Program-made: the position numbers and the translations under genes
Shown: in pieces, positions 1 through 64,000 of the stretch
How the letters are laid out: each line of letters starts with the position of its first letter
Position numbering within the stretch: the first letter of the stretch is position 1
Source: an uncultured Gammaproteobacteria bacterium
Lineage (GTDB): Bacteria; Patescibacteriota; Patescibacteriia; Magasanikbacterales; UBA922
NCBI GenBank assembly: GCA_964597575.1
Contig: CAZQXB010000001.1
Coordinates: 842,892-906,891, forward strand
DNA length: 64,000 bases
Direction of reading: 5' to 3'
The notes under the pieces: generated by a model
What the model was told of the DNA's origin: nothing
Seen by the model: the letters and a program-made list of their open reading frames with translations, nothing else
Database searches by the model: none

Positions 1-254
1 ACAAGAATTCCGAGAAGTACGGCGGATACTGCCGGCTGCCAAGGCCAAAAGCCCATAACGAGCGCCAGCCAAACAATAAGTGTCGTTAAAAGGGCGCAAG
101 ACGGCTTGGCTTTTAAATCCAAAATGGTAGTACGAAGAAAATTCGGAGCAAGCATGAAAGAAAACGTACACGCATAGTATAGCGCAAAAAACGCGCTAAG
201 AAAAGACAAAATAAAACACCCACCGGAGAAATCCGATGGGTGTTTTACAATCAT
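1..254 (-). CDS. Partial CDS (N-terminal about 84 aa; runs off the window) of a hydrophobic, membrane-like protein. Manual translation gives MIVKHPSDFSGGCFILSFLSAFFALYYACTF...
   Basis: Open minus-strand frame from ATG (complement of 252-254) to the window edge. Not in the ORF track because its stop lies outside the window. Low-GC host composition. Confidence 0.3.
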   Translation of the reverse strand, partial: MIVKHPSDFSGGCFILSFLSAFFALYYACTFSFMLAPNFLRTTILDLKAKPSCALLTTLIVWLALVMGFWPWQPAVSAVLLGIL

Positions 255-291
255 GAAGCGAGAAACGTATTTCTCGATTTATGATTTTGAG

Positions 292-331
292 GAGACGGCT
301 AGGAATCCTCGGGGATTTCACTAGCCGTCTC
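292..331. other. Perfect 11-bp inverted repeat (GAGACGGCTAG ... CTAGCCGTCTC) with an 18-nt loop, sitting exactly at the left low-GC/high-GC junction.
   Basis: Read directly. It lies 75 nt downstream of the stop of the minus-strand lipoprotein gene. It could be a terminator for the island operon or a junction/recombination site. Confidence 0.5.
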
Positions 332-405
332 GACAGAGGCATCTCCGCTTGGCACCTTGGTGTCTCACGACACGAGGTGCACTTGGGAGAGCTCTTGAGG
401 GAAAC

Positions 406-2412
406 CTACAGCTGCAGGTAGGCGTTGAAGCCGCTCGGGCGGTTGTTGCGCTCGTAGGTAATCCGCGTCGTCATCGTGCTGTGGAGCGTTGTGGGGACCT
501 CGGCTTCGAGGTATCCAGTCTGCTGCAGCAAATGATTTGGCGGGGTACCGTTATCGGCGAGCGCGTACCAGATGTCCGTGTTTCCGGCGTTGTAGCCGAA
601 CACGTTCACCGCACACCGCACGTTCGGCTGCAAGTTCCGGAGGGTCGCCTCGATGACGATGTTCCCTACGGAACCCCACCCGCCTGCTGGCCGGTTCACC
701 TGAACCCCTTGAGGACCCCATTGCATGATCGTGGCTCCCGTACCCGCGTTGGTACGGCACTCGACGATCATCCTGAGGTAGGTCACCTCAGCGGAGATCG
801 ATCCGGCTTCGGCCGCCGGAATTCGATAGAACGCTCGCACCGTCGTGGTCGCACTTCCCGTGCTCGTCACCACGATGATGCCGGGTCCACCAGGGGTGGT
901 ACCACCGTCGGGCGTTCCTCCGTCCCCTGCTCCTGCATCCGGGACCGATGCTGCCGCGTCGGGATTCGACGGGGCGGCGTCCGGGTTGCTCGGAGCTGCG
1001 TCGGGGAACACCGGTGCCGCATCCGGAAAGACCGGAGCGGCATCGGGGAACGTGGGTCCGGCGTCGGGGAAGACAGGCGTTGCGTCGGGGAAGACAGGCG
1101 TTGCGTCGGGGAAGACAGGCGTTGCGTCGGGGTTCACGGGCGCCGCGTCGGGATTCGACGGGGCGGCGTCCGGGTTGCTCGGAGCTGCGTCGGGATTGAC
1201 CACACCTGCGTCCGGGTTCACCACGACACCACCGTCCGGAAGCCGAACACACATGTTCGGCCGACCAGCGACGGGGATGCACGTGAGACCCGTGTTGCAG
1301 GTGAGGTTACCGTAGCAGTCGCCACCCTCGGTGCCCACCGCGGGTCCACCATCGGTCGGCGGAGCGGCATCCGGATTCGGTGCGGCATCAGGGAAGACGG
1401 TCGCGTCGGGCGCAGGACCTGCATCACCGGGAATCACCACCCCACCGTCCGGCAGCCGAACACAGATGCTCGACATGCCGATCGGAAGGCAGCTCAGCCC
1501 CATGTTGCAAGTACCGTTGCCGTAGCACGGTCCACCCTCGGTACCCGTTGGCGGCCCCGAACCGGCGTCGTTCTCCCCTGCATCGATGACGCCCGCGTCC
1601 TGTTGAGGAAGCGGCTCACAGATGTTCACCTGCCCACCCTGATCCTGACATTGGAGGTCGCGATTGCACGTGTCGTTGTCACGACACGGGCAGTTCTCGG
1701 TCCCCCATTGGCAGAAGTCGCAGAAGGTCCCGCGACAGATCAGATCCTCGCGGCAGAACCCCCCGCCTCCACAGTCACACGCGAGCGTCCCCGGAACGCA
1801 GCCCGGCGGCGGCGCCAGCGGGCCGCACGAGAACTCGGAGACGCGCTGACCGTTGCAGGAGAGCGCGACACAGAGATTCGTGATGCCACTTCCGTTCGTC
1901 GAGGTGCGAACCTCGACGATGGTTCCGGGGTTCTGGCACGAGTTGCTGCCACCGATCGGCCGATCGACACACAGCTGACGCTGGGTCGGAGCCGCCGAAC
2001 AGGTGAAGTTCACGCAGAACTTCTCCATGTCCGGAACCGTTGAGCTGCGGGTCTGCACTGACGTGGGCAGGCAGCTCGCACCGTCCATACCGGGAGTCCC
2101 CGGCTGTCCGGGCTCTCCGGGCGAACCGGGCTGACCATCCTGACCCCGCGGGACGTCCACGCAGAACGAAGATCCGGGGTTACACCCCGGGATCCCGTCG
2201 CCGAAGCAGAAGCGAACCCCTGCATCGTTCGCGACGGAGCTCGTCACGGGACATGCGGGTCCCGCCGGCCCTTGCGGACCAGTCGGACCCGTCGCGCCAG
2301 TCGGCCCGACGCCGCCCTTGAAGGGCGGGATCTCGATCGGCTGCTCATCGCAGCCGACGAGGAAAGAGGTGGAACAGAAGAAGAGACAGAACAAGAACCT
2401 CGCCATATTCAT
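406..2412 (-). CDS. Secreted lipoprotein of about 668 aa. It has a lipobox (LVGC), collagen-like G-x-x triplets (GPTGATGPTGPQGPAGP, GQPGSPGEPGQPGTPG), several Cys-rich modules and a C-terminal tandem PDAAP/PDATPVF repeat tract.
   Basis: Start chosen at MNMARF, with RBS GAGAAAGGA 8 nt upstream. Signal peptide plus Cys in LVGC. About 68% GC. The plus-strand ORF 349..2043 is an Arg-rich shadow of this gene. Confidence 0.6.
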   Translation of the reverse strand: MNMARFLFCLFFCSTSFLVGCDEQPIEIPPFKGGVGPTGATGPTGPQGPAGPACPVTSSVANDAGVRFCFGDGIPGCNPGSSFCVDVPRGQDGQPGSPGEPGQPGTPGMDGASCLPTSVQTRSSTVPDMEKFCVNFTCSAAPTQRQLCVDRPIGGSNSCQNPGTIVEVRTSTNGSGITNLCVALSCNGQRVSEFSCGPLAPPPGCVPGTLACDCGGGGFCREDLICRGTFCDFCQWGTENCPCRDNDTCNRDLQCQDQGGQVNICEPLPQQDAGVIDAGENDAGSGPPTGTEGGPCYGNGTCNMGLSCLPIGMSSICVRLPDGGVVIPGDAGPAPDATVFPDAAPNPDAAPPTDGGPAVGTEGGDCYGNLTCNTGLTCIPVAGRPNMCVRLPDGGVVVNPDAGVVNPDAAPSNPDAAPSNPDAAPVNPDATPVFPDATPVFPDATPVFPDAGPTFPDAAPVFPDAAPVFPDAAPSNPDAAPSNPDAAASVPDAGAGDGGTPDGGTTPGGPGIIVVTSTGSATTTVRAFYRIPAAEAGSISAEVTYLRMIVECRTNAGTGATIMQWGPQGVQVNRPAGGWGSVGNIVIEATLRNLQPNVRCAVNVFGYNAGNTDIWYALADNGTPPNHLLQQTGYLEAEVPTTLHSTMTTRITYERNNRPSGFNAYLQL

Positions 2413-2790
2413 GACTACAGTTCCTTTCTCCCCGTAAACCGACGGGGTTGCGGATTCGAACCAGTGGGTTAACTCGCGTGAGGGCACCATACCCCCGGTT
2501 TTTTTAGGACCAGAGGTCATGCCGCTCAAGCGGACACTGAACTCCTCTACGCGCAACGTATCGTTTTCATAAAACAACACATTGCGCGAGAGGAATTATT
2601 TTTGTATAGATTTCCCTCAATTGAAATGAACTTTTTGTATCCAATTTCTGGGATACCAGTCGGGCATATACACTCGTACGTGCACCCCTGGAATACCACA
2701 AACAGTAACTATACATTATACCACTTTTTTACACATTTGTCAATCACGTTATTCACCTCTTTTTTTGCTTATTTAAGAGAAGAAATCTGA

Positions 2791-2818
2791 GGGAGGTTGA
2801 ACACTTTTTCAACCTCCC
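2791..2818 (-). terminator. Hairpin GGGAGGTTGAA-cacTTTTT-CAACCTCCC (11-bp stem) downstream of the 2899..3879 gene. It lies in the AT-rich intergenic/promoter segment inside the high-GC island.
   Basis: Perfect stem read directly, with flanking T/A runs on both strands. Confidence 0.5.
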
Positions 2819-2898
2819 CCGCTTTTGACTTTCCCCTATCCTCCAGGGCGGCCCTCTGAAACTGGTCCAGAGAGCCGCCCGTGTAGCGCTGGGGTGCG

Positions 2899-3879
2899 CT
2901 ACGGCGTGGGAGCGATGACCCCATCCGGCTGCTTTTGCCGTGAGTAGCTGAAGTCACCCACCGTGTCGACGACGATTCCGAGAGAGAACGAGAACGCGCT
3001 CTGCTCGGGACCACCACCCGTCCACGATCGGTGGTCGGTGTCGCGAACCATGGATAGGGGGGACCATTCGATCCCCCACTTCATGAATCCGAACACCTTC
3101 CCGCCGACCTTTGCGCTGACCCCCTGGTAGTGGAACGACGGTCCGTCCCACTCCGCCTCCCCAGTGTTGAAGAGGCGCAGGTAGGAAACACCCACGTCGA
3201 GGGTCGCTTGTCGATCCCTCGACATGAGTGCCCGCCAGCCGACCCCGCCCCCGTACCCGAATGCGAAGTGAGTTCCCCGAGGGGAAGCCGCCAACGCCGA
3301 ACCGGGCATGAGGTATGCCGACAGCACGATGCTGTCGATGATCACCAAATCGAGACCGAACCGTGCTCCGACGGCGACATCTCCGTTGTAGAAGACGACC
3401 GCCGACGGACCGGCACTGATCTCGAAAAGTGCGGGCTCTGTCCTGCGCTCTTTCTCGACCGCGGTGAGGCGCTGTTCGTGGTCGTCGATCCGATCCATGG
3501 CCAAGTCGGTCTGCTCGGTGAGGGCTGCGGTCGCAGTCGCCACCCGCTCGAGCGTGGCCGTGGCGGTCGAAACCGTCCCGACCATCTGCGAGAACAAGTC
3601 TTCCAGATACGTGATCTCGTTGCCGAGGATCACGTCGGACGACTCGCCCGCCTGCTCCTGGCAGAGATCACGGGCCGCCTGGCTCGTCTTCTTCATCTCG
3701 GCGCACTTGCGCCGAGCCTTGCAGTGCTTCACCCAGTCGTTGCCACGCCGCGAGAAGTTCTCCTCGCACGTCTGCTGGTCCAGGGTCCGCATCGTCGGAG
3801 CCGGGGTAGCCGCCGGCTGCGCGAGCGCAACCAGAGGGAGAAAGGTCAGAGCGAACAAACACACCAACAACTTACGCAT
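2899..3879 (-). CDS. Secreted hypothetical protein. It has a signal peptide (MRKLLVCLFALTFLPLVALAQP), a coiled-coil region, and a Gly/aromatic-rich C-terminal domain that looks beta-rich.
   Basis: RBS GAAAGTGAGGA 5 nt upstream of the ATG. The gene sits 7 nt downstream of the stop of the 3886..4851 gene, which suggests an operon. High GC. Confidence 0.55.
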   Translation of the reverse strand: MRKLLVCLFALTFLPLVALAQPAATPAPTMRTLDQQTCEENFSRRGNDWVKHCKARRKCAEMKKTSQAARDLCQEQAGESSDVILGNEITYLEDLFSQMVGTVSTATATLERVATATAALTEQTDLAMDRIDDHEQRLTAVEKERRTEPALFEISAGPSAVVFYNGDVAVGARFGLDLVIIDSIVLSAYLMPGSALAASPRGTHFAFGYGGGVGWRALMSRDRQATLDVGVSYLRLFNTGEAEWDGPSFHYQGVSAKVGGKVFGFMKWGIEWSPLSMVRDTDHRSWTGGGPEQSAFSFSLGIVVDTVGDFSYSRQKQPDGVIAPTP

Positions 3880-3885
3880 ACGTCC

Positions 3886-4851
3886 TCACTTTCCGGGCTT
3901 CTTGACGCCCGAGGCTTCGACTTCGTCGATGCACTTACTACGGAGTACTCCGATGGCCGTCTTGTCGGGGATCGACAGAGGAAGCTTCCGTTCGGCCATG
4001 AGTCGAGTATAGTCACCCGACTGCTTGATGGTCATAGCCACCTCGGGCGGAACACCGCGCTCGATGGCCCGCTTGATGTAAGCAGCCAAGTCACAGCATC
4101 CAGCCGCGGCCGTGCCCTTGCAGATGTCCTTCCAAGTCAGAGTACGCCCTACGGGAACCGCCGGAAACTCCGGAGGCTTCGGCTTGTCTGCCTTGGGCTT
4201 CTTGTCCTCGCGAACCGTCGACGCCGGGGCTGCCTGCACCTTCTTCGGATTGCACTTCTCCTTGTCCTGAGCGATGACCGCGTTGAAGAACGCGATCTGC
4301 CGAGCGATCTCCGCGATACGCGCCGGGTCAGCCTTCACACTCGAGCGAGTCTTCGCCCGATTGAGATAGGTCAACCCATCGCGTGCGTCGCGGACCTGAT
4401 CGGCTTGGAGAGCCTTCGAACCCTTGTCCGTGCCGCATGGCACGACCTTGAGCTCGAGCTCCTCGCAACCAATCAGGTAGGGAACTGAATCAGCACACCA
4501 CCCCGGCGCGACCGTCGCGGTCTTGCCCGGGTGAAGCACGTGCTTCAGCCCCTTCAGGGTCTTGTTCGGATCGGCCTGGCACACATAGGCCAGCTCCTCG
4601 ATCTCGCTGTACCCCCTGTCCGGGTGCCACCAGGCGGTGGACGTGTAGGTCGCCGCGACCGTCGCGGTATTGACCTTACCCACCGTACCCTGGAACGCCG
4701 CCGGGTTGACGCTGATCGTCTGCCCACACTCCGGGAGGAGGAGGGCGACGATGAAGCCGGCGATGAAGCCGAGGAGCGTCCGCAGCTTGTTGCCGCGGGG
4801 CTTCTCGTTGCCGGTCGAAGTGACCGGCGCATCCATGTTCTCTTTTTTCAT
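3886..4851 (-). CDS. Hypothetical membrane-anchored protein. It has an N-terminal TM segment (LLGFIAGFIVALLLP), a Lys/Pro-rich linker and a Cys-containing C-terminal domain.
   Basis: Start chosen at MKKENMDAP, with RBS GGAAAAGGA 8 nt upstream. The ORF-track start at 4968 is probably too far upstream. Confidence 0.5.
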   Translation of the reverse strand: MKKENMDAPVTSTGNEKPRGNKLRTLLGFIAGFIVALLLPECGQTISVNPAAFQGTVGKVNTATVAATYTSTAWWHPDRGYSEIEELAYVCQADPNKTLKGLKHVLHPGKTATVAPGWCADSVPYLIGCEELELKVVPCGTDKGSKALQADQVRDARDGLTYLNRAKTRSSVKADPARIAEIARQIAFFNAVIAQDKEKCNPKKVQAAPASTVREDKKPKADKPKPPEFPAVPVGRTLTWKDICKGTAAAGCCDLAAYIKRAIERGVPPEVAMTIKQSGDYTRLMAERKLPLSIPDKTAIGVLRSKCIDEVEASGVKKPGK

Positions 4852-5180
4852 GGACACATCCTTTTCCCCCGACGCTGTCGGGAATTTCCGGTGGCACGAG
4901 CCACCTTGGCTCATGCCGACATATACATCGGCTGGTTTGTTTTCAGTTTCCTTCCGTGCACCGTGCACGAGGATCGTTCAAATGCTTTTTTCTCAAAGCA
5001 TCTCGACGATCCTCGCCAACGAACACAAAAAGAAACCAAATTTTATAGTATTTCAAAGTGTAATGAACAAATGGGGTTTAGCCCCATTCACCAGACTACA
5101 TGTACTCCTTTCAATGTAATCTCGTCAATGGGACCCGCGGAAGAGAATTGCTTCCGCGGTAGATGTGAAGATGAAGAAAA

Positions 5181-6794
5181 CTACTTGCTGTCTCCGATGG
5201 CCTGGCGCTCGGTGCGGCATCGCTGCTGGAGCGATTTAGGCACCGAGTTGCAACATGCGACCGCGCCGACCACGTCACCAGTTCGCTGCTTGTTCAAGCA
5301 CTGGTTGACCGGATCCGACACTGCCGGAATGGCGACGATCTCGCCTGCCGCATTCTCCATCGACGTCGGCAGGTTGCTCTTCGTGATCATGAAGACCGCG
5401 AATCCAGCACCCGCCGCTACCAGTGCGAGCGCGACGAAGATAAAGTGGAACAAGGTCCACCCCTTCCGCTTCGGCGGCGGACGCCTCGCCCGAGCCTTGA
5501 CCTTCGGCTTGCGCGTCAGATCGTCGTCATCAGATGCCATCTCTCGAAGCAAGTAAGCGTCGCCGAGCTCCGTCGGCTGTTGGTCGGGCACTGCGCCAGA
5601 CCCAGTAGACGGGAGCGGAGCGGTAGTTGAGGGAGAAATAGCAGGAGGAGGCTGAGGAGCGGGCGGCGGGGACTTGAACTCCCAGCCGGTCCGGTCAGCG
5701 AGCCTGAGCAAAAAGACGGACTCGCGATGACCTTTCTTCAGGCTCGACAAGTGGTCGAGCCAGAGGAATCTCTCCCCCTCATCGAGGGGAAAATCCTTCA
5801 GCTTTTCAGGGGCCACAGGCACAAGGGGGAAGAACGCGCTCGGTCGTTCGGCAATTTCTCCGAAGGGACCGAACTCGATGAGGTACTCCTTCGCTCCGAA
5901 AGGAGAGAGGTGATCGTATTCCTCGGGGCTAACGACAAGCCCCATCACCTTCTGCTCTTTCCAGTATCGGAGGCGATACTTCGCCTTCCCGATCACGACC
6001 GTCATCTTCCCCGATCCCTTTTCGAAGGGACGGAGGACACGCGTCGTGCTGTCGGCCGGATCTGCGGTGGGCGCCGAAGCGACCGCCACAGCCTGAGGCC
6101 GAGCCGGCAGAGTCGGTCGAACCGACTGCACCGGTGGACCAGGCATTCCGACCGTGTAATCAACACTCGGGCGGGCAGGCATCGCCGGAACCGTCCTTGC
6201 ACGCGGTGCCGGAGCAGGAACCGGAATCGCCACTCGGGGTGGCGCGACCACGGTCTCTCCGTGAGCCGTAACCTGCTCTTCTGCCATGGCGAGACTCTCA
6301 TCCATCCGCGCGAGGACAGCATCGATGGGAGCATCTTCTCCCAGGTCGGCCCCGACCGTGCGGGCGGTACCGATCCCTATCACGCCAGTGTTGGCCGTGA
6401 TCGGCTCGCTATCCTCATCACCCCTGTCGTCGACTTCGTCCAGGATCTGGTGGGGGTCAATGTGCACCCCCGAAGGCTCGACCCCGGCCTCTTCGAGACC
6501 GATGACGCGCCCAGAGGCGCGGCCCACGATGACGACCCCGTCGCCAGCGACCAACCGCTCATCAGCAGCGATCTGCTGGACGACCAGCGCCGCGACCGTC
6601 ACACGACGATCGAGGCCCGGAATGGGGGCTCCGTCCTCGGTACGCCCCACCTCATCCGCCCAGTTGGTGGACGGCGGAGGCGTGGGCTTGGGCGCCTCCG
6701 TACGAGCGGGTGGCGGGGGGTCGCTCTCGACACCGCGGCTGTTCCGCTCGAGAAAAGACTCCATGAGATCACCGTGATCAAGATCGAACATCAT
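5181..6794 (-). CDS. Hypothetical protein with Pro-rich linkers and one TM helix (GWTLFHFIFVALALVAAGAGFAVFMI). The N-terminal region is weakly FHA-like.
   Basis: RBS GAGAGGGA upstream of ATGATG. The gene start coincides with the right end of the high-GC block. The plus-strand ORF 5727..6956 is an Arg-rich shadow. Confidence 0.5.
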   Translation of the reverse strand: MMFDLDHGDLMESFLERNSRGVESDPPPPARTEAPKPTPPPSTNWADEVGRTEDGAPIPGLDRRVTVAALVVQQIAADERLVAGDGVVIVGRASGRVIGLEEAGVEPSGVHIDPHQILDEVDDRGDEDSEPITANTGVIGIGTARTVGADLGEDAPIDAVLARMDESLAMAEEQVTAHGETVVAPPRVAIPVPAPAPRARTVPAMPARPSVDYTVGMPGPPVQSVRPTLPARPQAVAVASAPTADPADSTTRVLRPFEKGSGKMTVVIGKAKYRLRYWKEQKVMGLVVSPEEYDHLSPFGAKEYLIEFGPFGEIAERPSAFFPLVPVAPEKLKDFPLDEGERFLWLDHLSSLKKGHRESVFLLRLADRTGWEFKSPPPAPQPPPAISPSTTAPLPSTGSGAVPDQQPTELGDAYLLREMASDDDDLTRKPKVKARARRPPPKRKGWTLFHFIFVALALVAAGAGFAVFMITKSNLPTSMENAAGEIVAIPAVSDPVNQCLNKQRTGDVVGAVACCNSVPKSLQQRCRTERQAIGDSK

Positions 6795-7131
6795 TCCCTC
6801 TCATCCTGCTGCATAAGGCGCAGCAATTCCTCGCCAAATCTCTTTGGCGCTTTTCTTAAAAATGTTTTCTTCAAACTTCAGTTGGATAGATCACGATTTG
6901 GAAGAGTTATTTGCGCATTGTGGGCACAAGCAACCCATAGCAAATCGACGGGTTAGAATAGCATAATTTAGCGCTTTTGTCAAGAGAAAGACCCTGTGTA
7001 TAAACGAATATTAAAAAAGGCTCTACTCAGCCACTATTTTAGAGCATTTCTTCTCTTTTTTTCCTGTATAAAAAACACCTGATTTTTCTTCAGGTATTTT
7101 TTACTTTCCTCTATTTCCTCTCCCCAACCCT

Positions 7132-7746
7132 TTATCGATACCTTCGCACGACCACCGCAGCACTGAGAAGTGCCCCGAGGAAGAAGCCAACGGCGATATT
7201 GACCGGGATATTTGGCCGAACCGGAATGTTTGTTGGTACGGGTTGATTAATGATTTTTAAACTCACATCTCCGCCCACGTAGTCGGTTACTTTATTCACC
7301 AGCGCATCTGCTACCGCACCGGATAAAGCCACTGCCCCTTCTTTCGTTTCAGAAAATGCACTCACATTCAACACCCCAGTACCATACACAACCGAGGCAC
7401 CGACCGATCGTTCCCAACGCTTGCGGCGCTCACGCTCGTTTCGAGCGCCCGCGAAATAATCTGCGGGGACTTCTTTTGGCGCATCCGTCATAACTTTTTT
7501 ATAAAAATCATCACTGGCCATCACCTGCACAATATTTTCCCCTACTCGCTCGGCCGACTTAGCGGCGGTGTACGGGTCAATGCCGTACCGCGATTTAGAA
7601 ACAATAAGCACCTGTGCGTCGGCGCGATACTCTAGTGGAAAAGCCAAACTCACCACCCCAGCCACGAAGGCCACAAAAAAACCGCTCACGAAAAGAATAC
7701 GCCACCGCTTTTTTAAAATATGAATGGGATCGTTCAGAAGATACAT
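7132..7746 (-). CDS. Wzz/CpsC-like polysaccharide chain-length determinant (polysaccharide co-polymerase), with N- and C-terminal TM helices.
   Basis: Topology and the C-terminal GFFLGALLSAAVVVRRYR segment match the PCP family. A hairpin terminator (ACCTGA-ttttctt-TCAGGT) lies downstream at about 7075-7100. Confidence 0.45.
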   Translation of the reverse strand: MYLLNDPIHILKKRWRILFVSGFFVAFVAGVVSLAFPLEYRADAQVLIVSKSRYGIDPYTAAKSAERVGENIVQVMASDDFYKKVMTDAPKEVPADYFAGARNERERRKRWERSVGASVVYGTGVLNVSAFSETKEGAVALSGAVADALVNKVTDYVGGDVSLKIINQPVPTNIPVRPNIPVNIAVGFFLGALLSAAVVVRRYR

Positions 7747-7778
7747 ATGTGCGTTAAGTAAAAAGCTATGAAAAAATA

Positions 7779-8828
7779 TTATTTCAAACGAATGGTAATC
7801 CGCTCGCCTTTTCTTTGCACCGTTATAAATAACTCTGTAGAGAGAAGGCTCACTTTCTCAAATGTTTCAAATGAAAACGGCACGTTCCCGAGTGTCATAA
7901 TAATATCGTTTGGCATAATACCAAGTGCGCGCGCTTTCGGCGTTACTTCTGTCACGAGAAAACCTTGTCGTGAAATAATCGTTTCGGCCTCAGGTATCGC
8001 CGATACAAACACTCCCTTAAACCCAAAATCGGGGTAAGTTATTTTTCCACTTTGAAGTACTTGCCGCATGTGCGATTCAACAAGCCACGATGGATAGAGC
8101 ACATTATTTTTGGCCACAAGCCCGAGCACATCTCCGCGGCGATCGACGACAAACGAACCAAAAGGAACTCCTGGCAACACCTGCGGCAAAAGTTCTGGTC
8201 GATCAAACGTGTATGTTTTTTCCGGCACAATAAATTCTCTTGCAGGAATAATCGTCGCATTCTCTATTTTATTTCCTGGGGCAATCGCCCACACGGTTCC
8301 ACCTTCAGCCTCCTCTGAACCAAACGCTGCCACACGAAATCCTTGGCCGACTAAATGCACATACACCAAATCGGTGTAGGGGTCTTCCACAATGGTGTCG
8401 ATCGTTGTCGAAACACTTTGACTATCAACCGCGAGAAGCATTTCTGAACGGGTTTTCAGCGTATCTTGAACAAGTACGGCCCAGCCATCCGAAGAAAGAA
8501 GCATCGCCTCCCCCACCCGTGCAGTAAGCGGAAAAGCACCTTCGCTGACAGTTTTCGTTTTGTCGTACAAAGTTACTGTGCGGGCTCGCGTTTGGTTGAG
8601 CACATAGGGTTCAAGTGTGTCCGGTGTGGTGTCGCGCCGCAAAAGAATTCGATCAGAAAGGCCGGCTGCGCCAATATCGGGAAGAACCCAAACAGCGGCA
8701 GCTAACGCCGAGGCAACGCCAGCGAGAACTGAAAGAAACAACATCAGTGTGACCCACGGCAGTGACTGGCGAACATAGTACGCCGGAATAGAACACGAAC
8801 GTGGAGGGAGATGCGGAGGATGGTTCAT
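7779..8828 (-). CDS. TM-anchored trypsin-like protease/PDZ-domain protein. It is HtrA-like but divergent and may be catalytically degenerate.
   Basis: The architecture is an N-terminal TM, a beta-rich protease-like core and a C-terminal PDZ-like segment. The start was moved to MNHPPHL to avoid overlapping the upstream gene. Confidence 0.4.
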   Translation of the reverse strand: MNHPPHLPPRSCSIPAYYVRQSLPWVTLMLFLSVLAGVASALAAAVWVLPDIGAAGLSDRILLRRDTTPDTLEPYVLNQTRARTVTLYDKTKTVSEGAFPLTARVGEAMLLSSDGWAVLVQDTLKTRSEMLLAVDSQSVSTTIDTIVEDPYTDLVYVHLVGQGFRVAAFGSEEAEGGTVWAIAPGNKIENATIIPAREFIVPEKTYTFDRPELLPQVLPGVPFGSFVVDRRGDVLGLVAKNNVLYPSWLVESHMRQVLQSGKITYPDFGFKGVFVSAIPEAETIISRQGFLVTEVTPKARALGIMPNDIIMTLGNVPFSFETFEKVSLLSTELFITVQRKGERITIRLK

Positions 8829-8830
8829 AT

Positions 8831-9595
8831 TTATAAAAGTCGAGCGACAAAAACCAAAAAGACTATCATGAGTATTCCATTCAAAAGCAAAAACGACAAG
8901 TGTTTCTGCCACAAAATTCCCTGACGACTGACATGAAAACGAACAAATAGTTGCAAAAGATACCACACCCAGGCAGCCAAAAACCCTGAAACAAAATAAT
9001 CAAACGGAAGCATGGTGAGTACCCATAGTAATTCTACCGCTGCAACGCCAACAACAACGAGCCAGGTAAAGAGGCCGGTAAACGTAATATCTTCATACTC
9101 GCGCCAAATCATACCGGCAGCGTAGGCGGCAAAGGCCGCCGCAAACACAGACAACAGCCACCACGGAAATGATGGGAAAAAAATGATTAGCGCAAAATGG
9201 CCGGTAAAAAAAGCATACACACTCCACGTCCACATGGCGACTAAAAATCGGCGAATACGTTTTTGTGCCGGAGGAAGAAGTGCGCCACGCACTGTGGCAA
9301 GCGCGTAAAGAAGCCCAAGCCCTCCAGCCACAAGAGCAATGGAAAGCCACGCCGCTTTATGATGATCAATTGCACTCATGAAAAGAGTTCCTGAAAGCGC
9401 AAATGAAGCTGCTAGTGGAAACACTCGACGTCGCCCGCGTGTGACTAAAAGGACATAGTCGGCAATAAATAAAAACGCGAGCCAAATTGGTAAAACCAGA
9501 GACAAAGTCAGGAGGTTCGGAAACGTTAAAAGAATCGACAGAAATATTCCTGTTACAAAGGCTACGACTGAGGCGAGCCCAACAAGAGGAATCAT
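8831..9595 (-). CDS. Polytopic integral membrane protein (about 8 TM helices), function unknown.
   Basis: Strongly hydrophobic periodic segments throughout the 254 aa. Confidence 0.45.
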   Translation of the reverse strand: MIPLVGLASVVAFVTGIFLSILLTFPNLLTLSLVLPIWLAFLFIADYVLLVTRGRRRVFPLAASFALSGTLFMSAIDHHKAAWLSIALVAGGLGLLYALATVRGALLPPAQKRIRRFLVAMWTWSVYAFFTGHFALIIFFPSFPWWLLSVFAAAFAAYAAGMIWREYEDITFTGLFTWLVVVGVAAVELLWVLTMLPFDYFVSGFLAAWVWYLLQLFVRFHVSRQGILWQKHLSFLLLNGILMIVFLVFVARLL

Positions 9596-9978
9596 AAAGG
9601 AGAAGAAACAAGCGGTGCGAGATCTTCACGGAGTGAGTCGTAACAGTCCACCGAGGAACTTTCTCTTGAGATTTTCGATAAACTGAGAAATGCTTTCAAA
9701 TGTACATCGCGTTTTTCTTTTGGGACGCGAAGTTCTTGTAAACTTTTTGTAACCGCATCAACTTGAGCACCACACGAAGATTGAGCACGAGAAGATTCAA
9801 GTGCCGACCGAACTGCGGCCTCATAAGCATCCCCCACTTCTTTTGGTGACGTGGGTGAAACACGTGGGCCGGTAACGATTTCTTTTTTGCTCATCAAAAA
9901 AACCCCTGCTCCAAGAGCAAGAACGATAACACTTACCAGAAAAAAGACCCAGGCGTATTTTGACGAATTGAGTTTCAT
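9592..9978 (-). CDS. Small membrane-anchored hypothetical protein.
   Basis: N-terminal TM (WVFFLVSVIVLALGAGVFLM). Overlaps the downstream gene by 4 nt. Confidence 0.4.
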   Translation of the reverse strand: MKLNSSKYAWVFFLVSVIVLALGAGVFLMSKKEIVTGPRVSPTSPKEVGDAYEAAVRSALESSRAQSSCGAQVDAVTKSLQELRVPKEKRDVHLKAFLSLSKISRESSSVDCYDSLREDLAPLVSSPL

Positions 9979-10040
9979 ACAGTATCGTACTTACGAGTAT
10001 ACGCAAAAAATGGACATCTGTCCAAGTCTTATCTGAAATC

Positions 10041-10481
10041 ATGCCACAGCTCGCCAAAAACAAAAAAGCCCATTTCGATTATACGATTCAGGAAACCACT
10101 GAGGCGGGCTTGAAGTTGCTTGGGCATGAAGTGAAATCGGTCCGTGACGGGCACATGAAACTCGCGGGAGCGTTTATTCATTTTCGCGGAAGTAAAGCGT
10201 TTTTGGTTGGGGCCGGTATTCCGCCGTACCCTTCAGCAGGGCCGCTCAAAGATTACGACCCAGCCCGAAGCAGAGAAATTCTTTTGCATAAAAAACAAAT
10301 TGATTATTTGCGTGGAAAAAGCGAGGAGCGAGGGTTGACAATTGTGCCTTTAGGCGTATATACTAAGGGCCGATATTTGAAGCTTGAAATTGGTGTGGCG
10401 CTTGGCAAAAAGGCCTATGATAAGCGTGAAACCATTAAGAAGCGTGACCTCGATCGCTCGATGCGACGCGGGGAAGAATGA
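10041..10481 (+). CDS. smpB: SsrA-binding protein SmpB.
   Basis: Full-length match to the SmpB family (KKAHFDYTIQETTEAGLKLLGHEVKS...GYTKGRYLKLEIGVA). tmRNA lies immediately downstream. Confidence 0.9.
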   Translation: MPQLAKNKKAHFDYTIQETTEAGLKLLGHEVKSVRDGHMKLAGAFIHFRGSKAFLVGAGIPPYPSAGPLKDYDPARSREILLHKKQIDYLRGKSEERGLTIVPLGVYTKGRYLKLEIGVALGKKAYDKRETIKKRDLDRSMRRGEE

Positions 10482-10493
10482 TCGTTACAATTT

Positions 10494-10888
10494 GGGGATG
10501 ATTGGTCTCGCTAGACGGACCAGTTATGCATATGTGCATGTCGAGGTTGCTTAACTCCTCGTAAAAAAATAAGCAATCATACGTGCAAACGTATTCCAGG
10601 GCGTGAAGAACGCAATTGCTCGCGCATTTGCCGTTCCTTCATTTGCCCCTGTTCTCGCCTAATACCGAGAACCATCGCTCCCGAGATACTCGATATCGGA
10701 TTCGCGGTGTAAACCCTTTCGAGCGTAGATGTTTGGTCGCTGGCCGACACTAAGCATTGAAGTTCTTTCGGCACAGCTTTGGTGGTTCTGTCGCCTCAAC
10801 ACACCGAAGCGCTTCTAGAGGCGGCAAAGCATGTTGACCATATCCATAACCCGCTCTACACCCGAGTTCGATTCTCGGCATCTCCACA
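10494..10888 (+). ncRNA. ssrA: Transfer-messenger RNA (ssrA).
   Basis: The 5' GGGGATG pairs with the 3' CATCTCC, including the G3-U wobble alanine identity element. The T-arm is CCGAGTTCGATTCTCGG followed by CCA-like ACA. There is a tag-ORF-like stretch ending GCCTAATA. Position is immediately 3' of smpB. Length is about 395 nt. Confidence 0.8.
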
Positions 10889-10897
10889 ATTATAAAG

Positions 10898-10919
10898 CCA
10901 CCCTCTTGGGTGGTTTTAT
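10898..10919 (+). terminator. Rho-independent terminator of ssrA (CCACCC-tctt-GGGTGG + TTTT).
   Basis: Read directly. Confidence 0.7.
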
Positions 10920-10935
10920 AATTGATTGAGTTTTG

Positions 10936-11048
10936 GCCGAGAATCGAACTGGGGAGAGTTTGGGAACCGGAAGGTTCCCACTTTTGCTGGGGGAAGGTTC
11001 TGAAGGGGTGGAAACCTCTTCCCAAGAGGAGCGACAGCGACGAGTGAG
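10936..11048 (+). repeat. Copy 1 of a structured repeat of about 115 nt. The core is TTGGGGGAAGGTT ... GAAGGGGTGGAAACC.CTTCCC ... AGGAG ... GCGACGAGTGAG. Its first 17 nt are the reverse complement of the tmRNA T-arm.
   Basis: Three-way alignment with the copies at 28797..28917 and 61073..61190. Hairpins are maintained by compensatory changes. Confidence 0.7.
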
Positions 11049-11134
11049 CATTCCTCGGCATAGCCTACAGAACTAAAAGAATCACATAAACATGCTATGA
11101 TTCTGCTAGTCATTGTCCAAATAAATATCTTAAT

Positions 11135-11845
11135 ATGAAACAAAAAATATTGACTCCTGAAATAGATGAGCCCTGTAAAGAAATTTTAAATTCTCTTATT
11201 GCACGGGGCATGGAACTAGAATGGTGTATTGATCCGGATATAGGGGGGAAGTCGCTGGTTACCTCGGAAAATACAAATGCCACCATTACCTTCCGGAATA
11301 ACGAAGAAATTACACCGGAGAGTATTCTACACGAATTACTGCACCTAGACTTGTTTACTCGGAGCTACCGTAAAATCATCGCGAAAGAAACAGAATACGA
11401 ATACGCTATTACGATCATAAATGATCTTTTTCAACACATTCTCATGGTAGAAAAAATGGAAGAGTATGGATACTTTCTAAAGAAGACAGAAGGGGCAGCT
11501 TGCGAAAAAATGATTGAACAATTTATTTCCCTAGAGGGAGGTAAATCTTCTAATACCGCAATCGACTTGGTAGTCTTAGGCTCTGCGCTTTTGGCGAGAG
11601 CGGAGTGGGCCAATACGAACAAAACAAAAATTGAAAAATTAGTTGCACACATGAAGAAGACCGAACATTACGACGTTAATTTTATTAAATCCATAGCAGA
11701 GTCTCTTCCCTCACCCAACACAGAACGGGAGGATTATCACAAACTTCAAGCAAAATGTATAAATGGTATTAACCTAGCAAACTGTGTGAACTATACCGAG
11801 TATAACCCAACCGAAGCTAACGAGAAAAAATACTATTTTGAATAG
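11135..11845 (+). CDS. Hypothetical protein (236 aa, low GC).
   Basis: Long ORF with host-like composition. No recognisable motifs. Confidence 0.4.
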   Translation: MKQKILTPEIDEPCKEILNSLIARGMELEWCIDPDIGGKSLVTSENTNATITFRNNEEITPESILHELLHLDLFTRSYRKIIAKETEYEYAITIINDLFQHILMVEKMEEYGYFLKKTEGAACEKMIEQFISLEGGKSSNTAIDLVVLGSALLARAEWANTNKTKIEKLVAHMKKTEHYDVNFIKSIAESLPSPNTEREDYHKLQAKCINGINLANCVNYTEYNPTEANEKKYYFE

Positions 11846-11978
11846 ACACTCCAGAAAATAAACACAGCGGATTAACCAAAATTAAATTTATAAAAAAACA
11901 ATACCCCACGCCGCGCGATCGCAACGTGAGGTACTCCTCATGACCAGCCGAATGCTGGCCATGCCTGATGATGTGAGT

Positions 11979-12674
11979 TCAGGCGCCGAGAGCGATGCGC
12001 GCCCGCTCCTCGTCCGCGGCCTTCTTCGCGAGGTACGCTGCCCCATGCCCGAGGTTGGTGTTGACGGACACACCATCCCGACAGAACGGACAGTCGGCCT
12101 CGGACCACGAATCGAACTTGACCGTGTGGAGCGCGGAGAACGCAGGAAGCTCGAGCATCTCGGCGGTGATACCACCGCGATTGATGATCGCGACCGCACC
12201 GAGCACCTTGCCTCCAGCATCCCGAATGGCTTGAGCCACCTTGCGGATCGTACCGCCGGTCGTGGCCACGTCTTCGACGATGAGCACCCCCTGCCCCCGA
12301 ACCAGCTCATCGTAGCCGCGCTTCAGCGCGAAGTTGTCCGTGCCGTCGACCTTCTCCGCGAAGCCCCACTTCACCGAGTCTGCCGCCGCATTCATCCGCG
12401 TGATCTGCAGAGCCAGGGTGTACGCGAGAACCGGCGCAGCCACAGCCGCTCCGATGACGGCCTGAACGCGCTTGTCCTTCCAGGCACGGGCCGGATCACC
12501 GAACATGTCGTACAGGATCTCGGGATCCGGGTACAGCGCGTTCTTGTTGATGTAGAGATCCCCATGCTTGCCCGAGGCGTACACGAAGTGCCCGCTCGAG
12601 ATCGCACGACGCTGCTCGAGCAAGGCGGCGACTCCCACGATTTCTTCTCCTCTGAACTGACCTGAATCGACCAT
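11979..12674 (-). CDS. Type I phosphoribosyltransferase, orotate-PRTase-like, with a C-terminal Cys-containing extension.
   Basis: PRPP-binding motif VLIVEDVATTGGTI, and an N-terminal GHFVYASGKHGDLYIN resembling the OPRT hood. Strong RBS AAGGAGGA. About 62% GC, flanked by low-GC DNA. The plus-strand ORF 11940..12665 is a shadow. Confidence 0.6.
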   Translation of the reverse strand: MVDSGQFRGEEIVGVAALLEQRRAISSGHFVYASGKHGDLYINKNALYPDPEILYDMFGDPARAWKDKRVQAVIGAAVAAPVLAYTLALQITRMNAAADSVKWGFAEKVDGTDNFALKRGYDELVRGQGVLIVEDVATTGGTIRKVAQAIRDAGGKVLGAVAIINRGGITAEMLELPAFSALHTVKFDSWSEADCPFCRDGVSVNTNLGHGAAYLAKKAADEERARIALGA

Positions 12675-12725
12675 TGTTGTATGGTCCTCCTTGCGGCTGA
12701 CCCTACCACATTTTTCGTCTCATGT

Positions 12726-13736
12726 CTACCCCTCCCACAAATCTCGAAGGATTTTTCGATATAACTGCTCAACAAGCATTTTTTCAGATTTTCCAATCAT
12801 AGAAAAATGGTGTAGCTGCGGGGCTGGGTTTACCTCAAGCACACACCAAGTACTCTCTTTCCGTGGCCGAGTAATCTCACCTTGAATAAGGAAATCAATT
12901 CCAACCAATGTGAGCCCCACATCATTTGCAAGTTGTTTTGCAATTGTGCGCCAAGTTGGGTGAATGAATTTGGTAACGTTTTTTCCCTCACCCCCAGTCG
13001 ACAAGTTCGCATTTGGTAATAGCGCCAGCTCAGTATATCGAGGCAAAATACTGCGAAAAGAATACCCGCTCGCGAGCACCTCTCTTTTTATTCTTTCATC
13101 ATGAATCGTTACACGAACTTTTCTGCCATGAATATTGAAATTTTTTAATTTCTTTTGAATAAGAGCGTGGATAGTATTTTTTCCATCTCCCACAATACCA
13201 AGTGGCACACGTTCATACGCGGCAATCACATCCCCTTTATAAACTACTACTCGGTAATCACGCCCGGACATGACGCGCTGCACCAAAAACACACGATCAA
13301 GCGCGCAGACTTCTTTTACGGCTTTCAAAAATTCTTGTTTGGTGCGCACTTTCGCAACACCAATCCCCTCACTTTTACTATTTGGTTTTACAATCACCGG
13401 AAAACCGAGTGTTTTCGCATAGGTATACGCGGCCAGAATACTTCTCTTTTTTTCCCCAATGGCTTTGGCCCAGGCTGGTGAATAAAACTCCTTGCCAACC
13501 GGTACAGGGTATTTCATTTTTTCTAAAAAATAACTCGAATACGCTTTGTCAGACGCAATTGCCTTCGATCCTGCACCATTCACATCAAACAAACCGAGTC
13601 GAAGATATCGGCGCTGACCGCTCTTTGTTGCAATCGAAGCCACATAGCCGTACCCGGGTTCGGGAAAAAAAGGAACCCCCTCTTGTTTCGCCAGACGAGC
13701 GAGAAGTTTAAGCAGATGCGGGTGGTGTTCCGACAT
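12726..13736 (-). CDS. ATP-grasp domain protein (RimK / cyanophycin-synthetase-like ligase).
   Basis: ATP-grasp signatures (FPVIVKPNSKSEGIGV ... RDYRVVVYKGDVIAAYER ... CVLEVNPAP). Start set at MSEHHPH to avoid overlap with the divergent gene. Confidence 0.55.
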   Translation of the reverse strand: MSEHHPHLLKLLARLAKQEGVPFFPEPGYGYVASIATKSGQRRYLRLGLFDVNGAGSKAIASDKAYSSYFLEKMKYPVPVGKEFYSPAWAKAIGEKKRSILAAYTYAKTLGFPVIVKPNSKSEGIGVAKVRTKQEFLKAVKEVCALDRVFLVQRVMSGRDYRVVVYKGDVIAAYERVPLGIVGDGKNTIHALIQKKLKNFNIHGRKVRVTIHDERIKREVLASGYSFRSILPRYTELALLPNANLSTGGEGKNVTKFIHPTWRTIAKQLANDVGLTLVGIDFLIQGEITRPRKESTWCVLEVNPAPQLHHFSMIGKSEKMLVEQLYRKILRDLWEG

Positions 13737-13797
13737 ACGAATCAACAAAGCAAAAACCGAGGAATGGAGTATAATGCACCTGTTGTACCCTTTCTTT

Positions 13798-14256
13798 ATG
13801 CCAATTGTCAAAACGACTGAAGAACTGCTGCGACACTTTCCACCAATTGATGCGGTACTTGCATATCAGCCGCTTTCTGATGAACCAGACATAACAGCGT
13901 TTCTTTTCGACCTCCCAAAAAATATCTCTATTTTGAATACGCCACAAACAAAAACTGATGACCCTTTCTTATTTGCCGAATCTCTTCTTAAAAAATACGA
14001 TCAGAAAACACTCCTTCTTTTTATTCCCGGACAAAAATTTGATGCACACGGCACTCGACATGGCCGCGGTGGCGGTTGGTACGATCGATTTTTGTCGGGT
14101 GTGCCAAAACAATGGATTCGTGTGGGGGTTTTAACATCGTCACAATTTTCTTCCACCCCACTTTTAAAAGAGCCCTGGGATGAGGCGATGGACCATCTTT
14201 TTTTAGATGAAAAAAACGAATGGAACCTCATTGACACGAAGCAGAAAAACTGTTAG
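13798..14256 (+). CDS. 5-formyltetrahydrofolate cyclo-ligase (MTHFS family).
   Basis: GRGGGWYDRFL motif and size. Confidence 0.6.
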   Translation: MPIVKTTEELLRHFPPIDAVLAYQPLSDEPDITAFLFDLPKNISILNTPQTKTDDPFLFAESLLKKYDQKTLLLFIPGQKFDAHGTRHGRGGGWYDRFLSGVPKQWIRVGVLTSSQFSSTPLLKEPWDEAMDHLFLDEKNEWNLIDTKQKNC

Positions 14257-14451
14257 CGTTCGACACAGAAAGGAGGGCGCATGAAGACGCTCTTTGTGGA
14301 TGGAACCAAAAAAACCTCACGCACTCCCCACCCCCCTGACACACCTGCTCGTGGGGATCTTCTTTTTTAGAGTTCATTAAACACTTGCCAAAACAAGATT
14401 TTGTGGTATACTGAGCCACAACTTACACCTTCTTCTTTTTTCTTTTACACT

Positions 14452-15000
14452 ATGCGCATTTCTCGTAAAAAACGTCCGGATAAAGCCCTCATTTTGGACT
14501 ACCGCAAAAATGAAGGGATTATCGTTCCCGAAGTACGTTTAATTGACCTTGAAGGAAATAACTTAGGGGTGGTGCCCACTTCTGAAGCCATCGAACGGGC
14601 CCGTGCACTTGAGATGGATTTGGTCGAAATTAACCCAAAAGCCAACCCTCCCGTTGCCCAAATTCACAACTTTTCTCACTTTAAATATCAGAAGGAGAAG
14701 GAAGTACGTAAGCAACGTACGAATTCTCATGTCAGCGATATTAAAGGGATCCGCCTATCGATCCGTATTGGCGAGCACGATCTGAATATCCGCCGCGAAC
14801 AGGCCAAAAAGTTCTTGGAACGTGGGGATAAAGTAAAAGCCGAAATCATCCTCCGTGGACGGGAAAATGCGAAGGCAAATATCGCCTTTGATGTGATCAA
14901 GGAGTTCTTTGCCGGGCTCGACGCCATGATTCCGGTTCGCTACGAAGAAGAGGCCAAACGGAATGCCAATAAGGTAACCGCCATTATTATCCGCAGATAA
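14452..15000 (+). CDS. infC: Translation initiation factor IF-3.
   Basis: IF-3 N- and C-domain similarity (EVRLIDLEGNNLGVV ... DLVEINPKANPPV ... KGIRLSIRIGEHD). The infC-rpmI-rplT gene order is conserved. Confidence 0.85.
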   Translation: MRISRKKRPDKALILDYRKNEGIIVPEVRLIDLEGNNLGVVPTSEAIERARALEMDLVEINPKANPPVAQIHNFSHFKYQKEKEVRKQRTNSHVSDIKGIRLSIRIGEHDLNIRREQAKKFLERGDKVKAEIILRGRENAKANIAFDVIKEFFAGLDAMIPVRYEEEAKRNANKVTAIIIRR

Positions 15001-15054
15001 CCCTTGACGAAGGACGATTCCTTTGCTATACTCACCCCACTTGTTTAGCGATTT

Positions 15055-15273
15055 ATGCCGAAACTCAAAACCCGTAAAGCCATGAAGAAACGTATTGACC
15101 TTCGTGTTACGAAGAAAAAAGGGGTCAAAAAGGTTCTCATGTTGAAGCGCAAAGAAGGGCAAAACCACTTCAATGCCAAAGAATCAGGGAATACACGTCG
15201 CAACAAACGAAACGACGTGAATATTCACTCGATGTATAAAAAAGTGGTGCTTCGCGCCATGCCACACGAATAA
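15055..15273 (+). CDS. rpmI: 50S ribosomal protein L35.
   Basis: MPKLKTRKAMKKR... signature. Confidence 0.85.
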   Translation: MPKLKTRKAMKKRIDLRVTKKKGVKKVLMLKRKEGQNHFNAKESGNTRRNKRNDVNIHSMYKKVVLRAMPHE

Positions 15274-15285
15274 TTTGACACTTCT

Positions 15286-15630
15286 ATGCCACGCGTGAAA
15301 CGAGGCGTCCATCACAGCAAACGCCGCAGAAATATAATGCAAAAGGTAAAAGGCTTTGAAGGCGGTCGCAAGAATTTAATCAAACTTGCACAAACTGCCA
15401 TCAAAAAAGCTGGTGCTCACGCTTTCCGTGATCGCCGTGCCAAAAAGCGCACCTTCCGTGCCCTCTGGCAAATTCGTATCAATGCGGCCATTCGCCCATT
15501 TGGTATGAGCTACAGCGTATTTATGGGAGCCCTCAAGAAAAAAGGCATTACCATTGATCGCAAAGTGCTTTCAGAGCTCGGAGCAAAAATGCCACATGTT
15601 TTTGCCGAGATCGTCAAAGCAGCGAAATAA
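15286..15630 (+). CDS. rplT: 50S ribosomal protein L20.
   Basis: MPRVKRGVHHSKRRRNI ... full-length L20 similarity. Confidence 0.9.
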   Translation: MPRVKRGVHHSKRRRNIMQKVKGFEGGRKNLIKLAQTAIKKAGAHAFRDRRAKKRTFRALWQIRINAAIRPFGMSYSVFMGALKKKGITIDRKVLSELGAKMPHVFAEIVKAAK

Positions 15631-15648
15631 CTTCTCATCAAAAACAAG

Positions 15649-15684
15649 AACCGCTTCAGTGAAATACTGAGGCGGTTTTGTTTG
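15649..15684 (+). terminator. Terminator of the infC-rpmI-rplT operon (CCGCTTCAG-tgaaata-CTGAGGCGG + TTTT).
   Basis: Read directly. Confidence 0.65.
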
Positions 15685-15823
15685 CGCTATAATTACTGGA
15701 GCCAGGAAGGCCCCGTCGTTGCGCGGCTTTCTTTGTTTCCAGGGGAATAGGCGCAAAAACCTTTTATTGTAAAATAAAAGGTGTACTATACAGGTGTACT
15801 GTATAGTTATCCACAGTTATACA

Positions 15824-15852
15824 TTGACAAAACGAGAAAAAGGGCGTATACT
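15824..15852 (+). promoter_or_regulatory. Consensus sigma70-type promoter: TTGACA, 17-nt spacer, TATACT.
   Basis: Exact hexamers and spacing read directly. A long imperfect hairpin leader (about 15865-15925) follows, with a CCCCTCCTT loop. Confidence 0.6.
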
Positions 15853-16049
15853 AGCATCTATTAGATAAGGATCTTTCAAGTGTTTGGTGCAGGCTGGAGT
15901 GGCCCCTCCTTCACTCCACATGCCAGCGCCGAACACTTAAAGGGTCTTTGACAAAGACCAATGACTTCTGTGACAACCTCTATCCAGCACACGCTGGATT
16001 TTGTGTTTTACGGGTAAAACGTAGGGCTTTTGGCCACAGGTTATCCATA

Positions 16050-16078
16050 TTGACAACTGAGGCCTACTTCGGTATACT
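16050..16078 (+). promoter_or_regulatory. Second consensus promoter: TTGACA, 17-nt spacer, TATACT.
   Basis: Exact hexamers read directly. It lies upstream of a small basic ORF and tRNA-Asp. Confidence 0.55.
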
Positions 16079-16103
16079 GAGCCCATATTTGATTCCCCTA
16101 CCT

Positions 16104-16223
16104 ATGGGCATGCGTAAAAAAATGCGAAACAAAATGAAAGCTGACTGGAAAGTCGCGAAAATTCATCGTGACAAAAATAAGCTGAAACGCCTCAAAAAGG
16201 CAGCAGCTGCAAAAGCGGCGTAA
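16104..16223 (+). CDS. Candidate small, highly basic protein of 39 aa (MGMRKKMRNKMKADWKVAKIHRDKNKLKRLKKAAAAKAA).
   Basis: It is the 3' part of track ORF 15948..16223. The longer ORF spans the second promoter and is therefore unlikely in full. The composition is ribosomal-protein-like, with a hairpin after the stop. Confidence 0.3.
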   Translation: MGMRKKMRNKMKADWKVAKIHRDKNKLKRLKKAAAAKAA

Positions 16224-16237
16224 GAACCGCTTCTTAC

Positions 16238-16311
16238 GGGCTGGTAGTTCAACTGGTTAGAGCACTGCCCTGTCACGGCAGAAGTTGCGGGTTCGAACCC
16301 CGTCCAGCCCG
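16238..16311 (+). tRNA. tRNA-Asp (GTC).
   Basis: Cloverleaf folded by hand: acceptor GGGCTGG/CCAGCCC, anticodon loop CTGTCAC, T-arm GCGGGTTCGAACCCCGT, discriminator G. Confidence 0.85.
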
Positions 16312-17931
16312 CACAACGGAACGAACAGCGTCAGCATACGCTGTTTTGTTTTTGGTTGAGCCATTTTTTACAGTTATAGTGGCCGCAACCTCTTCTTTTA
16401 GGTCAATCAAAAACTGATATTGCTTTTCGGCTGAGTTGACGACTAATTTATCCTTAAGTGCGGGGTTGTAGTACAAAAATTGGAATACCTCTCTTTTCTT
16501 CTCTAAAGAGAGATTTGGATACTTATTTCTAAGCTCACAAGCAAAATCAAAATAAGCCACACACTTATCATACCAATTCAGTCTTTCCTGCTTTAACTCT
16601 ACCCGTCTTTTCAGGAGTTGGTTTCTCTCATCCACAATCCCCTTTTTTCTTCTTAAGAATTCCTCATTATCTAAAAGTAATCCATCTGTGTTATCAGGAG
16701 AAATCTTAAGTGTGACCAGATTGTCCAACTTAATCTCGCATTCCTTAATTTTTCTCTCCTGCTGCTCATCAATCTTGGTAGACACACCAACCTCCTCCTC
16801 ATTTGCCTTATTAAGCTCTTCGATTGCTAAACGCATAAAATCCTCATCTATCGCGAGCCTGCCAACCTCAACTAACACCTGCTCCTCAACTTTTTCCTCA
16901 CGGATATACGATTTACCTACACATTTCATGCACCGATAATACCTATGCCCCTTGGCCATCATGCCTGAAATAGTACCCCCGCAATCGCCGCAACTCATGA
17001 AATTACTATATGGGTAAAACGTAATCGTAGAAACAGGATGACTATTATTTTTTAAAATCTTTTGATTCTGTACAAAAACTTCCCGAGAAATAATCGGATC
17101 ATGACGATTCTCCGCTGGAAGATCCTCTGGTTCAATAATTTCACCTTTCCAACGAATAGCGCCGTAATAAAAGGGATTCTTTAGAATTCGTTCAATAGTA
17201 GCACCGCTTACCATTTTCTTTGATCTTGTAGCGGTCAACCCTAAATCAAAAGAAGCTCTCCGTAAAGCATTCATACTGTATTGACCCGTTGCGTGTAGCT
17301 CACAAGTTTTTTTTAAAATTTCAGAAATAAAAGGATCTGGCTCAATACGTTTAAGGCGTCTCCCTAGTTTCTGCAAAGCCTCCTGTTTCTCAAAAGAGTA
17401 TTGTTTGCCAGAAATTTTCCCCTCCCTGTCTATATTAAGATACCCAATAGGTGCAAAATCAGGATATTCCCCTTTCCTTAATTTTGCCTGTATATCTCGC
17501 TTAACGAAATCACTAGTGTCATCTGAACTCTTTTTAGCCATGGCAAAATGTATCTGCATCATGAACTTGTCATCTGTAGTATTCGTATAGAGCTTCTCAG
17601 GCGTCCTAATCCCCTTTATAAGCCCCTGATCCATCATATAGATGATTTGCCCGCCATCGAGGCTATTACGTGCTAAGCGCGTCAAATGATAGGTCAGAAT
17701 ACAGTTTGCTTTCCCTGACCGGATAAGCTCTAGCAACCTACCAAATTCTTCACGGCCTTCTTTATACGCACTTTTAGACTCAGCCAAAAGCTCCAACACG
17801 GTAAGCTTGTCCCGTAAGGCAATATCGCCCATTTCTTTCTTTTGTGAATCAATCGAAAGAACTTGTCGATCTTCGGAATCGGAAGACTTTCTACAGTAGG
17901 TAACATACAAGAACTCTGATGTCTTATTCAT
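16273..17931 (-). CDS. Large serine recombinase (integrase).
   Basis: N-terminal resolvase-type catalytic region (YCRKSSDSEDRQVLSIDSQ), recombinase domain, Cys-x2-Cys zinc ribbon (CGDCGG ... YYRCMKC) and coiled coil. The last 13 codons overlap tRNA-Asp. Confidence 0.8.
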   Translation of the reverse strand: MNKTSEFLYVTYCRKSSDSEDRQVLSIDSQKKEMGDIALRDKLTVLELLAESKSAYKEGREEFGRLLELIRSGKANCILTYHLTRLARNSLDGGQIIYMMDQGLIKGIRTPEKLYTNTTDDKFMMQIHFAMAKKSSDDTSDFVKRDIQAKLRKGEYPDFAPIGYLNIDREGKISGKQYSFEKQEALQKLGRRLKRIEPDPFISEILKKTCELHATGQYSMNALRRASFDLGLTATRSKKMVSGATIERILKNPFYYGAIRWKGEIIEPEDLPAENRHDPIISREVFVQNQKILKNNSHPVSTITFYPYSNFMSCGDCGGTISGMMAKGHRYYRCMKCVGKSYIREEKVEEQVLVEVGRLAIDEDFMRLAIEELNKANEEEVGVSTKIDEQQERKIKECEIKLDNLVTLKISPDNTDGLLLDNEEFLRRKKGIVDERNQLLKRRVELKQERLNWYDKCVAYFDFACELRNKYPNLSLEKKREVFQFLYYNPALKDKLVVNSAEKQYQFLIDLKEEVAATITVKNGSTKNKTAYADAVRSVVRAGRGSNPQLLP

Positions 17932-17943
17932 ACAGACAACATC

Positions 17944-18087
17944 TTACCGTTGGTTGCCATAATAAGCAATTTTAACTATCTTAATAAGACGAGAGAATGC
18001 TTCAAAGGCCTCCTGGTGTTCCAGGTGCACACCATACTTCCTTTCGTACAGTGCCATAAATTTTTGGAGGCCTTCCTCAGAGATCAT
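17944..18087 (-). CDS. Small 47-aa ORF (MISEEGLQKFMALYERKYGVHLEHQEAFEAFSRLIKIVKIAYYGNQR) immediately upstream of the recombinase. Candidate regulator or recombination directionality factor.
   Basis: Manual translation. Below the ORF-track size cutoff. Same strand as the recombinase and 12 nt from its start. Confidence 0.25.
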   Translation of the reverse strand: MISEEGLQKFMALYERKYGVHLEHQEAFEAFSRLIKIVKIAYYGNQR

Positions 18088-18194
18088 AGTAAATTACGAA
18101 ACTCTTACTTAATCGTTCTTCTGTAGTTCTACTAAAATAATGGAATTCTTATACGACCTATAAAGTTCCAAATTACGTAACCTGTACACAACAT

Positions 18195-19571
18195 TTAATA
18201 TTTGACTTGTAACCCCATGTCATCTAATTCTTTTTGGAGAGATCCCTCTCCTTTCTTTGACTCCTTAGAAATGTTCATAACATTCATATGTTCAAAATCA
18301 AAACCATACTTTTTCGCTAATTTTTCTAAATTCTCGTTTAACCCATTATCTTCTAGAACAAAACCATTCATCTTTTTTACGACCTTTAGATGAAGTTTAT
18401 TTCTTACAATTTCACCAATTTTTCGAGGGCTTAACACTGTTTCATCAGAAGAAAATAAGTGATTATAGCCCTCAGCAACACGCTTCATTGTAATTCCACG
18501 CTCATCCAGACCAACTCGGATATTAATAATTGTTTCTAATACCTGACCCTCAAAACTCATTCCACGATCATTCATTAACTCTTTACCGTATCCTCGAATC
18601 ATCTCCATGAGTTCTAGTCTTAAATTCTGATCATTAATAATACTCAGTAATGGCGCTATTATCTGATTAAGTCGTGACTCAACAGAGTGATCATAAACCG
18701 AAAGATCGATTGCTTTTTTTCCATAATTCCTTAGTCGCCACATGAGGCACTTATTTCGTATAACCGTAGCTTCCTGGTCGAAACTATCATTTAGGTTAAT
18801 CGGAACATCTCTTCTGGTTAATTTCCCATCCATACGCTCTACTAAAAATCGGCTTTCTAGAGCTTTATCCTCAAACTTATTGCGTGTCGCAACGATCTTG
18901 GGGCAAAACACATCAAATGATGCGATATCATTGGGGTTCTTTCTATCCTTGCAACGTAATATTGCTAAACCGGTCTGAAAACCATTATTAAGAATTTTTA
19001 TAATATCTACATTGGTATCACTAAAACGTAAATCAGCCTCATCTAAAATGAGGGTTCCTTTATACAAATCTATAAGACGAAAAATTGGAGCTGAAGTAGT
19101 CGCCCCCATTGTAAACATAGGTTTATAGCATACAGAACCAACTACCTTTAAAAACCGACTTTTACCGCTACCATAGTCGCCAATAGCGCGAAGATAGGGT
19201 AATTCTTTAAAAGAGTCATATGTCCAAGTCAATAGAACATAATAAGGGGCTATTTTTTCAAAAAACGAACTAATTTCTAAATACTTATGTATAAAATTCG
19301 CAATCTCATCAATAAGGTCTTTATCATTACCATATTCTGAGGGCTCTGTAGGGAATAAAATGACCTTATTCCTCACAAGATCGGCATCTGGAGGAAACGG
19401 GAAGATAACCCCTCCATTTGTTTCTACAAAATCCTTAATAACAACATCTCCATTACAATAACCAACAAATTTTGTGACTTGAGTATTGGGATCATAAATC
19501 ATCTCAAATATACCTTCATCGGTCTTAACCAATGAGGATTTTTTAGTTTTTTCTTCTAAATTCATATTCAT
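18195..19571 (-). CDS. P-loop NTPase, putative phage/plasmid replication protein (primase-helicase / VirE-like).
   Basis: Walker A GDYGSGKS and Walker B LILDEADL. Located on the integrative element. Confidence 0.45.
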   Translation of the reverse strand: MNMNLEEKTKKSSLVKTDEGIFEMIYDPNTQVTKFVGYCNGDVVIKDFVETNGGVIFPFPPDADLVRNKVILFPTEPSEYGNDKDLIDEIANFIHKYLEISSFFEKIAPYYVLLTWTYDSFKELPYLRAIGDYGSGKSRFLKVVGSVCYKPMFTMGATTSAPIFRLIDLYKGTLILDEADLRFSDTNVDIIKILNNGFQTGLAILRCKDRKNPNDIASFDVFCPKIVATRNKFEDKALESRFLVERMDGKLTRRDVPINLNDSFDQEATVIRNKCLMWRLRNYGKKAIDLSVYDHSVESRLNQIIAPLLSIINDQNLRLELMEMIRGYGKELMNDRGMSFEGQVLETIINIRVGLDERGITMKRVAEGYNHLFSSDETVLSPRKIGEIVRNKLHLKVVKKMNGFVLEDNGLNENLEKLAKKYGFDFEHMNVMNISKESKKGEGSLQKELDDMGLQVKY

Positions 19572-19596
19572 TGCATTAAAAGTGTGTAAACCGAAA

Positions 19597-19848
19597 TTAG
19601 CGACGTTTAAAAATTGCCTGAGCAGTACGAATACCTTCTATCATGTCATGGGCATACACCTTTAACTTTTTTGAAAGTAGCTGGGTTAATATGCGTTTAC
19701 ATTTCCCTTGATCCTCAAAACGAAAAAAAACGGTTCCTCGCTCGGCCACTTCATATCCATCAACCACACAACCAGCACTTAGTAAAACGTAGATTTCAAA
19801 ACGATCTTTAGTTACATAAAATGGTACGTAATCTATTTTCATATACAT
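19597..19848 (-). CDS. Hypothetical small protein (83 aa).
   Basis: ORF on the element upstream of the NTPase gene. A perfect 22-nt palindrome (19908-19929) follows the upstream gene. Confidence 0.3.
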   Translation of the reverse strand: MYMKIDYVPFYVTKDRFEIYVLLSAGCVVDGYEVAERGTVFFRFEDQGKCKRILTQLLSKKLKVYAHDMIEGIRTAQAIFKRR

Positions 19849-19937
19849 TAAATTAAAAAAATAAACTGCTTATGATCGCAGTTTATCAAATGGTATTTAT
19901 TGTTATACCCTCGTCGAATGCAGCTGCATTCGACGTA

Positions 19938-20645
19938 TCACCTAAACTTAGCCTTGACTCTTCCTAAATTAGACTTTACGCTATTTGGCGTAACATTTTT
20001 ATAGCCCCATTCTTTCAAGATAGCAGCAATAACCTGATTTTTATACCTGTATTTTTTACTTTTATCTTTTAATAATTGAGGGAGAAAATTGATTGAACAT
20101 TCATTAAGTCTAACACACGCCATGACTAAATTTTTATCTTTGAAAGGGGAGATTCTTTTTAACGGGCTATACACTGCACACCGTTTTATTTCAGATTTTA
20201 TATTCTTCCAATTACTTTTAATATACTGCAAAACATCATCCCTAGATGCCATTTCAGGAATTATTAGTTTTACATATGACTGGCCGTTTTCAATCACTCC
20301 ATCTCTGGAAGGCAATTCAATCAAAAAACCAACACTTGATACTTTTTCTTTAATTTTATCAAAATAATCTCCGAGTATTATGTAATTTTTAAGCAAACTT
20401 AAAAAATTTGGAGTCTGTGGTATTTTGTATTTTTTTAGAATTTCTCTTTCTTTAAGTTGAAATTCAGATAAACTGATAGTAGTTTTCTCGAGTGAAGATA
20501 GATATCTTTTGTAATGATCTTGACTGGAAAATCCCCCTATCGGGATATTAAAAATTAAACGAAATAAGTGTATATCCTCCAAAAACTCCTTATTGAAAAT
20601 GAGAGAGTAGAACAGTTCTTTAGCCTTATTAGTCTCGTTTTTCAT
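19938..20645 (-). CDS. Hypothetical protein (235 aa).
   Basis: AT-rich ORF on the element. Confidence 0.35.
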   Translation of the reverse strand: MKNETNKAKELFYSLIFNKEFLEDIHLFRLIFNIPIGGFSSQDHYKRYLSSLEKTTISLSEFQLKEREILKKYKIPQTPNFLSLLKNYIILGDYFDKIKEKVSSVGFLIELPSRDGVIENGQSYVKLIIPEMASRDDVLQYIKSNWKNIKSEIKRCAVYSPLKRISPFKDKNLVMACVRLNECSINFLPQLLKDKSKKYRYKNQVIAAILKEWGYKNVTPNSVKSNLGRVKAKFR

Positions 20646-20926
20646 AACATATTCATATAATTTTATAAGCTAAATATACACCTTTTTCTTATTTTGATAT
20701 ATCGATAAGACTTGAAGAATAACTCTGGATAAGGTAATCTAAATTCAACAATTCAAGCCTAAACTCAATAGTCCCCCTATTGGGCATGGCACATAAACTA
20801 CACAAATATAGAGATGGCTATGCCGTCTTTGGTATTATTTGTGTAGTCAGTAGTCGAAAGGCTACTGGGCCCCTAACGGGGTCGCCAAAGCAACGGATAG
20901 CCTTTTTTGTTATCTATTTTAGAAAT

Positions 20927-21613
20927 ATGGCAAAATACGAATCTATTGAGGATCTAAAAATAAAGTGGTGGTACCGACTTTTTCAGGTAATACTTACTTG
21001 TTTCTATCTAGCATCTTTAGCGTATGGAATTGGCTTAGTAGTGATTGAAATGGTGCAACCAAATTATGTACTTGATAGACAAAATTCAACCGTTACCTGT
21101 AAATATGGGACAAAAAAATCTTATTCCTTTTTTGAAGGAAATGTTTACGAACCAGTCTTCCCTTCTGACATTCAAAGATTATGTAATGGGAATGGTAACC
21201 AAGAGATAGTAGACCGAGTAAAGGAAATGCGTGACGCAAAATTTGATGATAAGAAAATTTTATCTTTATTCTACGAAGCAAGTGAGCAAGACTGGAGGGA
21301 TTATGTAGACGAAGCAGGAAAAAGTAGTAGCCCCACAGAAATAGTAAATAGTTTTGTTTTAGATAGTCTTATTTTAAGTGAAATTGATGCACAAAAAGTC
21401 CTAAATGACCCCAGAGAAATATACGTATCCGTACATACAGTATTTAAGGCTGATAAAAGTCCTTGGGATTTAATGTGGGCAAAAATTGGATACTCTGTAT
21501 TAACTATTCTTGGTATAAGCACTGTATTTGAAATTATTAGAAGCGTTTTTAATTACATCATTGCAGGGAAATACTTTCCTCTCAAATTTATGAATATTTT
21601 TAATAAGAAATAA
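20927..21613 (+). CDS. Hypothetical membrane protein with two TM segments.
   Basis: Start moved to MAKYES. Hydrophobic helices (VILTCFYLASLAYGIGLVVI; YSVLTILGISTVF). Confidence 0.35.
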   Translation: MAKYESIEDLKIKWWYRLFQVILTCFYLASLAYGIGLVVIEMVQPNYVLDRQNSTVTCKYGTKKSYSFFEGNVYEPVFPSDIQRLCNGNGNQEIVDRVKEMRDAKFDDKKILSLFYEASEQDWRDYVDEAGKSSSPTEIVNSFVLDSLILSEIDAQKVLNDPREIYVSVHTVFKADKSPWDLMWAKIGYSVLTILGISTVFEIIRSVFNYIIAGKYFPLKFMNIFNKK

Positions 21614-21616
21614 TGT

Positions 21617-22846
21617 ATGAGAAAAATTATATTACTGGCGATTTTAGCGGTATCGTTTATTCCAATGGTAACACATGCAAGTTTTGACGCTAGCCTTAGA
21701 TACGGAGCAAAAGGTAAAGCCGTAACTGAGCTTCAGGAATTTCTTGCTCAACAAAAACTATATTCAGGACCTATTACAGGAAATTTTTATAGCATGACCC
21801 TTAAGGCGGTTACAGCTTTCCAAAAGCAAGAAAAGCTTCCCTCAACTGGTTATGTGGGCCCACTTACACGTGAAAAGATGAAACTCTACACTAAAGAAAA
21901 AATGAATATACAAGAATCCGAGAAACCGATACCACCCGCAGATATTCCTTACATAAGCTTTCCTACCAACGCACAAATAATCACAAAAACCGATGATCAA
22001 ACAAAAATTCTGCAGGATCAATTAACTAAACAACAAGCACAGAACGATTTATTAAAGAGACAGATTGAATACCAGAAGCATACACAAAGAAAGATAGAAG
22101 AAAGCTTAAATAAGATAGAACAAAATACCAGATCAATACCCACCCTAAACGCACCTCCTGTTCAACCGCCTCCATCTGTTACTCTAAAAGCTTTCGCACC
22201 AAATAAAAACGGAAAGGTACTGACAATAAAATCAACTGAAAAAATAACAATTGATATTAATATTGGTAATCCTAACGCAAATAACCTAAACCCAGGGTAT
22301 ACCTGCATCAAATTCGGTGATTGGCAAGGTCAAATTGTTCCGGTTGATCACAATGAGTCTAGTGCGCAGGATAGCAACTTAGACTTTTCAAAGTTGATTA
22401 CTGGAGGAAATAAAACATTTGGAGTAACCTGTTCTAATTCAGCAGGTAGCAAAACTGATTCAGTAACAATAGATATTGAACCATTGCCCGTAGTAGCTAA
22501 AAAAGTTCCGACGGACTTAAAGGTTGTCAAAAGTTCTGATTTTGCATATTCCCTAGAGAATCTGGGTGTATTTACAGAGATCCTCCAGTATTCTGTGGAT
22601 TACGAAGTATATCTTGTTGATAAGGATGGCAATAATTATCCAGAATTTGCAAACACAATAATTAGTGTGAATGCACCTGATCGCGATAGAATGACCGCCT
22701 ATCAGCTTACCACTTTGAAACCACCACTTTCGGCTAGCGGTATGGATGGGGTGACATTTCACTACACACCAAGAACAAAAGGGCTACAAACCATAACATT
22801 CTTTACGGATAGTTTCACCAAATCAATAGTCTTGGAAGTGAGGTAA
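21617..22846 (+). CDS. Secreted protein with an N-terminal peptidoglycan-binding-like domain and a coiled-coil/Gln-rich region.
   Basis: Signal peptide. PG_binding_1-like segment (GAKGKAVTELQEFLAQQKLYSGPITGNFYSMTLKAVTAFQKQEKLPSTGYVGPLT). Confidence 0.5.
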   Translation: MRKIILLAILAVSFIPMVTHASFDASLRYGAKGKAVTELQEFLAQQKLYSGPITGNFYSMTLKAVTAFQKQEKLPSTGYVGPLTREKMKLYTKEKMNIQESEKPIPPADIPYISFPTNAQIITKTDDQTKILQDQLTKQQAQNDLLKRQIEYQKHTQRKIEESLNKIEQNTRSIPTLNAPPVQPPPSVTLKAFAPNKNGKVLTIKSTEKITIDINIGNPNANNLNPGYTCIKFGDWQGQIVPVDHNESSAQDSNLDFSKLITGGNKTFGVTCSNSAGSKTDSVTIDIEPLPVVAKKVPTDLKVVKSSDFAYSLENLGVFTEILQYSVDYEVYLVDKDGNNYPEFANTIISVNAPDRDRMTAYQLTTLKPPLSASGMDGVTFHYTPRTKGLQTITFFTDSFTKSIVLEVR

Positions 22847-22995
22847 TACACCCTTCTTTTAGAATGGTGAGTAAACAGGTAAATGTAGGAAGTAAAAATT
22901 TCAAAAAATAGGAATTACGAACGGAAAATTTCCCTAAACGATTCAAATATATTGCTAATTTAAGCCATTTTTTGATATTTAAATATCTTTTCTAC

Positions 22996-23024
22996 TTGAC
23001 CAAAACAAGTGAATAACGTAATAT
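22996..23024 (+). promoter_or_regulatory. Promoter: TTGACC, 17-nt spacer, TAATAT, upstream of the hicB/hicA pair.
   Basis: Read directly. Confidence 0.45.
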
Positions 23025-23082
23025 ATACCATTACAAAGATCGGATAAGATGGTATTATATCTGTATAAATAAACTTAAGCCT

Positions 23083-23391
23083 ATGCTTAACAAATTGTTT
23101 CGTACAATTTTTCCAGCAATGAGTCCCGCGGATATCGTTAAGCAGTACCATATCCCGTCAAAAATCAAATTTAATTTTCAAACAAAAGACGGATGGACTG
23201 TTGCTACTTCTGAGGACTTGCCAGGTTTCGTTACTGAGGCGCGTAATGATCGAGAGTTGTTAGAAATGATTAACGACGGTATTTTAACGTACTTTGATGT
23301 TCCCCGTCGTGCTGGTGACACCCTCCACGGAAAGCTAGTTACTGAGGGGCACGGAATCATATCCTTGAATGAACAGCCTCAAACAGTTTAA
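23083..23391 (+). CDS. hicB: HicB-like antitoxin (N-terminal HicB fold).
   Basis: KIKFNFQTKDGWTVATSEDLPGFVTEARNDRELLEMINDGILTYFD matches the HicB N-domain pattern. It is followed 5 nt later by hicA. Confidence 0.55.
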   Translation: MLNKLFRTIFPAMSPADIVKQYHIPSKIKFNFQTKDGWTVATSEDLPGFVTEARNDRELLEMINDGILTYFDVPRRAGDTLHGKLVTEGHGIISLNEQPQTV

Positions 23392-23396
23392 CTGCT

Positions 23397-23636
23397 ATGG
23401 GCGAATTTACATTTAACCGTCGGGAGTGTATACGAGCATTAGTGAAGTTGGGTTTTTACCTCGATAATAAGCGCTCAGGTAAACACGATAAGTATAAAGC
23501 ACCGTTTAGTAATGCCAACCCGCCATTTATCATGGTTCCTAGACACAATGAGATTCATTGTCAGGATGCAATCATAAAGGAACTGGAAAAAATGGGCGGG
23601 AAAGAATTAGTCGAAAAATTTAAGCACTATTTATAA
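23397..23636 (+). CDS. hicA: HicA toxin (YcfA-like, mRNA interferase).
   Basis: RRECIRALVKLGF ... SGKHDKYK ... IMVPRHNEIHCQDAIIKELEKMG aligns with E. coli HicA (RRWLESQGV ... GSNHLKL ... VMPRHPCDEIKEPLRKAILKQLGL). Confidence 0.75.
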   Translation: MGEFTFNRRECIRALVKLGFYLDNKRSGKHDKYKAPFSNANPPFIMVPRHNEIHCQDAIIKELEKMGGKELVEKFKHYL

Positions 23637-23643
23637 AAAGCCT

Positions 23644-24360
23644 CTAGGAAGGCTTTTTATAAATACTAATCTCACGCTGGCGCATATCTAAAAAGTCGAG
23701 GACTTCTTTGATTTCAGTCTCATTTAAGACTCTCAATCCTCGTTTTATTAACCAAGGAGCAAAACTCCGCCCACCAATCCAGACCCCCTGAACAGGTCGT
23801 TTAATAACCACTCTTGCATGAGGAAATAGAAGAAGGCTGGTGACAGGATAATCCCTGCCAGTCTTTTCTTTTAGTAAGTTCTCTACATAATGGGCCTCAG
23901 CTTTGGCTTGGCCTATAAAATCTCTTTCTGTTTCTTGACCGTTAATTAAAATTCTATTTTCTAGATTTGTAACCACACCCCTCATGGCCTTTACTTCGAT
24001 CGTAAAAATACCAGTTTCTCCGACACAAATATAATCAATGTTCCCACGTCCTGTGTCATAATCAGGCAGTAGCTTATAGGAAGGAGTCAGAGTTTCTAAC
24101 ACACTACCCATCACCCACTCTGCTCCAGTCCCTCTACCCCAAGTGAAATAATTAAGCCTTCTCAGATCACTCAAGATATCTGCAAAAACACCAAATAAAA
24201 AGACGACAAGAAAAATAAATGGAATTGAATATTTACCTGAAAAATTTGCCCCAATGTAAAGAAGGAAAAGCGTATATAAAACTCCACATAAAATTACCAA
24301 CTGAATACGGTTCTTATTCCTTTTATACGTCGTGTACGTATACGAATCCCTGTTATCCAT
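23644..24360 (-). CDS. NERD (nuclease-related domain) protein with two N-terminal TM helices.
   Basis: NIDYICVGETGIFTIEVKAMRG matches the NERD core (IDhvlI..GIFVIExK). Confidence 0.55.
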   Translation of the reverse strand: MDNRDSYTYTTYKRNKNRIQLVILCGVLYTLFLLYIGANFSGKYSIPFIFLVVFLFGVFADILSDLRRLNYFTWGRGTGAEWVMGSVLETLTPSYKLLPDYDTGRGNIDYICVGETGIFTIEVKAMRGVVTNLENRILINGQETERDFIGQAKAEAHYVENLLKEKTGRDYPVTSLLLFPHARVVIKRPVQGVWIGGRSFAPWLIKRGLRVLNETEIKEVLDFLDMRQREISIYKKPS

Positions 24361-24427
24361 ATAAAGGGGCTTGATTTTGATAATAACAGCGATATGATAC
24401 CATTTTAGGCCTTATGGATACATATAT

Positions 24428-25558
24428 ATGCCATCTACAGAACTATATGTTTTCAAATACACCAGAAAACCAGAATACTACAGTGATCTCTATGACAAAG
24501 GGACTATTGCGGAGTGTAAGTATTACCTGGATGCGTTTACCATAGACCCTAAAAAACTCTCAGAACCCCTTAAGGAAGAAAATGGGGAAGAAATGACTCC
24601 TGAGAAAAGGCAGGCACTCTATAAGTCGTTTGCAGACTTGAGCCTGTACTTCACTCGGGGTGAGCGTTATATGGCCAAGGACAAAACGATTAAAGAGTGG
24701 ATGGATAGAGATCGCAAACTAGATGAGAGATTAGCAAGAGTAACCATTAAAACAAGGTATTGTGATCGATGCGGCCAAACCATGGATTGTATAGATAAAA
24801 GCTATCAGGGGGCAAATAACGAGCGAATTATCGTAATGTACATGTGCCCCGACTGTAAAAGAGCACGGGCCTTTTATGATAATGGTGAGGAATATGATCC
24901 AGAGAGTAAGTGTAAAAAATGTTATAGTACAAATACTAGTAAATCCATACGAAACGGGAGGACTATCACTATTACAGACACCTGTGATAATTGTGGAAAC
25001 GTAGAAGTAGATGACATAACACTTAGCGAAGAAAAACAACCGGATAAGGCACAGGAAGAAAAGGAACGCCGTCAGTTTATCGCTGATCGTGAGAAGTATT
25101 GTATTGATGACCAAAAAGGAGGTGAATATATAAGCTTCAAAGAAGGTTTAAAAACAATGGAAGAAATAGCCAATAAGCACAAAGAAAAAGAGAATAATAA
25201 GGCTCTCTACGACGAAGTGGCCAAAGTACAAAAACTCAATGTTGCACAACTGAAACAACTACTCTCCCCTGCCCTAGAGAAAGAAAAGTACACTGCCCTT
25301 GAATTTAGTAACCCTGAAATGAAACGAGGGGTTATTGTTAGTTTTACTGTTCAAGAAAATGATACTGACCGCAAAGAATATGACAGTAAACATGGCTTAC
25401 GTAAATTGATTGACGCCACCCTCCTCAATACCAACTGGCGTTTGATGTCAGATGGTATTTATACTAGACTTGGAGTACTTTCTGGTAGACTTAAAGGGGT
25501 GGAATCTGAAGAGGAAATTGCTAATTTGATTAAAAAGGATAGACTAAAAAATCTATGA
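24428..25558 (+). CDS. Hypothetical protein with four CxxC zinc-ribbon motifs and Lys/Glu-rich coiled-coil regions.
   Basis: CDRCGQ ... CPDCKR ... CKKCYS ... CDNCGN. Confidence 0.4.
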   Translation: MPSTELYVFKYTRKPEYYSDLYDKGTIAECKYYLDAFTIDPKKLSEPLKEENGEEMTPEKRQALYKSFADLSLYFTRGERYMAKDKTIKEWMDRDRKLDERLARVTIKTRYCDRCGQTMDCIDKSYQGANNERIIVMYMCPDCKRARAFYDNGEEYDPESKCKKCYSTNTSKSIRNGRTITITDTCDNCGNVEVDDITLSEEKQPDKAQEEKERRQFIADREKYCIDDQKGGEYISFKEGLKTMEEIANKHKEKENNKALYDEVAKVQKLNVAQLKQLLSPALEKEKYTALEFSNPEMKRGVIVSFTVQENDTDRKEYDSKHGLRKLIDATLLNTNWRLMSDGIYTRLGVLSGRLKGVESEEEIANLIKKDRLKNL

Positions 25559-26034
25559 ACCATACTCAGCTACAGGATGAATCAGAAATAGCGTGTGTCT
25601 CTAGGTTTATCGAGACATACAATGTTACACATGGTACAAATTTTACACTCATCCAAAAAAATCCCATTCAAAACGAGGTGGACATTTTTTGCATAGATGA
25701 ATCTAATGGTACAAAAATTCAGGTACAAGTTAAAAAATCAGATCCTACGATGGCAGGTGATGTGGGTAAACTTCGGGGAGTTCCTTCTGCAAAGAAAAAT
25801 CAAATTCACAGACATAGTACGGGAATTTTAGAAAATGTTATAAACAATATAAACAATGTTGAAAACAAATATAAAGAACAAAACAAAAATATGTCGAAAA
25901 TAATATTATTACTTGATGATCTCGGAGATCCTCCTGATTTTATACTACACCAGACTAAAGAAAAAATTCCAAAAAATTCGTTTAAGGAGATATGGATGAC
26001 AAGAAGGCGACAAAGTCCCTATAGGCTATACTAA
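25555..26034 (+). CDS. Hypothetical protein (159 aa), translationally coupled to the zinc-ribbon protein by a 4-nt overlap.
   Basis: ORF and overlap read directly. Confidence 0.35.
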   Translation: MNHTQLQDESEIACVSRFIETYNVTHGTNFTLIQKNPIQNEVDIFCIDESNGTKIQVQVKKSDPTMAGDVGKLRGVPSAKKNQIHRHSTGILENVINNINNVENKYKEQNKNMSKIILLLDDLGDPPDFILHQTKEKIPKNSFKEIWMTRRRQSPYRLY

Positions 26035-26050
26035 AGGTAAAATATTAGTA

Positions 26051-26788
26051 TCAAATTGAATCTTTACTTTTTAGATATGTTTTTACTGATAGTTCTCTTT
26101 TTAATTCTAAATAAATTTTTTTATGAAGGATTTCTAAGTCCTTATGGGTGATAGCAAAATTATCTGTAAAAGAGAGTTTATTATATTTTTTATTTACTTC
26201 ACAAATTGAACCAAGAATAACTCTGGCAATCTCAGCTATAAAAAATAGATTCGTCCTCACTGTTTTTTCATCCCATTCGTCAAAAAAAGTCATACCGACC
26301 TTTCCATCCATTTTAAAATTTTGAAATGCATTACTAGCATTCGAATGCGAAAAGTTATCGTTCATATAGTCTTTTAATCTTTTTATTTGGCTACTTGCTT
26401 CAGGAAAGTTTAAAAATAACCACTTATACGCATCATCTTTTAGTTTTTTACTTCTAAAAAAGTCAGTCTTCTTATTCTTTTCTTCTGTAAAAACCTTAAC
26501 ATCGAATGACAGTAAATACAGAGCAATCGCCGCAGCTTCAAGCACCTGCCTTAAACACATAAATGATTGAACTTGATGTTTTCTTATAGAAGACAAAAAT
26601 GCAAGTCCTAAATGTTTTTGTATTTGAGAATAAAAAACAAAAAAGAAAAAACCGTCATGGTTTATAGGAGAAAAAGGTGTAGATAGAAATTCAAGCCATT
26701 GATAGGCATTATCATAAAACAGCCCGTTCTCCTGTTGTGCAATATCAGTAAGTCTGTTTTCAATTTCTATTATTTCTTCAAAATTCAT
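26051..26788 (-). CDS. Hypothetical protein (245 aa), downstream partner of the DUF4238-like gene with a 4-nt overlap.
   Basis: ORF and overlap read directly. Confidence 0.4.
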   Translation of the reverse strand: MNFEEIIEIENRLTDIAQQENGLFYDNAYQWLEFLSTPFSPINHDGFFFFVFYSQIQKHLGLAFLSSIRKHQVQSFMCLRQVLEAAAIALYLLSFDVKVFTEEKNKKTDFFRSKKLKDDAYKWLFLNFPEASSQIKRLKDYMNDNFSHSNASNAFQNFKMDGKVGMTFFDEWDEKTVRTNLFFIAEIARVILGSICEVNKKYNKLSFTDNFAITHKDLEILHKKIYLELKRELSVKTYLKSKDSI

Positions 26789-27774
26789 AACGGATAATTG
26801 TCAGGGCTTACTAAAGACAAAAAACGAAGCATTCGATCCAATTTTGTCATCGGCTTTTTTTTGATCTGTTCCTCAAATTCTTCTCGACGAGCCCCATAAG
26901 CTTCTTTCATCGAAAGATTGAGCCGTAAAGTGTTTATATCAAATACTTTTTTATCGTCAGCCCATTTTCTTTTCAACCTTTTACGAGAATGAGGGTAGAT
27001 AAACTCTATAACTACCTTTGGACCGAGGGCAAAATAATGTGTTCTCTCAAGGAAAGACGCACCATAAAAACCTGTTCTCTCTGGAATAAACTCAACAACT
27101 GGTGTATCAGAAGTAAAAAAATCAGACTCCCCTTTGGCGATATGAACCATCCAATTTTTTCCGTAGAATAGGTTGGCAAACCCCCTCATCTCACCTAACA
27201 AATTCAAATGGCTCGCGTTATTGAACTCTAAGCCATACTCTTCATTAATGAGCATTTGCTTATACGAATCTACATCTTCCAAGGAAATCTCTCTTTCACC
27301 GAGAGAGTCTACTTTTTCTTTCAGATCACTGGAGAATGTCTCCTGGCTCGCCCTGAATTTCATGCTGTGTTTATAGAACTCTTCATCCATTCTCTTTATC
27401 TGCCCCCTCATGTAACCTCCTCTCAAATAGAGCATGGAGGCAAGAGTGGCAATGGTATATCTTTCGCTTTCTGTAACAGACTCATAATGAAGTAGCTTTT
27501 GATAAATACCGTCTAATTTACCAGAGATGTCATCTTCGATCTGCCTAAAAAGCTCCTCTATAATCTGACTCACGTCATCGGGCACACCTGTGGTAACTGC
27601 ATAATAAAATTTTTCATAACAAACGCTAGCATAAGGTCTGAATGGCTCAATTCTTACTTTTTTGATATTCAAAACACTAACAAACCCCCTTTCATTGGCG
27701 AAACGTTTTGTGTAAAACTTTGGTACAAAGTGCTGCTTCTCTGTAATTGGCTTTTTAGCACTTATATTTGACAT
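26785..27774 (-). CDS. DUF4238-like protein.
   Basis: N-terminus KQHFVPKFYTKRF fits the H-[FY]-[VI]-P-x-F-[YL] start motif I associate with DUF4238. Located on the integrative element. Confidence 0.45.
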   Translation of the reverse strand: MSNISAKKPITEKQHFVPKFYTKRFANERGFVSVLNIKKVRIEPFRPYASVCYEKFYYAVTTGVPDDVSQIIEELFRQIEDDISGKLDGIYQKLLHYESVTESERYTIATLASMLYLRGGYMRGQIKRMDEEFYKHSMKFRASQETFSSDLKEKVDSLGEREISLEDVDSYKQMLINEEYGLEFNNASHLNLLGEMRGFANLFYGKNWMVHIAKGESDFFTSDTPVVEFIPERTGFYGASFLERTHYFALGPKVVIEFIYPHSRKRLKRKWADDKKVFDINTLRLNLSMKEAYGARREEFEEQIKKKPMTKLDRMLRFLSLVSPDNYPL

Positions 27775-27803
27775 ACCATACGGGCGACATAATAAAACAG
27801 AAA

Positions 27804-28127
27804 CTAGATAACGTCTTTATCTCGTGTGCAAAACATCTCCATAGGTAAATCCCCTTTATCAGGATACTGGGCAGTCATCCTATACTCTAAAATATTCTTT
27901 AAAGCAGAAATATCATTAAAAATTTTTGAAGCTTGTGCACCACATACACTTTTCGGCACATACTTACCTATAACCTTGCGAACCTGCCAATAACGCGTCT
28001 GTAAAGCTTTGAGTTCTGTGGCCATCTCCTTCCAATTCTCTATTGTGGGTTTTTCATATTTTGTCATAAGATATCTGTTATTTATAAAAATTTTTATAAG
28101 GTAAAAGTAGTATCTCACATAGTACAA
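27804..28127 (-). CDS. Hypothetical small protein (107 aa).
   Basis: ORF only. Confidence 0.3.
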   Translation of the reverse strand: MYYVRYYFYLIKIFINNRYLMTKYEKPTIENWKEMATELKALQTRYWQVRKVIGKYVPKSVCGAQASKIFNDISALKNILEYRMTAQYPDKGDLPMEMFCTRDKDVI

Positions 28128-28796
28128 TAATCTGCTGGATGCCTGTGGTTAACTTTAAACGGGGCCACGTACAGCGAATTTTATGGCTAAAATTTTGACT
28201 GAGATAATCATAGCTCATACAACATCTTCCATTTGACCGCATGTAAACCCTGAGCCAGACAGTGTGAGCTGTTAAATTAAAGCGAAAAATAGCCACATTA
28301 TTATAGGAAAAATGAAAATTTGGTTTACAAAAAATCGCTAAATAATCCATTTTTATGCTTTTATACGTTGATTTTCTCTTTATTTTTGTATACATTTTTG
28401 ATTGTAACTTACAGTCTAGTTTTTGCGGGCGATAAATTCAACTCAAACACCCCCGCTTTTTCACGCAAAAACTGTGCAATAATTATTAATTACTTATAAA
28501 AAGTAGCGGAAATTATAGTGTTTTAATAGCTTAATTTAGCTTTTTTTTACAAAGTACAAGCTTAAGTTAATTTTTGCACCATTATTGCGAGTTATCTAAT
28601 TACTTTTTATATACTAAATTAATTAATAATTAATACAAAAAATGAATGTATGAACATTATGAATGTTATAAAGATAATTTGGGTACACAGAAATAGCCTT
28701 GTAACTGAGCAAAGAAAGTTATAATCCCCTCCCGTCGGTTCCGCTACATAAAAAGGAACCTCTCCATAGGGGTTCCTTTTTATGTAGTTGTGTTTT

Positions 28797-28917
28797 GATA
28801 GGATTTCGAACCGAAAGGGTTTGGGAAAACTGCTTGGCGGTTTTCTTAACCTTAGTTGGGGGAAGGTTGGGAAGGGGTGGAAACCCTTTCCCAGGAGGAG
28901 GGGCAGCGACGAGTGAG
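28797..28917 (+). repeat. Copy 2 of the structured repeat. It begins with a TTCGAACC T-loop-like end (GGATTTCGAACCGAAAGGG).
   Basis: Alignment with copies 1 and 3. It lies just right of the integrative element and a long hairpin (CTACATAAAAAGGAACC ... GGTTCCTTTTTATGTAG). Confidence 0.65.
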
Positions 28918-29274
28918 AAAAAAACCGTACACACTTTTGTGTGTACAGCCCCAGAGAGTCCATAGTCGGCGCTGCACAGCGCCATATCGCGGGTGGCGTC
29001 GAGAGGTGGACCACCGGCGGTGGACTCATCGTCGAAGCCGTCGACGACCACATATATCAAGGACCACCATATACACATGGTACGTGATGCAAATCCCATC
29101 CATGATCCAACATATCGCCCAGAGGATGGTTTCTGCCATGACCCTCCTTCTCTACTCTCGACAAGCGTCTAGAATAGAGAAGGGTTTGCTATCAGAACGT
29201 ATTCAAGTTTCTCCACCTTCTTTTTTGAGGTATACTACATGTACACTTTCTTAATAAATTCCCTCAAAAAAAAT

Positions 29275-30486
29275 ATGAAAAAATACACCCTTCTCCTGCT
29301 TCTTACTTTCGTCATAGGCTTTTCTCCTGTCTCTGCGCTCGCTGCAGCATGGAAACCTACTCCTCCGGAGGGTTTTACCCCAATCACCTGGGTAGGTGCA
29401 AACGGCGTAGCGAGTTTCATGCGAGCACCGGAAAATGCGGGGTATATTGACTACGTTACCATCATTCATCTCCCCTCAACGCAGGTAAAATTGATGTCAT
29501 CAGATATACCGAGAATGATTACGAGCCCAGCCGTTGAACCATTTCCTCTTGAAACAGCACAAAACTGGCTATTTACCCGCTCGATTGTAGAAAAACTCAA
29601 GGCAGCAAACCCAGAAGTACGTTTCGTGTGGGACATGCCTTTTTTTAGTGTATCGGGCGACACCACGAACTTAAGCTTTGCGCTCAAATCGACTGATGCC
29701 ATGGGCCCGTACATTACGAGCGGGTATCGGCTACCCTCAGACATCGCAGCACCTCGACGCATGCTTATTGTCGACAATAGTGCTGGTACGGGAAAAATTG
29801 TCGATTTTAACGAGAGTGTTTTTATTGCAGAAGGTGATCAGGCGGTTGAGGGGTTTGCTCCATTTGCTATCCCTAGCGTCGCCTCGGTTCAAACCGCAAG
29901 ATTGTTTGTCGGCGTCCGAGGAGAAGGAAAAGAATTGGTTGTGTACTGCAGTCGAAGTGCGTCTCACGAAGAAGCCAGTAACGCCCTTATGGCTGCTGGG
30001 GTGCCTTTAGAGAATCAGCTTCAGGCGGATGGCGGAGGCAGTACTGCATGCGGATATAACTTACCCGGACAATATTTTGTTGAACCAGGCCGAGCACTTC
30101 CGCATATTATGGGTGCGACCCCGGTTGTTTTTCGCGGAACGATAACAATTGATGAACTTAATGTCCGAAGTGGTGCCAGCACAAATAGCAGCGTTGTGCG
30201 CAAACTTGCACTTGGCACGCCGATTACGGCCTATGAAGAAAAAAATGGTTGGTTCCGTATTGCTGTCGGCGAGTGGATCTCTGCAAAATATGTAAAAAAA
30301 TTAGTGGTGTTTCCCTACTCTGCCAGTGTTTCCATTGATGAATTAAATGTTCGTTCAGGTGCTGGCACCAATTTTCCTGCAGTGCGACGCTTGCCAATCG
30401 GGACCACCGTGAACGTGCTTGAAGAAAAAAATGGTTGGGCACGCATTTCTCTCGATGAATGGGTTTCGGCTAAATATATAAAGTAG
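29275..30486 (+). CDS. Secreted protein with two C-terminal bacterial SH3 (SH3b) domains. The N-terminal domain is unassigned (possible cell-wall-associated hydrolase).
   Basis: Signal peptide MKKYTLLLLLTFVIGFSPVSALA. The module IDELNVRSG.(S/G)TN..VVR.L..GT....EEKNGW.RI...EW.SAKY occurs twice. Confidence 0.5.
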   Translation: MKKYTLLLLLTFVIGFSPVSALAAAWKPTPPEGFTPITWVGANGVASFMRAPENAGYIDYVTIIHLPSTQVKLMSSDIPRMITSPAVEPFPLETAQNWLFTRSIVEKLKAANPEVRFVWDMPFFSVSGDTTNLSFALKSTDAMGPYITSGYRLPSDIAAPRRMLIVDNSAGTGKIVDFNESVFIAEGDQAVEGFAPFAIPSVASVQTARLFVGVRGEGKELVVYCSRSASHEEASNALMAAGVPLENQLQADGGGSTACGYNLPGQYFVEPGRALPHIMGATPVVFRGTITIDELNVRSGASTNSSVVRKLALGTPITAYEEKNGWFRIAVGEWISAKYVKKLVVFPYSASVSIDELNVRSGAGTNFPAVRRLPIGTTVNVLEEKNGWARISLDEWVSAKYIK

Positions 30487-30594
30487 AACACTCTACCGTA
30501 AAATAACCTTCTGTGAAGAAGGTTATTTTATTTAATGGAAAACCGCTTATCACAAACCCGCTCTATCCGTATGGGGTGTGAAAAAAGTGGTTTT

Positions 30595-31809
30595 TTACAC
30601 AACCCTATTATTCTTACAAATATCTGCGTAGAACACCGATGAAGAACGTGGCTTTCGTTCAAACGTCTGAAAATCTACCTCATACAATCCAAATCGTGGA
30701 CGAAACCCCTCGGCCCATTCAAAGTTATCAATAAGCGACCAATGGAAGTAGCCTCGAACATCGGCCCCCTCTTCTATTGCCTTATGAATATTCGCAAGGG
30801 TTTCACGAATATACCATGAACGATGCTGATCTCCTTTATCAGCTAAACCATTCTCCGTAATGTAGACGGGTTTCTGAAATGAGTGTAATTCTTTGAGAGC
30901 ATGGTACATGCCTTCCGGATGCAAACCCCACCCGAGGTCAGAATTTTTTTCATACACATGTTTTTCTCCTCCAATACGGACCAGTGAGTGAAAATAGTAA
31001 TTAAGTCCGATAAAATCTGAGGTATCATGTATGGCGAGAAGAAACCGTCGATTCCACCACCAATCTGCCAACGATTTTGCAACACGATTAGGAAAATAAT
31101 TCTTATACGCCTCAAAATAGATATTATGTTTGGCAATTCCCACTTGGCTCTCAGGACTTATGCGTTTAATACTCGCATACGCTTCTTCGTGACATATCAT
31201 TAAGTGCCGAATCACTTTTATATACGAGAAAAAACTTTTCTTTTGTGGTGGCCACGCCCCCTTAAAATAACCCATCGAACTGTACACCATGGGCTCGTTT
31301 AACGTTATCCAAAAACGCACATCATCCTTGAGCGCGCTGACGACCTTTTCTGTACATCGTGTAAAATATTTGACCATTTCTTTCGATTCAAATCCCCCCT
31401 TGTCTCTCATCCACAGTGGAATTGGCCAATGCCACAGCGTTACAAACGGTTCAATGTGATGTGCACGGAGTTTACGAATAAAATTTTTATACGACTCTAT
31501 CGCGACCTCATTAAATTCCCCTTCACTAGGCTCTATACGAGACCAGTCAATGGAAAAACGATACGCATTCGCGTGTAAGTCAACCAAGCACTGTATATCA
31601 GCATTCTGTTCTAAAAAAGAATTTGCAGCGTGGCCTGAAATAAAGTCTTCAGGTGAAAGGTTTTTTTCTTTGAGCTCACGGAGGCGTTCTTCCGACTGCT
31701 CCCACGCTGACCAGTCATTCGTGAGTCCACCCTCAATCTGGTGCGCACTGGTTGCTGCACCCCAAAAAAATCCACGCGGAAAAGTATATTGTTTCAAGGC
31801 TTCGTGCAT
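30595..31809 (-). CDS. Glycoside hydrolase family 1 beta-glucosidase.
   Basis: FPRGFFWGAATSAHQIEGG N-terminal signature, LNEP (acid/base) and YITENG (nucleophile) motifs. Confidence 0.8.
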   Translation of the reverse strand: MHEALKQYTFPRGFFWGAATSAHQIEGGLTNDWSAWEQSEERLRELKEKNLSPEDFISGHAANSFLEQNADIQCLVDLHANAYRFSIDWSRIEPSEGEFNEVAIESYKNFIRKLRAHHIEPFVTLWHWPIPLWMRDKGGFESKEMVKYFTRCTEKVVSALKDDVRFWITLNEPMVYSSMGYFKGAWPPQKKSFFSYIKVIRHLMICHEEAYASIKRISPESQVGIAKHNIYFEAYKNYFPNRVAKSLADWWWNRRFLLAIHDTSDFIGLNYYFHSLVRIGGEKHVYEKNSDLGWGLHPEGMYHALKELHSFQKPVYITENGLADKGDQHRSWYIRETLANIHKAIEEGADVRGYFHWSLIDNFEWAEGFRPRFGLYEVDFQTFERKPRSSSVFYADICKNNRVV

Positions 31810-31851
31810 ACAAGAAGTAAGTCAGAAGACCCCTTTTTGAAGGGTCTTCTT

Positions 31852-34800
31852 TTATTCACCTGAGCACACTTCGTATCCGGTTGGAACATCGCATGGTGTT
31901 GGATAAAGCGTGCACTCTCCGCCACTGCGCGGTTTCGCATACGTTACAATCTGCACACACGTTCGTTTTTCACGGATATCCCACTGATTTATGGGCTTAT
32001 CTGGAGTACCTTCAAATTTTATGGTGGCCAAAATAGCGTCGAGCTGTGGGGCTGTGGCATTTATTTCCACAAACATATCCGGTAAATCCACCTCAACAAT
32101 TTGATATGGTGCACCGTCTTTTGGAGAAATATCCGTGTAGCGAGTAGCTTTATATTCACCGAGCATGAAATCTGTTTTTCCAGTCGTCTTGGCTGGGTGG
32201 CGAACCAGCTGCTCAAACACACTTACAAAATGTCCGGTTTTCGCATCACGCATCGTCATTCCACCTGGCCAATACTCTACGGCCCAGCCGCGAGGATGTT
32301 CCAAAGAAAAATTAGCAAATGTGGTTACTTTAATGCGTACCGGGTCTTTTCCCAAAGATGTTGCCTCACGCTCAACCTCTTTTGCCGCGTCCAAAGCTTG
32401 TTTTGCCTCTAGTCGTTCTCGAATAAGACCAGGCGCAACATCGGTTACTGGGGCATTTTGAAACGCATTTATTTGAGGGTTCACACAACCAGCCCCAAGA
32501 CCCATGACCGCCGCGGAAAGAAGCCCGACAACTGCGACCAACCCAAGGTATGCCGGATTCGTTTTATGCCCCGTTTTTCCCAGAGTATTCTCGACAAACG
32601 CAATGCGTTCACGAGTTTTTACAATGGTATCGGGATTTAAGGAAATACTATCAATGCCTTCGCGAACTAAAAATTCGGCAAATTCAGGATAGTCGCTCGG
32701 TGCTTGACCACAGATTCCGATTTTTTTCTTGTTCTTTTTGGCCACGCGAATCACTTGGCGAATGAGAGTTTTTACGGCTTCATTGCGTTCATTGTACACA
32801 TGGCTCACAAGTGCTGAATCCCGATCAACCCCAAGAGTAAGTTGTGTAAGATCATTTGACCCGATACTAAACCCATCAAAAATTGCTGCAAATTCTTCAG
32901 CTAAAATAACATTTGAAGGAATTTCGCACATGACGTAGACCTGCAAACCATTTTCCCCACGTTTGAGTCCGAATTCAGCCATGGTTTTAAGTACCTGCTC
33001 ACCTTCTTCTGGGGTGCGACAAAAAGGAACCATGGTAATAACATTTGTAAGACCCCAGTCATTTCGTACTTTTTTGATCGCCTCGCACTCGAGCGCAAAC
33101 CCTGGCTTATATTCTTTTGAGTAGTACCGACTTGCCCCACGCCAACCGATCATCGGGTTTTCTTCTTTTGGCTCAAATTCTTTTCCCCCAAGGAGCGTCG
33201 CGTACTCATTTGTTTTAAAATCAGAAAAACGAATGATGACGTCGTGTGGATAAAATGCTGCCGCAATACGCGCAATACCTTCTGCGAGCCTATCCACGCA
33301 GTAATCCGTTTTTTTCGCATACCCGCGAGTAATCTCGGCAATTTGTTTTTTCGCATTTTTGTCGGCCAAGGTATCGTAGTGAACCAACGCCAACGGATGA
33401 ATGCGAATAAAATTCGTAAAAATAAACTCTTCGCGAGCTAACCCGACGCCATCGCTTGGAAGACGGGCCAGGCTAAACGCATTATCAGGATCACCCACAT
33501 TCATCATGATCTTTGTCTTTGTGGGAACCCCTGGCTTAACGTCGGTTTTCTTCACTTCAAACGGAAGAATACCCGCGTAAATGACCCCTTCATCCCCTTC
33601 GGCACAGGAAATTGTTACCGGGCGGCCCGTTTTAAGAAGTCTTCTTGCGCCTCGTGCCCCAACAATGGCAGGTACACCAAGTTCACGCGAAACAATAGCC
33701 GCATGCGAGGTCTTTCCACCCTCTTCAGTCACAATCGCTGAAGCAATACGCATAATCGGTTCCCAATCTGGGTCAGTAATGCGCGTAACTAAAACTTCTC
33801 CTTTTTTGAAAGATTTCATTTGCGACGGGTGTTCGATAACCCGCACATGGCCTGCACCAATTTTTTGCCCAACCGAAACTCCTCGAAGTAAAATATTCCC
33901 CTTTTGTTTGAGTTCAAATGACTCAATCACTAAATTTCCTTCTGTTTTTGCCTTCACTGTCTCGGGTCGCGCCTGAACAATAAACAATTCCCCGGACTCA
34001 CCATCTTTGGCCCATTCAATATCTTGAGCTCGACCATAGTGATCCTCAATTTGCATTCCCCATTTTGCAAGAGACACCACATCAGCATCGCTAATCGAAA
34101 AAGCATTGCGTTCAGCCTTGCCAGTAGATGCCTGCTTTGTTCCTGATCCGCCTTTTGCGTAAATAAGCTTTGCATCTTTTGTTCCAAGGGTGCGGCTAAT
34201 AATGGCTTTTTTTCCTTGCTTTATCCCTTCTTTGAAGACATAAAATTGATCGGGAGTCACGCGCCCCTTCACCACATACTCCCCAAGACCGTAAGAGGCA
34301 TTGATAAGTACTACCCCAGCAAAACCAGATTCGGTATCGATCGTAAACATGACCCCTGAAGACCCAACGTCAGAGCGAACCATTTTTTGAACACCGACAG
34401 ACAGTGCCACATTTAAGTGGTCAAACCCCTGCGCCTCACGGTAAGAAAGAGCGCGATCCGTAAAGAGTGAGGCCACGCACTTTTTTACCGCCAGAAGGAG
34501 ATCCTTTTCTCCGCGGATATTGAGATACGTCTCTTGTTGACCAGCAAAACTTGCACCAGGTAAGTCTTCAGCTGTCGCAGAAGAACGGACAGCAACTGAA
34601 AGTCGAGCATCTTTATATTCCTTGCCGAGTGCTTTGTACGCCTCACCAATTGCTTTCTCTACTTCCTTTGGCAGACGTTCTTTTAAAATAAGAGTGCGTA
34701 CGATTTTACCCACCTTCGCAAGCATGCGAACATCGGACACATCAAGCCCTTTAATCGCTTGTTTAATTTTTTTATCGAGTCCGGTTTCTTTAAGAAAAAG

Positions 34801-34980
34801 CCAGTAAGCTTCAGCTGTTACAGCAAAACCATTCGGCACACGCACTCCTTTTTGCGTAAGCTTGGCATACATTTCTCCAAGCGACGCATTTTTGCCTCCG
34901 ACAAGCGGCACGTCTGCAATCGTAATATCTTTAAAAGGAAGGACCAAGGCTTTGGATTTTTCAGAAGAAGAAGTGCTCAT
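31852..34980 (-). CDS. ppsA: Phosphoenolpyruvate synthase (pyruvate, water dikinase). The PpsA-like region of about 790 aa is fused to an extra C-terminal segment of about 250 aa that contains a TM helix.
   Basis: Collinear with PpsA throughout (VGGKNASLGEM, SSATAEDLPGASFAGQQETYLN, GGKTSHAAIVSRELGVPA, GFSIGSNDLTQLTLG, ICGQAPSDYPEFAEFLVREGIDSISLNPDT). The extension contains LGLVAVVGLLSAAVMGLGAGC. Confidence 0.8.
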   Translation of the reverse strand: MSTSSSEKSKALVLPFKDITIADVPLVGGKNASLGEMYAKLTQKGVRVPNGFAVTAEAYWLFLKETGLDKKIKQAIKGLDVSDVRMLAKVGKIVRTLILKERLPKEVEKAIGEAYKALGKEYKDARLSVAVRSSATAEDLPGASFAGQQETYLNIRGEKDLLLAVKKCVASLFTDRALSYREAQGFDHLNVALSVGVQKMVRSDVGSSGVMFTIDTESGFAGVVLINASYGLGEYVVKGRVTPDQFYVFKEGIKQGKKAIISRTLGTKDAKLIYAKGGSGTKQASTGKAERNAFSISDADVVSLAKWGMQIEDHYGRAQDIEWAKDGESGELFIVQARPETVKAKTEGNLVIESFELKQKGNILLRGVSVGQKIGAGHVRVIEHPSQMKSFKKGEVLVTRITDPDWEPIMRIASAIVTEEGGKTSHAAIVSRELGVPAIVGARGARRLLKTGRPVTISCAEGDEGVIYAGILPFEVKKTDVKPGVPTKTKIMMNVGDPDNAFSLARLPSDGVGLAREEFIFTNFIRIHPLALVHYDTLADKNAKKQIAEITRGYAKKTDYCVDRLAEGIARIAAAFYPHDVIIRFSDFKTNEYATLLGGKEFEPKEENPMIGWRGASRYYSKEYKPGFALECEAIKKVRNDWGLTNVITMVPFCRTPEEGEQVLKTMAEFGLKRGENGLQVYVMCEIPSNVILAEEFAAIFDGFSIGSNDLTQLTLGVDRDSALVSHVYNERNEAVKTLIRQVIRVAKKNKKKIGICGQAPSDYPEFAEFLVREGIDSISLNPDTIVKTRERIAFVENTLGKTGHKTNPAYLGLVAVVGLLSAAVMGLGAGCVNPQINAFQNAPVTDVAPGLIRERLEAKQALDAAKEVEREATSLGKDPVRIKVTTFANFSLEHPRGWAVEYWPGGMTMRDAKTGHFVSVFEQLVRHPAKTTGKTDFMLGEYKATRYTDISPKDGAPYQIVEVDLPDMFVEINATAPQLDAILATIKFEGTPDKPINQWDIREKRTCVQIVTYAKPRSGGECTLYPTPCDVPTGYEVCSGE

Positions 34981-35020
34981 AGTTCAGAAACAGTATAGCA
35001 TATTTTTTCTCCTCTGCACA

Positions 35021-36469
35021 CTACCGAATTTCTCGCACTTCAAGTAAGTTCACATGACCTTCACCTACGGGTTCTCCGGCCACGATAATAAGCCTATCTC
35101 CCACAACCACTTCTTGACGCTCTCGCAAATGTGCGACGGAACGCTCAACCAATTCTTCAATAGAAGAACATTCAGGTAACATAAAAGGCTCAACGCCCCA
35201 CGATAACACCAACTGGCGATACACTCGGTCCGCGGCAGTAGCTACAAAAATAGGTAATTCTGGGCGATGCCGGCTAATCAGCCGGGCGGTTTCCCCGGAA
35301 AGAGATGCGGCTAAAATTCCTTTTGCTTCAATTTCTTCAGCCACGAGGCGAGCCATGCGCGACACCACGTCGTCAACGGAACGACGATCCCCGTAATCAC
35401 GAATAACCATATTGTCGTACGATGACGCTTCAGCTTCTGACACAATGCTCGCCATCATGCGGACAGTTTCAATGGGGTAGCGACCTGTGGCGGTCTCGTT
35501 CGAAAGCATCACGGCATCTGTATGATCAAACACTGCATTCGCCACATCCGATACTTCTGCGCGAGTAGGGCGCGGGTTGGATTGCATGGAATCAAGCATC
35601 TGGGTTGCCACAATAACCGGCTTTCCAAAATGCAGCGCAGCATCAATAAGCTTTTTTTGAAGTAATGGAACCTCCTCAGCGCGCACCTCAACCCCTAAAT
35701 CTCCTCGTGCCACCATGATACCATCAGCCACAGACAAAATCGGTTCGATGCGTTCGACCGCCTCATGGCGTTCAATTTTCGCAATAACTCGAATCGGCTC
35801 GTGACTTACGATCTCTAGTTCTGATTCATATTGTTTCAAAAGATAGCGCACGTCAATTACGTCTTCAGGGCCCATGACAAACGATACAGCCACAAAATCC
35901 ACACCCGATTGAACACCAAAACGAAGATCTTCTTTATCTTTTTCAGTTAAGGCTCGAATAAAAAGCGCGGTATCAGGCACATTAATTCCTTTATGCGAAC
36001 TCAGTGTTCCACCCACTTTTACATGCGCGGTTATAATGGTGCCTTCTACTTGATCAACAATACACTCTACTCGCCCATCATCAATAAACAAACGCTCCCC
36101 TGGCTTAACATAGGTATGGAGTTTGTCGAAATCAATCGGCAAAGGACCATTCTTCTCGTACGATGTTTTTGAAGTATCAAAATGAAGAATATCACGATCT
36201 GCGATCACAATTCCCTCTAAGGGCAAAGCTCCTAAGCGAATTTTGGGACCCTGCAAGTCTTGCATAATGGCCACAGGCTTTCCTTCTTTTGCGCTCACCT
36301 CTCGAATCAATCGAATAAGTTCTGCGTGATCAGCATGGGTTCCGTGAGAAAAATTAAGCCGGGCGACACTCATCCCTGCCTGCACCATGCTTGTAACAGC
36401 CTCAAAGGTGTGCGATGAAGGACCGAGTGTGCACACTATTTTTGTTCGTGTACCATTCTTTTTTTCCAT
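35021..36469 (-). CDS. pyk: Pyruvate kinase.
   Basis: RTKIVCTLGPSS ... MVARGDLGVE ... signatures. Confidence 0.85.
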   Translation of the reverse strand: MEKKNGTRTKIVCTLGPSSHTFEAVTSMVQAGMSVARLNFSHGTHADHAELIRLIREVSAKEGKPVAIMQDLQGPKIRLGALPLEGIVIADRDILHFDTSKTSYEKNGPLPIDFDKLHTYVKPGERLFIDDGRVECIVDQVEGTIITAHVKVGGTLSSHKGINVPDTALFIRALTEKDKEDLRFGVQSGVDFVAVSFVMGPEDVIDVRYLLKQYESELEIVSHEPIRVIAKIERHEAVERIEPILSVADGIMVARGDLGVEVRAEEVPLLQKKLIDAALHFGKPVIVATQMLDSMQSNPRPTRAEVSDVANAVFDHTDAVMLSNETATGRYPIETVRMMASIVSEAEASSYDNMVIRDYGDRRSVDDVVSRMARLVAEEIEAKGILAASLSGETARLISRHRPELPIFVATAADRVYRQLVLSWGVEPFMLPECSSIEELVERSVAHLRERQEVVVGDRLIIVAGEPVGEGHVNLLEVREIR

Positions 36470-36529
36470 ACGAGACCAGGGTCAAACTGCGAAAAATGAA
36501 TTAAACACGTTGCATTCTTTTAAAACATT

Positions 36530-36841
36530 CTATGACTTCAAAAGATCGAGCATTTCTGCATAAGGATTTTGATTTTTGGACGCGCCTAAAAATTGCTGCG
36601 AAAAATCTTTCAAAAGCGGAGGAAGATAAAGAATCGCAAGCACGATAGGTACAACGATAATCGCCAAACGAAAAAAATTTCCAATCACCGCCCAAAATAA
36701 GTATCGCTGAATACGTGTCTGACCTTCAACTACTTTTTTTGACCAAGCAATGCTCTCTTCAATGCGAGCAAGAAGGTCTGCTGGAAGAGCCGAGGAGGTG
36801 AGAGGTGGTTTTTCTTCTTCAGGCATAAAAACGAAAAACAT
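36530..36841 (-). CDS. Small membrane protein (103 aa), hypothetical.
   Basis: Two hydrophobic helices. Its start abuts the nrdR stop. Confidence 0.35.
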   Translation of the reverse strand: MFFVFMPEEEKPPLTSSALPADLLARIEESIAWSKKVVEGQTRIQRYLFWAVIGNFFRLAIIVVPIVLAILYLPPLLKDFSQQFLGASKNQNPYAEMLDLLKS

Positions 36842-37311
36842 TATACAGACGAACGCTTTCTTTTTCTCCCTAAAGATTTGAGTTCGTTCTGAAAGGTATC
36901 TACATCCTCGAAGGCGCGGTAAATTGAAGCGAAACGAATATACGCCACCGTATCAAATTTTCGTAAATGCTTCATCACAAGCTCCCCAATATCTTGACTT
37001 GTTACTTCACGGCGTTTGTATTTCTGAATATCTCGCTCAATCGCATGAATGAGCGTATCAAAATTCTCTTCAGTATACGGCCGTTTGGTGAGTGACTGCA
37101 AAACTCCTCGTTCTAATTTTGGACGGGAATACGACTCTCGATGCCCATCACGCTTCACAACCATAACATCAAGAAGCTCTGCCTCTTCGAGAGTCGAGAA
37201 ACGAAAATGGCATTTTTCGCATTCCCGACGACGCCGAATGGAGTATCCATCCTGAGCGATTCTCGTATCAATGACTCGTGTTTCTTTGGAACGACAAATC
37301 AAGCATTGCAT
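36841..37311 (-). CDS. nrdR: Transcriptional repressor NrdR.
   Basis: MQCLICRSKETRVIDTR ... CEKCHFRFSTLE zinc ribbon plus ATP-cone. Confidence 0.85.
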   Translation of the reverse strand: MQCLICRSKETRVIDTRIAQDGYSIRRRRECEKCHFRFSTLEEAELLDVMVVKRDGHRESYSRPKLERGVLQSLTKRPYTEENFDTLIHAIERDIQKYKRREVTSQDIGELVMKHLRKFDTVAYIRFASIYRAFEDVDTFQNELKSLGRKRKRSSV

Positions 37312-37356
37312 ATGGACAAGTATACCACAAAAACGGAAAGAGGGGCCGGCCGAAAA

Positions 37357-38679
37357 TTACATGCCCATTTTCTTGCGAATAAACGCAGGGATCTCAAGAT
37401 CGTTTTGATCAATCGGTTTTGGTTCAGCAGGCGGCGTCTGCGGACGAAGCGGTTGAATTTGCGGTGGAGGGGTTGGAGCAGATTCTTCAACCATCGGAGT
37501 TTGCCGCGTTTGAAACATACGACGTACCGGCTGAGGTGTAGGTGTTTCTTCTACAACCTCTTCCGCTACTTCCGCAGTGCTTGGTGTGGAAAACGGTTTG
37601 AGAAGTGGGGTTTTTTTCGGAAAAAGAGTTCCGCTATAGAGTGGTCGTTTCGGACGAGTGGCAAACTGCTCATCTTCCTCTGTGGTAATAACCGGTGGTG
37701 GTGCCTGCATTCCAAGCCGCCGATCGCGCGACTCAAAACCCGTCGCAATGACAGTAACACGCACATCTTCTCCCATACTATCATCGAACATGACACCAAA
37801 AATAACTTTTGCATCACCATCGGAAGAATTAGTGATGATTTTCGCCGCCTCATTCACCTCTTGCATGGTAAGGCTGCTTGAGGCAGTAATGGTAAAAAGA
37901 ATACCGCGTGCACCATCAATTGAAAGGTCAAGGAGAGGGCTCGAAATAGCCATGTTTGCCGCATCAACCGCTCGTGTTTCTCCACGACCGACACCAATAC
38001 CCATAAGCGCCGAACCCGTATTTGACATGATCGTTTTCACGTCGGCAAAATCAACATTGATGTGCCCTGGCACTGTAATAACTTCAGAAATTCCCTGAAC
38101 ACCTTGGCGCAAAATATCATCGACAATTTTGAACGCCTCCATCATCGAAGTTTTTTTGTCGATCACTTGAAGTACTCGATCGTTTGGAATTGTAATAATC
38201 GCATCAACATGGCGAGACAACTCATCGTGAGCGCGCTCTGCGATTGCTTTTCTTTGTGGTCCCTCGAAAGAAAAAGGTTTTGTTACTACGGCCACAGTAA
38301 GCGCGCCAAGTTCTTTGGCTATCGCCGCAACAACCGGAGCTGCTCCAGAACCGGTACCACCGCCAAGGCCGCAGGTAATAAAAACCATATCCGTATTTGC
38401 AAGCGCGTCCCGAATTTCATTCTGTGCCTCTTCCGCACTGCGACGACCCATTTCTGGATCCATACCTGCCCCAAGACCACGAGTGACTGTTTTTCCAATA
38501 TGGAGTTTTTGTGAAGCGCTGTTATGATGGAGTGCCTGAACATCTGTATTTAGAGCCATGAACTCCACACCACGAATCCCCTCTTTCACCATGCGCTCAA
38601 CAGCTGAGCCACCCCCCCCACCTACACCTACCACTTTTATTTTGGCAAATGTTTCAATATCAGGTTTTACTTGAGGCAT
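37357..38679 (-). CDS. ftsZ: Cell division protein FtsZ, with a long Pro-rich C-terminal tail.
   Basis: IKVVGVGGGGGSAVERM and GGGTGSGAAPVVA tubulin signatures. Start set at MPQVKP. Confidence 0.9.
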   Translation of the reverse strand: MPQVKPDIETFAKIKVVGVGGGGGSAVERMVKEGIRGVEFMALNTDVQALHHNSASQKLHIGKTVTRGLGAGMDPEMGRRSAEEAQNEIRDALANTDMVFITCGLGGGTGSGAAPVVAAIAKELGALTVAVVTKPFSFEGPQRKAIAERAHDELSRHVDAIITIPNDRVLQVIDKKTSMMEAFKIVDDILRQGVQGISEVITVPGHINVDFADVKTIMSNTGSALMGIGVGRGETRAVDAANMAISSPLLDLSIDGARGILFTITASSSLTMQEVNEAAKIITNSSDGDAKVIFGVMFDDSMGEDVRVTVIATGFESRDRRLGMQAPPPVITTEEDEQFATRPKRPLYSGTLFPKKTPLLKPFSTPSTAEVAEEVVEETPTPQPVRRMFQTRQTPMVEESAPTPPPQIQPLRPQTPPAEPKPIDQNDLEIPAFIRKKMGM

Positions 38680-38840
38680 ATGAAGAGTGTTACTGAACAA
38701 CAAATGTGTTCAAATGTATGTCAACTGAGCGAATTTGTGGATGTAGTGTATCGGGGTGAAGAACCCTATGTCAAGTGAACAAAAAACTGAGATCAAAAAA
38801 AACCGGCTTTCTCGTGGAACCGGCCATTCTTTTTTTAACA

Positions 38841-40097
38841 CTACGGAATGAGGGAAGAGAAAATTTTACGAAATTTTTCTGCGATCTTACTTGTCGTGCC
38901 CGAAAAAGAGAATGATCGCTTGCCGCCAGATCGACGCATCATCTCACTCCCCCATCGCACGAGCCCAACAGCCGGCACAAACGCAGCATCATGAATTTTT
39001 TGCGTAATACTTGGCATATCAATCGGCGTACCAATCGTTACCGGGAGACGAAGAATTTCTTTTGCCAAAGGAAGGAGGCCTTCAATTTTTGATCCGCCAC
39101 CCGTAAACACAACTCCGGCAGGTAAACGACCTGAGCGATCAATTCGAGCAAGCTCACGATCAACAGTCTCTAAAATTTCTGCCATGCGAGCACTTACAAT
39201 CTCGGCAATATATTGCCGAGAAATTTCTTCGCTCTGTTTCGCCCCAACATCTTTCAGATTAATAAGATCTTTCTTTTTCACAGCCTCGGGAAGAGAGTGA
39301 CCGTATAATAATTTCACCCTCTCCGCCACATCGATATCGGTTCGAAGCCCAATCGCAATGTCGCTCGTTACGTGAACCGAACCAATCGGAAGAGTGGCAG
39401 TATGAATCATATCACCATTCTCATACACCACCACATTTGTAGTCGCTCCTCCAATATCCACAACCGCCACCCCAATATCGCGCTGGCGCGCGGTGGTGAC
39501 GACCTGGCTGGTCGCAAAAATAGAAACGACTAAATCATGAATGTCATACCCTGTGCGATAAATCGCTCTCTCGACATTCTTTAAATGACTCGAAAGAACA
39601 TAGAGCATGTTCGCTTCTACCTCAAGGCGCACCCCGGTCATGCCGACTGGATCTTTAATCCCCATCTGACCATCCACGGTATAACGGTGCGGTAAAATAT
39701 CAATCACTTCATAATTGAGCGGGGTTGAAACCATTCGAGAAGCTTCATGTGCTCGCGCCACATCATCTTCGGAAATTTCTCCATCAGCTTTAGCCACAGC
39801 CACGACCCCTTTAGTTGGTTGAAGCAAAATATGATTTCCTGTCACCCCCACCCAAACAGCCTCCAAAGGAACACCAACTAATCGCTCTGCCTGTTCAAGA
39901 GCACCGGCAATAGTTGAAACAACCTCTTCAATACTTGTGATCGTGCCCCGTTCGATACCATTTGAAGGCACCTCAACAACTGCAATAATGTTCATTTCGC
40001 CGCTGTCTCGCCCACTTTGGCCAACCGCAACCCGAACAGCCGTAGAACCAATATCGAGGCCGGTGATAAGTGCGGGTTGTCGACGATGTTTAGACAT
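38841..40097 (-). CDS. ftsA: Cell division protein FtsA.
   Basis: Actin-like ATPase fold motifs (LDIGSTAVRVAVG ... VVDIGGATTNVVVYE ... FTGGGSKIEGL). Adjacent to ftsZ. Confidence 0.85.
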   Translation of the reverse strand: MSKHRRQPALITGLDIGSTAVRVAVGQSGRDSGEMNIIAVVEVPSNGIERGTITSIEEVVSTIAGALEQAERLVGVPLEAVWVGVTGNHILLQPTKGVVAVAKADGEISEDDVARAHEASRMVSTPLNYEVIDILPHRYTVDGQMGIKDPVGMTGVRLEVEANMLYVLSSHLKNVERAIYRTGYDIHDLVVSIFATSQVVTTARQRDIGVAVVDIGGATTNVVVYENGDMIHTATLPIGSVHVTSDIAIGLRTDIDVAERVKLLYGHSLPEAVKKKDLINLKDVGAKQSEEISRQYIAEIVSARMAEILETVDRELARIDRSGRLPAGVVFTGGGSKIEGLLPLAKEILRLPVTIGTPIDMPSITQKIHDAAFVPAVGLVRWGSEMMRRSGGKRSFSFSGTTSKIAEKFRKIFSSLIP

Positions 40098-40130
40098 AGG
40101 GCACTGGCGATGAGTATACCGTATTCTTAA

Positions 40131-40496
40131 CTACAAGAAAAGATGTATAATGCGCGGAAGAAAGACCGTGAGTCCAATAACAATTGCGATAAACGATGAA
40201 ACGAGAACTGCACCGGCAAGCATATCTTTTACACGCGCAATAGGTTCAGACAAACGCGGGTTCGTAATGTCGATGAGCGCCTCAATCGCACTATTCACCA
40301 GTTCAAGAGAAAAAACCATGCCAACCACCAAAAAAAGACTAACCCATTCGCTCAGGGAAATACGAAAAAAGATACCGAAGAGAAAAACAACAGTAGCACA
40401 CACTACATGAAAACGAATATTTTTTTCAGTTCGATACGCTGAAATAAGCCCTCGAAATGCATGGCGGATACTGTAGCGAAAGGAAATCGGGTTCAT
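40131..40496 (-). CDS. dgkA: Diacylglycerol kinase / undecaprenol kinase family (DgkA).
   Basis: Small 3-TM protein with an SFRYSIRHAFRG N-terminus and an ELVNSAIE motif. Confidence 0.65.
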   Translation of the reverse strand: MNPISFRYSIRHAFRGLISAYRTEKNIRFHVVCATVVFLFGIFFRISLSEWVSLFLVVGMVFSLELVNSAIEALIDITNPRLSEPIARVKDMLAGAVLVSSFIAIVIGLTVFLPRIIHLFL

Positions 40497-40936
40497 AGGA
40501 CACGCTTTACAATAGCTTCTTGAAGCGGGTACATTTTTGCCTGCTCTGCTTTTGTACCATGATCAAAACCGAAAAGATGCAGCACTCCGTGCACAAGCAT
40601 GCGCGTAAATTCTTCTTGAATGCGAATACCGTGCTTTTTGGCCTGGCGACAAATTTGTGGGTACGAGATGAAAATATCACCCATCTCATTTGAAGGAAAG
40701 AAACCAGGTAAACCTTCTTGAGTCGGGAAAGATAAGACATCGGTAGTCCCCTTCATGCGGCGATGCCGGCGATTGAGCGTTGTCATGCGTGTATCTCCAA
40801 TAACATGAACACTCACACTGGCTTTCGGACGCCCGAGCTTTTTTAGTATTTCAGAAATAATTCCAAGAATATACCGATCAGAAAATGGAGATCCCGACAC
40901 GGTTCGGTAGATCGTGGAAGATGAGGCCATAGACAT
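40493..40936 (-). CDS. ybeY: Endoribonuclease YbeY (rRNA maturation).
   Basis: HGVLHLFGFDH metal-binding motif. Confidence 0.8.
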   Translation of the reverse strand: MSMASSSTIYRTVSGSPFSDRYILGIISEILKKLGRPKASVSVHVIGDTRMTTLNRRHRRMKGTTDVLSFPTQEGLPGFFPSNEMGDIFISYPQICRQAKKHGIRIQEEFTRMLVHGVLHLFGFDHGTKAEQAKMYPLQEAIVKRVL

Positions 40937-40938
40937 GG

Positions 40939-42138
40939 TTAATTTCCTACCTCCGGAATTCTCGGCTGTTCGGCAGTTTCTACTGCACTTTTCTCTGGCC
41001 GAAAACTTTGATATACCATCTCCATCACATGACGGTAGAGCACCGTGTCGGCTGACCCTTGGCGATACAGAAGAACATACACCTTATTTGGAGTATCTTT
41101 GTAGGCGACAAGACCATCCTGACGAACAAAGATTTCTTCCATGAATCGATTTGTTTTTCGATTAATATCACTAAAACGCTGAGATAGTGCTACGCGTCCA
41201 AACCACATTTCAAACGTTTCTCCTGGCAATTTTGTCATCGTACGGATCTCGATGAAATCTCCCGTAACAGAACTTACCAAGACTTGAGTGGCTGCAGTAT
41301 CTACGATACCTACGTCCCACGCCGACGGATAAAATAATCGCCAAGTATTCTCCGGATGGACAAACTCACGGACAAGTCCGGAATCAATAATTTTGACCGG
41401 AGCAAAACCGCTCGGATTATATAAATTTACCACTTCCTGACCATCAAAGTACCCGTCCGCATCACTATCCCAAGTACCACTGTCGGTTCGAAAAACCTCC
41501 TCCTCAATATCAGTAAGCGTATCTTTATCCACATCTTCTGCATCGACTAATCCTGTGAGAGGAAAAACAAGAGGTAATTCTCGAGACGGTGAGGTTGTTG
41601 GCACGGTCATTTCTGAGCTCGTAGAGGCAACGGGCGGAGGCACAATAACCGGCTCTGGTGCTACCGGAGGTGGGATAGGGACTGGTTCCGGCACAACCAC
41701 AAGTGGCTCATTCGAAGTATTGGGCTGTTCTGGAAGCGAACGCGCAACATACCACCAAGAAATGCCTCCGAGCACAATGATAGTGAGCCCCCCTCCAACC
41801 CAGAAAAGTAAACGCCCCCTCCCCTTTTGTGGCGGCTGCACCAGACCCACATCTTCATTTGGAGGCACGGGTTGAGCAACCTCTTCCAGAGCCTCTTCTT
41901 GAATCATTTTCGCAACATCCTGACGATGTGTTTGCGATAATTGACGTGAAACAGAGTTTTGGGATTCAACAGTAATTGCTTTTGGTACGACAGACGACTC
42001 CGATTTTGCGTCGGTATCAGCATAAACCACAGGGTTTGCTCCACCATAAAAAACATCAGGGATACGAGTCACTCTCGCCTGAAGTGGTGGAGCTGCCGGC
42101 GCTGTGGGTTCTGTTTTTTTCTTCGACCAGAAAGCCAT
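40939..42138 (-). CDS. Membrane-anchored Pro-rich protein with a thrombospondin-type-3-like Ca-binding motif (DTDSGTWDSDADGYFDGQE) and a C-terminal globular domain.
   Basis: Start set at MAFWSKKK. TM helix LLFWVGGGLTIIVLGGISWWYV. PxP-rich linker. Confidence 0.45.
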   Translation of the reverse strand: MAFWSKKKTEPTAPAAPPLQARVTRIPDVFYGGANPVVYADTDAKSESSVVPKAITVESQNSVSRQLSQTHRQDVAKMIQEEALEEVAQPVPPNEDVGLVQPPQKGRGRLLFWVGGGLTIIVLGGISWWYVARSLPEQPNTSNEPLVVVPEPVPIPPPVAPEPVIVPPPVASTSSEMTVPTTSPSRELPLVFPLTGLVDAEDVDKDTLTDIEEEVFRTDSGTWDSDADGYFDGQEVVNLYNPSGFAPVKIIDSGLVREFVHPENTWRLFYPSAWDVGIVDTAATQVLVSSVTGDFIEIRTMTKLPGETFEMWFGRVALSQRFSDINRKTNRFMEEIFVRQDGLVAYKDTPNKVYVLLYRQGSADTVLYRHVMEMVYQSFRPEKSAVETAEQPRIPEVGN

Positions 42139-42151
42139 AGAAAATAATTGT

Positions 42152-42976
42152 CTACAAGGTACGCGGAGAAGTCGTTGGTGGTTCAAAGATACGTCCGGCA
42201 CCTAAGGGGCTATATCCGTTTTTAATCTCTTCTTCATCGGTGTACCCATCATTATCAGTATCTGGGTTTTGCGGGTTACTCTTCCATGTTACCACTTCAT
42301 CATAATCCGACAAACCGTCACCATCGGTATCGAATCGTTTTGGGTCGGTTCCAATATCCCCTTCTTTCAAATCATCGAGGCCGTCGCCATCCGTATCAGG
42401 AACATTCCCGAACAAAATTGCATCATCAATAGGGTCGGTTTCGTCATCTTCTGTAGGTTCTGGAATCACACCACCACCTTGGGTATCTGACGGAATCACA
42501 CCGTCATTCTCATTCGGCACCTTGCCGCTATTGAGCGTAGGCGCAATATATGTTTTGTATGCCCAGTATCCACCAAACCCGAGACCTGCAACCAGGATAA
42601 GAATAGCAATAACCAAAAAGATGCTTTTAAAAATGGATGGCTCTTGGATACGGTATTCTGGATAGCTCGCTGGTGCCTCATGAAGTGGCTCTGTACCCCT
42701 TGGTGCTGGAACGTCTACCGGTCGAGCCATTGGTGTTTCTTCAAGAACTTCAAAATCGTCCGCGGGTAAAGGTTCTGCCAATTTTGGTGCCGCACTCGCC
42801 CGACGCACCTTCGGTTTAAGTACACCTGCCTCAAGAGCCGAGGGAGGGTCATCGCTCAAGCGAGGAGCTTCTTCTTTTGCCAATGCGCCAGAAAACATAT
42901 CTTCTGGCTCCCCAATAGGAAGATTTGATGGTACTTGCCCTCTGGTTCCCGAACCTGTCAATTGATCGTCGAACAT
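42152..42976 (-). CDS. Membrane-anchored protein with tandem thrombospondin type-3 (Asp-rich, Ca-binding) repeats.
   Basis: TM IFLVIAILILVAGLGFGGYWAY. Repeats DTDGDGLDDLKEGD, DTDGDGLSDYDE and DTDNDGYTDEEE. Confidence 0.5.
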   Translation of the reverse strand: MFDDQLTGSGTRGQVPSNLPIGEPEDMFSGALAKEEAPRLSDDPPSALEAGVLKPKVRRASAAPKLAEPLPADDFEVLEETPMARPVDVPAPRGTEPLHEAPASYPEYRIQEPSIFKSIFLVIAILILVAGLGFGGYWAYKTYIAPTLNSGKVPNENDGVIPSDTQGGGVIPEPTEDDETDPIDDAILFGNVPDTDGDGLDDLKEGDIGTDPKRFDTDGDGLSDYDEVVTWKSNPQNPDTDNDGYTDEEEIKNGYSPLGAGRIFEPPTTSPRTL

Positions 42977-42993
42977 ACAAACAGAATATATGG

Positions 42994-43395
42994 TTATGGA
43001 AGCTTCCCAGCCCCTCGTGGATTATACCCACCTAACACCTCAACGCCGTCAGAGAATGTATCTCCGTCAGTATCTGCCTTTGTTGGATCAGTTTTCGTAA
43101 GGTTTACCTCAAGCGCATCCGAGAGTCCATCACTATCCGAATCAAAATCGTTTGGATTGGTTTTTAGTTTTTTTTCTTCATCATTCGTTAACCCATCACG
43201 GTCATCATCATCGGGAAATGGGTTTGGGTTTGGGACCGGAGGAGGTGGGTCTACTGTCTTCACTTCCTCTTGATTTCCAATTATTTGTGGAGGAGAGGGT
43301 GATTTCGCGCTTGGCCGCAGGATGAAAAACAACCCGCCAACCAAGAGAATACCAGCAATAACGATTAGGATAATGCGACGCATGCGGCTGAACAT
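42994..43395 (-). CDS. Small membrane-anchored thrombospondin-type-3-repeat protein.
   Basis: TM at the N-terminus. DDDDRDGLTNDEE, DSDSDGLSDALE and DTDGDTFSDGVE. C-terminal GYNPRGAG motif shared with the neighbouring gene. Confidence 0.5.
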   Translation of the reverse strand: MFSRMRRIILIVIAGILLVGGLFFILRPSAKSPSPPQIIGNQEEVKTVDPPPPVPNPNPFPDDDDRDGLTNDEEKKLKTNPNDFDSDSDGLSDALEVNLTKTDPTKADTDGDTFSDGVEVLGGYNPRGAGKLP

Positions 43396-43444
43396 ATGGT
43401 GTATTATAGCACGAGAAGTCTATTCCCCAAATGAAGCCCCCCTT

Positions 43445-46400
43445 TTAGGTGTTGTTATGAATATCCACGATATCGGTTTCAATACTTCCATCACCAGTCG
43501 GACCAACTGGACGAATTTCATAGGTTCCTGTTGCTTGATTTCGAACAATGTTAAACACATGCCAGTAGTTCGCATTTGGATTTGAACTTGTACCTGCGAT
43601 ATTTCGAATTCTAAAGACACGGGGCGCATACACAGAACGAGCACTGTCTTGATCTTGCTGATATTCGTAGACCTCCACAATCAGACCTGGGTTTGCAACA
43701 TACCTCCCCATCGGCCGGACACTATCATCAACAAAATACTGGAACGGAGCACTCGTCTGAGCTTGACTCAGGTCGATTGTCAGTGCTTTGACAAATGTAT
43801 CCTCTAGCTGAATTTGTGGATGAACAAAGACGCGAGCCGTGCCGTCTGAAGTATTGAAGGTGGTACAGCCTGTTGACCACCAGTACGACTCATTCGGCCG
43901 GAGTGTCTGAAGGGAGATATTGTTGCAGAGATAATTTGTTCTTGACAAACGGGTTTGAGTATCCGCCACTGAAAAATCGATAATACGCCCAAAGACAGGA
44001 GAAAAATCATTATGATACAAGCGCCCCAAGAAACGCCCATCGTCCTCGGCACCAGACCAACGAAGAACGACACGGAAAACGTTTGGTGGTACCGCTGGAG
44101 AAAATACAAACTCACGAGTTACTTCCTGCTGTTCTCCATTTACAGGGAATGGAAATAAGGATCCTCGTCTCTGTGGCGTAAGCGGTTGACCAAATGCACG
44201 GCTGTAGCTCCCGATAAACATGCGATTAATATCAAGGTGGTACACGTCGGTACAAAGATTGTTGGTATTAATATTAAGCTGATCATTTAACCGAGCAGTA
44301 TTTGCAGGGTAGGCAAACACTGATCCTGGTTGTCTGAAACTAAAGAGGGCACTCACTTCTTCGGTTAACAAACGACTGCCTAAAAGGCCACGGAACGCCC
44401 AGGTTCGGAGAATGACACCTCCAGCAGAAGAAGACTCCTGGAGAACGAATCCTGCAGTAGACGAGGCACGAAGCATGCTCACCTCAGTTGACTGTCCCCA
44501 CGCATTCGCCCCACTTTGCGCATAATCAACGATAGGGTTAATTACGGCAATACGTGGATTTGCTCCACCCCCGGTAAAGTCGGCACAATCGACCAAACCA
44601 TCCCCATCATCATCAAGGCCATTCGTACAAATAGGATTTGTATTGTCGGTATAACGGCAGTTCGTTGCCTGACCTGGCGCACACTGCACTCGATTTGCCC
44701 CTGACGAACAAAGCGCATCCTGGCAGCTTGGCTGCGAAGAAGAACCGTTCACGCGGCACAAACCCTGCTGCGCGCTACATGTTTCAATAACTCCACAAAC
44801 CGTACAGTTATCTACGAGACGGCGGCAGTTATTTTGACAAGAAAACGCTCCTCGATTCGCCGTAGGAAGCGTTCCTCGGCTACAGGTAAGTGCAGGGCCG
44901 TTTGCAATAGTGCTCGTTGTTACACCCCCGGTCGAAAGAGTGTCGCATACTTCTCCAGCATCTCGCTGAACAATACCATCACCACAATATGTTATCGGAT
45001 CACGGGTAACTGTAGTACATTCTGCCGAACACAATGTTACTCTCTGACCATATGGTGGATTTTGCGGTACAAGGCCGTTCGCATCCGCCTCATCACACGT
45101 CTCTCCTAAATTACTCTGAACAATTCCATCACCACAGAATGGACCGGCATTTGGATTTGAAATTACAACATTCGTTCGACGGAAACAGAGGTTCGAACAC
45201 GAGTCTAAGTTATCGGTATTGCCGTCGTCACACTCTTCATGCGGCTCATTCACAAAACTATCCCCACAGTATCCTCCCGTAGCCTGACAATCAAACGAAC
45301 AACTTGCTCCCCGAAGCGGATGATAGGTTGGGCGGGCGGTGAGTACACATGAATCTCCAGAAGAGCACTGACTATCCTGATCACAGGCAGTAGCCGCAGC
45401 ACAGTATGTCGATCGAGTAAATCGTAAAAATTGGTTTAACCCTCGGAACAGTCCAATAATCTGATTTCCTGGAGCAAATTCAATTGTTCGTACAAATCCA
45501 TTATTATTTGGCGTGGAAACCACCACCCATCGCTCTCCTCCATTGTTTGTAGCCCAAGCAGCGTACCCTGCTTGTCCACTGAATCCTTGGTACAAAACGA
45601 TACGATCCAAAACAACTACAGTCTGTGCATCGAGGAGGGCAATAGCGCTCGGACCGGCAGAAGAAACAATTGCACGGTCAGGCGCCGGAAGATCAAGGGA
45701 AGTCCATGTTACACCGCTGTCTGTTGTACGAAAGACGCGACGAGATGCATCGGTTACCAAATACCCCAAATTTCTGTTTGCAAATACAAAGTCGACTTGC
45801 TCAGTTGCAGGATTTTCAGGCAACCGTTGCGCCACCCACGTTAACCCACCGTTGGTGGTACTGAAAAATCCTGCGGTTCCGTATGCAAAGCCTGTTTGCT
45901 GATCGATAAATTGTAATTTTGAAATCGAAGTATTTGCCGCAAGCGGTGCGTACGATTGCTGCGACCAAGTGTCACCAGCATTTTCTGTTCTCCACACATT
46001 TTCCCCTGTTCCAGCAACGTACACCATAGTTGGGGAAACCGCATGAACAGCCTGAAGCACCACTCCCGAAGTATTTGGAATTTCGCGAGTAGTCCAATTG
46101 GCGCCACCGTTACTCGTCCGCATTAAAATTGCATTCCGTGAACCTCCAGTCTGCGCTCCGACAGCAAACCCAACCTGCGCATTCAAGAAGGTGATACCGC
46201 GCAAAATGATGCCGGTTTCTTGACGACTCACGCTCCAGCCAAAACCTGAGAATCTCATAATCGACGCACGATTCTGCGCTGTGTCAGTCATAACCGCCCA
46301 CGCACTCTGTTCACCCAAAACCGAGAGAGATTGAGCACCAATAATTTCTCCAGGATTTGGGGTGAGAAGAGGAACTACCGTCACATCAAACCGAGGATCA

Positions 46401-49400
46401 CGACAGGATTGCTTGTCACAGAACCCTCTTTGGAACTGTGGTTGTGATTTCTCACAAAATTCAAGCGGAGCATTTGTCGCAGGGTCAACATCGATTACCA
46501 AGTTCGCTGCAACAGCAGCATCTTCGCCACATGCTAAATCTGACAACCCGGTACAACTCGCGTTACATCTTCCATACTGCTGCCCATTCACTCGGCCATC
46601 GTCACACACTTCTGGAGCTTCAATAACCCCATTACCGCAAAGGCCCGTTGCTCGGCACTGACCAAGCACAAGCCGGCACTCATTCGTACACTCAGTGGTG
46701 CGAATTTGCCCAGCCGAACAACCGTTCGTCGTAGTGCCTCGGCTATTCGCCGGATTATCACATTCTTCGCCTGGGTTAATAATTCCATTTCCGCAAACAC
46801 CTGCAGACGGACTTTGTGGGGTACCCACGCACCAACGCGTTACAGATAAACGATCAGTATCCAAAAGACCATCCACAATACCGGTTTCACCTGAAAAATA
46901 TTCAAGTGGAACATGGAGCTGGTAATTGGTGCCGTCGGCACGAACACTATATTCGTACATACTTGCCGAAGCTGGGCATTGAAATGTCGCCACATCAGGG
47001 CTCCAGCAAGTTTGAGGGTCAATCCCATCACACCCACTCCATGTGTTTAACGGGTCACTTGGGATAGCTCCACCAAGCGCCCCGGCGAGCGTACCACCCC
47101 AAGATGGCCAACGAGAATTGGTATATCCTGGAATATATGTCCCCGAATTAAGCACAGGAAAACGACCACCATTGAGAAGTGAGGCATTCAACGCTAAGTT
47201 CTGGAATGAGCTTGCATCCTGCAAACGATCCCAGTCACGAAGCATCTTCGTGCGTGCATTTGCACAGATACGATTTCCAGGAAGAGCACTGCACTGACTA
47301 TCAACGGAACAAGCGATATTACTCTGAAGATCTGGTGTTGAAATATCTTCCCGATCTGTTCCATTACCGACGGAACAGTACCCAACATCGCTCAAGTTAA
47401 TGTTGAAACGAATGGAGTTAACAAGAGAGGTGAAGACTCGTTTTGTATTATCAGAAGCATCTGCATTTACCGTAAAAAGATACACGAAACTTCCCACTTC
47501 ATTGCGCTCTGACTCATCATACTGATTAAGCGCATTAATGTAGTACGTATTTCCATCAGTGAGGGCTTCGTACCCATCAACAGTAACGGAACGCATGGTT
47601 GATGGAACTTCACCAAACTTCTCACGATACCACTGTCGAAGAGGACGGAGAGATGACACTGTTGGACCACCACTAGCGACCGGAACCGGCGGCACAACAG
47701 GAGCTGATCGAGTTAGGGTAAAACGAGTCGAGAAACCTTGTGCCTGCGTCCCTTCTTCCACCACAATAATTTCATACAAACTATCTGGAGCTGGCTGAAG
47801 AACTCTCTGAGGAATGGTGATATAAGCCGAACCATCATTTACGATGTTACCCGTGAGATCAATCTGACCATTAGTGTCATTTGAATAAGCGTAACGTCCT
47901 TGGTCGTCGAGAACAAGCAGAAGGAGACTCAGTCGCACCTGCTGACCTGGCTGACCACCTCTCCACTGAATAAGCACGGGTTCGCCGATTGGGAAATCTG
48001 ATCTGGTTGCAGCCGAGTCAACAAACCGAAGAGCTCCTCCGTCTGGAGTGACAGCGGGCGGAAGAGGAAGATTCGGAGCTGCTGGAGGTGGCGGTGGCGT
48101 CGCTGACCCACCTACGGCACGAGTCGTGTTGTTAAAAATCTGGAATCCAATAGCATCATCATTTTTTTCATTAAAGAAGAAAATACGACGCACAGAATCT
48201 CCAAATGGAGGAATAGGTGAAGTACCATTCGCACCTAAAATGCTTGGTCGCAAATATGGCAAGTCGTCTGTTATATCACCTGTTCTTCCGGCATCAGCGC
48301 AGTATCCGAATCGAACATTTCCGAAAATAGTATCACTACCGAGGGCAATACCTGGAATTGACTGGCCCGTAAATACACCGCCCGTGTAATCATCGTTGTT
48401 CGCGTTTCTTCCTCGCGAAACCCCATCTTCATACGGATAAATTCCACGCGGTGGCCACGGACGTTCACAGAAAAACGTGATTAATTCTGCAGTGTCAGAA
48501 AAACGTGGAAGAGTTGTGCCAGTAGCCGCCAAACGATCTTCTGTCACGCGAAGTTCAGCCACTAATGTTCCTGTTTCCCCTTGACCCAAGTTGCGAGAAC
48601 GGACCGTTGCCTGGTCTGACGCACCAGTATTTCCTGCGGCTGGAATTACAAACGCTGGGTGGGTTGATGGACCCCAGCTCCACACCCAATTATAAATTCC
48701 AGGAATTGGTGCGATGGCGCGGTTGTTCAATGTTCTCGCTGTCGCAATAAAATCGGTTGAAGTGTTTGGAGCTGTAAAAAGATATGATTCCGGTTCCACG
48801 GTCACAGACTCTACACGACACACATCTCCCGTTTGTGTACGGAACACCCAAGAACTTGCGGACGTACCGACGGAGTTTGTATCCGGGCGAATGCCTACCC
48901 CTCGAGTATTTTCTATACCATTTACCCCACCCTGAAGAAGGACGGCGTATGTAGTACCCGCATCAAGAAGTGAAGTAAGCTGCAAACGAACTCGCGTTTC
49001 TGTAACAACACCACTTGCGTCGGTTACCGGAGTGACGGTTGGAACAAATCGAATCTGCCCACCACACCAAGATCCTACGTTTATTTGATCCGGTCGAAGA
49101 GCCGAAGCAAATGCCTGCCCCTCAAGTAGTGCGCGGAAAAAATATCGAACACGATAAATCGTTCCACGGAAAAATCCTTCTGGTGGATTTTCGTACGCGA
49201 GTGTACCGCGGACCACAGTGGTCACATCATCGTTCGTCCCCTGACATGGCACTGCTGAGGCACCGACCGCATACCCTCGCGCAATCAAGATATTGTCTTG
49301 AAGTGATGCTTCATCAATTTCACCAGAAAGCGTAAATTCAATGAGGGTATTTCTACATGCCGCTTCAGACCCATTAAACCCGGTTCCGTCTGCAGGATAA

Positions 49401-52400
49401 GTAGAGGTACGCTCAGGACGAAGTTGGCAACATGAATTCGTACCAACCCCATATCGATTCAAAGCATTCCCACTATTTTGGGGGCAATTATTATATTGAT
49501 TCGCTTGTGGAGCATTATTTGCATACTCTTCAAAACCACATTGAAGTGCGTACGCACCACTGCCTCGTACCGAAAGGGTTCTCCCCCCGGTCGTTGCGAT
49601 GGCTTCGGCCTGGATTGTCGTTTCTTGTCGGCCGTCCGCAGGGATGTTTGTAGAAGCGCCAACTGCAGTCACAATCTGCGTTGCATTTTGACCAAGTGGT
49701 ACCCGTGTTCCAAGATCACCTGGTTGATACTCACACATTGCGTACTCCCCTATCCCTCGAACACCGTCTCCACACAATGAAGGTGTGCCGTACGAAATAT
49801 CTGAGCCACGCAAGGTACAATTCTCTGTACACCCTTCGGCGTTTCGATCACAACGGAATGTATTTGGAATAGTAGTTTCACTGCAAATATTTCCAAGTAA
49901 ACACCGTGAGGAGCATACACCAACATCTTGGACCGCAATAGGATTTGGTTCGCCATATACGCGAATCGTACCAGCGCTTCCAGGATTTCCTGTAACAATT
50001 TCACATGCCTCACCGCGATTAACAACCCCATCACCGCAAATACTCACTCCCCGATTGCGGCAAGCAGAAACAACCTCAGCCGAAGTACCCACAAGAGGTC
50101 GCGATTCACACCAACTTGCAGCAAGCGATGGTACACCGATATTCAAACACGTAGAGGTACAGCTTTCGTTCTCAACTGCCCCGTTTACTCCTGGTTCACA
50201 CTCTTCTCCTGGGGAAACAGTTCGATCACCACAAAACGGCGCACCGCTTGTTGCAATACCCGGAGTAAAGCGATCACTTGTCCCTGTTCTTAAACATCGT
50301 TCGTTACAAAAACGTACATCAGGGCTCCCTGTGGCCGGATCACACTCCTCACCACCTTCAACGGTGGCGTTACCACACTGGCCAGGTCCGGTACCACGAT
50401 TCGTATTTCCGGGTCGAAGACAGGTGAGGGTACAGGTTGTACCAACCACTTCTCCATTCGCTGCCACATCACAGTCTTCACCAACATCAATACGTCCGTT
50501 ACCACACATTGATCGGTTCGGCGCACCTACAGCCAACGTTGAACCGAGTGGAATACAGGTTGCGGTACACTGACTTCGTGGTGACCCAAGGCTTGAAAAG
50601 GTAGTAACACGGGCAACGGCCGGATCAGCACTTCCCCAGCGCCATCCAAATAACCAAGGGTTTAATTCTTGCCCCAAAGCACTGCATTGATCTGGGGAAC
50701 TTTGTGGAAGAGCAACATATCCGGTAGTTTCGCCAATAGTTGTTGCAGTAAAAGGAGTTGGCTCCACCTGAACACTCGCGGCCACACAGAATCCATCACT
50801 CGATTTTGTACGGAATCTCCAAGAGAACGGAGCGAGAGGATTTCCAGGATTGGTTGAACCGATGGCAGATTGCGCACGAATCGTATCCGCGACAGTAACA
50901 AGGTACCAGGTATTTTCAAGAAGTGGTGTTTGCGAAGGTGGAGCAAACCGATACAACATTGGGTTACCGCCCTCAACCACATCAAAAAAGATTTCTTCGG
51001 CTCTGACCGCACACAAAGCGTCGGCACAGCGATACATACGCACAGCGCCCGGATACGTATCTGGAAGCATCATTTGGTTAAATCGGATACCGATACCCGC
51101 ATTCGTACATGACTCACTACAATTTGGCCAAAAACCAACCACCCGTGGATCCCCAAGATCAACGGTAAGAGTACTTACCGCCGTAATAACTGGGGCACCT
51201 GGTTGGCTTGACACAGCTCGGATTTGAGCCGTATTCGGAGCACTGTTTGCAAGTGCCGTAACCGTTGCTCGTGAATCAGTAAAATCAGGAGGATCACGGT
51301 CAAGAAGAACTCGTGCATACGCATTTCCTGGGGCTGGCACTGACCAATTCCACCCTAAACCATCCGCACGAATAACAGTACACGCTTCATTCGGAGCACC
51401 CCACACATAGTAATAGAAAGGATGTGGCGGGCTAAGCACATTCGTCGTCACGCGAGGATAGCTTGGGTCCTGGAGCATCCCAAGCATGTTTGTCGTGTAT
51501 GTTGGAGGACGAATGAACGCATTCGCAATTTCACACCGACGACTCCCTGCTTGGAAGGTAAAGCAATAGGCAGTTCCTGCGCCACACGGACGAGTCGCCA
51601 AAATCGGTTCGTTTACCGTAACTTGTCGACTTAAAATTTCTCTTGTTTCGTTCGAACGGATACCCGACCCGAGTTCAACACGATACCACGTGTCTGCGGT
51701 AAGCACAGCTCCTGCACCACGTGGACGAGCAACGACATTCGGATTCTCATATCGGATATCGAATTGATCGGTAACATTCACCCGATTTGAACAGTTCGCA
51801 CTGGTGCCATTTCCACAAGTATAGATACGCGTATTCGCGACAACACTTGCCGGATCCATTTCCACAGTAAACCGGGCATTAATTTCCGCATTGATACACG
51901 CGGCTCCACGGAGAGTTTGAACATCTGGGGTTGGAGACGGCATGGTTGAAGAACCCTGTTCACAAAATTCGTCCACTTGTGGCAAACGACTTAATTGCCC
52001 AGTGGTAAAACGCCATACATATCCGGCATTCCGACTCTCTCCAGGACACGATTGATTTTCTGGGAGAAAACTTCCATCGGTGCAGCAACGAAGTCCAGCA
52101 GGAATCTGACTTTGCGGCAAGGCTCGGCAATCTTCTACGGTATAGGTCAAACTATTTGATAACTGACCACCTGAACCAACCCGAATTGGACCAGTTTGCA
52201 TCGTTACACCGTTTCTCTCAGGAATTGGGGTCAGAATCTGCGTCGCAGTAAGAATTTGGGCTTCAGGAGCACGAGTTGAGAGCCACGTTGTGACATCATT
52301 CGCCACAGCGCCGCGCGTCCAAAAATAGGTTGTCGCTGCTGCTGCAAAATTAACCCCGGTTAAAGTAAGACCTGGGCTTGCAGGAGCAAGTGGAGCTGGA

Positions 52401-54802
52401 CCACGTGCAGGGGAAATACGACAAAGACCAGGGCGAGGGGTACCGGCCTGAACAGTGAGGCGCGCCGTGTTAGCTAATTGAGTTTGAAGACCATTCGTCG
52501 TTCTGACCGTTACATACCACTGACCCGGAGCAAGAGTTGTAGGAACTTGAACCACAACACTCTCGGGAGTCCAGGTATCACCACACGCCGGAGGCAAAGT
52601 CACTTGTGCCGCCACACAGCCAGCGGGCATGTTTGGGGGTGCACAAACGAGGCTAATATCATTCGCAAAATAAACATTCCCTGTAGCTCCCCCGAATCCC
52701 CGACCAGCAAGTGTAATCAAACTCCCCGGGGTCGTGGTTTCAGGGTCAATCGCAGTAATAGAAGGCAGTGAAGCATCGTCCGGAGAAAGAATGGTAAACG
52801 GAACAGCATTACTTGAAACTCCATCGATAACTGCAGCCACAGAAACAACTCCGGGTCGGAGGCCGGCTGGTACGCGAGTATCAACACGTGCATCCGCCCA
52901 CGAAGTGACTGGTGCACTGGCAAGCCCGAAACGAAGCTCACGATTTGTGCCCCCTGAAAACTGCCCAATAGCACGGGCATCCGTTGAAGGAAGTCCGGCT
53001 GAAACACCAGCGCCGACTTCTACACGACATAAACGAGGACGATTGGTCGTATTTTTCAAAAACAAGCCGTTACGAGTACCCCCACGAGGACCACGACTAT
53101 CGATCGTGGTATCAGTAAGAGTATTATTATCCGCTCGAACGATACGAATCGCAGAAAAAGACCCTTGCGGCAAGGCCGCGTCTCCTGGGACTTCAACCAC
53201 GGTATATGTGTCAGTCCAAGTAACCGCTCCACCACACGTTGCAGGAGCGGCCGTAATCCATTCGGCACCAGCAATCGTACCACTATTATCACGATCAATT
53301 CCGAATTGAACTTGCCCTGGAGTTGTTCCAAAAAAACGACCACTAACCGTCACCCATGAACCGGCCGCGGCATCCCACGGATCAACATTCGTAATAAGCG
53401 GACTCGATACACACTGTCCTGAAACACACTGCCCAGATGCACATTGCCAATTTTGCGCACACTGCCCAACCCCTTGGCAGGAACCGCCAGCATCAACGTC
53501 CGTTTCGTCGCCATCTTGGACACCGTTACCACAATGCGCTGCCACGCTTACAAAAGTAGTACTTGCGGTTGCGCGATTTCCATCAATGTCATAGGCAGTC
53601 GCTGTAACAACATATCGCTCACCCGGACGAGTATTTGCGGCCAAAAATAAACGGTATGTGTATACGAATGGATCAAGAACTGTCGTTCCAGATCCACGCG
53701 CAATGGTTGGGCCACCAACCGAAACAATCGAGGCCGCTCGGCCTTCTTGACCAATATCAAGCCGAACGTACCCTGCACCCGTATTGTCGGTCATTGGTAC
53801 TGAAATTTCCACTTCACGATTCACGGGAAGTGGCTGATCATTAGCACGAACACCATCGACAGAAATACCACCGGGAATAACCGGAGCGGTAACATCGAGA
53901 GTGTTTGGCGTATTTACTCGAAACGTTGCTTCTCGTGGAAAGTTGCCACAGGCAACAGATTCTTGAATGCTTCCCCCACGAGCATCGACCACGGTATTGC
54001 GAACACTGACACGGTATTCCCCTGAAGGCATACACCCATTTGTGCCGGCACACACCGTAGCACCCGTATAGGTAGCTTCAAGCACTTGGTTCGCTGGATC
54101 AGCAAAACGGAAAGAGAAGTCAGTCACGGGTTCGCCGTCTCGCGTAATGGTAACCACCTGATTCGCAGCGGTTCGAACACCACGGCTAAACACCACACGA
54201 ATAGTGGCGTTATTCATGTTTGTTGTTTCTGTGCGTGGGGTGATACTCTGCACGATAAAATTATCACGGCCGCAGCACCATGACGGATTTGAGGAGCAAT
54301 TAAGCGATGGCCCGGTTCGCCCACACAATTCGTCGTACCGTGGGTCATTTGCTAACGCAAGATCAGCACAACTTGCAAGAGGATCACTTTGCCCCAAACC
54401 CGTTGCTCCCTGAAGCCGAGTTAACACGAAACGGCTGATGGCAAAAGCAGAAAGAACAATCACAAGACCAATTGCCCCGTTCATAAGGATTTTACGCGCG
54501 TCCTCCACCTTACCCTCATCCCCTCCTGCGGTCATGTACGTAATACCACCATAGATCACGATACCAACTGCAATAACCGAAAGAAGGCCGAGAAAAATAT
54601 TAATAATCCGAGCCACGATGACACGGATATCGGTTCCGGCTAAATTACTCGCACCGTCAAATGCCGTTACCCCAAGCGCATCATTTGCTTCTTGCGCAAA
54701 TGTGATCTGAGGAAGAAAAACAAAAACGGCTGCTAGGAAAATGAAAAAGGAAATAGCGTGCAGGGCGCGGGCTCGAGAAAAAAAAGACATGAGGCGGGAC
54801 AT
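43445..54802 (-). CDS. Giant extracellular protein of about 3785 aa. It has an N-terminal signal peptide plus two-TM module, many Myxococcus-type Cys-rich repeats (CGNG/CGDG ... GEECD ... C), Ig-like/beta-rich regions and a C-terminal block of BNR/Asp-box repeats (S-x-D-x-G-x-T-W).
   Basis: Single uninterrupted ORF. Start set at MSRLMSFF. At least 11 CG[ND]G-x(5-9)-GE[EA]CD repeats. Five BNR motifs (TSNGGANWTT, TENAGDTWSQ, TTNGGLTWVA, TTDSGVTWTS, TNNGGERWVV). Confidence 0.7.
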   Translation of the reverse strand: MSRLMSFFSRARALHAISFFIFLAAVFVFLPQITFAQEANDALGVTAFDGASNLAGTDIRVIVARIINIFLGLLSVIAVGIVIYGGITYMTAGGDEGKVEDARKILMNGAIGLVIVLSAFAISRFVLTRLQGATGLGQSDPLASCADLALANDPRYDELCGRTGPSLNCSSNPSWCCGRDNFIVQSITPRTETTNMNNATIRVVFSRGVRTAANQVVTITRDGEPVTDFSFRFADPANQVLEATYTGATVCAGTNGCMPSGEYRVSVRNTVVDARGGSIQESVACGNFPREATFRVNTPNTLDVTAPVIPGGISVDGVRANDQPLPVNREVEISVPMTDNTGAGYVRLDIGQEGRAASIVSVGGPTIARGSGTTVLDPFVYTYRLFLAANTRPGERYVVTATAYDIDGNRATASTTFVSVAAHCGNGVQDGDETDVDAGGSCQGVGQCAQNWQCASGQCVSGQCVSSPLITNVDPWDAAAGSWVTVSGRFFGTTPGQVQFGIDRDNSGTIAGAEWITAAPATCGGAVTWTDTYTVVEVPGDAALPQGSFSAIRIVRADNNTLTDTTIDSRGPRGGTRNGLFLKNTTNRPRLCRVEVGAGVSAGLPSTDARAIGQFSGGTNRELRFGLASAPVTSWADARVDTRVPAGLRPGVVSVAAVIDGVSSNAVPFTILSPDDASLPSITAIDPETTTPGSLITLAGRGFGGATGNVYFANDISLVCAPPNMPAGCVAAQVTLPPACGDTWTPESVVVQVPTTLAPGQWYVTVRTTNGLQTQLANTARLTVQAGTPRPGLCRISPARGPAPLAPASPGLTLTGVNFAAAATTYFWTRGAVANDVTTWLSTRAPEAQILTATQILTPIPERNGVTMQTGPIRVGSGGQLSNSLTYTVEDCRALPQSQIPAGLRCCTDGSFLPENQSCPGESRNAGYVWRFTTGQLSRLPQVDEFCEQGSSTMPSPTPDVQTLRGAACINAEINARFTVEMDPASVVANTRIYTCGNGTSANCSNRVNVTDQFDIRYENPNVVARPRGAGAVLTADTWYRVELGSGIRSNETREILSRQVTVNEPILATRPCGAGTAYCFTFQAGSRRCEIANAFIRPPTYTTNMLGMLQDPSYPRVTTNVLSPPHPFYYYVWGAPNEACTVIRADGLGWNWSVPAPGNAYARVLLDRDPPDFTDSRATVTALANSAPNTAQIRAVSSQPGAPVITAVSTLTVDLGDPRVVGFWPNCSESCTNAGIGIRFNQMMLPDTYPGAVRMYRCADALCAVRAEEIFFDVVEGGNPMLYRFAPPSQTPLLENTWYLVTVADTIRAQSAIGSTNPGNPLAPFSWRFRTKSSDGFCVAASVQVEPTPFTATTIGETTGYVALPQSSPDQCSALGQELNPWLFGWRWGSADPAVARVTTFSSLGSPRSQCTATCIPLGSTLAVGAPNRSMCGNGRIDVGEDCDVAANGEVVGTTCTLTCLRPGNTNRGTGPGQCGNATVEGGEECDPATGSPDVRFCNERCLRTGTSDRFTPGIATSGAPFCGDRTVSPGEECEPGVNGAVENESCTSTCLNIGVPSLAASWCESRPLVGTSAEVVSACRNRGVSICGDGVVNRGEACEIVTGNPGSAGTIRVYGEPNPIAVQDVGVCSSRCLLGNICSETTIPNTFRCDRNAEGCTENCTLRGSDISYGTPSLCGDGVRGIGEYAMCEYQPGDLGTRVPLGQNATQIVTAVGASTNIPADGRQETTIQAEAIATTGGRTLSVRGSGAYALQCGFEEYANNAPQANQYNNCPQNSGNALNRYGVGTNSCCQLRPERTSTYPADGTGFNGSEAACRNTLIEFTLSGEIDEASLQDNILIARGYAVGASAVPCQGTNDDVTTVVRGTLAYENPPEGFFRGTIYRVRYFFRALLEGQAFASALRPDQINVGSWCGGQIRFVPTVTPVTDASGVVTETRVRLQLTSLLDAGTTYAVLLQGGVNGIENTRGVGIRPDTNSVGTSASSWVFRTQTGDVCRVESVTVEPESYLFTAPNTSTDFIATARTLNNRAIAPIPGIYNWVWSWGPSTHPAFVIPAAGNTGASDQATVRSRNLGQGETGTLVAELRVTEDRLAATGTTLPRFSDTAELITFFCERPWPPRGIYPYEDGVSRGRNANNDDYTGGVFTGQSIPGIALGSDTIFGNVRFGYCADAGRTGDITDDLPYLRPSILGANGTSPIPPFGDSVRRIFFFNEKNDDAIGFQIFNNTTRAVGGSATPPPPPAAPNLPLPPAVTPDGGALRFVDSAATRSDFPIGEPVLIQWRGGQPGQQVRLSLLLLVLDDQGRYAYSNDTNGQIDLTGNIVNDGSAYITIPQRVLQPAPDSLYEIIVVEEGTQAQGFSTRFTLTRSAPVVPPVPVASGGPTVSSLRPLRQWYREKFGEVPSTMRSVTVDGYEALTDGNTYYINALNQYDESERNEVGSFVYLFTVNADASDNTKRVFTSLVNSIRFNINLSDVGYCSVGNGTDREDISTPDLQSNIACSVDSQCSALPGNRICANARTKMLRDWDRLQDASSFQNLALNASLLNGGRFPVLNSGTYIPGYTNSRWPSWGGTLAGALGGAIPSDPLNTWSGCDGIDPQTCWSPDVATFQCPASASMYEYSVRADGTNYQLHVPLEYFSGETGIVDGLLDTDRLSVTRWCVGTPQSPSAGVCGNGIINPGEECDNPANSRGTTTNGCSAGQIRTTECTNECRLVLGQCRATGLCGNGVIEAPEVCDDGRVNGQQYGRCNASCTGLSDLACGEDAAVAANLVIDVDPATNAPLEFCEKSQPQFQRGFCDKQSCRDPRFDVTVVPLLTPNPGEIIGAQSLSVLGEQSAWAVMTDTAQNRASIMRFSGFGWSVSRQETGIILRGITFLNAQVGFAVGAQTGGSRNAILMRTSNGGANWTTREIPNTSGVVLQAVHAVSPTMVYVAGTGENVWRTENAGDTWSQQSYAPLAANTSISKLQFIDQQTGFAYGTAGFFSTTNGGLTWVAQRLPENPATEQVDFVFANRNLGYLVTDASRRVFRTTDSGVTWTSLDLPAPDRAIVSSAGPSAIALLDAQTVVVLDRIVLYQGFSGQAGYAAWATNNGGERWVVVSTPNNNGFVRTIEFAPGNQIIGLFRGLNQFLRFTRSTYCAAATACDQDSQCSSGDSCVLTARPTYHPLRGASCSFDCQATGGYCGDSFVNEPHEECDDGNTDNLDSCSNLCFRRTNVVISNPNAGPFCGDGIVQSNLGETCDEADANGLVPQNPPYGQRVTLCSAECTTVTRDPITYCGDGIVQRDAGEVCDTLSTGGVTTSTIANGPALTCSRGTLPTANRGAFSCQNNCRRLVDNCTVCGVIETCSAQQGLCRVNGSSSQPSCQDALCSSGANRVQCAPGQATNCRYTDNTNPICTNGLDDDGDGLVDCADFTGGGANPRIAVINPIVDYAQSGANAWGQSTEVSMLRASSTAGFVLQESSSAGGVILRTWAFRGLLGSRLLTEEVSALFSFRQPGSVFAYPANTARLNDQLNINTNNLCTDVYHLDINRMFIGSYSRAFGQPLTPQRRGSLFPFPVNGEQQEVTREFVFSPAVPPNVFRVVLRWSGAEDDGRFLGRLYHNDFSPVFGRIIDFSVADTQTRLSRTNYLCNNISLQTLRPNESYWWSTGCTTFNTSDGTARVFVHPQIQLEDTFVKALTIDLSQAQTSAPFQYFVDDSVRPMGRYVANPGLIVEVYEYQQDQDSARSVYAPRVFRIRNIAGTSSNPNANYWHVFNIVRNQATGTYEIRPVGPTGDGSIETDIVDIHNNT

Positions 54803-54818
54803 ATGGTAAAACAAGGGT

Positions 54819-56918
54819 CTATCGAACTCCAACCGGACTAATTGCCGGTCTCTGTAAAACAGAAATACATGCAGGAATATCTGCTTGTACTCGCAAATTT
54901 TGACCCCCTTCTTGCAGCTGGGTCGTCTGAATGCATCCGGTATCTTGATCCACATTCGTCTGAGGCAATACCGGTGCACAGTTAGTTGAACGAACCACTA
55001 CTCCGTCAGCATTTTCCTCGTAATCACACATGGTAGGAAGTCCAGGAGAATTTGCGATTGGTCCACGACCGGGGTAAAAACAATTCTGGTTTGCCCCGCG
55101 AACACTACTTGGAACACGGACAAAGTAGTAGAACGGCTGTCCATTTGGACCGAACATTCGATGACGAAGTGTTACACGCGTAGAGAGAATACCGAGTGCG
55201 TCTGAAACTGACTCTGCTATTGGAGCAACCCAAGGAGCCTCGATGCCAGCTGGTGCAGGGTGTTCAGTAAGGCCAATATCAAGCAGGGTCGAAGGCCACA
55301 TAGCGCCCGCAAACGTCATTTCCGTTGGAGCATCACTTTGTACCGCTTCTTCGTCAATCGCAGGGCGAACTTCTCGAATATACGGCACACTCCGATCAAT
55401 AAGCGGCTCTACTTCAAAACTCCACCAAAAGTTATCAGGCGCCTGTTCTGTTGCACTTGCCCGGAGACTGGTTACGATTGACGGCTTATGAGGGTCTGCG
55501 AGACGACCATCACCCGGAAAAACTCCATTTCCATTTCTCGCTCCGCTACTGCTATCAAGGGCATTCCCGGCCATATCCATAACCCCACTAAATGGTACGG
55601 CCTCAAAACTATTACCAATAACATCTGCGGTACGAATAAGAACCGTAAGTGGGTTTGCACAAGCAGCATTGCTGTCATCGGTACAAATGGTTGGCAAACA
55701 ATACATGGCATCACCGCAACTATTGCGGCCACACGGCTCACTTGGGATAAATTCAACTGACTGATATCCATTCGATACGCGCCATTCTCCAGATGGCATC
55801 ACCCCATTCGCTGCGCTTGATCCAAACACAATATGGGTAAATACACCGGTTTGCCCCTGCACCACTGTTGGATCCATGGCCTCATTAAACTGCACCTGTA
55901 CAATGGTATTGCGAGCAATATCTGAAGCGTGATTCGGATAAATTTGTGTAACGCGTGGCGGAATGGTGTCGAGTTCAGTATTAGTTTCAAAATTCCAGCT
56001 ATAGCGCTGCGCACGCTCATTCGCAAAGATACTCGCACTTCTATTTTGCACCTGAATACCAGTAAGCAAATCAACAGTGTAGCGTACAGCATCTGTTTCA
56101 TTCCCCAAAAGTTCGAGTGGGCGAAAAAGTACCGTTCGAACGGTTCCGTCTCCGGCATAGCTGAGAATTGCCGCAAGCTCCACCCCAGATGGAGTACCTG
56201 AGGCGGTTAAACGAACTGCGGCCGTGGCTCGATCACAATCAAGACTCCAGTCCATAGGGCGGGCAGCAGGGGTAACACAGTCACCGAAAATACCGTTTCC
56301 ATTTCTATCGTCAGCGATACTGCCAGGGTAAACAGCCTCACGAAAGGTAACTGAAATACGACTATTTCGTGGGACATCACGCTGATTTCGGAACGGATAA
56401 TGATCGCGCACAGCACGCCCAAGAGCCCCACTCGCAAAAAAGGTGTCGCCTGTATTTCCTTGAGCAACAAACGCACCAGAGCCTGTTCCTGTTGCTCCGG
56501 CGAAACGAGATAAAATAAATCGAGTAATCCCCCAAGCTGACATGATAATAATGAGCCCAATGATGGCATTGGTAATAATCCTTCGACCTTCAGCAACAGC
56601 ATCTTCATTTCCATTAGAAAAGAGAATCTTCCCCCCTGCGTATAAAATAAGCCCAACCGTAATAATTCCAAGTAACGTTAAGAAAATATTAATAATCCGC
56701 AAAGCAATCACCCGAATGTCGGTTCCAGCAAGTGGCAGGGCATTATCAAGCGCCGTTACGCCAAGGGCGTCTGTATTGTCAGGAACATTCTGAGCAAAAC
56801 TAACCGTCAAATCAAAGGCTCCAAAAAAGCTAGCAACAAAAAAGACTGCCACAAGAAGTACCCCGAGGGTATGTGCAGTCTTCTTTGAGAATATATATTG
56901 TGTGAACCCCGGAAGCAT
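54819..56918 (-). CDS. Large surface protein (699 aa) with the same N-terminal signal peptide plus two-TM module as the giant protein. Paralogous upstream partner.
   Basis: N-termini align: ...ALGVTA[LF]D ... AGTDIRVI ... RIINIF ... YGG / ...NA.IGL.I..SA..I.RF.L.R.AGATG.G. Confidence 0.6.
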   Translation of the reverse strand: MLPGFTQYIFSKKTAHTLGVLLVAVFFVASFFGAFDLTVSFAQNVPDNTDALGVTALDNALPLAGTDIRVIALRIINIFLTLLGIITVGLILYAGGKILFSNGNEDAVAEGRRIITNAIIGLIIIMSAWGITRFILSRFAGATGTGSGAFVAQGNTGDTFFASGALGRAVRDHYPFRNQRDVPRNSRISVTFREAVYPGSIADDRNGNGIFGDCVTPAARPMDWSLDCDRATAAVRLTASGTPSGVELAAILSYAGDGTVRTVLFRPLELLGNETDAVRYTVDLLTGIQVQNRSASIFANERAQRYSWNFETNTELDTIPPRVTQIYPNHASDIARNTIVQVQFNEAMDPTVVQGQTGVFTHIVFGSSAANGVMPSGEWRVSNGYQSVEFIPSEPCGRNSCGDAMYCLPTICTDDSNAACANPLTVLIRTADVIGNSFEAVPFSGVMDMAGNALDSSSGARNGNGVFPGDGRLADPHKPSIVTSLRASATEQAPDNFWWSFEVEPLIDRSVPYIREVRPAIDEEAVQSDAPTEMTFAGAMWPSTLLDIGLTEHPAPAGIEAPWVAPIAESVSDALGILSTRVTLRHRMFGPNGQPFYYFVRVPSSVRGANQNCFYPGRGPIANSPGLPTMCDYEENADGVVVRSTNCAPVLPQTNVDQDTGCIQTTQLQEGGQNLRVQADIPACISVLQRPAISPVGVR

Positions 56919-56951
56919 GATACCAAGGAATCACGAATGAATCAGAACAAT

Positions 56952-57389
56952 CTAGGCCAGAAGTTCGGTGACCATGGCTCGAACCCGAGCCCCGTCTGCC
57001 TCGCCTCTTACCTCTTTCATTACCGCACCCATCACTTTCCCAACATCTTTCACATCTCCAAGCGACGCGATTACTTTCTGAATACGTGCTTTGAGATCTT
57101 CATCAGGAATCTGTGCTGGCAGATATGCCTCAAGTACGGCAATCTCGGCCAGTGCAGCTTCTTGTAAATCAGTTCGTCCGCCTTTTTCATATTCTGAAAC
57201 GGCATCCTTGAGCTGTTTTACTTGTTTTTGAACCACACCAACAATCGCCTCATCCGAAAGCGGTTCTTTATTATCAATATCCGCATTCCGAATTGCCGAC
57301 CACAACATCCGAAGAGGGTTGAGCCGGGCCTGATTTTTGGTTTTCATGGCTTCCACTTGAGCCTCTTTAATTTGGTCGCGAAGCGACAT
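56952..57389 (-). CDS. GatB/YqeY domain protein.
   Basis: Full-length YqeY-like similarity (MSLRDQIKEAQVEAMK ... GKVMGAVMKEVRGEADG). Confidence 0.7.
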   Translation of the reverse strand: MSLRDQIKEAQVEAMKTKNQARLNPLRMLWSAIRNADIDNKEPLSDEAIVGVVQKQVKQLKDAVSEYEKGGRTDLQEAALAEIAVLEAYLPAQIPDEDLKARIQKVIASLGDVKDVGKVMGAVMKEVRGEADGARVRAMVTELLA

Positions 57390-57406
57390 ACAAAATACCA
57401 GTATTA

Positions 57407-57658
57407 CTACGCTCGTTTAAAACGCTGCTGAGGTTCTTCCTCTAAAGGAAGTTTCCCTGTTTTGCGCAGATATTGCTCTTTTGACTGTTCTTGAGCGTAG
57501 GCAACCGCCTGTTTGCGGCGAACATTACGACTTTTTGGCGGCGTGTAATATTTTACTTTTTTCGCCTGAAGAATCTTGCCTGATTGTTGCCAGCTTCGTT
57601 TAACCCGGCGCATGAACCCTTCAAAAGATTCCCCTTTCTTTCGTTTCATTTCTGACAT
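57407..57658 (-). CDS. rpsU: 30S ribosomal protein S21.
   Basis: Small basic protein with S21-like KRSWQQSGKILQ ... YTPPKSRNVRRKQA. Confidence 0.75.
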   Translation of the reverse strand: MSEMKRKKGESFEGFMRRVKRSWQQSGKILQAKKVKYYTPPKSRNVRRKQAVAYAQEQSKEQYLRKTGKLPLEEEPQQRFKRA

Positions 57659-57745
57659 AAACCACTCGTCACCTCCTCATGGGTGAATTAAAAATAGATA
57701 ATACCTTCACTATAGCAGGTTTTTTTTGACTCGTCAATTGCCGTC

Positions 57746-59155
57746 TTAGGCCTTCCCTTGGAGAATTTTCCGAACATGGACGGAGAGCTGTTTTTCGTCA
57801 ATAATCTCCTGAATTCCTGAAGCCATATCCCGAATAATCACTGTACCATCCTGGATCTCTTTTTGACCCAAAATAATCGCATGAGTAACGGCCAAACGAT
57901 TTGCGATCTCAAGCTGCGCCTTCAGAGAGCCTTTTGCCAAGGCATGGTATACAAATACCCCATCACGACGCATGGTTTCAATAAGTTTAAGTGCGCGGCG
58001 GCGTGATTGTTCGCCTAAATGAGCGAAAAACAAGCGGGAAAACGGTTCAAATACCTGCGCCTGACCGCCCTTTGCCTCATCATTTTTCCGCATAATCGCA
58101 ATAATGCGCTCTACCCCAAGGCCAAACCCTGCAGCAGGAGTCGGTCTCCCCCCAAGCTGTTCCACCAGTCCGTCATAGCGTCCTCCGCCACCTAAAGAGA
58201 GCGGTCGACTTCCTTCAGCAGCCACTTGGTCTTCAGCAAAAAACTCGAAAACCGTATCAGAATAGTAATCAAGTCCACGAACAAGAGTTGGTTCTGGTAA
58301 ATACGGAATCTCCATCTCGTCGAGATACTCGAGGACGTGCATGAAGTACTTACGGGAATCATCGGAAAGCCAATCAATAATCTTCGGTGCCTCAGCAATG
58401 AGTTCCTGATCCTCAGGTTCTTTTGAATCTAGAATACGAAGTGGGTTTTTTACGAGGCGCTTCTTCGATTCTTCAGAGAGCGCATGGCGCTTGCTTCGGA
58501 AATAACCGACGAGCTCAACCAAATAGCGCTCACGATCTTCTTTTGTACCAATACTATTCACATGAACACGAGTCATCACACCCAAATCGCGCATAAAATT
58601 ATACGCAAGGGCAATAAGCTCCGCATCAATTACTGCATCGCGCTCTCCGAGCACATCGGCGTTAAATTGATGAAATTGACGATAACGGCCAGCCTGGGGA
58701 CGATCATGGCGAAACACTGGTCCGAGATCCCATACTTTTACCGGCTGTGGAACAGCATGCAAACCATGTTCGATGTATGCACGGGCAACAGAGGCTGTGG
58801 TTTCTGGACGAAGTGCAATCTTTTTGGCCTCAGCATCTTCAAAGACATACATTTCTTTGTCGACCACATCTGTCCCCTTCCCTACACCACGCACAAAAAG
58901 GTTCGCATCTTCCAAAATGGGTGTGCCAATATGGCCGAACCCATACGCCTCAGAAACATTTTCTGCAGCGTGTGTTACTTTTTTCCAATAGTGCTCCTCA
59001 CGAGGCAAAATATCACGCATGCCCCGAAGAAGGGAAAACGTTTTTGCTGATTTCGCAGCAGGAGCAACTGCGGGTGCAGCCTGAGCCTTCGCTGGAGCCG
59101 ATGCCTTTTTTGGCGCTGTTTTTTTTGCAGCTGGTTTGGTTTTTTTAGTCGTCAT
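57746..59155 (-). CDS. hisS: Histidine--tRNA ligase, with a Lys/Ala-rich N-terminal extension of about 40 aa.
   Basis: Class II aaRS motifs (LRGMRDILP, FRHDRPQAGRYRQFHQ, GGGRYDGL) and an anticodon-binding C-domain. Confidence 0.85.
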   Translation of the reverse strand: MTTKKTKPAAKKTAPKKASAPAKAQAAPAVAPAAKSAKTFSLLRGMRDILPREEHYWKKVTHAAENVSEAYGFGHIGTPILEDANLFVRGVGKGTDVVDKEMYVFEDAEAKKIALRPETTASVARAYIEHGLHAVPQPVKVWDLGPVFRHDRPQAGRYRQFHQFNADVLGERDAVIDAELIALAYNFMRDLGVMTRVHVNSIGTKEDRERYLVELVGYFRSKRHALSEESKKRLVKNPLRILDSKEPEDQELIAEAPKIIDWLSDDSRKYFMHVLEYLDEMEIPYLPEPTLVRGLDYYSDTVFEFFAEDQVAAEGSRPLSLGGGGRYDGLVEQLGGRPTPAAGFGLGVERIIAIMRKNDEAKGGQAQVFEPFSRLFFAHLGEQSRRRALKLIETMRRDGVFVYHALAKGSLKAQLEIANRLAVTHAIILGQKEIQDGTVIIRDMASGIQEIIDEKQLSVHVRKILQGKA

Positions 59156-59176
59156 AGAGCGATATCAAAGAGTAGA

Positions 59177-59908
59177 TTATTCAGATGTTGTGGTTTCGTA
59201 ACTTGGTGTCGTAAAAATACCGGCTTTCGAAAATGGCCACCCACGGAACCAGGCGCGACCAACAATACTTTGGCGATCGATAGGGCCGAACCCTCGAGAA
59301 TCAAAACTTTCATCTCGATTATCTCCCATAACAAAGTACTGAAGATCAGTTAAAACAAAGTTTTTGTCGGTTCTAGGAGTTGGTTCTGCCAAGTAGGTTT
59401 CCTGAAGGACAAAGCCTTGAGGAAACTCTGAATTGTAGATAATAATTTGCCCTTCTTTGATGGAAACCCGTTCACCCGGAAGACCGATGACACGTTTCAG
59501 GTAATGCTCAGTCGGGTTGACCGGAGACACAATGACAACCACCTCACCTCGCTGTACGTTTTCCTGATGCTGCAAGGTGCGCAATCGGTAGGTAAGCTTA
59601 TCGATAATCAAGTACTCATTTTCATGAAAGTTTGGTTCCATTGACTTACCCTTCACATAAAAAGGTTTGAAGAGGAACGTACGCACAAGACCAATGGTAA
59701 TCCCTGCCAACACCACAATTTTAATCACCTCAAGAAAAAAAAGGCCAAGAGACGAAAAAAACGAAGTGTCAGACGAGCCCGGCGGCGGCGTGGGAGGGGT
59801 ACCAACTGGTGCGAAAGGCTGATTTTCCACAAAAAATTGGCTAAAATAAGAAAAAAGTATTGGTACTATAGCAGGAAAATAGGGGTGTGTCAATGTAAGA
59901 AGAAGCAA
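59177..59908 (-). CDS. lepB: Signal peptidase I.
   Basis: GKSMEP (catalytic Ser box) and GDNRDESFDSRGFG box E. Confidence 0.75.
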   Translation of the reverse strand: MLLLTLTHPYFPAIVPILFSYFSQFFVENQPFAPVGTPPTPPPGSSDTSFFSSLGLFFLEVIKIVVLAGITIGLVRTFLFKPFYVKGKSMEPNFHENEYLIIDKLTYRLRTLQHQENVQRGEVVVIVSPVNPTEHYLKRVIGLPGERVSIKEGQIIIYNSEFPQGFVLQETYLAEPTPRTDKNFVLTDLQYFVMGDNRDESFDSRGFGPIDRQSIVGRAWFRGWPFSKAGIFTTPSYETTTSE

Positions 59909-59980
59909 CGTATTTTTAGTGGAAACTTACAATTCTTGCGGCGTGGAGTATACTCACTATGTACTCTAAAACGCTTTTTT

Positions 59981-61057
59981 ATGAAAAGAATACTTTTACT
60001 CACCCTTCTCGCAATCCTCCTTCTCCCCTATCGCACACTTGCAACGAGCGAGGCGACAACCACAGACAGGGCACGAATGAGAAATGCTCCATCAACCATA
60101 AATACCGCTACGCTGCTCGTGATACCAAAAGGCGCAGCGGTGACTGTTTTTGAAGAAACAGATGGATGGTCGCGACTCTCATACGGAAATAAAGAAGGGT
60201 GGACCGCGAGTTGGCTTTTAAAGCCAACGATAGCAGTCACCCCTCAGACACCAAGTACTGCCACCCTAAATGAACATGGACAATACATAAGTGCTGCTCG
60301 AGTTCGAAGTGGAGCATCACTCTCAGGTGCGATTGTTACTACCCTCTCGAAAGGAACCGGAGTCGACATTCTTGAAGAAGTTTCTGGATGGTACCGCGTT
60401 CGGACGACAGCAGGCGTCGAGGGTTTTACCGCCACATGGCTTATTACAAAAATACCGGCCTCTCCACCTCCAGAACCAACCCCGCCTCCACCAACACCGA
60501 TATTACCCAGAGCTACACCCCAACCCCAAGTAATAGATGCCAGTGTTCAGCAAGTAGGGGTTGTACCAAGTGATGTTGACCTTACACAACTGAGTCAGTA
60601 TTGGTTAGAAAAAGTAAATTCTCTCCGACGAGAAAAAGGGCTCCGTGAACTTGTGCTCGATCAACGCTTCGTGAATACTGCGAGTGAGTATGCCGGGTAT
60701 ATGGGAACAACAGGGGCAAAAAACCACGAACGAGCAGATGGAAAAACCATGCACCAATGGATTGACAGCCAAGGCCTCGCTTTTACGAAGCGCTATAGTG
60801 CCGGTGGTTGGCAGACCAATTATTTTAGCGAAAATATTTCTTGGGGATATGCTTCGGGAAACACTGAAGCCGTGAAAAAAGTACTCGATGATACCATGGA
60901 CATGTACTTGGCCGAGGCTTCGTATAATGGCGCACATTATCGCACAACGTATCACCCGGATTGGAATGTTCTTGGTGTAGGATTTTATTTTAAAGACGAG
61001 GGGGATGGACGGTACCAGGTGTTTTGCGTGTTTCATTATGGAAGTCTGACGCTTTAG
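59981..61057 (+). CDS. Secreted protein with two SH3b domains, a Pro-rich linker and a C-terminal CAP/SCP (YkwD-like) domain.
   Basis: Signal peptide MKRILLLTLLAILLLPYRTLA. Two SH3b-like modules. C-terminal YkwD-like segment. Confidence 0.5.
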   Translation: MKRILLLTLLAILLLPYRTLATSEATTTDRARMRNAPSTINTATLLVIPKGAAVTVFEETDGWSRLSYGNKEGWTASWLLKPTIAVTPQTPSTATLNEHGQYISAARVRSGASLSGAIVTTLSKGTGVDILEEVSGWYRVRTTAGVEGFTATWLITKIPASPPPEPTPPPPTPILPRATPQPQVIDASVQQVGVVPSDVDLTQLSQYWLEKVNSLRREKGLRELVLDQRFVNTASEYAGYMGTTGAKNHERADGKTMHQWIDSQGLAFTKRYSAGGWQTNYFSENISWGYASGNTEAVKKVLDDTMDMYLAEASYNGAHYRTTYHPDWNVLGVGFYFKDEGDGRYQVFCVFHYGSLTL

Positions 61058-61072
61058 GGCGTGGATCGGAAT

Positions 61073-61190
61073 CTCACTCGTCGCTTCGCTCCTCTTGGGA
61101 AAGGGTTTCCACCCCTTCCCAACCTTCCCCCAACTGAAGTGAGAACCTTCCGGTTCTCGAACCCTCCCCCGGTTCGACTCCATCAATCCC
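61073..61190 (-). repeat. Copy 3 of the structured repeat (minus orientation). Its outer end GGTTCGACTCCATC is identical to the T-arm 3' half of the adjacent tRNA-Ile, but on the opposite strand.
   Basis: Alignment with copies 1 and 2. Track ORF 61061..61294 is only a translation of this repeat. Confidence 0.65.
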
Positions 61191-61203
61191 AACACACGAA
61201 TAC

Positions 61204-61232
61204 AAAAACAGACGCGCGATGCGTCTGTTTTT
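61204..61232. terminator. Bidirectional-type hairpin terminator (CAGACGC-gcgat-GCGTCTG flanked by A/T runs) downstream of tRNA-Ile.
   Basis: Read directly. Confidence 0.6.
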
Positions 61233-61239
61233 GTATTCG

Positions 61240-61313
61240 TGGGCGTGGATGGAGTCGAACCATCGACCTTTACATTATCAGTGTAACGCTCTAACCAACT
61301 GAGCTACACGCCC
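61240..61313 (-). tRNA. tRNA-Ile (GAT).
   Basis: Cloverleaf folded by hand: acceptor GGGCGTG/CACGCCC, anticodon loop CTGATAA, T-arm GATGGTTCGACTCCATC. Confidence 0.85.
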
Positions 61314-61322
61314 ATGTCCCCG

Positions 61323-61396
61323 TGGGTCCGAGAAGAGTCGAACTTCTGACCTCCACAATGTCAATGTGGCGCTCTAACCAACTGAGCTACGAACCC
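61323..61396 (-). tRNA. tRNA-Val (GAC).
   Basis: Cloverleaf folded by hand: acceptor GGGTTCG/CGGACCC (one G-U), anticodon loop TTGACAT, T-arm AGAAGTTCGACTCTTCT. Confidence 0.8.
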
Positions 61397-61485
61397 TTCT
61401 CAAACTAAAATGCAAAAAGAGTATAACCCATTCTTTCTCACCTGTCAATACAAAAAACCAGCCTTTCGGCCGGTTATTTGTGATA

Positions 61486-61824
61486 TTAGATGTTCAAATT
61501 TTCTACAGCGCTCGTATCGATATCATCGTTGTAGTGCGCTGCGGCAACCGGAGCCTGGAACGAAGGTCCACGACCACCAGCTGGTTCATTAATTTTCAAA
61601 TTAACGCGGGCATTGTTTTTTGCCCCAACCACACGAAGTAAGGTGCGGATCGCTCGGGCAGTTTGACCTTGACGGCCAATCACATATCCCATATCACTTG
61701 GGTTCACGTCAAGCGTGATAAGAACCCCACGTTCGTCCACCGTACGAGTTGTTTTCACATCGTTCGGATTGTTGACAATGGCTTTCACCACGAAGTCAAC
61801 GAATTGCAAATCTGATTCCGGCAT
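61486..61824 (-). CDS. KH-domain RNA-binding protein (UPF0109/YlqC-like), the usual partner of rpsP.
   Basis: KH GxxG loop (VIGRQGQTARAIRTLL). Position downstream of rpsP. Confidence 0.7.
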   Translation of the reverse strand: MPESDLQFVDFVVKAIVNNPNDVKTTRTVDERGVLITLDVNPSDMGYVIGRQGQTARAIRTLLRVVGAKNNARVNLKINEPAGGRGPSFQAPVAAAHYNDDIDTSAVENLNI

Positions 61825-61908
61825 AGGAAATCGTTACAGAAATAATTGAATGAACAAAGAACTGCAATAAAGTATACCAAGTCCTGAAAAAACCTGTCAA
61901 TTCTTATT

Positions 61909-62235
61909 TTACGCTGCTTTGGCTTTCTTTGCTTCGAGTTTCGCTTTGCGCTTCTTCGAAACAATCACTGAGCGGCGTTTTTCCCCTGCTTTCATAATGC
62001 CAGCTTTCGCAAGCACATTTTCCATAGTAACTGAAGCCTGAGCTCCAAGTGAGAGCCAGTGCTTTACGCGATCAGCGTCTACGATCAACTGTTTTTCCGC
62101 ATCTTTACTGAGCGGATAATACTGACCCAAAAGTTCCAAATACCGACCTTGAGTATCACGACGTTTGTCTGACACGATAATGCGGTATGTTGGGGCTTTG
62201 ATTTTTCCGACACGCTGCAAGCGAATCATGAGCAT
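61909..62235 (-). CDS. rpsP: 30S ribosomal protein S16, with a Lys/Ala-rich C-terminal tail.
   Basis: MIRLQRVGKIKAPTYRIIVSDKRRDTQGRYLELLGQYYP signature. Confidence 0.85.
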   Translation of the reverse strand: MLMIRLQRVGKIKAPTYRIIVSDKRRDTQGRYLELLGQYYPLSKDAEKQLIVDADRVKHWLSLGAQASVTMENVLAKAGIMKAGEKRRSVIVSKKRKAKLEAKKAKAA

Positions 62236-62340
62236 AATACCTGATGTACATTACCTCAACGAATAAATAAATTGACGGATCTGTGAGAGTGATCCGAAGT
62301 ATAGCACAAAAACACGAAAAAGGTCAAGACCGGCCTGCTT

Positions 62341-64000
62341 TTAGCCAAGTTTGATCCCAATGAGCTGACTAATACCATCATTTCCCATAGTGACCCCGTA
62401 TAAGGCGTCGGCTGCGTGCATGGTGGTTCGATTATGGGAAATAAGGATAAACTGCGAAGCTTCGGCAAGCTCTTTTAGAATGGTCGTAAAACGAAGGGTA
62501 TTCGCCTCATCGAGGGCCGCCTCAACTTCATCAAGAAGCACGAATGGCGAAGGGTTCGTTTTTAAAATAGCACAAATGAGGGCGATCGAGGTCATCGTGC
62601 GCTCTCCGCCAGAAAGCGAGGCCAGTTCTTTAATCTTCTTCCCTGGAGGGTTTGCGACAATATCGATACCAATAAGCACCTCTTCGGCTTTAGGTTTTTC
62701 TTCTGTCGAAACTTGAAGAGTCTCTCCTTCCCCGGCCTCCCCCATATCTTCCCCTTCTTCACCCTCTGGGGTCTCTGCCGAACCATACACTTCCACCAAA
62801 TCGGCCTTTCCTCCCTCAAATAAAATCTCGAAGTAGCGTGAAAATTCTTTTTTGATTTTACGAAATGCTTTATCCCGTCGTTTCTTCATGACCTCATCCA
62901 ACTCCTTTACTAAGCCAGATAAATCACGAAGTGCTTTTTCCAAATCATTCAATTCGGCAGCGAGATGTTCGTGGCGGTTTTTCGTCTCTTCGTGTTCACG
63001 AATAACATCTTCATCAATTCCGCCGATAAGGGTCAATTTATATTTCAATTTTTGGATATTTCCAAGCACACCCTCAAGCGCCTCTGGAGAAACGGTTGGG
63101 ATACCGCGCGAAACAATAGCAGACATTGACTCGTGCAGTTCTTGAAAAACCTCTTGCGATACATCTTCACACTTCGTATCGTACTTCGCAAGTTCAATTT
63201 GTTTACTATTTCTTTCTTCGGAAAGAACATTTAACCCTGACTGTTCGCTTTGCATCGAATCTTGGAGAGCGAATACACGACGTTTTTTCTCCTCCTCTTC
63301 TTCTTGAAAAGCTGCCATACCATTCTCGGCTTTTTTCTGTACCGCAAGCGCCGCTTCTACTTTTTCTTGAAGAACCGCTTGTTCCGCCTCAAGCAATTTC
63401 AACGCTTCCGTATATTCTTCCGGACTCATGGTCAGAAGCGCACGCTCTTGTTCAAGCCGAGCAAGCTCCTGAAGAGCGGTTTGTTTTTGCTCAGAAAGCA
63501 CAGACAACTTTGTTTGCGCAGCAACTTCAGCCCCTTCGCGACTTCGTTTTTCATTCAAGATGTCAGCAATACGCGCCTCTACTTCTTGTTGACGCTCAAC
63601 GAGAATTTGCCGATCTTCTTCTTTTACAGCGTGGGCTGCGAGTGGCACCTCATGCGACCCAAAACTGAGCCCTTCATGACGACGCCGACGAAAACCCCCC
63701 TTCATACTTCCATTCATTTCCATAAGATCCCCTTCAAGGGTGACCATACGCGCCCGACCGATCCCAATATTTCGAGCAATCGGAGTGGCATCGACCACAA
63801 CGGTACCACCAAATACAAAAGCAAAAATGTCGGCAAAGCGTTTATCAAAACGAAGTAAATCAAGCGCGCGACCATGTACACCAGCAGTGGCTAGAATATC
63901 AGTTGCCACCGTCACAGGTCGTGGGCGAATGGTTGAGAGCGGCAAAAATGTTGCGATACCAAGTTCTTCTCGACGTAAAAATTCAATACATCGTTCAGCC
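62341..64000 (-). CDS. smc: Chromosome partition protein SMC, C-terminal part. The gene continues beyond the window end.
   Basis: Long coiled coil, the ABC signature LSGGE (SLSGGERTMTSIAL) and the Walker B/D-loop FVLLDEVEAALD in the C-terminal head. Confidence 0.8.
   Translation of the reverse strand, partial: AERCIEFLRREELGIATFLPLSTIRPRPVTVATDILATAGVHGRALDLLRFDKRFADIFAFVFGGTVVVDATPIARNIGIGRARMVTLEGDLMEMNGSMKGGFRRRRHEGLSFGSHEVPLAAHAVKEEDRQILVERQQEVEARIADILNEKRSREGAEVAAQTKLSVLSEQKQTALQELARLEQERALLTMSPEEYTEALKLLEAEQAVLQEKVEAALAVQKKAENGMAAFQEEEEEKKRRVFALQDSMQSEQSGLNVLSEERNSKQIELAKYDTKCEDVSQEVFQELHESMSAIVSRGIPTVSPEALEGVLGNIQKLKYKLTLIGGIDEDVIREHEETKNRHEHLAAELNDLEKALRDLSGLVKELDEVMKKRRDKAFRKIKKEFSRYFEILFEGGKADLVEVYGSAETPEGEEGEDMGEAGEGETLQVSTEEKPKAEEVLIGIDIVANPPGKKIKELASLSGGERTMTSIALICAILKTNPSPFVLLDEVEAALDEANTLRFTTILKELAEASQFILISHNRTTMHAADALYGVTMGNDGISQLIGIKLG

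Follow-up and report, generated by a model that had tools for sequence, protein, structure and literature searches.

Is the GC-rich block near the start of this stretch genuine DNA of a small-genome, Patescibacteria-like bacterium and, if so, where might it have come from? The window, a 64,000-nucleotide stretch numbered from its first letter, was scanned for GC content and its open reading frames were checked. This confirmed the presence of a GC-rich island with four minus-strand genes (positions 330 to 6800; GC 0.62 to 0.66, GC3 0.72 to 0.81) in a genome of lower GC (approximately 0.46, with GC3 approximately 0.40). In 200-bp windows, GC was 0.40 to 0.485 to the left of the island (101 to 400) and 0.595 to 0.715 over 301 to 2400. 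It dipped to 0.36 to 0.46 at 2601 to 2900 and to 0.43 at 4901 to 5200, recovered to 0.55 to 0.715 as far as 6800, and was 0.36 to 0.50 beyond. The remainder of the window lay at 0.31 to 0.53, with the exception of one more patch at 12001 to 13000. A preliminary description of this DNA had reported a jump from 45% to 68% GC within a few tens of bp near 330. The jump itself holds, but 40-bp windows spread it over approximately 100 bp (about 280 to 420), and the island averages approximately 0.62 to 0.66, with 0.68 to 0.71 reached only at 900 to 1500. The drop that had been placed near 6800 was measured at about 6720 to 6840 in 40-bp windows, its onset lying within the first 20 codons of g4. The four reading frames exist as described, intact and on the minus strand. 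The features to which we refer are as follows.

1 to 155, minus strand: 5' part of the left-flank host gene, a membrane protein (MLAPNFLRTT...), GC approximately 0.45, running off the window
211 to 248, minus strand: strong intrinsic terminator, 17-bp stem and T-run, ending g1 transcription ahead of the left host gene
292 to 331, no strand: perfect 11-bp inverted repeat (arms 292-302 and 321-331, 18-nt loop) at the left GC transition
406 to 2412, minus strand: g1, lipoprotein of 668 aa, GC3 0.75, Shine-Dalgarno (SD) sequence GAGAAAGGA
934 to 1236, minus strand: 21-bp tandem repeat array within g1, at least 11 copies, three of them identical (1061-1132)
2413 to 2712, minus strand: g1 leader, approximately 300 nt, highly structured (z = -5.7)
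2715 to 2743, minus strand: g1 promoter, TTGACA-17-TATAAT, 12/12 consensus matches, extended -10 TG
2789 to 2820, minus strand: intrinsic terminator after g2, a hairpin
2899 to 3879, minus strand: g2, secreted protein of 326 aa with a signal peptide
3886 to 4851, minus strand: g3, 321 aa, anchored in the membrane by its N terminus, with 9-10 Cys in the outside domain
4852 to 5180, minus strand: AT-rich spacer between g4 and g3, GC approximately 0.47
5181 to 6794, minus strand: g4, 537 aa, one transmembrane helix at residues ~447-472
6955 to 6983, minus strand: host promoter into g4, TTGACA-17-TATTCT, extended -10, leader approximately 155 nt
7132 to 7746, minus strand: right-flank host gene, Wzz-like (PF02706, just below cut-off)
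11979 to 12674, minus strand: fifth high-GC gene, an OPRT-like phosphoribosyltransferase, GC 0.64, GC3 0.79
16273 to 17931: serine recombinase of a separate low-GC element, an insertion at tRNA-Asp

The atypical composition extends to codon choice. GC3 of g1, g2, g3 and g4 is 0.75, 0.81, 0.79 and 0.72, compared with 0.33 to 0.50 in host genes, and RSCU values of the four genes and the phosphoribosyltransferase correlate with one another (r = 0.76 to 0.91) and not with those of host genes (r = -0.08 to -0.27). The island spacers are AT-rich like the host (GC 0.36 to 0.47) while GC3 stays at approximately 0.8, a combination that simple uniform amelioration does not predict and that counts against the reading we favour below.

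Initiation signals likewise set the island apart, as had been proposed. All four genes carry SD sites, with anti-SD duplex energies of -7.9, -8.1, -8.6 and -5.2 kcal/mol upstream of g1, g2, g3 and g4, respectively. Across 34 host genes the mean was -1.8 kcal/mol (random host 20-mers, -2.35) and none of the 34 showed a signal above background. The g4 site is too near the first ATG and suits a second ATG 3 nt downstream. The left-flank gene is host-style, with TATACT 19 nt before its ATG and no SD.

The predicted products agree with their earlier description as secreted, lipidated or membrane-anchored, on the basis of signal peptides, a lipobox, transmembrane segments and Cys counts. In g1, a signal peptide with the lipobox LVGC is followed by two collagen-like GXY runs (6 and 8 triplets) around one Cys module and then, in order, by Cys-rich modules, a PDAxPxF heptad spacer and a C-terminal domain of approximately 150 aa predicted to be all-beta; the protein has 37 Cys in total. 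The Pro-rich heptad spacer is encoded by the 21-bp array, and the score against Pfam Collagen (19.8 bits) is below the cut-off of 27.2. As a start codon, the ATG at 2412 of the preliminary description, with the signal peptide and lipobox directly after it, is a better fit than the GTG at 2580 of the deposited 724-aa protein; a leader hairpin of approximately 26 bp around 2545-2600 covers the annotated GTG. In g2, the signal peptide is followed by a module with 4 Cys and a long helix, and the C-terminal half is rich in beta structure. The cytoplasmic part of g4 is large, acidic and Pro-rich; its outside tail, 65 aa long, contains 4 Cys, two of them in a CC pair. Two AlphaFold models were both of low confidence (pLDDT 39 and 45), and a fold search gave no match.

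Together, these products would form a cell-surface assembly. The bitopic g4 would span the membrane with a large domain in the cytoplasm, g3 would be a disulfide-rich protein held on the outside by its membrane anchor, and g2 would be secreted and have a beta domain and a helical stalk. The g1 product would be a lipid-anchored fibril whose collagen-like segments, Cys-rich modules and slippage-prone Pro-rich spacer distance the all-beta head from the cell; to judge from these features, its most plausible role is that of an adhesin in cell-to-cell contact.

The cargo would be organised as three transcription units (g4, g3-g2 and g1), each with an AT-rich spacer. The consensus g1 promoter had escaped the earlier reading of the sequence. 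Only 6 bp separate g3 from g2, and the AT-rich internal spacer and hairpin terminator noted previously are both present downstream of g2. Two hairpins occur in the spacer between g4 and g3, one just past the g4 stop and the other, of 21 bp, within the g3 leader at 4968-5015. Promoters of the sigma-70 type were identified for g4 and g1; for g3-g2, none was found in this upstream spacer of 329 nt, although the pair probably has its own promoter region. The inverted repeat at 292-331, which the preliminary description placed at the left junction, is real and has no second copy in the window. Four hairpins are stacked 3' of g1 (fold of 410-200, z = -10.9), of which the repeat forms the second; 3' structure of the transcript is a better reading of it than a recombination scar.

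No integrase or transposase was found within 330-6800, in keeping with the preliminary description, nor were flanking direct repeats, terminal repeats or mobility genes found for the island. The OPRT-like gene (SD AAGGAGGA, -11.2 kcal/mol) resembles the island genes in composition, in codon usage and in its style of SD. It lies 5 kb from the island, on the far side of host smpB and tmRNA, within an insertion of 3.5 kb that separates tmRNA from infC. Besides the island, the same 32 kb thus carry at least two insertions relative to contigs L005 and L010, this one at tmRNA and one at tRNA-Asp with the serine recombinase. Neither the OPRT-like gene nor the serine recombinase had been noticed previously.

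The host backbone is co-linear with three independent contigs, L004, L005 and L010; the left flank within the window is 290 bp, and L004 and L005 end before the island locus, so that no relative showed an empty site. L010, a metagenome contig from a distant relative (SmpB identity approximately 51%), keeps the host gene order, and directly past its Wzz-like gene, the orthologue of the right-flank gene, GC rises from approximately 0.50 to 0.72-0.74. The gene there (GC3 0.82) encodes a protein with many Cys and an architecture like that of g2, namely a signal peptide, Cys module, coiled coil and beta-rich tail; no homology between it and g1-g4 was detectable (hhalign probability 0.5%). The promoter block at about 6935-6990 is conserved in L010 at the same position after the Wzz-like gene, with an exact TAACCCGTC at the same offset and 23/44 identity outside the hexamers (unrelated promoters, 8-17); the motif occurs once in the window and is unique among 83 loci. 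Recurrence of high-GC cargo in so distant a relative points to a long-lived capture or variable locus and not a one-off event, an argument built on this one relative.

A Logan contig from another sample, L003, repeats the order g3, g2, spacer, lipoprotein. It encodes a protein sharing the C-terminal C-x7-CC-...-C motif of g3 (E = 8e-4). Next come a homologue of g2 (pairwise E = 6e-12) and, beyond 455 bp of AT-rich spacer, a collagen-like lipoprotein with a weak Pfam CFSR match (1.5e-5). This gene order supports reading the cluster as real biology. Of the island proteins, g2 alone has a detected relative, this homologue (P0005, 35% identity over approximately 110 aa). When g1, g2 and g4 were searched against collections of 5.8 billion and 1.84 billion proteins, g1 and g4 returned only self-matches, and g2 one weak relative. 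For g3, a viral-contig scan gave no match. The island proteins are near-orphans. The myxobacterial or actinobacterial relatives for which a search had been proposed did not emerge from these searches as donors and, as had been set beforehand, the lack of high-GC donor relatives weakens the claim of a named donor.

Could an assembler have joined DNA of a co-occurring high-GC organism into the contig? The composition shift is sharp and no homologues link the island genes to this lineage, both of which would suit such an assembly or binning chimera. However, at least four mis-joins would be needed, all intergenic and all sparing complete genes with matched terminators and promoters. The four composition junctions are all intergenic with complete flanking genes (P ~4e-5 for random breakpoints, given an intergenic share of host sequence of approximately 8%), high-GC segments interleave with host smpB and tmRNA, and the contig spans 913,817 bp. 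Moreover, in L010, which comes from another assembly, GC jumps where the same two kinds of gene meet, with the conserved promoter in front. The fifth high-GC gene, the intergenic junctions and the L010 jump make a chimera, raised as an alternative at the outset, very unlikely. Scarcely more credible is a remnant of a prophage, integrative plasmid or ICE with a high-GC host range, now stripped of its integrase and ends. Insertions are frequent nearby (the serine-recombinase element at tRNA-Asp, the insertion at tmRNA) and g1 has weak PHROG tail-fibre matches, yet these are limited to the collagen-like GXY region. Structural, replication and recombination genes and terminal repeats are absent, and no relatives of the island were found in IMG/VR or in the phage and plasmid collections.

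A somewhat better, though still unlikely, candidate is an old resident: an ancestor shared with L010 would already have had a high-GC surface locus behind the conserved promoter, its proteins diverging past recognition and its GC kept up through local bias or through recurrent replacement or conversion from outside. The occurrence of high-GC cargo at one site in both lineages despite an SmpB identity of only approximately 51%, the conserved promoter, the g2-like general architecture of the L010 protein and the AT-rich, host-like spacers all speak for it. Nevertheless, the two cargoes lack detectable homology and differ in codon usage (GGC provides 62% of Gly codons in the L010 cargo and 21-35% in the island). 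GC3 of 0.8 in a 0.4 genome over such divergence has no known maintaining mechanism, and a lone high-GC gene in a separate insertion suits ongoing import better.

Enterobacterial O-antigen and capsule clusters beside wzz or gnd are variable surface loci with atypical GC and conserved flanks. The present locus resembles them in its conserved flanks including a Wzz-type gene, its foreign-composition cargo varying by lineage and its cell-surface products. In contrast, its cargo consists of proteins and not sugar-pathway enzymes, its GC is above and not below that of the genome, and replacement by flank recombination is only putative. Integron cassette arrays similarly place foreign genes directly after a resident promoter at a recurrent site, but here there is no integron integrase and no attC-like site, the 292-331 repeat occurs singly without an R/L box pattern, and g1, probably also g3-g2, has its own promoter region. 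Among bacterial collagen-like surface proteins, g1 is like Scl1/Scl2 of Streptococcus, BclA of Bacillus and Pfam CFSR (collagen-flanked surface repeat) in that a small module with Cys lies between GXY runs, and in having a membrane anchor and a globular domain at the distal end. It differs in having only 6 and 8 triplets with a sub-cut-off Collagen score and an N-terminal lipid anchor instead of LPXTG; its 37 Cys and PDAxPxF heptad array are not described there.

Genomic islands and horizontal transfer are documented in Patescibacteria, reaching up to 13% of genome length, with transfers mostly between Patescibacteria and old (mean divergence 24%) (PMC12455944, mSystems 2025); natural competence has been shown in Saccharibacteria (PMC10633639). 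Like those islands (PMC12455944), ours are compositionally atypical accessory blocks in a reduced genome, several per region and some beside tRNA or tmRNA genes. Unlike them, the present island shows an extreme GC3 gap (0.4 versus 0.8), retains another initiation style and encodes near-orphan proteins, and a relative bears different high-GC cargo at the site.

From direct observations, namely the foreign composition, the genes and their signals, the co-linearity, a second high-GC gene, partial conservation of the cluster elsewhere and the lack of known relatives, we infer that this is probably a genuine, horizontally acquired and barely ameliorated surface-protein island, placed at a variable locus in the small genome of a Patescibacteria-like bacterium. 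The proposed acquisition of an envelope module is upheld by composition, codon usage and SD style, though not from a named high-GC donor. On its proposed very recent date the signs diverge: GC3 values still at 0.72-0.81 speak for little amelioration, the recurrence in L010 for a long-lived locus. The variable locus would lie directly downstream of the Wzz-like gene, with the conserved host promoter reading into the present cargo. The donor may have been an unsampled SD-using lineage of approximately 62-66% GC, possibly the organism on which this bacterium lives, and each island gene would retain the donor's SD site. Since no integrase is present, entry by DNA uptake and recombination is the suggested route, and the island would be expressed in its recipient. 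As an event, the island is of a known kind, with a compositional gap of unusual size and a site that recurs.

The high-GC block at 330-6800 contains four genes (g1 to g4), all on the minus strand, and a strong promoter within it precedes g1. Their features are as follows.

406-2412, minus strand: g1, a protein of 668 aa from the ATG at 2412, with a signal peptide and a lipobox (LVGC)
2743-2715, minus strand: g1 promoter, a 12/12 consensus match with an extended -10
2899-3879, minus strand: g2, containing four Cys and predicted to carry a signal peptide, a long helix and a half rich in beta structure
3886-4851, minus strand: g3, anchored through its N-terminus and containing about ten Cys
5181-6794, minus strand: g4, cytoplasmic over its N-terminal 445 aa, followed by a single transmembrane helix and a short tail on the outside that contains four Cys

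Base composition was assessed in 200-bp windows. GC content was 0.40-0.485 before position 400, 0.595-0.715 over 301-2400 and 0.55-0.715 up to 6800, beyond which it returned to 0.36-0.50; within the block, 2601-2900 (0.36-0.46) and 4901-5200 (0.43) stood out as dips. The remainder of the 64-kb window lies between 0.31 and 0.53, with a single further high patch at 12-13 kb. The block as a whole has a GC content of 0.62-0.66, versus 0.46 for the genome. At a resolution of 40 bp, the left rise spans approximately 100 bp (280-420) and the right fall occupies 6720-6840, beginning within the first codons of g4. The compositional shift and the four minus-strand open reading frames of the preliminary description are therefore both confirmed, while its left rise "within a few tens of bp" is broader when measured. 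The excess resides in third codon positions, with a GC3 of 0.72-0.81 in the block versus 0.33-0.50 (about 0.40) in host genes. Since GC2 of g1-g4 is ordinary (0.48-0.59), amino-acid composition was ruled out as the cause of the high GC. Furthermore, relative synonymous codon usage in the block genes correlates negatively with that of host genes.

Translation signals differ in the same way as had been described, with Shine-Dalgarno (SD) sites on the island genes and none on those of the host. Duplex energies against a generic anti-SD sequence were -7.9, -8.1, -8.6 and -5.2 kcal/mol for g1 to g4 respectively, versus a mean of -1.8 for 34 host genes, which is no better than random host 20-mers (-2.35). 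Between 7000 and 64000, host genes possess essentially no SD sites and have short leaders, their promoters (TTGACA-17-(TGn)TATACT) lying 10-60 nt, and sometimes about 7 nt, upstream of the start codon. Short leaders together with the near absence of SD sites suggest, from sequence, that leaderless or short-leader initiation is the host norm.

The transcribed but non-coding parts of the block are highly structured. The 300-nt leader of g1, which includes a hairpin of approximately 26 bp (2545-2600, minus strand) covering the GTG start of the deposited annotation, folds far better than shuffled sequences (z = -5.7). An exact copy of the 11-mer GGTTCGAATCC, the tRNA T-loop consensus, is also present in this leader (2452-2462, minus strand). 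A tRNA remnant was considered as the source of GGTTCGAATCC and rejected, given that the T-arm cannot form and that no tRNA model matches. The g3 leader contains a 21-bp hairpin. At the 3' end of g1 there are four stacked hairpins (z = -10.9), the last of which is a canonical terminator and the second of which is the 11-bp inverted repeat at 292-331, unique within the window. We read this repeat, from its position in the predicted stack, as an RNA 3' structure rather than an integration scar. The repeat, the AT-rich spacer and the terminator were all found where they had originally been placed. No conserved RNA or sequence element was detected among the long leaders of the window and of two compared contigs (L003 and L010), Rfam searches being equally empty, and no host repeats were found within the island spacers.

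In g1, two runs of GXY triplets (6 and 8 triplets) lie on either side of a Cys module, with a Pfam Collagen score of 19.8 bits against a cut-off of 27.2. The protein has further Cys-rich modules, two of which are clear repeats (direct repeats D3 and D4, approximately 210 nt apart), at least 11 PDAxPxF heptads specified by a tandem array of 21-bp units, three of them identical, and a predicted all-beta C-terminal domain of approximately 150 aa. AlphaFold models of this domain (pLDDT 45) and of g2 (pLDDT 39) were too poor to use, and a Foldseek search with the former gave no match below E = 0.1. Beyond collagen-like low-complexity matches, no curated family in Pfam, NCBIfam or PHROGs matched g1-g4.

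Searches for relatives were similarly sparse. Only self-matches were obtained for g1 and g4 among 5.8 billion clusters. No match was found for g3 in viral contigs, Pfam, NCBIfam, PHROGs or the PDB, for g4 among PDB sequences, for g1 in a genome-contig scan, for a g2 profile in a metagenome scan, for g2, g3 and g4 in viral-contig scans, or for the island by blastn against plasmids and phages. A single match to g2, P0005, was recovered among 1.84 billion representatives (E = 3.8e-5; pairwise E = 6e-12), with 35% identity across the Cys module and helix; the large searches, including one with a two-sequence g2 profile, returned nothing beyond self-matches and P0005. The myxobacterial flavour proposed in the preliminary description finds no counterpart here, no link to a myxobacterial or actinobacterial donor having emerged from these searches.

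The gene for P0005 lies on the Logan contig L003 (2.3 kb; SRR28680786), whose coding GC is 0.62-0.67. Only 3 bp upstream is a gene whose product matches the C-terminus of g3 at its own C-terminal end (E = 8e-4), the alignment pairing all four Cys. On the downstream side of P0005, a 455-bp spacer (GC 0.47) is followed by a gene for a lipoprotein that carries GXY triplets and Cys modules and matches CFSR weakly. L003 thus demonstrates that the order g3, g2, spacer, lipoprotein exists outside the window and, because an AT-rich spacer recurs in this arrangement, the spacer seems to belong to the cluster and not to reflect amelioration towards the host. The C-terminus of P0005 ends in ...GGTF and the C-terminal half of both proteins is predicted to be beta-rich (the g2 model having a pLDDT of 39), while g2 extends 16 aa past the last aromatic strand and matches no outer-membrane protein family. 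On the basis of the ...GGTF end and the predicted strands, an outer-membrane barrel is an unproven possibility for g2; such a barrel, if real, would point to a diderm donor. In summary, the block is foreign by composition, its genes are intact and carry expression signals, its products bear envelope-targeting signals and the cluster is partially conserved elsewhere. Horizontal acquisition of the block is supported.

The high-GC patch at 12-13 kb corresponds to a fifth gene, located 5 kb from the block, past host smpB and tmRNA.

11979-12674, minus strand: PRTase, an OPRT-like phosphoribosyltransferase gene with GC 0.64 and GC3 0.79

Its family assignment is founded on Pfam (1e-9) and PDB 4paw (4e-14). 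The SD of this gene, AAGGAGGA, is the strongest in the window (-11.2 kcal/mol), and its codon usage correlates with that of g1-g4 (r = 0.76-0.90), a preference for CTC over CTG and an even use of Gly codons being common to both. Only 51 nt separate the PRTase start from the end of an ATP-grasp gene of host composition (GC 0.44). The nearest species-level relatives of this enzyme share 41% and 37% identity with it and lie on MAG contigs of 42-44% GC. On L001, a contig from a MAG labelled Gammaproteobacteria, the PRTase homologue (301-800) has a GC of 0.56 versus a 3-kb contig median of 0.44. The gene belongs to 3.5 kb of extra DNA (10890-14400) that lies 3' of tmRNA and separates it from infC, where L005 has a gap of 480 bp and L010 one of 80 bp. 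This insertion is a mosaic of a gene for a 236-aa protein (GC 0.39), PRTase, the ATP-grasp gene and an MTHFS-like gene. A 95% inverted copy of the tmRNA T-arm CCCGAGTTCGATTCTCGGC occurs 56 nt further downstream (10861-10954), past a terminator hairpin (10887-10924); judged by its sequence, this copy may be what remains of a tRNA-like element on the minus strand.

Host genes in the window include those for SmpB, tmRNA, IF3, L20, PPDK, pyruvate kinase, NrdR, FtsZ, FtsA, HisRS and signal peptidase I, together with an open reading frame of 3844 aa (43445-56918, minus strand); the protein encoded directly upstream of it has 699 aa and contains T4SS-pilin and Big_5 domains. This gene content, the size of the contig that carries the deposited g1 protein (913,817 bp) and the groundwater-type relatives found with SmpB suggest a Patescibacteria-like organism. 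Two independent metagenome contigs with 60% SmpB identity (L004 and L005) retain the order h7779-h8831-smpB as well as smpB-tmRNA-infC-rpmI-rplT-tRNA-Asp-PPDK-pyk-nrdR-ftsZ. L010 (51% SmpB identity) retains the Wzz-like gene that borders the block on the right (7132-7746, minus strand), an h7779-like gene, a 254-aa membrane protein, an h9592-like gene, smpB, tmRNA, infC and rplT. Compared with this backbone, the window contains three extra pieces: the block, the 3.5 kb between tmRNA and infC, and approximately 15.5 kb after tRNA-Asp. The latter two are missing from the same sites in related contigs; L004 and L005, the nearest relatives, end before the block site, which was compared in L010 only.

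16238-31800: low-GC element of approximately 15.5 kb between tRNA-Asp and PPDK, GC 0.31-0.39, missing from L005

The element opens with a large serine recombinase (16273-17931) overlapping the tRNA end, encodes an endolysin-like protein (21617-22846) and is probably an integrated phage-like element. An Rfam match to LOOT RNA (RF03000; 20756-20883, plus strand; 78.6 bits versus a gathering score of 46.4) lies within it.

Comparison with L010, a metagenome contig from a different assembly (JACCDN01), was informative for the block site. Immediately after the Wzz-like gene, its GC content rises from approximately 0.50 to 0.72-0.74. The minus-strand gene located there starts at L010:975 (GC3 0.82), and its product combines a signal peptide and a Cys-rich part with a coiled coil and a beta-rich tail. 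This high-GC cargo is other than that of the window. The gene has a GAGG SD and a leader of 340 nt, preceded by a promoter (TTGACA-17-TATAGT). This promoter aligns to window positions 6990-6935, sharing CTTGACA, ATTATGnTAT and an exact TAACCCGTC at equal offset. Outside the two hexamers 23 of 44 positions are identical, versus 8-17 for nine other promoters aligned likewise, and the motif has a single occurrence both in the window and among the 83 loci. Given this conservation in L010, the interval from the Wzz-like gene to g4 represents inherited host sequence, with foreign coding DNA beginning behind an orthologous promoter in both lineages. The sequences thereby point to recurrence of GC-rich cargo at this site behind a conserved promoter, with one contig, L010, as the basis.

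An assembly chimera had been offered as the alternative to horizontal transfer, and would account for a sharp GC jump. All four composition junctions are intergenic, although intergenic DNA makes up only about 8% of host sequence (P of approximately 4e-5 for four random breakpoints). Genes are complete on both sides of all four junctions, each gene on the foreign side having its own terminator or promoter; the foreign DNA lies in two separate segments, not in one block; and the equivalent junction after the Wzz-like gene, with its conserved promoter, is reproduced in L010. We therefore reject the chimera on good, though indirect, evidence.

Acquired DNA might alternatively owe its position to a mobile element. 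No integrase or transposase gene was identified in 330-6800 using Pfam, NCBIfam and PHROGs, in agreement with the initial reading; the serine recombinase at 16273-17931 belongs to the separate low-GC element. Neither end of 330-6800 has a tRNA, and att-like direct repeats or target duplications were not found at the island ends. Integron-like capture was rejected, there being no intI or other tyrosine recombinase and no attC, and the lone repeat being unique and part of the 3' hairpin stack. A prophage remnant was likewise rejected: no genes for phage structure, packaging or lysis were identified, PHROG matches do occur, confined to the GXY region of g1, and nothing matched in IMG/VR or INPHARED. 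By its composition and content the block qualifies as a genomic island, but one without the classical tRNA site, repeats or integrase, and its layout is closer to variable surface loci bounded by conserved genes than to a mobile element.

For this island, entry by DNA uptake and recombination, with no self-mobile element, would fit because mobility genes are absent, competence is known in Saccharibacteria (PMC10633639) and islands are frequent in Patescibacteria (PMC12455944). Once installed, g4 would be transcribed from the resident promoter and g1 from its strong internal promoter, and the four proteins would assemble at the cell surface. There, g1 could form a fibril, anchored by lipid and probably trimeric, that presents a binding head, and the g1 repeat array would permit length variation via slippage.

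Since islands and horizontal transfer are documented in Patescibacteria, the kind of event is already known; what is unusual here is how large the compositional gap is, together with the retention of a foreign initiation style within an SD-less genome, the near-orphan nature of the proteins and, on the basis of L010, the return of GC-rich cargo behind a conserved promoter in a distant relative. For genome curation, the locus provides a worked case in which removing a sharp GC jump as contamination would be a mistake. It also constitutes a natural test of whether an SD-less initiator can express SD-led genes with long leaders.

The hosts of almost all Patescibacteria are, to our knowledge, unknown. 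We consider it rather unlikely that an SD-less epibiotic lineage keeps a promoter-proximal capture site by the Wzz-like gene, repeatedly acquiring and expressing envelope genes of the GC-rich, SD-using bacteria on which it lives. Were this so, the island would amount to a surface 'wardrobe' taken from the host and serving attachment or mimicry, and its un-ameliorated composition and codon usage could name the host organism in the sample. Intact foreign envelope genes provide a lead to the partner organism, through g1-g4 or their codon signature in co-occurring genomes.

Follow-up and report, generated by a model that had tools for sequence, protein, structure and literature searches.

Conserved hairpin modules behind tRNA and tmRNA genes of a Patescibacteria genome as candidate miniature integrating units

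The window, by which we mean the whole stretch of 64,000 nucleotides that was analysed, contains three homologous copies of a small hairpin element associated with ssrA (tmRNA), tRNA-Asp and tRNA-Ile. The reading that we favour, with a confidence a little short of even, is that each copy is the conserved module of an integrase-less unit of about 190-250 bp that has entered a tRNA or tmRNA gene at its T-loop. A relic or active attachment site for tRNA-targeting mobile DNA was one of several options in the initial annotation, and it is favoured here by a repeat of the gene 3' end, by a second terminator and by units standing in tandem.

Three copies in the window

That the three copies form one family, as initially annotated, was borne out by alignment and by a covariance model built from them. 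The model matched positions 10943-11048 (+), 28805-28917 (+) and 61073-61178 (-) at about 107-131 bits (118.9, 107.1 and 130.5, respectively), and the rest of the 64-kb window gave no further match above 11 bits. The motifs GAAGGGGTGGAAACC and AGCGACGAGTGAG are identical in all three copies. Unit 1 lies behind ssrA:

10494-10887 (+), tmRNA gene ssrA, host of unit 1 (ARAGORN; Rfam RF00023, 109.9 bits)
10887-10924 (+), terminator A, a 17-bp palindrome beginning at the final tmRNA bases (terminator scan; sequence)
10936-10954 (+), inverted copy of the tmRNA T-arm, GCCGAGAATCGAACTGGGG (15/15 reverse-complement match; cognate gene scores best)
10944-11048 (+), core (covariance model 118.9 bits; folds; pair counts)
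10944-10950 paired with 10957-10963 (+), P1
10962-10968 paired with 10973-10979 (+), P2
10980-11001 (+), joining region
11002-11008 paired with 11015-11021 (+), P3 with loop TGGAAA
11022-11048 (+), purine-rich tail ending in GCGACGAGTGAG
11050-11069 (+), direct, degenerate second tmRNA 3' end, ATTCCTCGGCATAGCCTACA against ATTCTCGGCATCTCCACA (fuzzy match; alignment)

The tmRNA T-arm reads CCGAGTTCGATTCTCGG and the 3' end of the tmRNA CATCTCCACA. Copy 1 opens with GCCGAGAATCGAACT, the reverse complement of the T-arm at 15 of 15 positions, in agreement with the complementarity claimed for it earlier, and the 3' part of this inverted copy doubles as the 5' strand of P1. The second tmRNA 3' end carries two substitutions and two insertions, and one other, weaker match was present in the 4.2 kb searched. 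After it comes a vestigial second terminator, AAAAGAATCA...TGATTCT, as judged by comparison with terminator B of the relatives L085 and L088 described below. Unit 3 lies behind tRNA-Ile on the opposite strand:

61448-61420 (-), promoter-like site of the tRNA-Val/tRNA-Ile operon (promoter scan, 11/12 matches)
61239-61396 (-), tRNA-Val and tRNA-Ile operon (ARAGORN; Rfam)
61239-61313 (-), tRNA-Ile, host gene of unit 3
61196-61240 (-), terminator A, a palindrome of about 19-20 bp, ACGAATACAAAAACAGACGC...GCGTCTGTTTTTGTATTCGT (sequence; DNA fold)
61171-61193 (-), inverted tRNA-Ile 3' end, GTTGGGATTGATGGAGTCGAACC, its final 14 nt exact (cognate gene scores best)
61073-61177 (-), core (covariance model 130.5 bits; folds)
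61177-61171 paired with 61163-61157 (-), P1
61158-61152 paired with 61147-61141 (-), P2
61120-61112 paired with 61105-61097 (-), P3
61096-61073 (-), tail
61057-61072 (-), direct second tRNA-Ile 3' end, ATTCCGATCCACGCCC against ACTCC-ATCCACGCCC (fuzzy match; alignment)

The opening of copy 3, GATGGAGTCGAACC, agrees with the reverse complement of tRNA-Ile at 14 of 14 positions (19 of 23 across the whole 3' end), and the earlier claim of T-arm complementarity stands for this gene too. The second tRNA-Ile 3' end overlaps the stop codon of a convergent SH3/CAP gene, and a second terminator is absent after copy 3. The parts of unit 2 are spread over a longer region:

16238-16312 (+), functional tRNA-Asp at the left edge of an island (ARAGORN; Rfam; orthologous locus in L085)
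16273-28671 (no strand), low-GC island, 31-39% GC, right boundary approximate (composition; Pfam; ORF list; pseudogene alignment)
16273-17931 (-), large serine recombinase ORF in the island (Pfam Resolvase, Recombinase, Zn_ribbon_recom)
about 28672-28745 (+), decayed, AT-enriched tRNA-Asp pseudogene covering about tRNA positions 9-74 (local alignment)
28743-28788 (+), terminator, a 20-bp palindrome (terminator scan)
28797-28917 (+), unit 2 (covariance model 107.1 bits)
28797-28812 (+), decayed inverted T-arm
28807-28812 paired with 28818-28823 (+), P1
28823-28830 paired with 28840-28847 (+), P2 with a 9-nt loop
28869-28877 paired with 28884-28892 (+), P3
28893-28917 (+), tail

Copy 2 is the unit belonging to the live tRNA-Asp, which lies 12.4 kb upstream, and is parted from it by the serine-recombinase island; the recombinase ORF runs antisense across the tRNA-Asp terminator and on through the 3' half of this gene. 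The earlier link of the family to tRNA-type genes is upheld, but a position of each copy directly behind such a gene had to be given up for copy 2, before which ARAGORN and Rfam reported no such gene and which now follows a pseudogene and a terminator. The pseudogene is the former host gene of unit 2; its local alignment scored 27 against a shuffle mean of 17.2 (sd 2.9), a value reached by 4 of 500 shuffles. The inverted T-arm of copy 2 is worn down to the generic TTCGAACC, so that the combined description of hairpins, shifting wobble and T-arm complementarity fits copies 1 and 3 and loses its last element in copy 2. The P2 loop of unit 2 is closest to that of a tRNA-Asp unit (A) of L085.

Flanking copies, terminators and relatives

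Through SmpB homologues four further copies were found in two related Patescibacteria, L085 and L088 (SmpB 68-69% identical), at the same loci as in the window, downstream of ssrA and tRNA-Asp. The family sample is seven copies from three species only. The common order of a unit is tRNA 3' end, long palindromic terminator, inverted 3'-end copy, P1-P3, purine-rich tail and direct second 3' end. If the gene is divided into a|b at about T-loop nucleotides 58-60, this becomes a, b', terminator A, inverted 3' end, P1 loop, short direct a, P2, joining region, P3, tail and b; the short direct copy of a is absent in L088. Terminators in the window are 17-20-bp palindromes (terminator scan), the units contain no ORF in their 190-250 bp, and the host genes are intact according to ARAGORN despite the units.

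The duplicated tRNA end measures 14-20 nt. A cognate direct 3'-end copy follows the core at six of the seven units; in L085 and L088 it matches without error for 13-17 nt. Terminator B stands after b at L085 ssrA, L085 tRNA-Asp unit A and L088 ssrA, i.e. in three of the four copies of the relatives, the fourth meeting a contig end. In these two genomes terminator B is conserved and directly follows the exact 3'-end stretch (GCATCTCCACAAA and TCTCGGCATCTCCACAA). At tRNA-Asp of L085 two units, A and B, lie in tandem, each with its own terminator and each ending in a CCCCG.TCCAGCCC copy; their terminators are unrelated, and P2 and P3 differ between them. The direct 3'-end repeat, the second terminator and the tandem units in a relative are features outside the initial annotation.

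The module from P2 to tail is common to different loci and species, and the tRNA-specific segments match the local gene. For the inverted 5' and direct 3' copies a gene of the same type took the top score, or one at most 4 points lower, at six of seven units, clearly above other gene types; at L088 ssrA and L085 tRNA-Asp unit B the flanking copies scored highest against the same gene of the sister species. An ungapped screen of 59 tRNA or tmRNA loci flagged family members alone. Between species the inverted arm follows changes in the tmRNA T-loop (AATCGAA, ATTCGAA and CTTGAA against TTCGATT, TTCGAAT and TTCAAAT). The option of a MITE with tRNA-derived termini fails, the termini varying by locus and copying the local gene.

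This arrangement bears on a possible origin by local rearrangement with no dedicated mobility, in which the copies arose by fold-back or template switching at the palindrome of the terminator, the product persisted in the role of an extended bidirectional terminator or insulator, and the core spread by gene conversion. The T-arm copies are indeed ordered direct, inverted, direct around a palindrome, the match of the arms to their local gene persists, as predicted from quasipalindrome correction, and P2 followed by CACTTTTGC scores terminator-like. In addition, copies 2 and 3 have an identical run of about 40 nt in common, within which the contig of one public assembly stops (inside copy 2). 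We nevertheless consider such an origin rather improbable. Transfer is required to place homologous cores of about 85 nt at three genes unrelated to each other, there is little inter-locus homology for conversion, and the tandem units of L085 are too different in terminators, P2 and P3 for simple duplication. Moreover, the tail of the tRNA-Ile unit and of L085 tRNA-Asp unit B ends in ...GAGTGAG(A)ATTC, followed by the local T-stem strand. This ATTC is a remnant of a tmRNA-type T-loop, which points to inter-gene movement and would fit a spread from ssrA via crossover at the T-loop edge.

Identity of the core between species is 83-88% (94% in the 3' half), compared to 79% for the tmRNA and 72-75% for smpB DNA, and such a conserved core argues that the units are probably not a dead scar. 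The ssrA unit looks orthologous in the three species, given the likeness in form of its terminators A and B, and this locus exhibits no sign of recent movement in them, a point against a mobile unit. We give hardly any credence to the units as inert remnants of large genomic islands that lost their interior and kept the attR-adjacent end. Each unit is flanked by direct tRNA 3'-end repeats, variable genes lie downstream of units, and tRNA genes of the clade do bear serine-recombinase islands (tRNA-Asp in the window, tRNA-Ile in L104). On the other hand, besides a core conserved above tmRNA and smpB, all seven units are alike in compact size and layout, which is not expected from independent deletions, and compensatory change maintains the hairpins.

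Presence/absence variation of the units was observed between species; polymorphism within a species was not seen, nor was an empty site or an excised circle, which speaks against a mobile unit. In L003 (SmpB 62% identical) ssrA adjoins infC and tRNA-Asp is followed by a terminator alone. The module is missing at the tRNA-Val/tRNA-Ile locus of the closer relatives L104, L102 and L099 (KH protein 82-83% identical), where the loci carry other tRNA-end duplications; L089, L105 and L106, with contigs ending before this locus, were left out of the comparison. The family was found in none of the homologous loci of 80 genomes reached through SmpB, which shows an apparently clade-restricted distribution.

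Rfam at gathering thresholds returned nothing for the element, and relaxed E-values (copies 1 and 3 and the L085 units) gave only hairpin matches far below threshold, in line with the earlier statement that it is not a known ncRNA family; the sub-threshold matches to miRNA precursors concern the palindromic terminators alone. The exact core pattern had no match in IMG/VR or in the GTDB representative genomes. A single core match in JGI metagenomes (L001) shares about 30 nt, has different flanks and no tRNA, and was judged unrelated, and tail-pattern matches at nine IMG/VR loci (AT-rich, with GCGA-rich motifs, no tRNA and at most 21 bits) were dismissed as low-complexity coincidence. A six-frame peptide query for spurious ORFs over other copies found nothing, and a conserved small ORF after the GAGGAG motif was dismissed as the downstream frames differ among copies. 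The element was not described in the literature searched on repeats downstream of tRNA genes, T-loop attachment sites with miniature elements and Patescibacteria serine recombinases.

All seven copies sit in tRNA-end duplicates, and no copy away from such duplicates was present in the 64 kb and about 650 kb of related loci. This placement weighs on the proposal that the stretch from P2 to tail is a palindrome-associated miniature transposon of the IS200/IS605 type, which would move as ssDNA, insert 3' of TTCGA and survive only in non-functional tRNA-end duplicates. Hairpins near both ends, a one-strand fold, a lack of shared terminal inverted repeats and of a short target duplication, GAAAC/GTTTC common to both hairpins in L088, and a module placed exactly between GGTTCGA (or variants) and the remaining pseudo-T-arm would all suit it. 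Yet with a target of 5 nt the copies should be widely scattered, the pentamer at the left flank is not constant (TTCGA, TTTGG, TTTGA), the inverted copy and replacement 3' end are unaccounted for, and the window yielded neither a TnpA nor a TnpB gene; taken together, we judge this proposal very unlikely.

Hairpins and strand of folding

The second hairpin, P2, had been said to be kept by compensatory changes, and with the seven copies aligned to the model both sides have changed in four of its five pairs. Corresponding changes occurred in one of seven pairs of P1 and in none of the nine of P3, and the covariation score was 0.252 against 0.143 for shuffled alignments, in each case with only seven sequences aligned to the model; 90.7% of the hairpin cells are paired in the seven copies. 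P3 is present in the window copies, and the G-U wobble reported to shift between copies does so here, its position in copy 1 differing from that in copies 2 and 3. In L088 hairpins stand at the same positions with other sequences, and the two flanking copies there give only a decayed closing stem.

On the tRNA-sense strand the hairpins contain 15 G-T wobbles but 3 A-C mismatches, and tRNA-sense is therefore favoured as the folding strand. A tRNA mimic transcribed from the opposite strand, another of the earlier options, is disfavoured by the same count; a tRNA-like fold on that strand was rejected for its A-C mismatches and for weaker folds in two of three copies. In DNA folds the tRNA 3' end lies buried in a long hairpin which it builds together with terminator and inverted copy, with 34-37 predicted pairs in three stacked helices (z-scores -9 and -11), and the inverted copy also pairs with the split direct copy.

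The initial annotation took the covariation to argue for a functional RNA rather than a decaying repeat. This step is not upheld, as covariation in three copies cannot tell RNA from folded ssDNA or an active mobile element, and folded DNA would yield the same signal as RNA. A functional RNA of the tRNA-sense strand, free-standing or trailer-borne, would use joining region, P3 and tail as a protein-binding scaffold, while its variable 5' arm, which is complementary to T-arm and 3' end of the neighbouring tRNA, would act on that tRNA or a read-through precursor; the arm could, for example, provide a long duplex for RNase III or a guide for a processing or modification factor. In its favour, the core is conserved above tmRNA between species, P2 covaries, P3 retains a shifting G-U, the wobbles are skewed towards the tRNA-sense strand and the L088 hairpins remain in place despite changed sequences. 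The inverted arm also tracks the tmRNA T-loop differences between species, and the units are kept at orthologous loci of a genome with few long non-coding stretches. However, a strong 17-20-bp terminator separates tRNA and element, the scan detected no promoter-like site in the spacer, and the helix of the inverted arm copies the double-stranded gene and not the tRNA fold. The direct second 3' end, second terminator and tandem tRNA-Asp units are left unexplained, the closing stem has decayed in L088, P3 lacks both-side changes and overall covariation is modest (seven sequences). We regard a functional RNA as unlikely but as a serious rival; if the element were one, a lineage whose RNA biology is little known would gain a new class of RNA linked to the 3' ends of tRNA and tmRNA.

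Proposed unit and comparison with known systems

The T-loop is the classic site of tRNA- and tmRNA-targeting integrative elements. In the sequences b' completes the working gene, b is the old 3' end displaced downstream, and units can stack in tandem at one gene. According to the favoured reading of a unit inserted there, entry would occur via site-specific recombination in the T-loop. The unit would supply a replacement 3' end and terminator, and the essential gene would therefore stay intact. Presence/absence variation among relatives speaks for this reading, as do the serine-recombinase islands, which mark tRNA genes of the clade as active integration sites. Mobilisation would take place in trans by a recombinase encoded elsewhere. 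In the least secure step, one strand would fold back on itself to give a double-stranded likeness of the target site, from which the conserved module would branch at the crossover point, as suggested by the inverted target copy and the one-strand wobble hairpins.

No recombinase linked to the units was found, and a Pfam search of 40 ORFs of the window gave only the serine recombinase of the island. The latter was rejected as mobiliser: the far end of the island is a nearly full-length tRNA-Asp pseudogene and not a T-loop junction, it has no module, and the island junctions are unlike those of the units. Three further points speak against a mobile unit. The acquisition of a matching 3' end at a new tRNA is unexplained by this reading, ordinary attP recombination between double strands has no need of the inverted copy (which could have arisen, and been homogenised, via template switching at the palindromic terminator), and high conservation with covarying stems in a compact genome suits a functional RNA equally well.

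A more far-reaching version, which we think improbable, is a minimal retargetable element. A scaffold of about 60-85 nt (joining region, P3 and tail, with P2) would be combined with arms that copy both strands of the occupied T-arm, and the folded ssDNA or RNA would present or guide a recombinase to the T-loop, so that target choice would reside in nucleic acid and not in protein. If true, candidate-phyla-radiation bacteria would possess a tRNA-directed analogue of integration of the bridge-RNA or CTX type. The combination of scaffold and target-matched arms prompts the question how target specificity is fixed and later changed, and the three target genes make that question testable.

Work by Williams from 2002 reportedly places integrative elements and islands in the segment from T-loop to 3' end of tRNA and tmRNA genes (P4-type sublocation). 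The present units resemble such elements in that the last 14-20 nt of the gene form a direct repeat bounding the insert, the insert provides the replacement 3' end that leaves the gene intact with the old end pushed downstream, tandem arrays occur at one gene, and ssrA is a favoured target. They differ in their size of about 190-250 bp with neither integrase nor cargo, in having an inverted target copy and a conserved three-hairpin module at the crossover point, and in that one module serves three different target genes.

CIMEs of Streptococcus thermophilus and similar elements are integrase-less and att-bounded, kilobases long, and derive from identifiable parent ICEs. Like them, the present unit would be non-autonomous, lying between attL-like and attR-like repeats and depending on a recombinase encoded elsewhere; unlike them, it is an order of magnitude smaller and is predicted with no assigned parent element or recombinase.

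In the attP(+) of CTX phage and the attC of integrons, inverted target-like arms of one strand can pair into a double-stranded mimic of the chromosomal target, and integration of the CTX type leaves an intact inverted arm beside one junction. The order predicted from this (a, b', interior, inverted arm, loop, a', b) is that of the units, save for the extra module at a'|b. Here too inverted arms fold into a duplex target copy with strand-specific imperfections (z-scores -9 and -11; 15 G-T against 3 A-C). In contrast to those systems the target is a tRNA T-arm instead of dif or attI, no gene for a Xer- or IntI-type recombinase lies in the window, and the unit is far smaller than a phage or gene cassette.

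With IS110 bridge RNAs and TnpB/IscB guide RNAs the units have in common a structured scaffold and target-matching segments of both strands that change with the target gene. They differ by the lack of a DEDD recombinase, TnpB or IscB among the window ORFs, of an Rfam match and of a transposon body, and their transcription is putative. MITEs and palindromic elements of the Rickettsia type are likewise small, structured, non-coding repeats in several copies, whereas here the termini are locus-specific and copy the tRNA, common terminal inverted repeats and a short target duplication are absent, and copies are not dispersed.

Should the reading as mobile units hold, they would rank with the smallest known units of site-specific integration, would keep essential tRNA and tmRNA genes working via the 3' end and terminator they carry, and would show tRNA genes of streamlined Patescibacteria genomes gathering layers of foreign DNA. 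The pseudo-tRNA ends that the units leave can confuse the annotation of island boundaries, and the public contig ending inside copy 2 suggests that the repeat may break short-read assemblies.

Repeat units behind tRNA-type genes

ARAGORN and Rfam identified four tRNA-type genes in the window, which are listed here with the three copies (units 1-3) of the repeat family.

10494-10887 (+), tmRNA (ssrA)
10936-11048 (+), unit 1, behind the tmRNA gene
16238-16312 (+), tRNA-Asp
28672-28745, tRNA-Asp pseudogene (AT-enriched, nearly full-length) closing the distal side of an island, directly before the terminator of unit 2
28797-28917 (+), unit 2, behind the former tRNA-Asp
61073-61190 (-), unit 3, behind tRNA-Ile
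61239-61313 (-), tRNA-Ile
61322-61396 (-), tRNA-Val

The three copies align well with one another (alignment A1), as the initial annotation had claimed, and the motifs GAAGGGGTGGAAACC and AGCGACGAGTGAG are identical in all of them. A covariance model built from the three (R1) scored them at 107-131 bits, and with filters off it gave no further match above 11 bits in the 64 kb. Rfam returned no matches at gathering or relaxed thresholds, in agreement with the claim that this is not a known ncRNA family. The repeat is real, and it has more structure than first described. The statement that each copy follows a tRNA-type gene and its terminator needs amending for unit 2, which has the terminator and no live gene.

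Units 1 and 3 have their parts in a common order, as found by reading the sequence outward from the core. The end of the tRNA-type gene is directly followed by a palindromic terminator of 17-20 bp, a short T/G-rich spacer and an inverted copy of the T-arm of the host gene, which in the best-preserved units comprises the entire last ~24 nt of the gene. The end of this inverted copy is the 5' strand of hairpin P1, and the 3' strand of P1 briefly repeats GGTTCGA, or a variant of it, in direct orientation. Hairpin P2 is next, followed by a G-rich joining region, hairpin P3 (loop TGGAAA) and a purine-rich tail with the terminal sequence GCGACGAGTGAG, these four together forming the module. The last part is a second, direct copy of the host gene 3' end, which begins in the 3' part of the T-loop and includes the acceptor strand: ATTCCTCGGCATAGCCTACA at 11050-11069 in unit 1 (gene, ATTCTCGGCATCTCCACA) and ATTCCGATCCACGCCC at 61072-61057 in unit 3 (gene, ACTCC-ATCCACGCCC). 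This direct copy was absent from the initial description. The whole insert measures ~190-250 bp and has no coding content.

Single-strand folding of the tRNA end, terminator and inverted copy predicts a stack of three helices totaling 34-37 pairs (z-scores of -9 and -11 against shuffles).

Occurrence in related genomes

When GTDB representative genomes and IMG/VR were scanned for exact core patterns, neither yielded a member of the family. The only JGI metagenome match (L001) has ~30 nt in common with the core, different flanks and no adjacent tRNA, and was judged unrelated. SmpB, encoded beside ssrA, places the organism in Patescibacteria, the named homologues being Magasanikbacteria and allies. 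The element was absent from all 80 SmpB-linked loci from GTDB genomes; in the closest of these (L003, SmpB 62% identical) ssrA abuts infC, and tRNA-Asp has a terminator and no unit. Closer SmpB homologues in a large protein collection led to two further species that carry the element, and the family sample thus comprised seven copies from three species.

Units in related species (locus, position, SmpB identity, score)
L085 (also L086), 4564-4667, tmRNA unit, 69%, 95 bits
L085, 7857-7945, tRNA-Asp unit A (variant), 69%, 23 bits
L085, 8075-8180, tRNA-Asp unit B, 69%, 107 bits
L088, 6048-6127, tmRNA unit (divergent), 68%, 16 bits

With the host gene cut at about T-loop position 58-60 into halves a and b, every locus has the same layout: a, the 3' end of the intact gene (b'), terminator A, the inverted 3'-end copy, a loop, a short direct copy of a (a', lacking in L088), the module, and b. 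At ssrA of L085 and L088 the direct copy behind the core reproduces part of the tmRNA end exactly (GCATCTCCACAAA and TCTCGGCATCTCCACAA) and is immediately followed by a second terminator (B), which is kept between the two (AAAAAATAATCGGCCA..TGGCCG..TTTTT). In the window, terminator B is vestigial behind unit 1 and absent behind unit 3. The two tRNA-Asp units of L085 stand in tandem, in the order gene, terminator A, unit A, tRNA-end copy, terminator B, unit B, tRNA-end copy; the contig ends before any terminator B of unit B could be read. The inverted copy of unit B is the whole 3' end (GGCTGG-CGGGGTGAGAACC vs GGCTGGACGGGGCTCGAACC). In L088, hairpins still occupy the places of P2 and P3 with very different sequences (GGGGAAAC/GTTTCCCC and TTGAAACC/GGTTTCAA), and the tail is still discernible (GAGCGAAGC...GAGGTGAG).

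In the relative L099 (KH protein 82% identical), the 3' half of tRNA-Ile recurs in direct orientation at 10526-10640, in the gap separating tRNA-Ile from tRNA-Val. An unrelated hairpin-rich insert of 72 nt splits this duplicate right after GGTTCAATTC (T-loop), and neither an inverted copy nor a terminator is present. In L102, also a relative, a pseudo 3' end behind tRNA-Ile (10618-10710) consists of GGATGGTT, a 19-nt hairpin and CACGCCA, followed by a terminator, a ~2.4-kb GC-rich insert and the signal peptidase gene. AT-rich intergenic DNA in an IMG/VR contig (L097, 11950-12390; also L093 and L096) holds many GCGA-rich motifs (GCGAGCGAAGCGAGC and similar), one of which matches the element tail at 23/25 positions with no tRNA near, probably by coincidence.

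Folding, conservation and a possible mobile origin

The flanks are specific to the gene. At 6/7 units the inverted and direct flanks matched the same type of gene clearly better than other types, the local gene scoring highest or at most 4 points from its counterpart in a sister species; the decayed unit 2 is the exception. When 59 tRNA and tmRNA loci were screened without gaps, family members alone were flagged. A template-switching origin without mobility is ranked lower than the mobile reading set out below.

In the seven-copy model alignment 90.7% of cells pair, and the covariation score of 0.252 (0.143 for shuffled alignments) lies above all slid controls. Pairs changed on both sides number 4/5 in P2, 1/7 in P1 and none in P3. 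Wobble pairs comprise 15 G-T vs 3 A-C; the folding strand is therefore the tRNA-sense strand, and such one-sided wobble fits RNA and single-stranded DNA equally. An IS200/IS605-type miniature transposon is also placed lower in the ranking.

The initial proposal of a functional RNA is supported in part; the element may have an RNA role, perhaps alongside mobility. As the sole explanation, an RNA gene does not account for the duplicated 3' ends, the second terminators, the tandem units, or a strong terminator ahead of the element combined with a spacer that has no promoter-like site. The helix of the inverted arm mimics the gene in double-stranded form and not the folded tRNA.

Identity between species
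Core, orthologous ssrA units (window vs L085): 83%
Core, window tRNA-Ile unit vs L085 tRNA-Asp unit B: 88%
Core 3' half, same two units: 94%
tmRNA gene: 79%
smpB DNA: 72-75%
Terminator A plus spacer: 67%

Judged by these identities, the module is either constrained or recently exchanged and not a decaying scar. An inert island remnant is likewise ranked lower.

The best-supported reading, which we hold with slightly less than even confidence, is a new miniature variant of the tRNA-targeting integrative elements. Site-specific integration between the T-loop and the 3' end of tRNA and tmRNA genes characteristically leaves a direct 3'-end repeat, a gene completed by insert-borne sequence with a fresh terminator, and tandem stacking, all of which the units display. 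They differ from such elements in being non-coding and only ~190-250 bp long, in holding an inverted target copy, and in having a conserved three-hairpin module exactly at the junction. A small circle integrating through a folded site, with the inverted arm paired with a' and b', would give the observed part order; CTX phage and integron cassettes likewise present their sites as folded structures. Among 40 window ORFs, Pfam scans identified the serine recombinase of the island described below as the sole recombinase, and none linked to the units.

A T-loop remnant of the tmRNA type, ...GAGTGAG(A)ATTC, closes the tail of both the tRNA-Ile unit and L085 tRNA-Asp unit B, ahead of the strand of the local T-stem; this suggests that the family arose at ssrA and spread to other genes by crossover at the T-loop edge. 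The ssrA unit itself appears to be orthologous across all three species, which lends no support to recent movement at that locus.

The island before unit 2 and neighboring features

A low-GC stretch (31-39% GC) starts at tRNA-Asp and spans ~16.3-28.7 kb. It encodes a 552-aa large serine recombinase (Pfam Resolvase, Recombinase, Zn_ribbon_recom), the ORF of which (16273-17931, -) runs antisense through the terminator and the tRNA-Asp 3' half. The pseudogene at the far end aligns to tRNA-Asp positions 9-74 with a score of 27 (shuffle mean 17.2; reached by 4/500 shuffles), and its anticodon loop is still discernible (CCTTGTAAC vs CCCTGTCAC). The ancestral locus would have been tRNA-Asp, terminator and unit; the island would have come later with a replacement tRNA-Asp, after which the old gene decayed. 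The orthologous L085 locus supports this history. P2 of unit 2 (9-nt loop) is closest to that of L085 tRNA-Asp unit A. The island recombinase is a poor candidate for mobilizing the units: the far junction is a nearly full-length pseudo-tRNA, not a T-loop break, and the module is missing from the island ends.

A homologous large serine recombinase (25% identity over the full length, E = 7e-41) is encoded in L104 (5622-7238, -), where it overlaps tRNA-Ile (5603-5679) as the window enzyme overlaps tRNA-Asp. Both ORFs run antisense through the terminator and most of the tRNA gene, and both proteins have similar ...GRG tails encoded by the tRNA complement. It seems that each of these islands brings in a replacement tRNA, over which the 3' end of its own recombinase gene extends. 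A LOOT RNA (Rfam RF03000; 78.6 bits, gathering score 46.4) lies inside the island at 20756-20883 (+), just upstream of or overlapping an ORF at 20780-21613. Behind unit 2, ~320 nt of GC-rich DNA (28918-29240) with no convincing gene holds the perfect hairpin GTACACAC TTTT GTGTGTAC; beside it, GTACAGCCCC is a possible decayed copy of a tRNA-Asp end.

Genes with SH3 domains adjoin units 2 (29239-30486, +) and 3 (59837-61057, +). The latter also has a CAP domain, and its neighbors are the tRNA-Ile unit on one side and the signal peptidase gene on the other. It may be inserted cargo, since L099 has nothing at this position, the peptidase gene directly following the tRNAs, and L102 has other inserted DNA there.

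The tmRNA tag called by ARAGORN is short (ARAFAVPSFAPVLA), and the tags of relatives are longer with the same ending (ANVLSSVKRALANAFAPSFAPVLA); ARAGORN may have called the window resume codon wrongly. Positions 1-7000 have 56-67% GC, compared with 45-50% in most of the window, and contain long ORFs overlapping on both strands with a weak collagen-repeat match as their sole Pfam hit; this region may have a foreign origin, or may be a repetitive gene for a surface protein. An ORF of 3844 aa (43445-54979, -) adjoins one for a protein of 699 aa (54819-56918, -) that has T4SS-pilin and Big_5 domains. The pair recurs in L099 and L102, and candidate-phyla-radiation bacteria typically have giant surface proteins of this kind.

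Follow-up and report, generated by a model that had tools for sequence, protein, structure and literature searches.

A 12,432-bp integrative element occupies positions 16313 to 28744 of the 64,000-nucleotide stretch of Patescibacteria-type DNA analyzed here (the window), lying between the 3' end of a host tRNA-Asp gene and the native terminator of that gene. We propose, with a probability of roughly 0.85, that the element was inserted at the tRNA 3' end by its own large serine recombinase (LSR), with attP located within the 3'-terminal part of the integrase open reading frame (ORF). According to this proposal, the LSR would recombine attP with an attB at the tRNA-Asp 3' end, within the sequence CCGC. 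The tRNA would remain wholly host encoded after integration, the P' arm of the element would give it a new terminator (the element adding only C/CA and this terminator), and the native terminator and the repeat behind it would be displaced by 12.4 kb. The integrase ORF would run into the tRNA complement, the tail of a 565-aa excised form being exchanged for that of a 552-aa integrated form.

Element boundaries and the integrase

The host tRNA-Asp(gtc) gene was called by ARAGORN on the plus strand (positions 16238 to 16311/12; Rfam, 65.8 bits) and is nearly identical in two relatives with empty sites (L096 and L097). The GC content of positions 16313 to 28744 is 0.358, versus 0.467 in the left flank and 0.475 in the right flank; the drop reported in the initial annotation is real, but not its figure of about 33%. 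The native tRNA-Asp terminator, which forms the B' arm, now lies at the far junction (28744 to 28787, plus strand), followed by copy 2 of a tRNA-linked repeat (28800 to 28918, plus strand); a terminator scan returned terminator-like sites at 16323 to 16346 and 28743 to 28788. This hairpin had been described as perfect and as the right end of the element. It has 20-nt arms with one G-U position and is thus near-perfect, and it lies just outside the element, which ends at 28744; the tRNA, like the hairpin and the repeat, is host DNA. The repeat was found in three copies in the window (28-nt pattern; 0 matches expected by chance), placed after tmRNA (ssrA), after the hairpin, and after tRNA-Ile, in agreement with the initial annotation.

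The recombinase ORF (16273 to 17931, minus strand; 552 aa in the integrated form) is full length and matches Resolvase (PF00239; 60.7 bits), Recombinase (PF07508; 45.1 bits), and Zn_ribbon_recom (PF13408; 27.7 bits), all above the Pfam cut-offs. With catalytic, recombinase, and zinc-ribbon domains all present, its sequence is that of an LSR. The catalytic serine is S16, and all of the residues invariant in the LSR alignment are present (Y12, R14, S16, Q23, C314, C317, C334, and C337, with S16, R14, and Q23 compared across 15 sequences). The PDB match was 3g13, in which YCRVST aligns with YCRKSS of the window protein; the catalytic serine and resolvase fold on which the initial call had been made to depend are both there. 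For a homologue with 47% identity, the AF2 model agrees with cryo-EM structures of full-length LSRs. Foldseek comparisons of a family-member model with the full-length SPbeta, PhiC31, and Bxb1 integrases gave E values of 1e-20 to 1e-14, with sequence identities to solved LSRs of 12 to 19%. The AF2 model of homologue P0034 has helices at residues 364 to 466, as expected for a coiled coil inserted in the zinc-ribbon domain. No ORF of the window's element matched the tyrosine recombinase family PF00589 in Pfam; an additional Phage_integrase gene is present in two relatives (L002 and L003) but not in the window.

As the initial annotation had noticed, the recombinase ends in the complement of tRNA-Asp. 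The two genes overlap by 39 nt (12 sense codons plus the stop), the last 11 to 12 codons and the stop are read from the tRNA complement, and the TGA stop is the complement of the anticodon-loop TCA. In 31 of 51 related loci, the LSR reading frame terminates within a tRNA gene of the opposite strand (Asp, Asn, His, or Trp), and full tRNA-complement tails were found in 53 of 120 homologues. Judged from these sequences, the overlap is a family trait, and the design is common to dozens of related elements. In the literature, we found no published description of attP placed in an integrase tail at tRNA 3' ends.

Attachment sites and exchange of the integrase tail

The attL core (CCGC; 16309 to 16312, plus strand) comprises tRNA positions 71 to 73 plus one base. 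The crossover falls inside this core, most likely at CC, its only nonpalindromic dinucleotide. The same CCGC or CCCGC core occurs in 10 related attL/attR pairs (core length, 4 to 7 nt). The att sites are short with a minimal identical core, and long direct repeats do not flank the element. The left (B) arm is made up of the T-loop and acceptor 3' strand of tRNA-Asp. The P' arm (16313 to 16356, plus strand) lies inside the integrase coding sequence and contains the replacement tRNA-Asp terminator (16323 to 16356; hairpin at 16323 to 16346 plus a T-run), whose hairpin is conserved with compensatory changes in L001 to L003. At the far end, the P arm (AGTTATAATCCCCTCCCGTCGGTTCCGC; 28717 to 28744, plus strand; a unique match in the window) ends in the attR core (28741 to 28744), and its minus strand would encode part of the integrase tail in the excised circle. 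Homologous arms adjoin P' in L004 and L094 and mark the far end of the element in 10 relatives (L002, L003, L005, L051, L056, L061, L062, L063, L087, and L089), where the motif ends in CCGC/CCCGC and is followed by a host terminator.

A GTTnnA motif lies 22 nt from the core end in 11/11 B arms and 27 nt from it in 9/12 P arms. This spacing matches the 5-bp shift known from LSR att sites, in which the ZD motif is closer to the center in attB than in attP (PMC3783163). The offset between the tRNA arm and the element arm was seen for the left half-site; on the right, P' and B' are rich in A, and no clear symmetric motif was found there. The tRNA T-loop GTTCGA would then be the zinc-ribbon-domain motif, 5 bp nearer the core than GTTATAAT in attP. 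Both att arms of the window match the family consensus, and the predicted junctions join ...GTCCAGCCCGC to TACATAAAAAGG in attB and ...CGTCGGTTCCGC to ACAACGGAACG in attP.

The comparison with element-free relatives proposed in the initial annotation was informative. The empty site of L097 consists of a complete tRNA-Asp, CCGC, a terminator, and the repeat, with a hairpin homologous to positions 28744 to 28787 directly 3' of the tRNA; this is exactly the ancestral layout (tRNA-Asp, terminator, repeat) that had been suggested. Right of the junction, the attB rebuilt from the window is 59% identical to L097, versus 38% when the window sequence is left uninterrupted. In L096, synteny holds on both sides, there is no element, and the GC content is host-like; the 35 nt after its tRNA resemble the P' terminator of the element, and this site may be a scar and not a pristine attB. 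In L004 and L094, P runs straight into P'; these are linear contigs with no terminal overlap, and their unintegrated state is therefore deduced from content. The anatomy, boundaries, att arms, and empty site are established by comparing sequences. Where both junctions could be measured, the elements of relatives span 5.7 to 10.7 kb.

Because attP lies within the 3' end of the integrase ORF, insertion would swap the tail of the enzyme for tRNA-derived codons, and because the att core lies inside the ORF, the integrated and excised states would encode different C termini. The integrated form ends in ...VVR-AGRGSNPQLLP at the anticodon-loop TGA, and the predicted excised form (565 aa) has the tail ...VVR-NRREGIITFFAQLQGYFCVPKLSL. 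The exchange affects about 25 disordered residues at the C terminus and leaves the folded enzyme untouched. A real protein, P0034, has an excised-type tail (...VVDKIITFF...) such as the joined arms predict, and it matches the L056 and L002 predictions. In the excised-form tail, pN/pS is 0.31 in codons 11 to 22 versus 1.04 in codons 1 to 10, with synonymous sites saturated; the distal value argues that this tail is translated and selected. Purifying selection at the protein level suggests an integration-dependent tail swap in which the tail may have a role, and the pN/pS contrast is the one hint that the two protein forms may differ in activity or stability.

The 39-nt overlap of the integrase ORF with the tRNA 3' end would also fit a crossover inside the tRNA (anticodon or T-arm), after which the element's own tRNA-Asp 3' half replaces that of the host, as in tyrosine-integrase islands, and the T-loop-like GTTATAAT or GTTCGAAAAT in the P arm could be taken as a trace of such a half. 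The initial annotation, too, had the element supplying the tRNA 3' end. However, this motif is the only T-loop-like feature in the att site of the unintegrated forms (L004 and L094), ARAGORN found no tRNA on either contig, and no T-arm/acceptor fold was seen by eye in the P arms. With up to 3 mismatches tolerated in 27 nt, the window contains no second copy of the tRNA 3' end; the far end of the element likewise shows no displaced piece of it; and CCGC is the only sequence common to attL and attR. Acceptor stems vary among hosts, each pairing with its own host's 5' strand, and at the L097 empty site a complete tRNA stands directly before CCGC and the terminator. Given the lack of a far-end fragment and of any tRNA on the unintegrated forms, the host tRNA would supply the integrase end and not the reverse, and replacement of the tRNA is very improbable. 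That the low-GC block is simply ancestral host DNA of odd composition, with no insertion at all, has a close to negligible chance. Nothing favors it other than the absence of a same-species empty site, whereas L096 is syntenic without the block, L097 has an uninterrupted tRNA, terminator, and repeat, and related integrases sit in unrelated genomic neighborhoods with different cargo.

Gene content and mobility

In addition to the LSR, the element encodes a conserved partner, a 47-aa ORF 12 nt upstream of the integrase (17944 to 18087, minus strand), which had been picked out in the initial annotation. In 15 loci, the unintegrated L004 among them, a copy with 51 to 76% identity lies immediately upstream of the LSR, and a 47-aa ORF was called at the same position in the unintegrated L094. 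The ORF has no Pfam match and a short LOTUS/OST-HTH domain match (E, 5.6e-4); it is probably a directionality factor or regulator. Next to it, a 458-aa P-loop protein (18195 to 19571, minus strand), previously termed a P-loop replication NTPase, shows a Walker A motif (GSGKS) on visual inspection and has no Pfam match. None of its 1529 homologues has a Pfam domain, and all of the source-named ones are from Patescibacteria. Fusions to Prim-Pol and NrS-1 HBD domains occur in some of them, and elements L079 and L066 encode homologues. The protein is likely a replication helicase, probably serving to replicate the circle after excision. Two ORFs (83 aa and 235 aa; 19597 to 20645, minus strand) head the minus-strand operon.

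A LOOT RNA (RF03000; 20756 to 20883, plus strand; Rfam, 78.6 bits versus a cut-off of 46.4 bits) lies in the divergent intergenic region and heads the plus-strand operon, and it is placed likewise in elements L052 and L053. It is followed by a 228-aa membrane-like protein and a 409-aa peptidoglycan (PG)-binding protein (20927 to 22846, plus strand), the latter with a signal-peptide-like N terminus and a PG_binding_1 match (51.5 bits), and by a hicB-like and hicA toxin-antitoxin pair (23083 to 23636, plus strand). Of the hicBA pair named initially, HicA holds (HicA_toxin, 33.3 bits), but the HicB-like ORF falls just below the 22-bit cut-off (DUF1902, 21.7 bits). A NERD-domain protein (PF08378, 45.6 bits; 23644 to 24360, minus strand) precedes two overlapping ORFs (24428 to 26034, plus strand), one for a 376-aa protein containing four CxxC pairs and one of 159 aa, for which only weak zinc-ribbon matches were returned. 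A DUF4238 protein (329 aa; PF14022, 108.4 bits) overlaps a 245-aa partner (26051 to 27774, minus strand); neither has a PADLOC match, and L087 encodes a homologue of the partner. PG_binding_1, HicA, NERD, and DUF4238 pass the Pfam cut-offs, which bears out the PG-binding, NERD, and DUF4238 cargo described before. A 107-aa minus-strand ORF and about 600 bp of AT-rich noncoding DNA with inverted repeats, possibly an origin, complete the element (27804 to 28716). The toxin-antitoxin pair, the NERD, DUF4238, and PG-binding proteins, and the LOOT RNA would represent variable cargo.

One reading of the element, which we consider distinctly doubtful, would make it a phage satellite or small temperate phage instead of a plasmid-like integrative element. 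S49/SDH-type (ClpP-like) proteases, a type often tied to capsid maturation in PHROGs-style annotation, are encoded in three relatives (L002, L004, and L053), and the PG-binding protein matches PHROGs endolysin families, although over its PG-binding domain only. Searches of the window's element against PHROGs detected no capsid, terminase, portal, or tail families; neither transfer genes nor virion genes were found in the element; no integrase relative was found in IMG/VR; and elements of 5.7 to 12.4 kb are below tailed-phage size. It is also conceivable, though on balance unlikely, that the element is a fixed, immobile remnant, with an idle integrase, a P' terminator adopted by the host, and a tail swap that is a functionless by-product of a compact attP. 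Of two Logan contigs from the source sample, one (L047) shows the integrated junction and the other (L046) breaks inside the repeat, and excision was not seen; L096 seems to retain only a P'-like terminator after loss of the element; the integrase ORF of L089 is disrupted by an in-frame stop near its 3' end; and the last 48 residues of the family AF2 model are disordered. Against this, the window integrase retains its full length and all invariant residues, both att arms fit the family consensus, the 47-aa partner ORF keeps its conserved position, and the distal excised-form tail has the low pN/pS given above. These features are consistent with an integrative element whose LSR would be catalytically active and which may be mobile at present.

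Comparison with known integration systems

The proposed LSR-driven insertion has parallels in several systems. Like PhiC31, Bxb1, A118/LI, SPbeta SprA, and TP901-1, the enzyme combines a catalytic domain, a recombinase domain, and a zinc ribbon with a long coiled coil. As in phage-type serine integrases generally, the att sites are short with few bases in common, the outer motif is 5 bp nearer the center in attB than in attP, and a small separate protein (here the candidate 47-aa ORF) is the likely directionality factor. Unlike in those systems, insertion takes place at a tRNA gene 3' end, attP lies within the integrase's own coding sequence so that the C-terminal tail is exchanged, and the P' arm doubles as the terminator of the target tRNA. 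In the published surveys consulted, tRNA targets belong to tyrosine integrases. Insertion at a tRNA 3' end with an adjacent, antisense integrase is shared with tRNA-targeting tyrosine-integrase islands (P4-type and pSAM2-type AICEs), and small size (about 6 to 12 kb here) and a putative replication gene are shared with the latter, pSAM2 itself being 10.9 kb with a replication gene (PMC2440964). In contrast to these islands, the recombinase comes from an unrelated family, insertion creates no direct repeat of a tRNA segment, and the element would rebuild only the terminator and not the tRNA.

Cluster G mycobacteriophages (e.g., BPs), as Broussard and colleagues are said to have described in 2013, reportedly have integration-dependent immunity, with attP in the repressor gene and a tyrosine integrase. 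The element resembles BPs in that attP is in a coding sequence and the integrated and excised proteins differ in their C termini, but the gene affected is the serine integrase itself and not a repressor, and any regulatory effect is hypothetical. SSV1-type archaeal integrases have attP in the integrase ORF and target a tRNA gene, and integration splits the tyrosine integrase gene into two parts (PMC8371274). The element shares this attP location and tRNA target; unlike in SSV1, the integrase gene is not split, and only the short disordered tail changes. The element further resembles SCCmec, whose CcrAB pair of LSRs targets the extreme 3' end of rlmH (orfX), a conserved housekeeping gene, without inactivating it. 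The SCCmec target differs from that of the present element in being protein coding; SCCmec also has its attP outside the recombinase ORF and relies on two recombinases.

Integrase gene and its overlap with tRNA genes

The tRNA-Asp(gtc) gene (16238-16311, plus strand; ARAGORN and Rfam) is adjoined by a 552-aa ORF on the minus strand (17931 to 16273), in which the Pfam domains Resolvase (60.7 bits), Recombinase (45.1 bits), and Zn_ribbon_recom (27.7 bits) all exceed the cut-offs. As far as sequence analysis reaches, the predicted enzyme has every characteristic of a large serine recombinase (LSR). The initial annotation had placed an LSR ending on the complement of tRNA-Asp at the edge of a low-GC block, and both points hold: the complement of tRNA-Asp encodes the final 12 sense codons of the ORF (RAGRGSNPQLLP) and its stop codon, TGA, complementary to TCA of the anticodon loop, and the GC content is 0.358 at 16313-28744 versus 0.467 and 0.475 in the flanks.

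Judging from the homologs retrieved, the overlap with a tRNA is a trait of the LSR family. The gene ends 40 to 42 nt into antisense tRNA-Asp in all three contexts retrieved first, and the ORF stop lies within an antisense tRNA at 31 of 51 loci (mostly Asp, the rest Asn, His, and Trp); tRNA-Gln adjoins the LSR in three further loci. The full tRNA-complement tail ([DG]SN plus five residues) was found in 53 of the best 120 homologs, and a shorter one in approximately 17. The nearest homologs are at most 63% identical, and those with a named source come from Patescibacteria or Peribacter. The titles of the LSR-bearing genomes are mostly those of Patescibacteria/CPR-type lineages (i.e., Patescibacteria group, Buchananbacteria, Moranbacteria, Falkowbacteria, Peregrinibacteria/Peribacteria, Saccharibacteria, and Wirthbacteria), and about a dozen metagenome-assembled genomes are labeled otherwise or without a phylum, including a few Planctomycetes. 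No relatives of the family were found in IMG/VR.

Empty, integrated, and unintegrated sites

The closest relatives, picked by a search for IF3 homologs, include two that keep tRNA-Asp and lack the element. L097 (GCA_013558295.1; IF3 70% identical) carries rplT, a small basic ORF, tRNA-Asp, CCGC, a terminator hairpin, and a repeat, which matches the ancestral order of tRNA-Asp, terminator, and repeat that had been proposed for the window. The window attB was rebuilt by joining 16312 to 28745 and aligned with L097, giving 75% identity to the left of the junction and 59% to the right, compared with just 38% on the right for the uninterrupted window sequence. The second relative, L096 (GCA_964406115.1; IF3 72% identical), is syntenic, with infC-rplT-tRNA-Asp on the left and GH1-PPDK-PK on the right, and has a host-like GC content. 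The 35 nt past its tRNA-Asp (L096 3105-3140) resemble the terminator of the element (AACAGCGTCAttATgCGCTG; AACAGCGTCA..CGCTGTTTT) and are unlike the native terminator type of the window and L097. An element was probably lost here, leaving its terminator behind as a scar, and L096 therefore does not represent a clean attB. Other searches for the empty site were less productive: the exact 43-nt 3' half of tRNA-Asp had no match among the genome contigs searched, the exact L20 sequence of the window had no record in the exact-protein look-up, and such look-ups returned only an integrated form (L047) and a contig breaking within the repeat (L046). Metagenome orthologs of the right-flank SH3 protein (40 to 55% identity) had no tRNA-Asp or rplT nearby; since synteny is lost at this identity, they are uninformative on the empty site.

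A small, very basic ORF of approximately 39 aa (MRKK.RNKMKA.WK..KI.RDK.KLKR...) lies immediately 5' of tRNA-Asp in the window (16102-16223, plus strand), L096 (2895-3011), and L097 (11495-11614), and may encode a small protein that has escaped annotation.

The far-end (P) arm of the low-GC block, AGTTATAATCCCCTCCCGTCGGTTCCGC (28717-28744), occurs once in the window. Ten related integrated elements of 5.7 to 10.7 kb carry homologous arms (..GTTATAATC..TCCAC....CCCGC) at their far ends, each directly followed by a host terminator hairpin. The only sequence common to attL and attR of each element is CCGC or CCCGC, at times with one to three additional bases. The core occupies 16309-16312 and 28741-28744 in the window; the element thus spans 16313-28744 (12,432 bp), and the crossover falls at tRNA positions 71 to 73 plus one base. 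Because CC is the sole non-palindromic dinucleotide of the core, we infer that it is the crossover dinucleotide. The identification of relatives without the element, together with these arms and the core, substantiates the integrative element that the initial annotation had called at tRNA-Asp.

In all 11 tRNA (B) arms, where it represents the T-loop, the motif GTTnnA begins 22 nt from the end of the core; the distance is 27 nt in 9 of 12 P arms. Rutherford et al. (2013; PMC3783163) showed that the motif of the zinc ribbon domain sits 5 bp nearer the center in attB than it does in attP. The spacing in the left half-sites fits this shift, so that the T-loop is the candidate outer recognition motif of attB. 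A large clade, mostly from Patescibacteria/CPR-type genomes, targets tRNA 3' ends and appears to read this conserved loop. The right half-sites are A-rich, and no motif was definable in them. An apparent GTTCCG/CGGAAC symmetry in the window attP is not conserved in other elements.

Two contigs, L004 (LSR P0007) and L094 (LSR P0034), carry an LSR without the tRNA-type tail and contain no tRNA gene. Element-type genes flank the integrase on both sides, and the P arm is fused directly to the P' arm, i.e., the arm found just past the tRNA in integrated elements (in L094, AAAAAAGTTATAATCTTGTCCACAACGCCCCGC joined to CTAGTAGACAAACCATCGCTTAAAGCGTTGG). Their content indicates that they are probably unintegrated forms; no terminal overlap was found on either contig. 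Since P is joined to P' in both, attP lies in the 3'-terminal part of the integrase ORF. For the window element, the predicted attP junction is AGTTATAATCCCCTCCCGTCGGTTCCGC joined to ACAACGGAACGAACAGCGTCAGC, and the predicted attB junction is GGTTCGAACCCCGTCCAGCCCGC joined to TACATAAAAAGGAACCTCTCC. It had been suggested that the element supplies the tRNA 3' end after integration. The sequences indicate the reverse: the integrase receives codons from the tRNA gene, whereas the tRNA receives no 3' end from the element, as the tRNA 3' end has no duplicate in the window and attP in L004 and L094 holds no tRNA 3' half.

The P' arm carries, right after the core, a hairpin followed by a T-run (16323-16356; terminator scan), which is kept in three related loci (L001 to L003) via compensatory changes and whose other strand encodes a low-conservation integrase stretch, ..KNKTAYADAV... 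Upon integration, this terminator would take the place of the native tRNA-Asp terminator, now displaced to 28744-28787. The latter had been described as a long perfect hairpin followed by a repeat copy; the length and the repeat stand, and the perfection does not (20-nt arms with one wobble position). We estimate the probability of this anatomy and insertion mechanism at roughly 85%.

The repeat after the hairpin recurs behind tmRNA and tRNA-Ile, as previously noted. It measures approximately 115 to 130 nt and lies 3' of the terminators of tmRNA (10936-11054, plus strand), tRNA-Asp at its ancestral site (28800-28918, plus strand), and tRNA-Ile (61068-61180, minus strand), as well as that of tRNA-Asp in L097 (11742-11870). 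Every copy opens with an inverted copy of a tRNA T-arm and contains conserved hairpins. Rfam, including at a permissive threshold, gave no credible match, and RNAalifold found five compensatory pairs from three copies, too few to judge; the repeat could represent either a small RNA gene that lacks annotation or a REP-like element. Elsewhere in the window, the low-GC ORF at 11135-11845, right after the tmRNA-linked repeat, is followed by a 57% GC stretch holding a 231-aa ORF (11979-12674, minus strand), and 11135-12674 may be a further insertion at tmRNA. At positions 1-7000, the GC content is 0.605, versus approximately 0.47 elsewhere in the window, and both strands carry long ORFs that overlap; this DNA may be foreign or unusual in some other way.

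Two related loci deserve mention. In L005, the integrated element encoding P0029 (coordinates approximately 2620 to 11650) has no tRNA near it and lies beside ..GGCCCCGCC.., and the P0029 ORF continues into host DNA to give a 602-aa product; this insertion looks like the use of a secondary site. In L089 (Falkowbacteria), the integrase ORF is interrupted by an in-frame stop near its 3' end, and the 13 nt past the attR core are identical to the P' arm (CCGCACTAGTAAA), pointing to either a decaying element or a tandem remnant.

Integrase tails and cargo

With attP inside the integrase reading frame, the integrated and excised states are predicted to encode different tails. Joining the arms in silico yields an excised-form integrase of 565 aa ending in ..VVRNRREGIITFFAQLQGYFCVPKLSL, compared with the integrated form of 552 aa ending in ..VVRAGRGSNPQLLP. 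The pattern R-x-x-V-x-x-I-I-T-[FY]-F-x4-G-Y-[YF]-x-[IV]-P-K is common to the excised tails predicted in other elements and the real P0034. A crude count on five excised-form tails, a small sample and a rough method, gave a pN/pS of 1.04 (pS 0.28) for tail codons 1 to 10, inside the att half-site, and 0.31 (pS 0.91) for codons 11 to 22, 31 to 66 nt from the core, which we read as DNA-level and protein-level constraint, respectively. In codons 11 to 22, the conserved Pro is encoded by all four codons. The AlphaFold model of P0034 is confident to approximately residue 520 (mean pLDDT 81) and matches full-length SPbeta, PhiC31, and Bxb1 integrase-DNA structures in Foldseek (E values of 1e-20 to 1e-14); residues 521 to 568 score <50 and appear disordered. 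Accordingly, the swapped segment forms a flexible C-terminal extension outside the folded enzyme.

That the swap is a functional switch, the form of the integrase being set by the state of the DNA, is a speculative and rather unlikely reading. Under such a switch, only the excised circle would encode the full protein, with the conserved peptide IITFF....GY[YF]x[IV]PK on a disordered linker, and integration would exchange this peptide for tRNA-complement codons. The peptide would then control direction or stability, for example, by being needed for attP x attB synapsis or by marking the protein for turnover. This reading would also have the near-universal tRNA T-loop serve an entire clade of patescibacterial serine integrases as the outer att motif.

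The only other gene conserved along with the integrase is a 47-aa ORF just upstream of it (17944-18087). Copies that are 51 to 76% identical lie just upstream of the LSR in 15 loci, including the unintegrated L004, and a 47-aa ORF was called at the same position in the unintegrated L094. The family profile gave a short match to the LOTUS/OST-HTH domain (5yad; E value of 5.6e-4, 17 residues), and the product is a candidate directionality factor or regulator. An additional tyrosine recombinase gene (Phage_integrase) lies just upstream of the LSR module in L002 (8639-9718) and L003 (8581-9696).

The cargo initially listed (a P-loop replication NTPase, a peptidoglycan-binding secreted protein, hicBA, a NERD protein, zinc-ribbon proteins, and a DUF4238-like module) was in the main upheld. 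The 458-aa P-loop protein belongs to a family of 1529 homologs without a Pfam domain, whose named sources are Patescibacteria; fusions to Prim-Pol and NrS-1 HBD domains, present in some of these homologs, support a putative role in replication. PADLOC assigned no known defense system and PHROGs no virion function to the cargo, and the element does not classify as a prophage. S49/SDH-type (ClpP-like) serine proteases are encoded in the cargo of L002 (3994-4992), L004 (2450-3523), and L053 (3077-3904) and are absent from the window element.

LOOT RNA (RF03000), which Rfam types as a small RNA, was detected in three tRNA-Asp elements: the window (20756-20883, plus strand), L053 (5628-5747, minus strand), and L052 (5930-6048, minus strand). 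It always lies on the strand opposite the integrase, 3 to 4 kb upstream of it, heading an operon on that strand, and is within a divergent intergenic region in the window and L053. The genes downstream are not conserved among the three. Its presence in three such elements suggests that LOOT travels with mobile elements. Within the related element of L005, a SAM riboswitch (7287-7395, minus strand; 63.4 bits) was found upstream of a 142-aa ORF.

Comparison with known integration systems

Serine integrases are major genome-engineering tools, and targeting of tRNA 3' ends suggests that most genomes already contain natural landing sites. The data also define small integrative elements (5.7 to 12.4 kb measured) for Patescibacteria, whose mobile elements have barely been described, and provide the orphan LOOT RNA with a genomic context. 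A site within the integrase's own frame, combined with a terminator for the tRNA, would add a new twist to self-regulating integration.

The surveys covered assign tRNA targets to tyrosine integrases. Neither tRNA-targeting serine integrases in CPR bacteria nor an attP inside a serine integrase ORF is described in the part of the literature covered. Compared with described serine integrases, the present system differs in its target (the tRNA 3' end), in the position of attP and a terminator inside the integrase ORF, and in a predicted C terminus that varies with the integration state. The window element also falls outside the definition of tRNA-restoring tyrosine-integrase islands. Conceptually, it comes closest to two known cases, the integration-dependent immunity of mycobacteriophage BPs and SSV-type integrase partition, in both of which the recombinase is a tyrosine enzyme.
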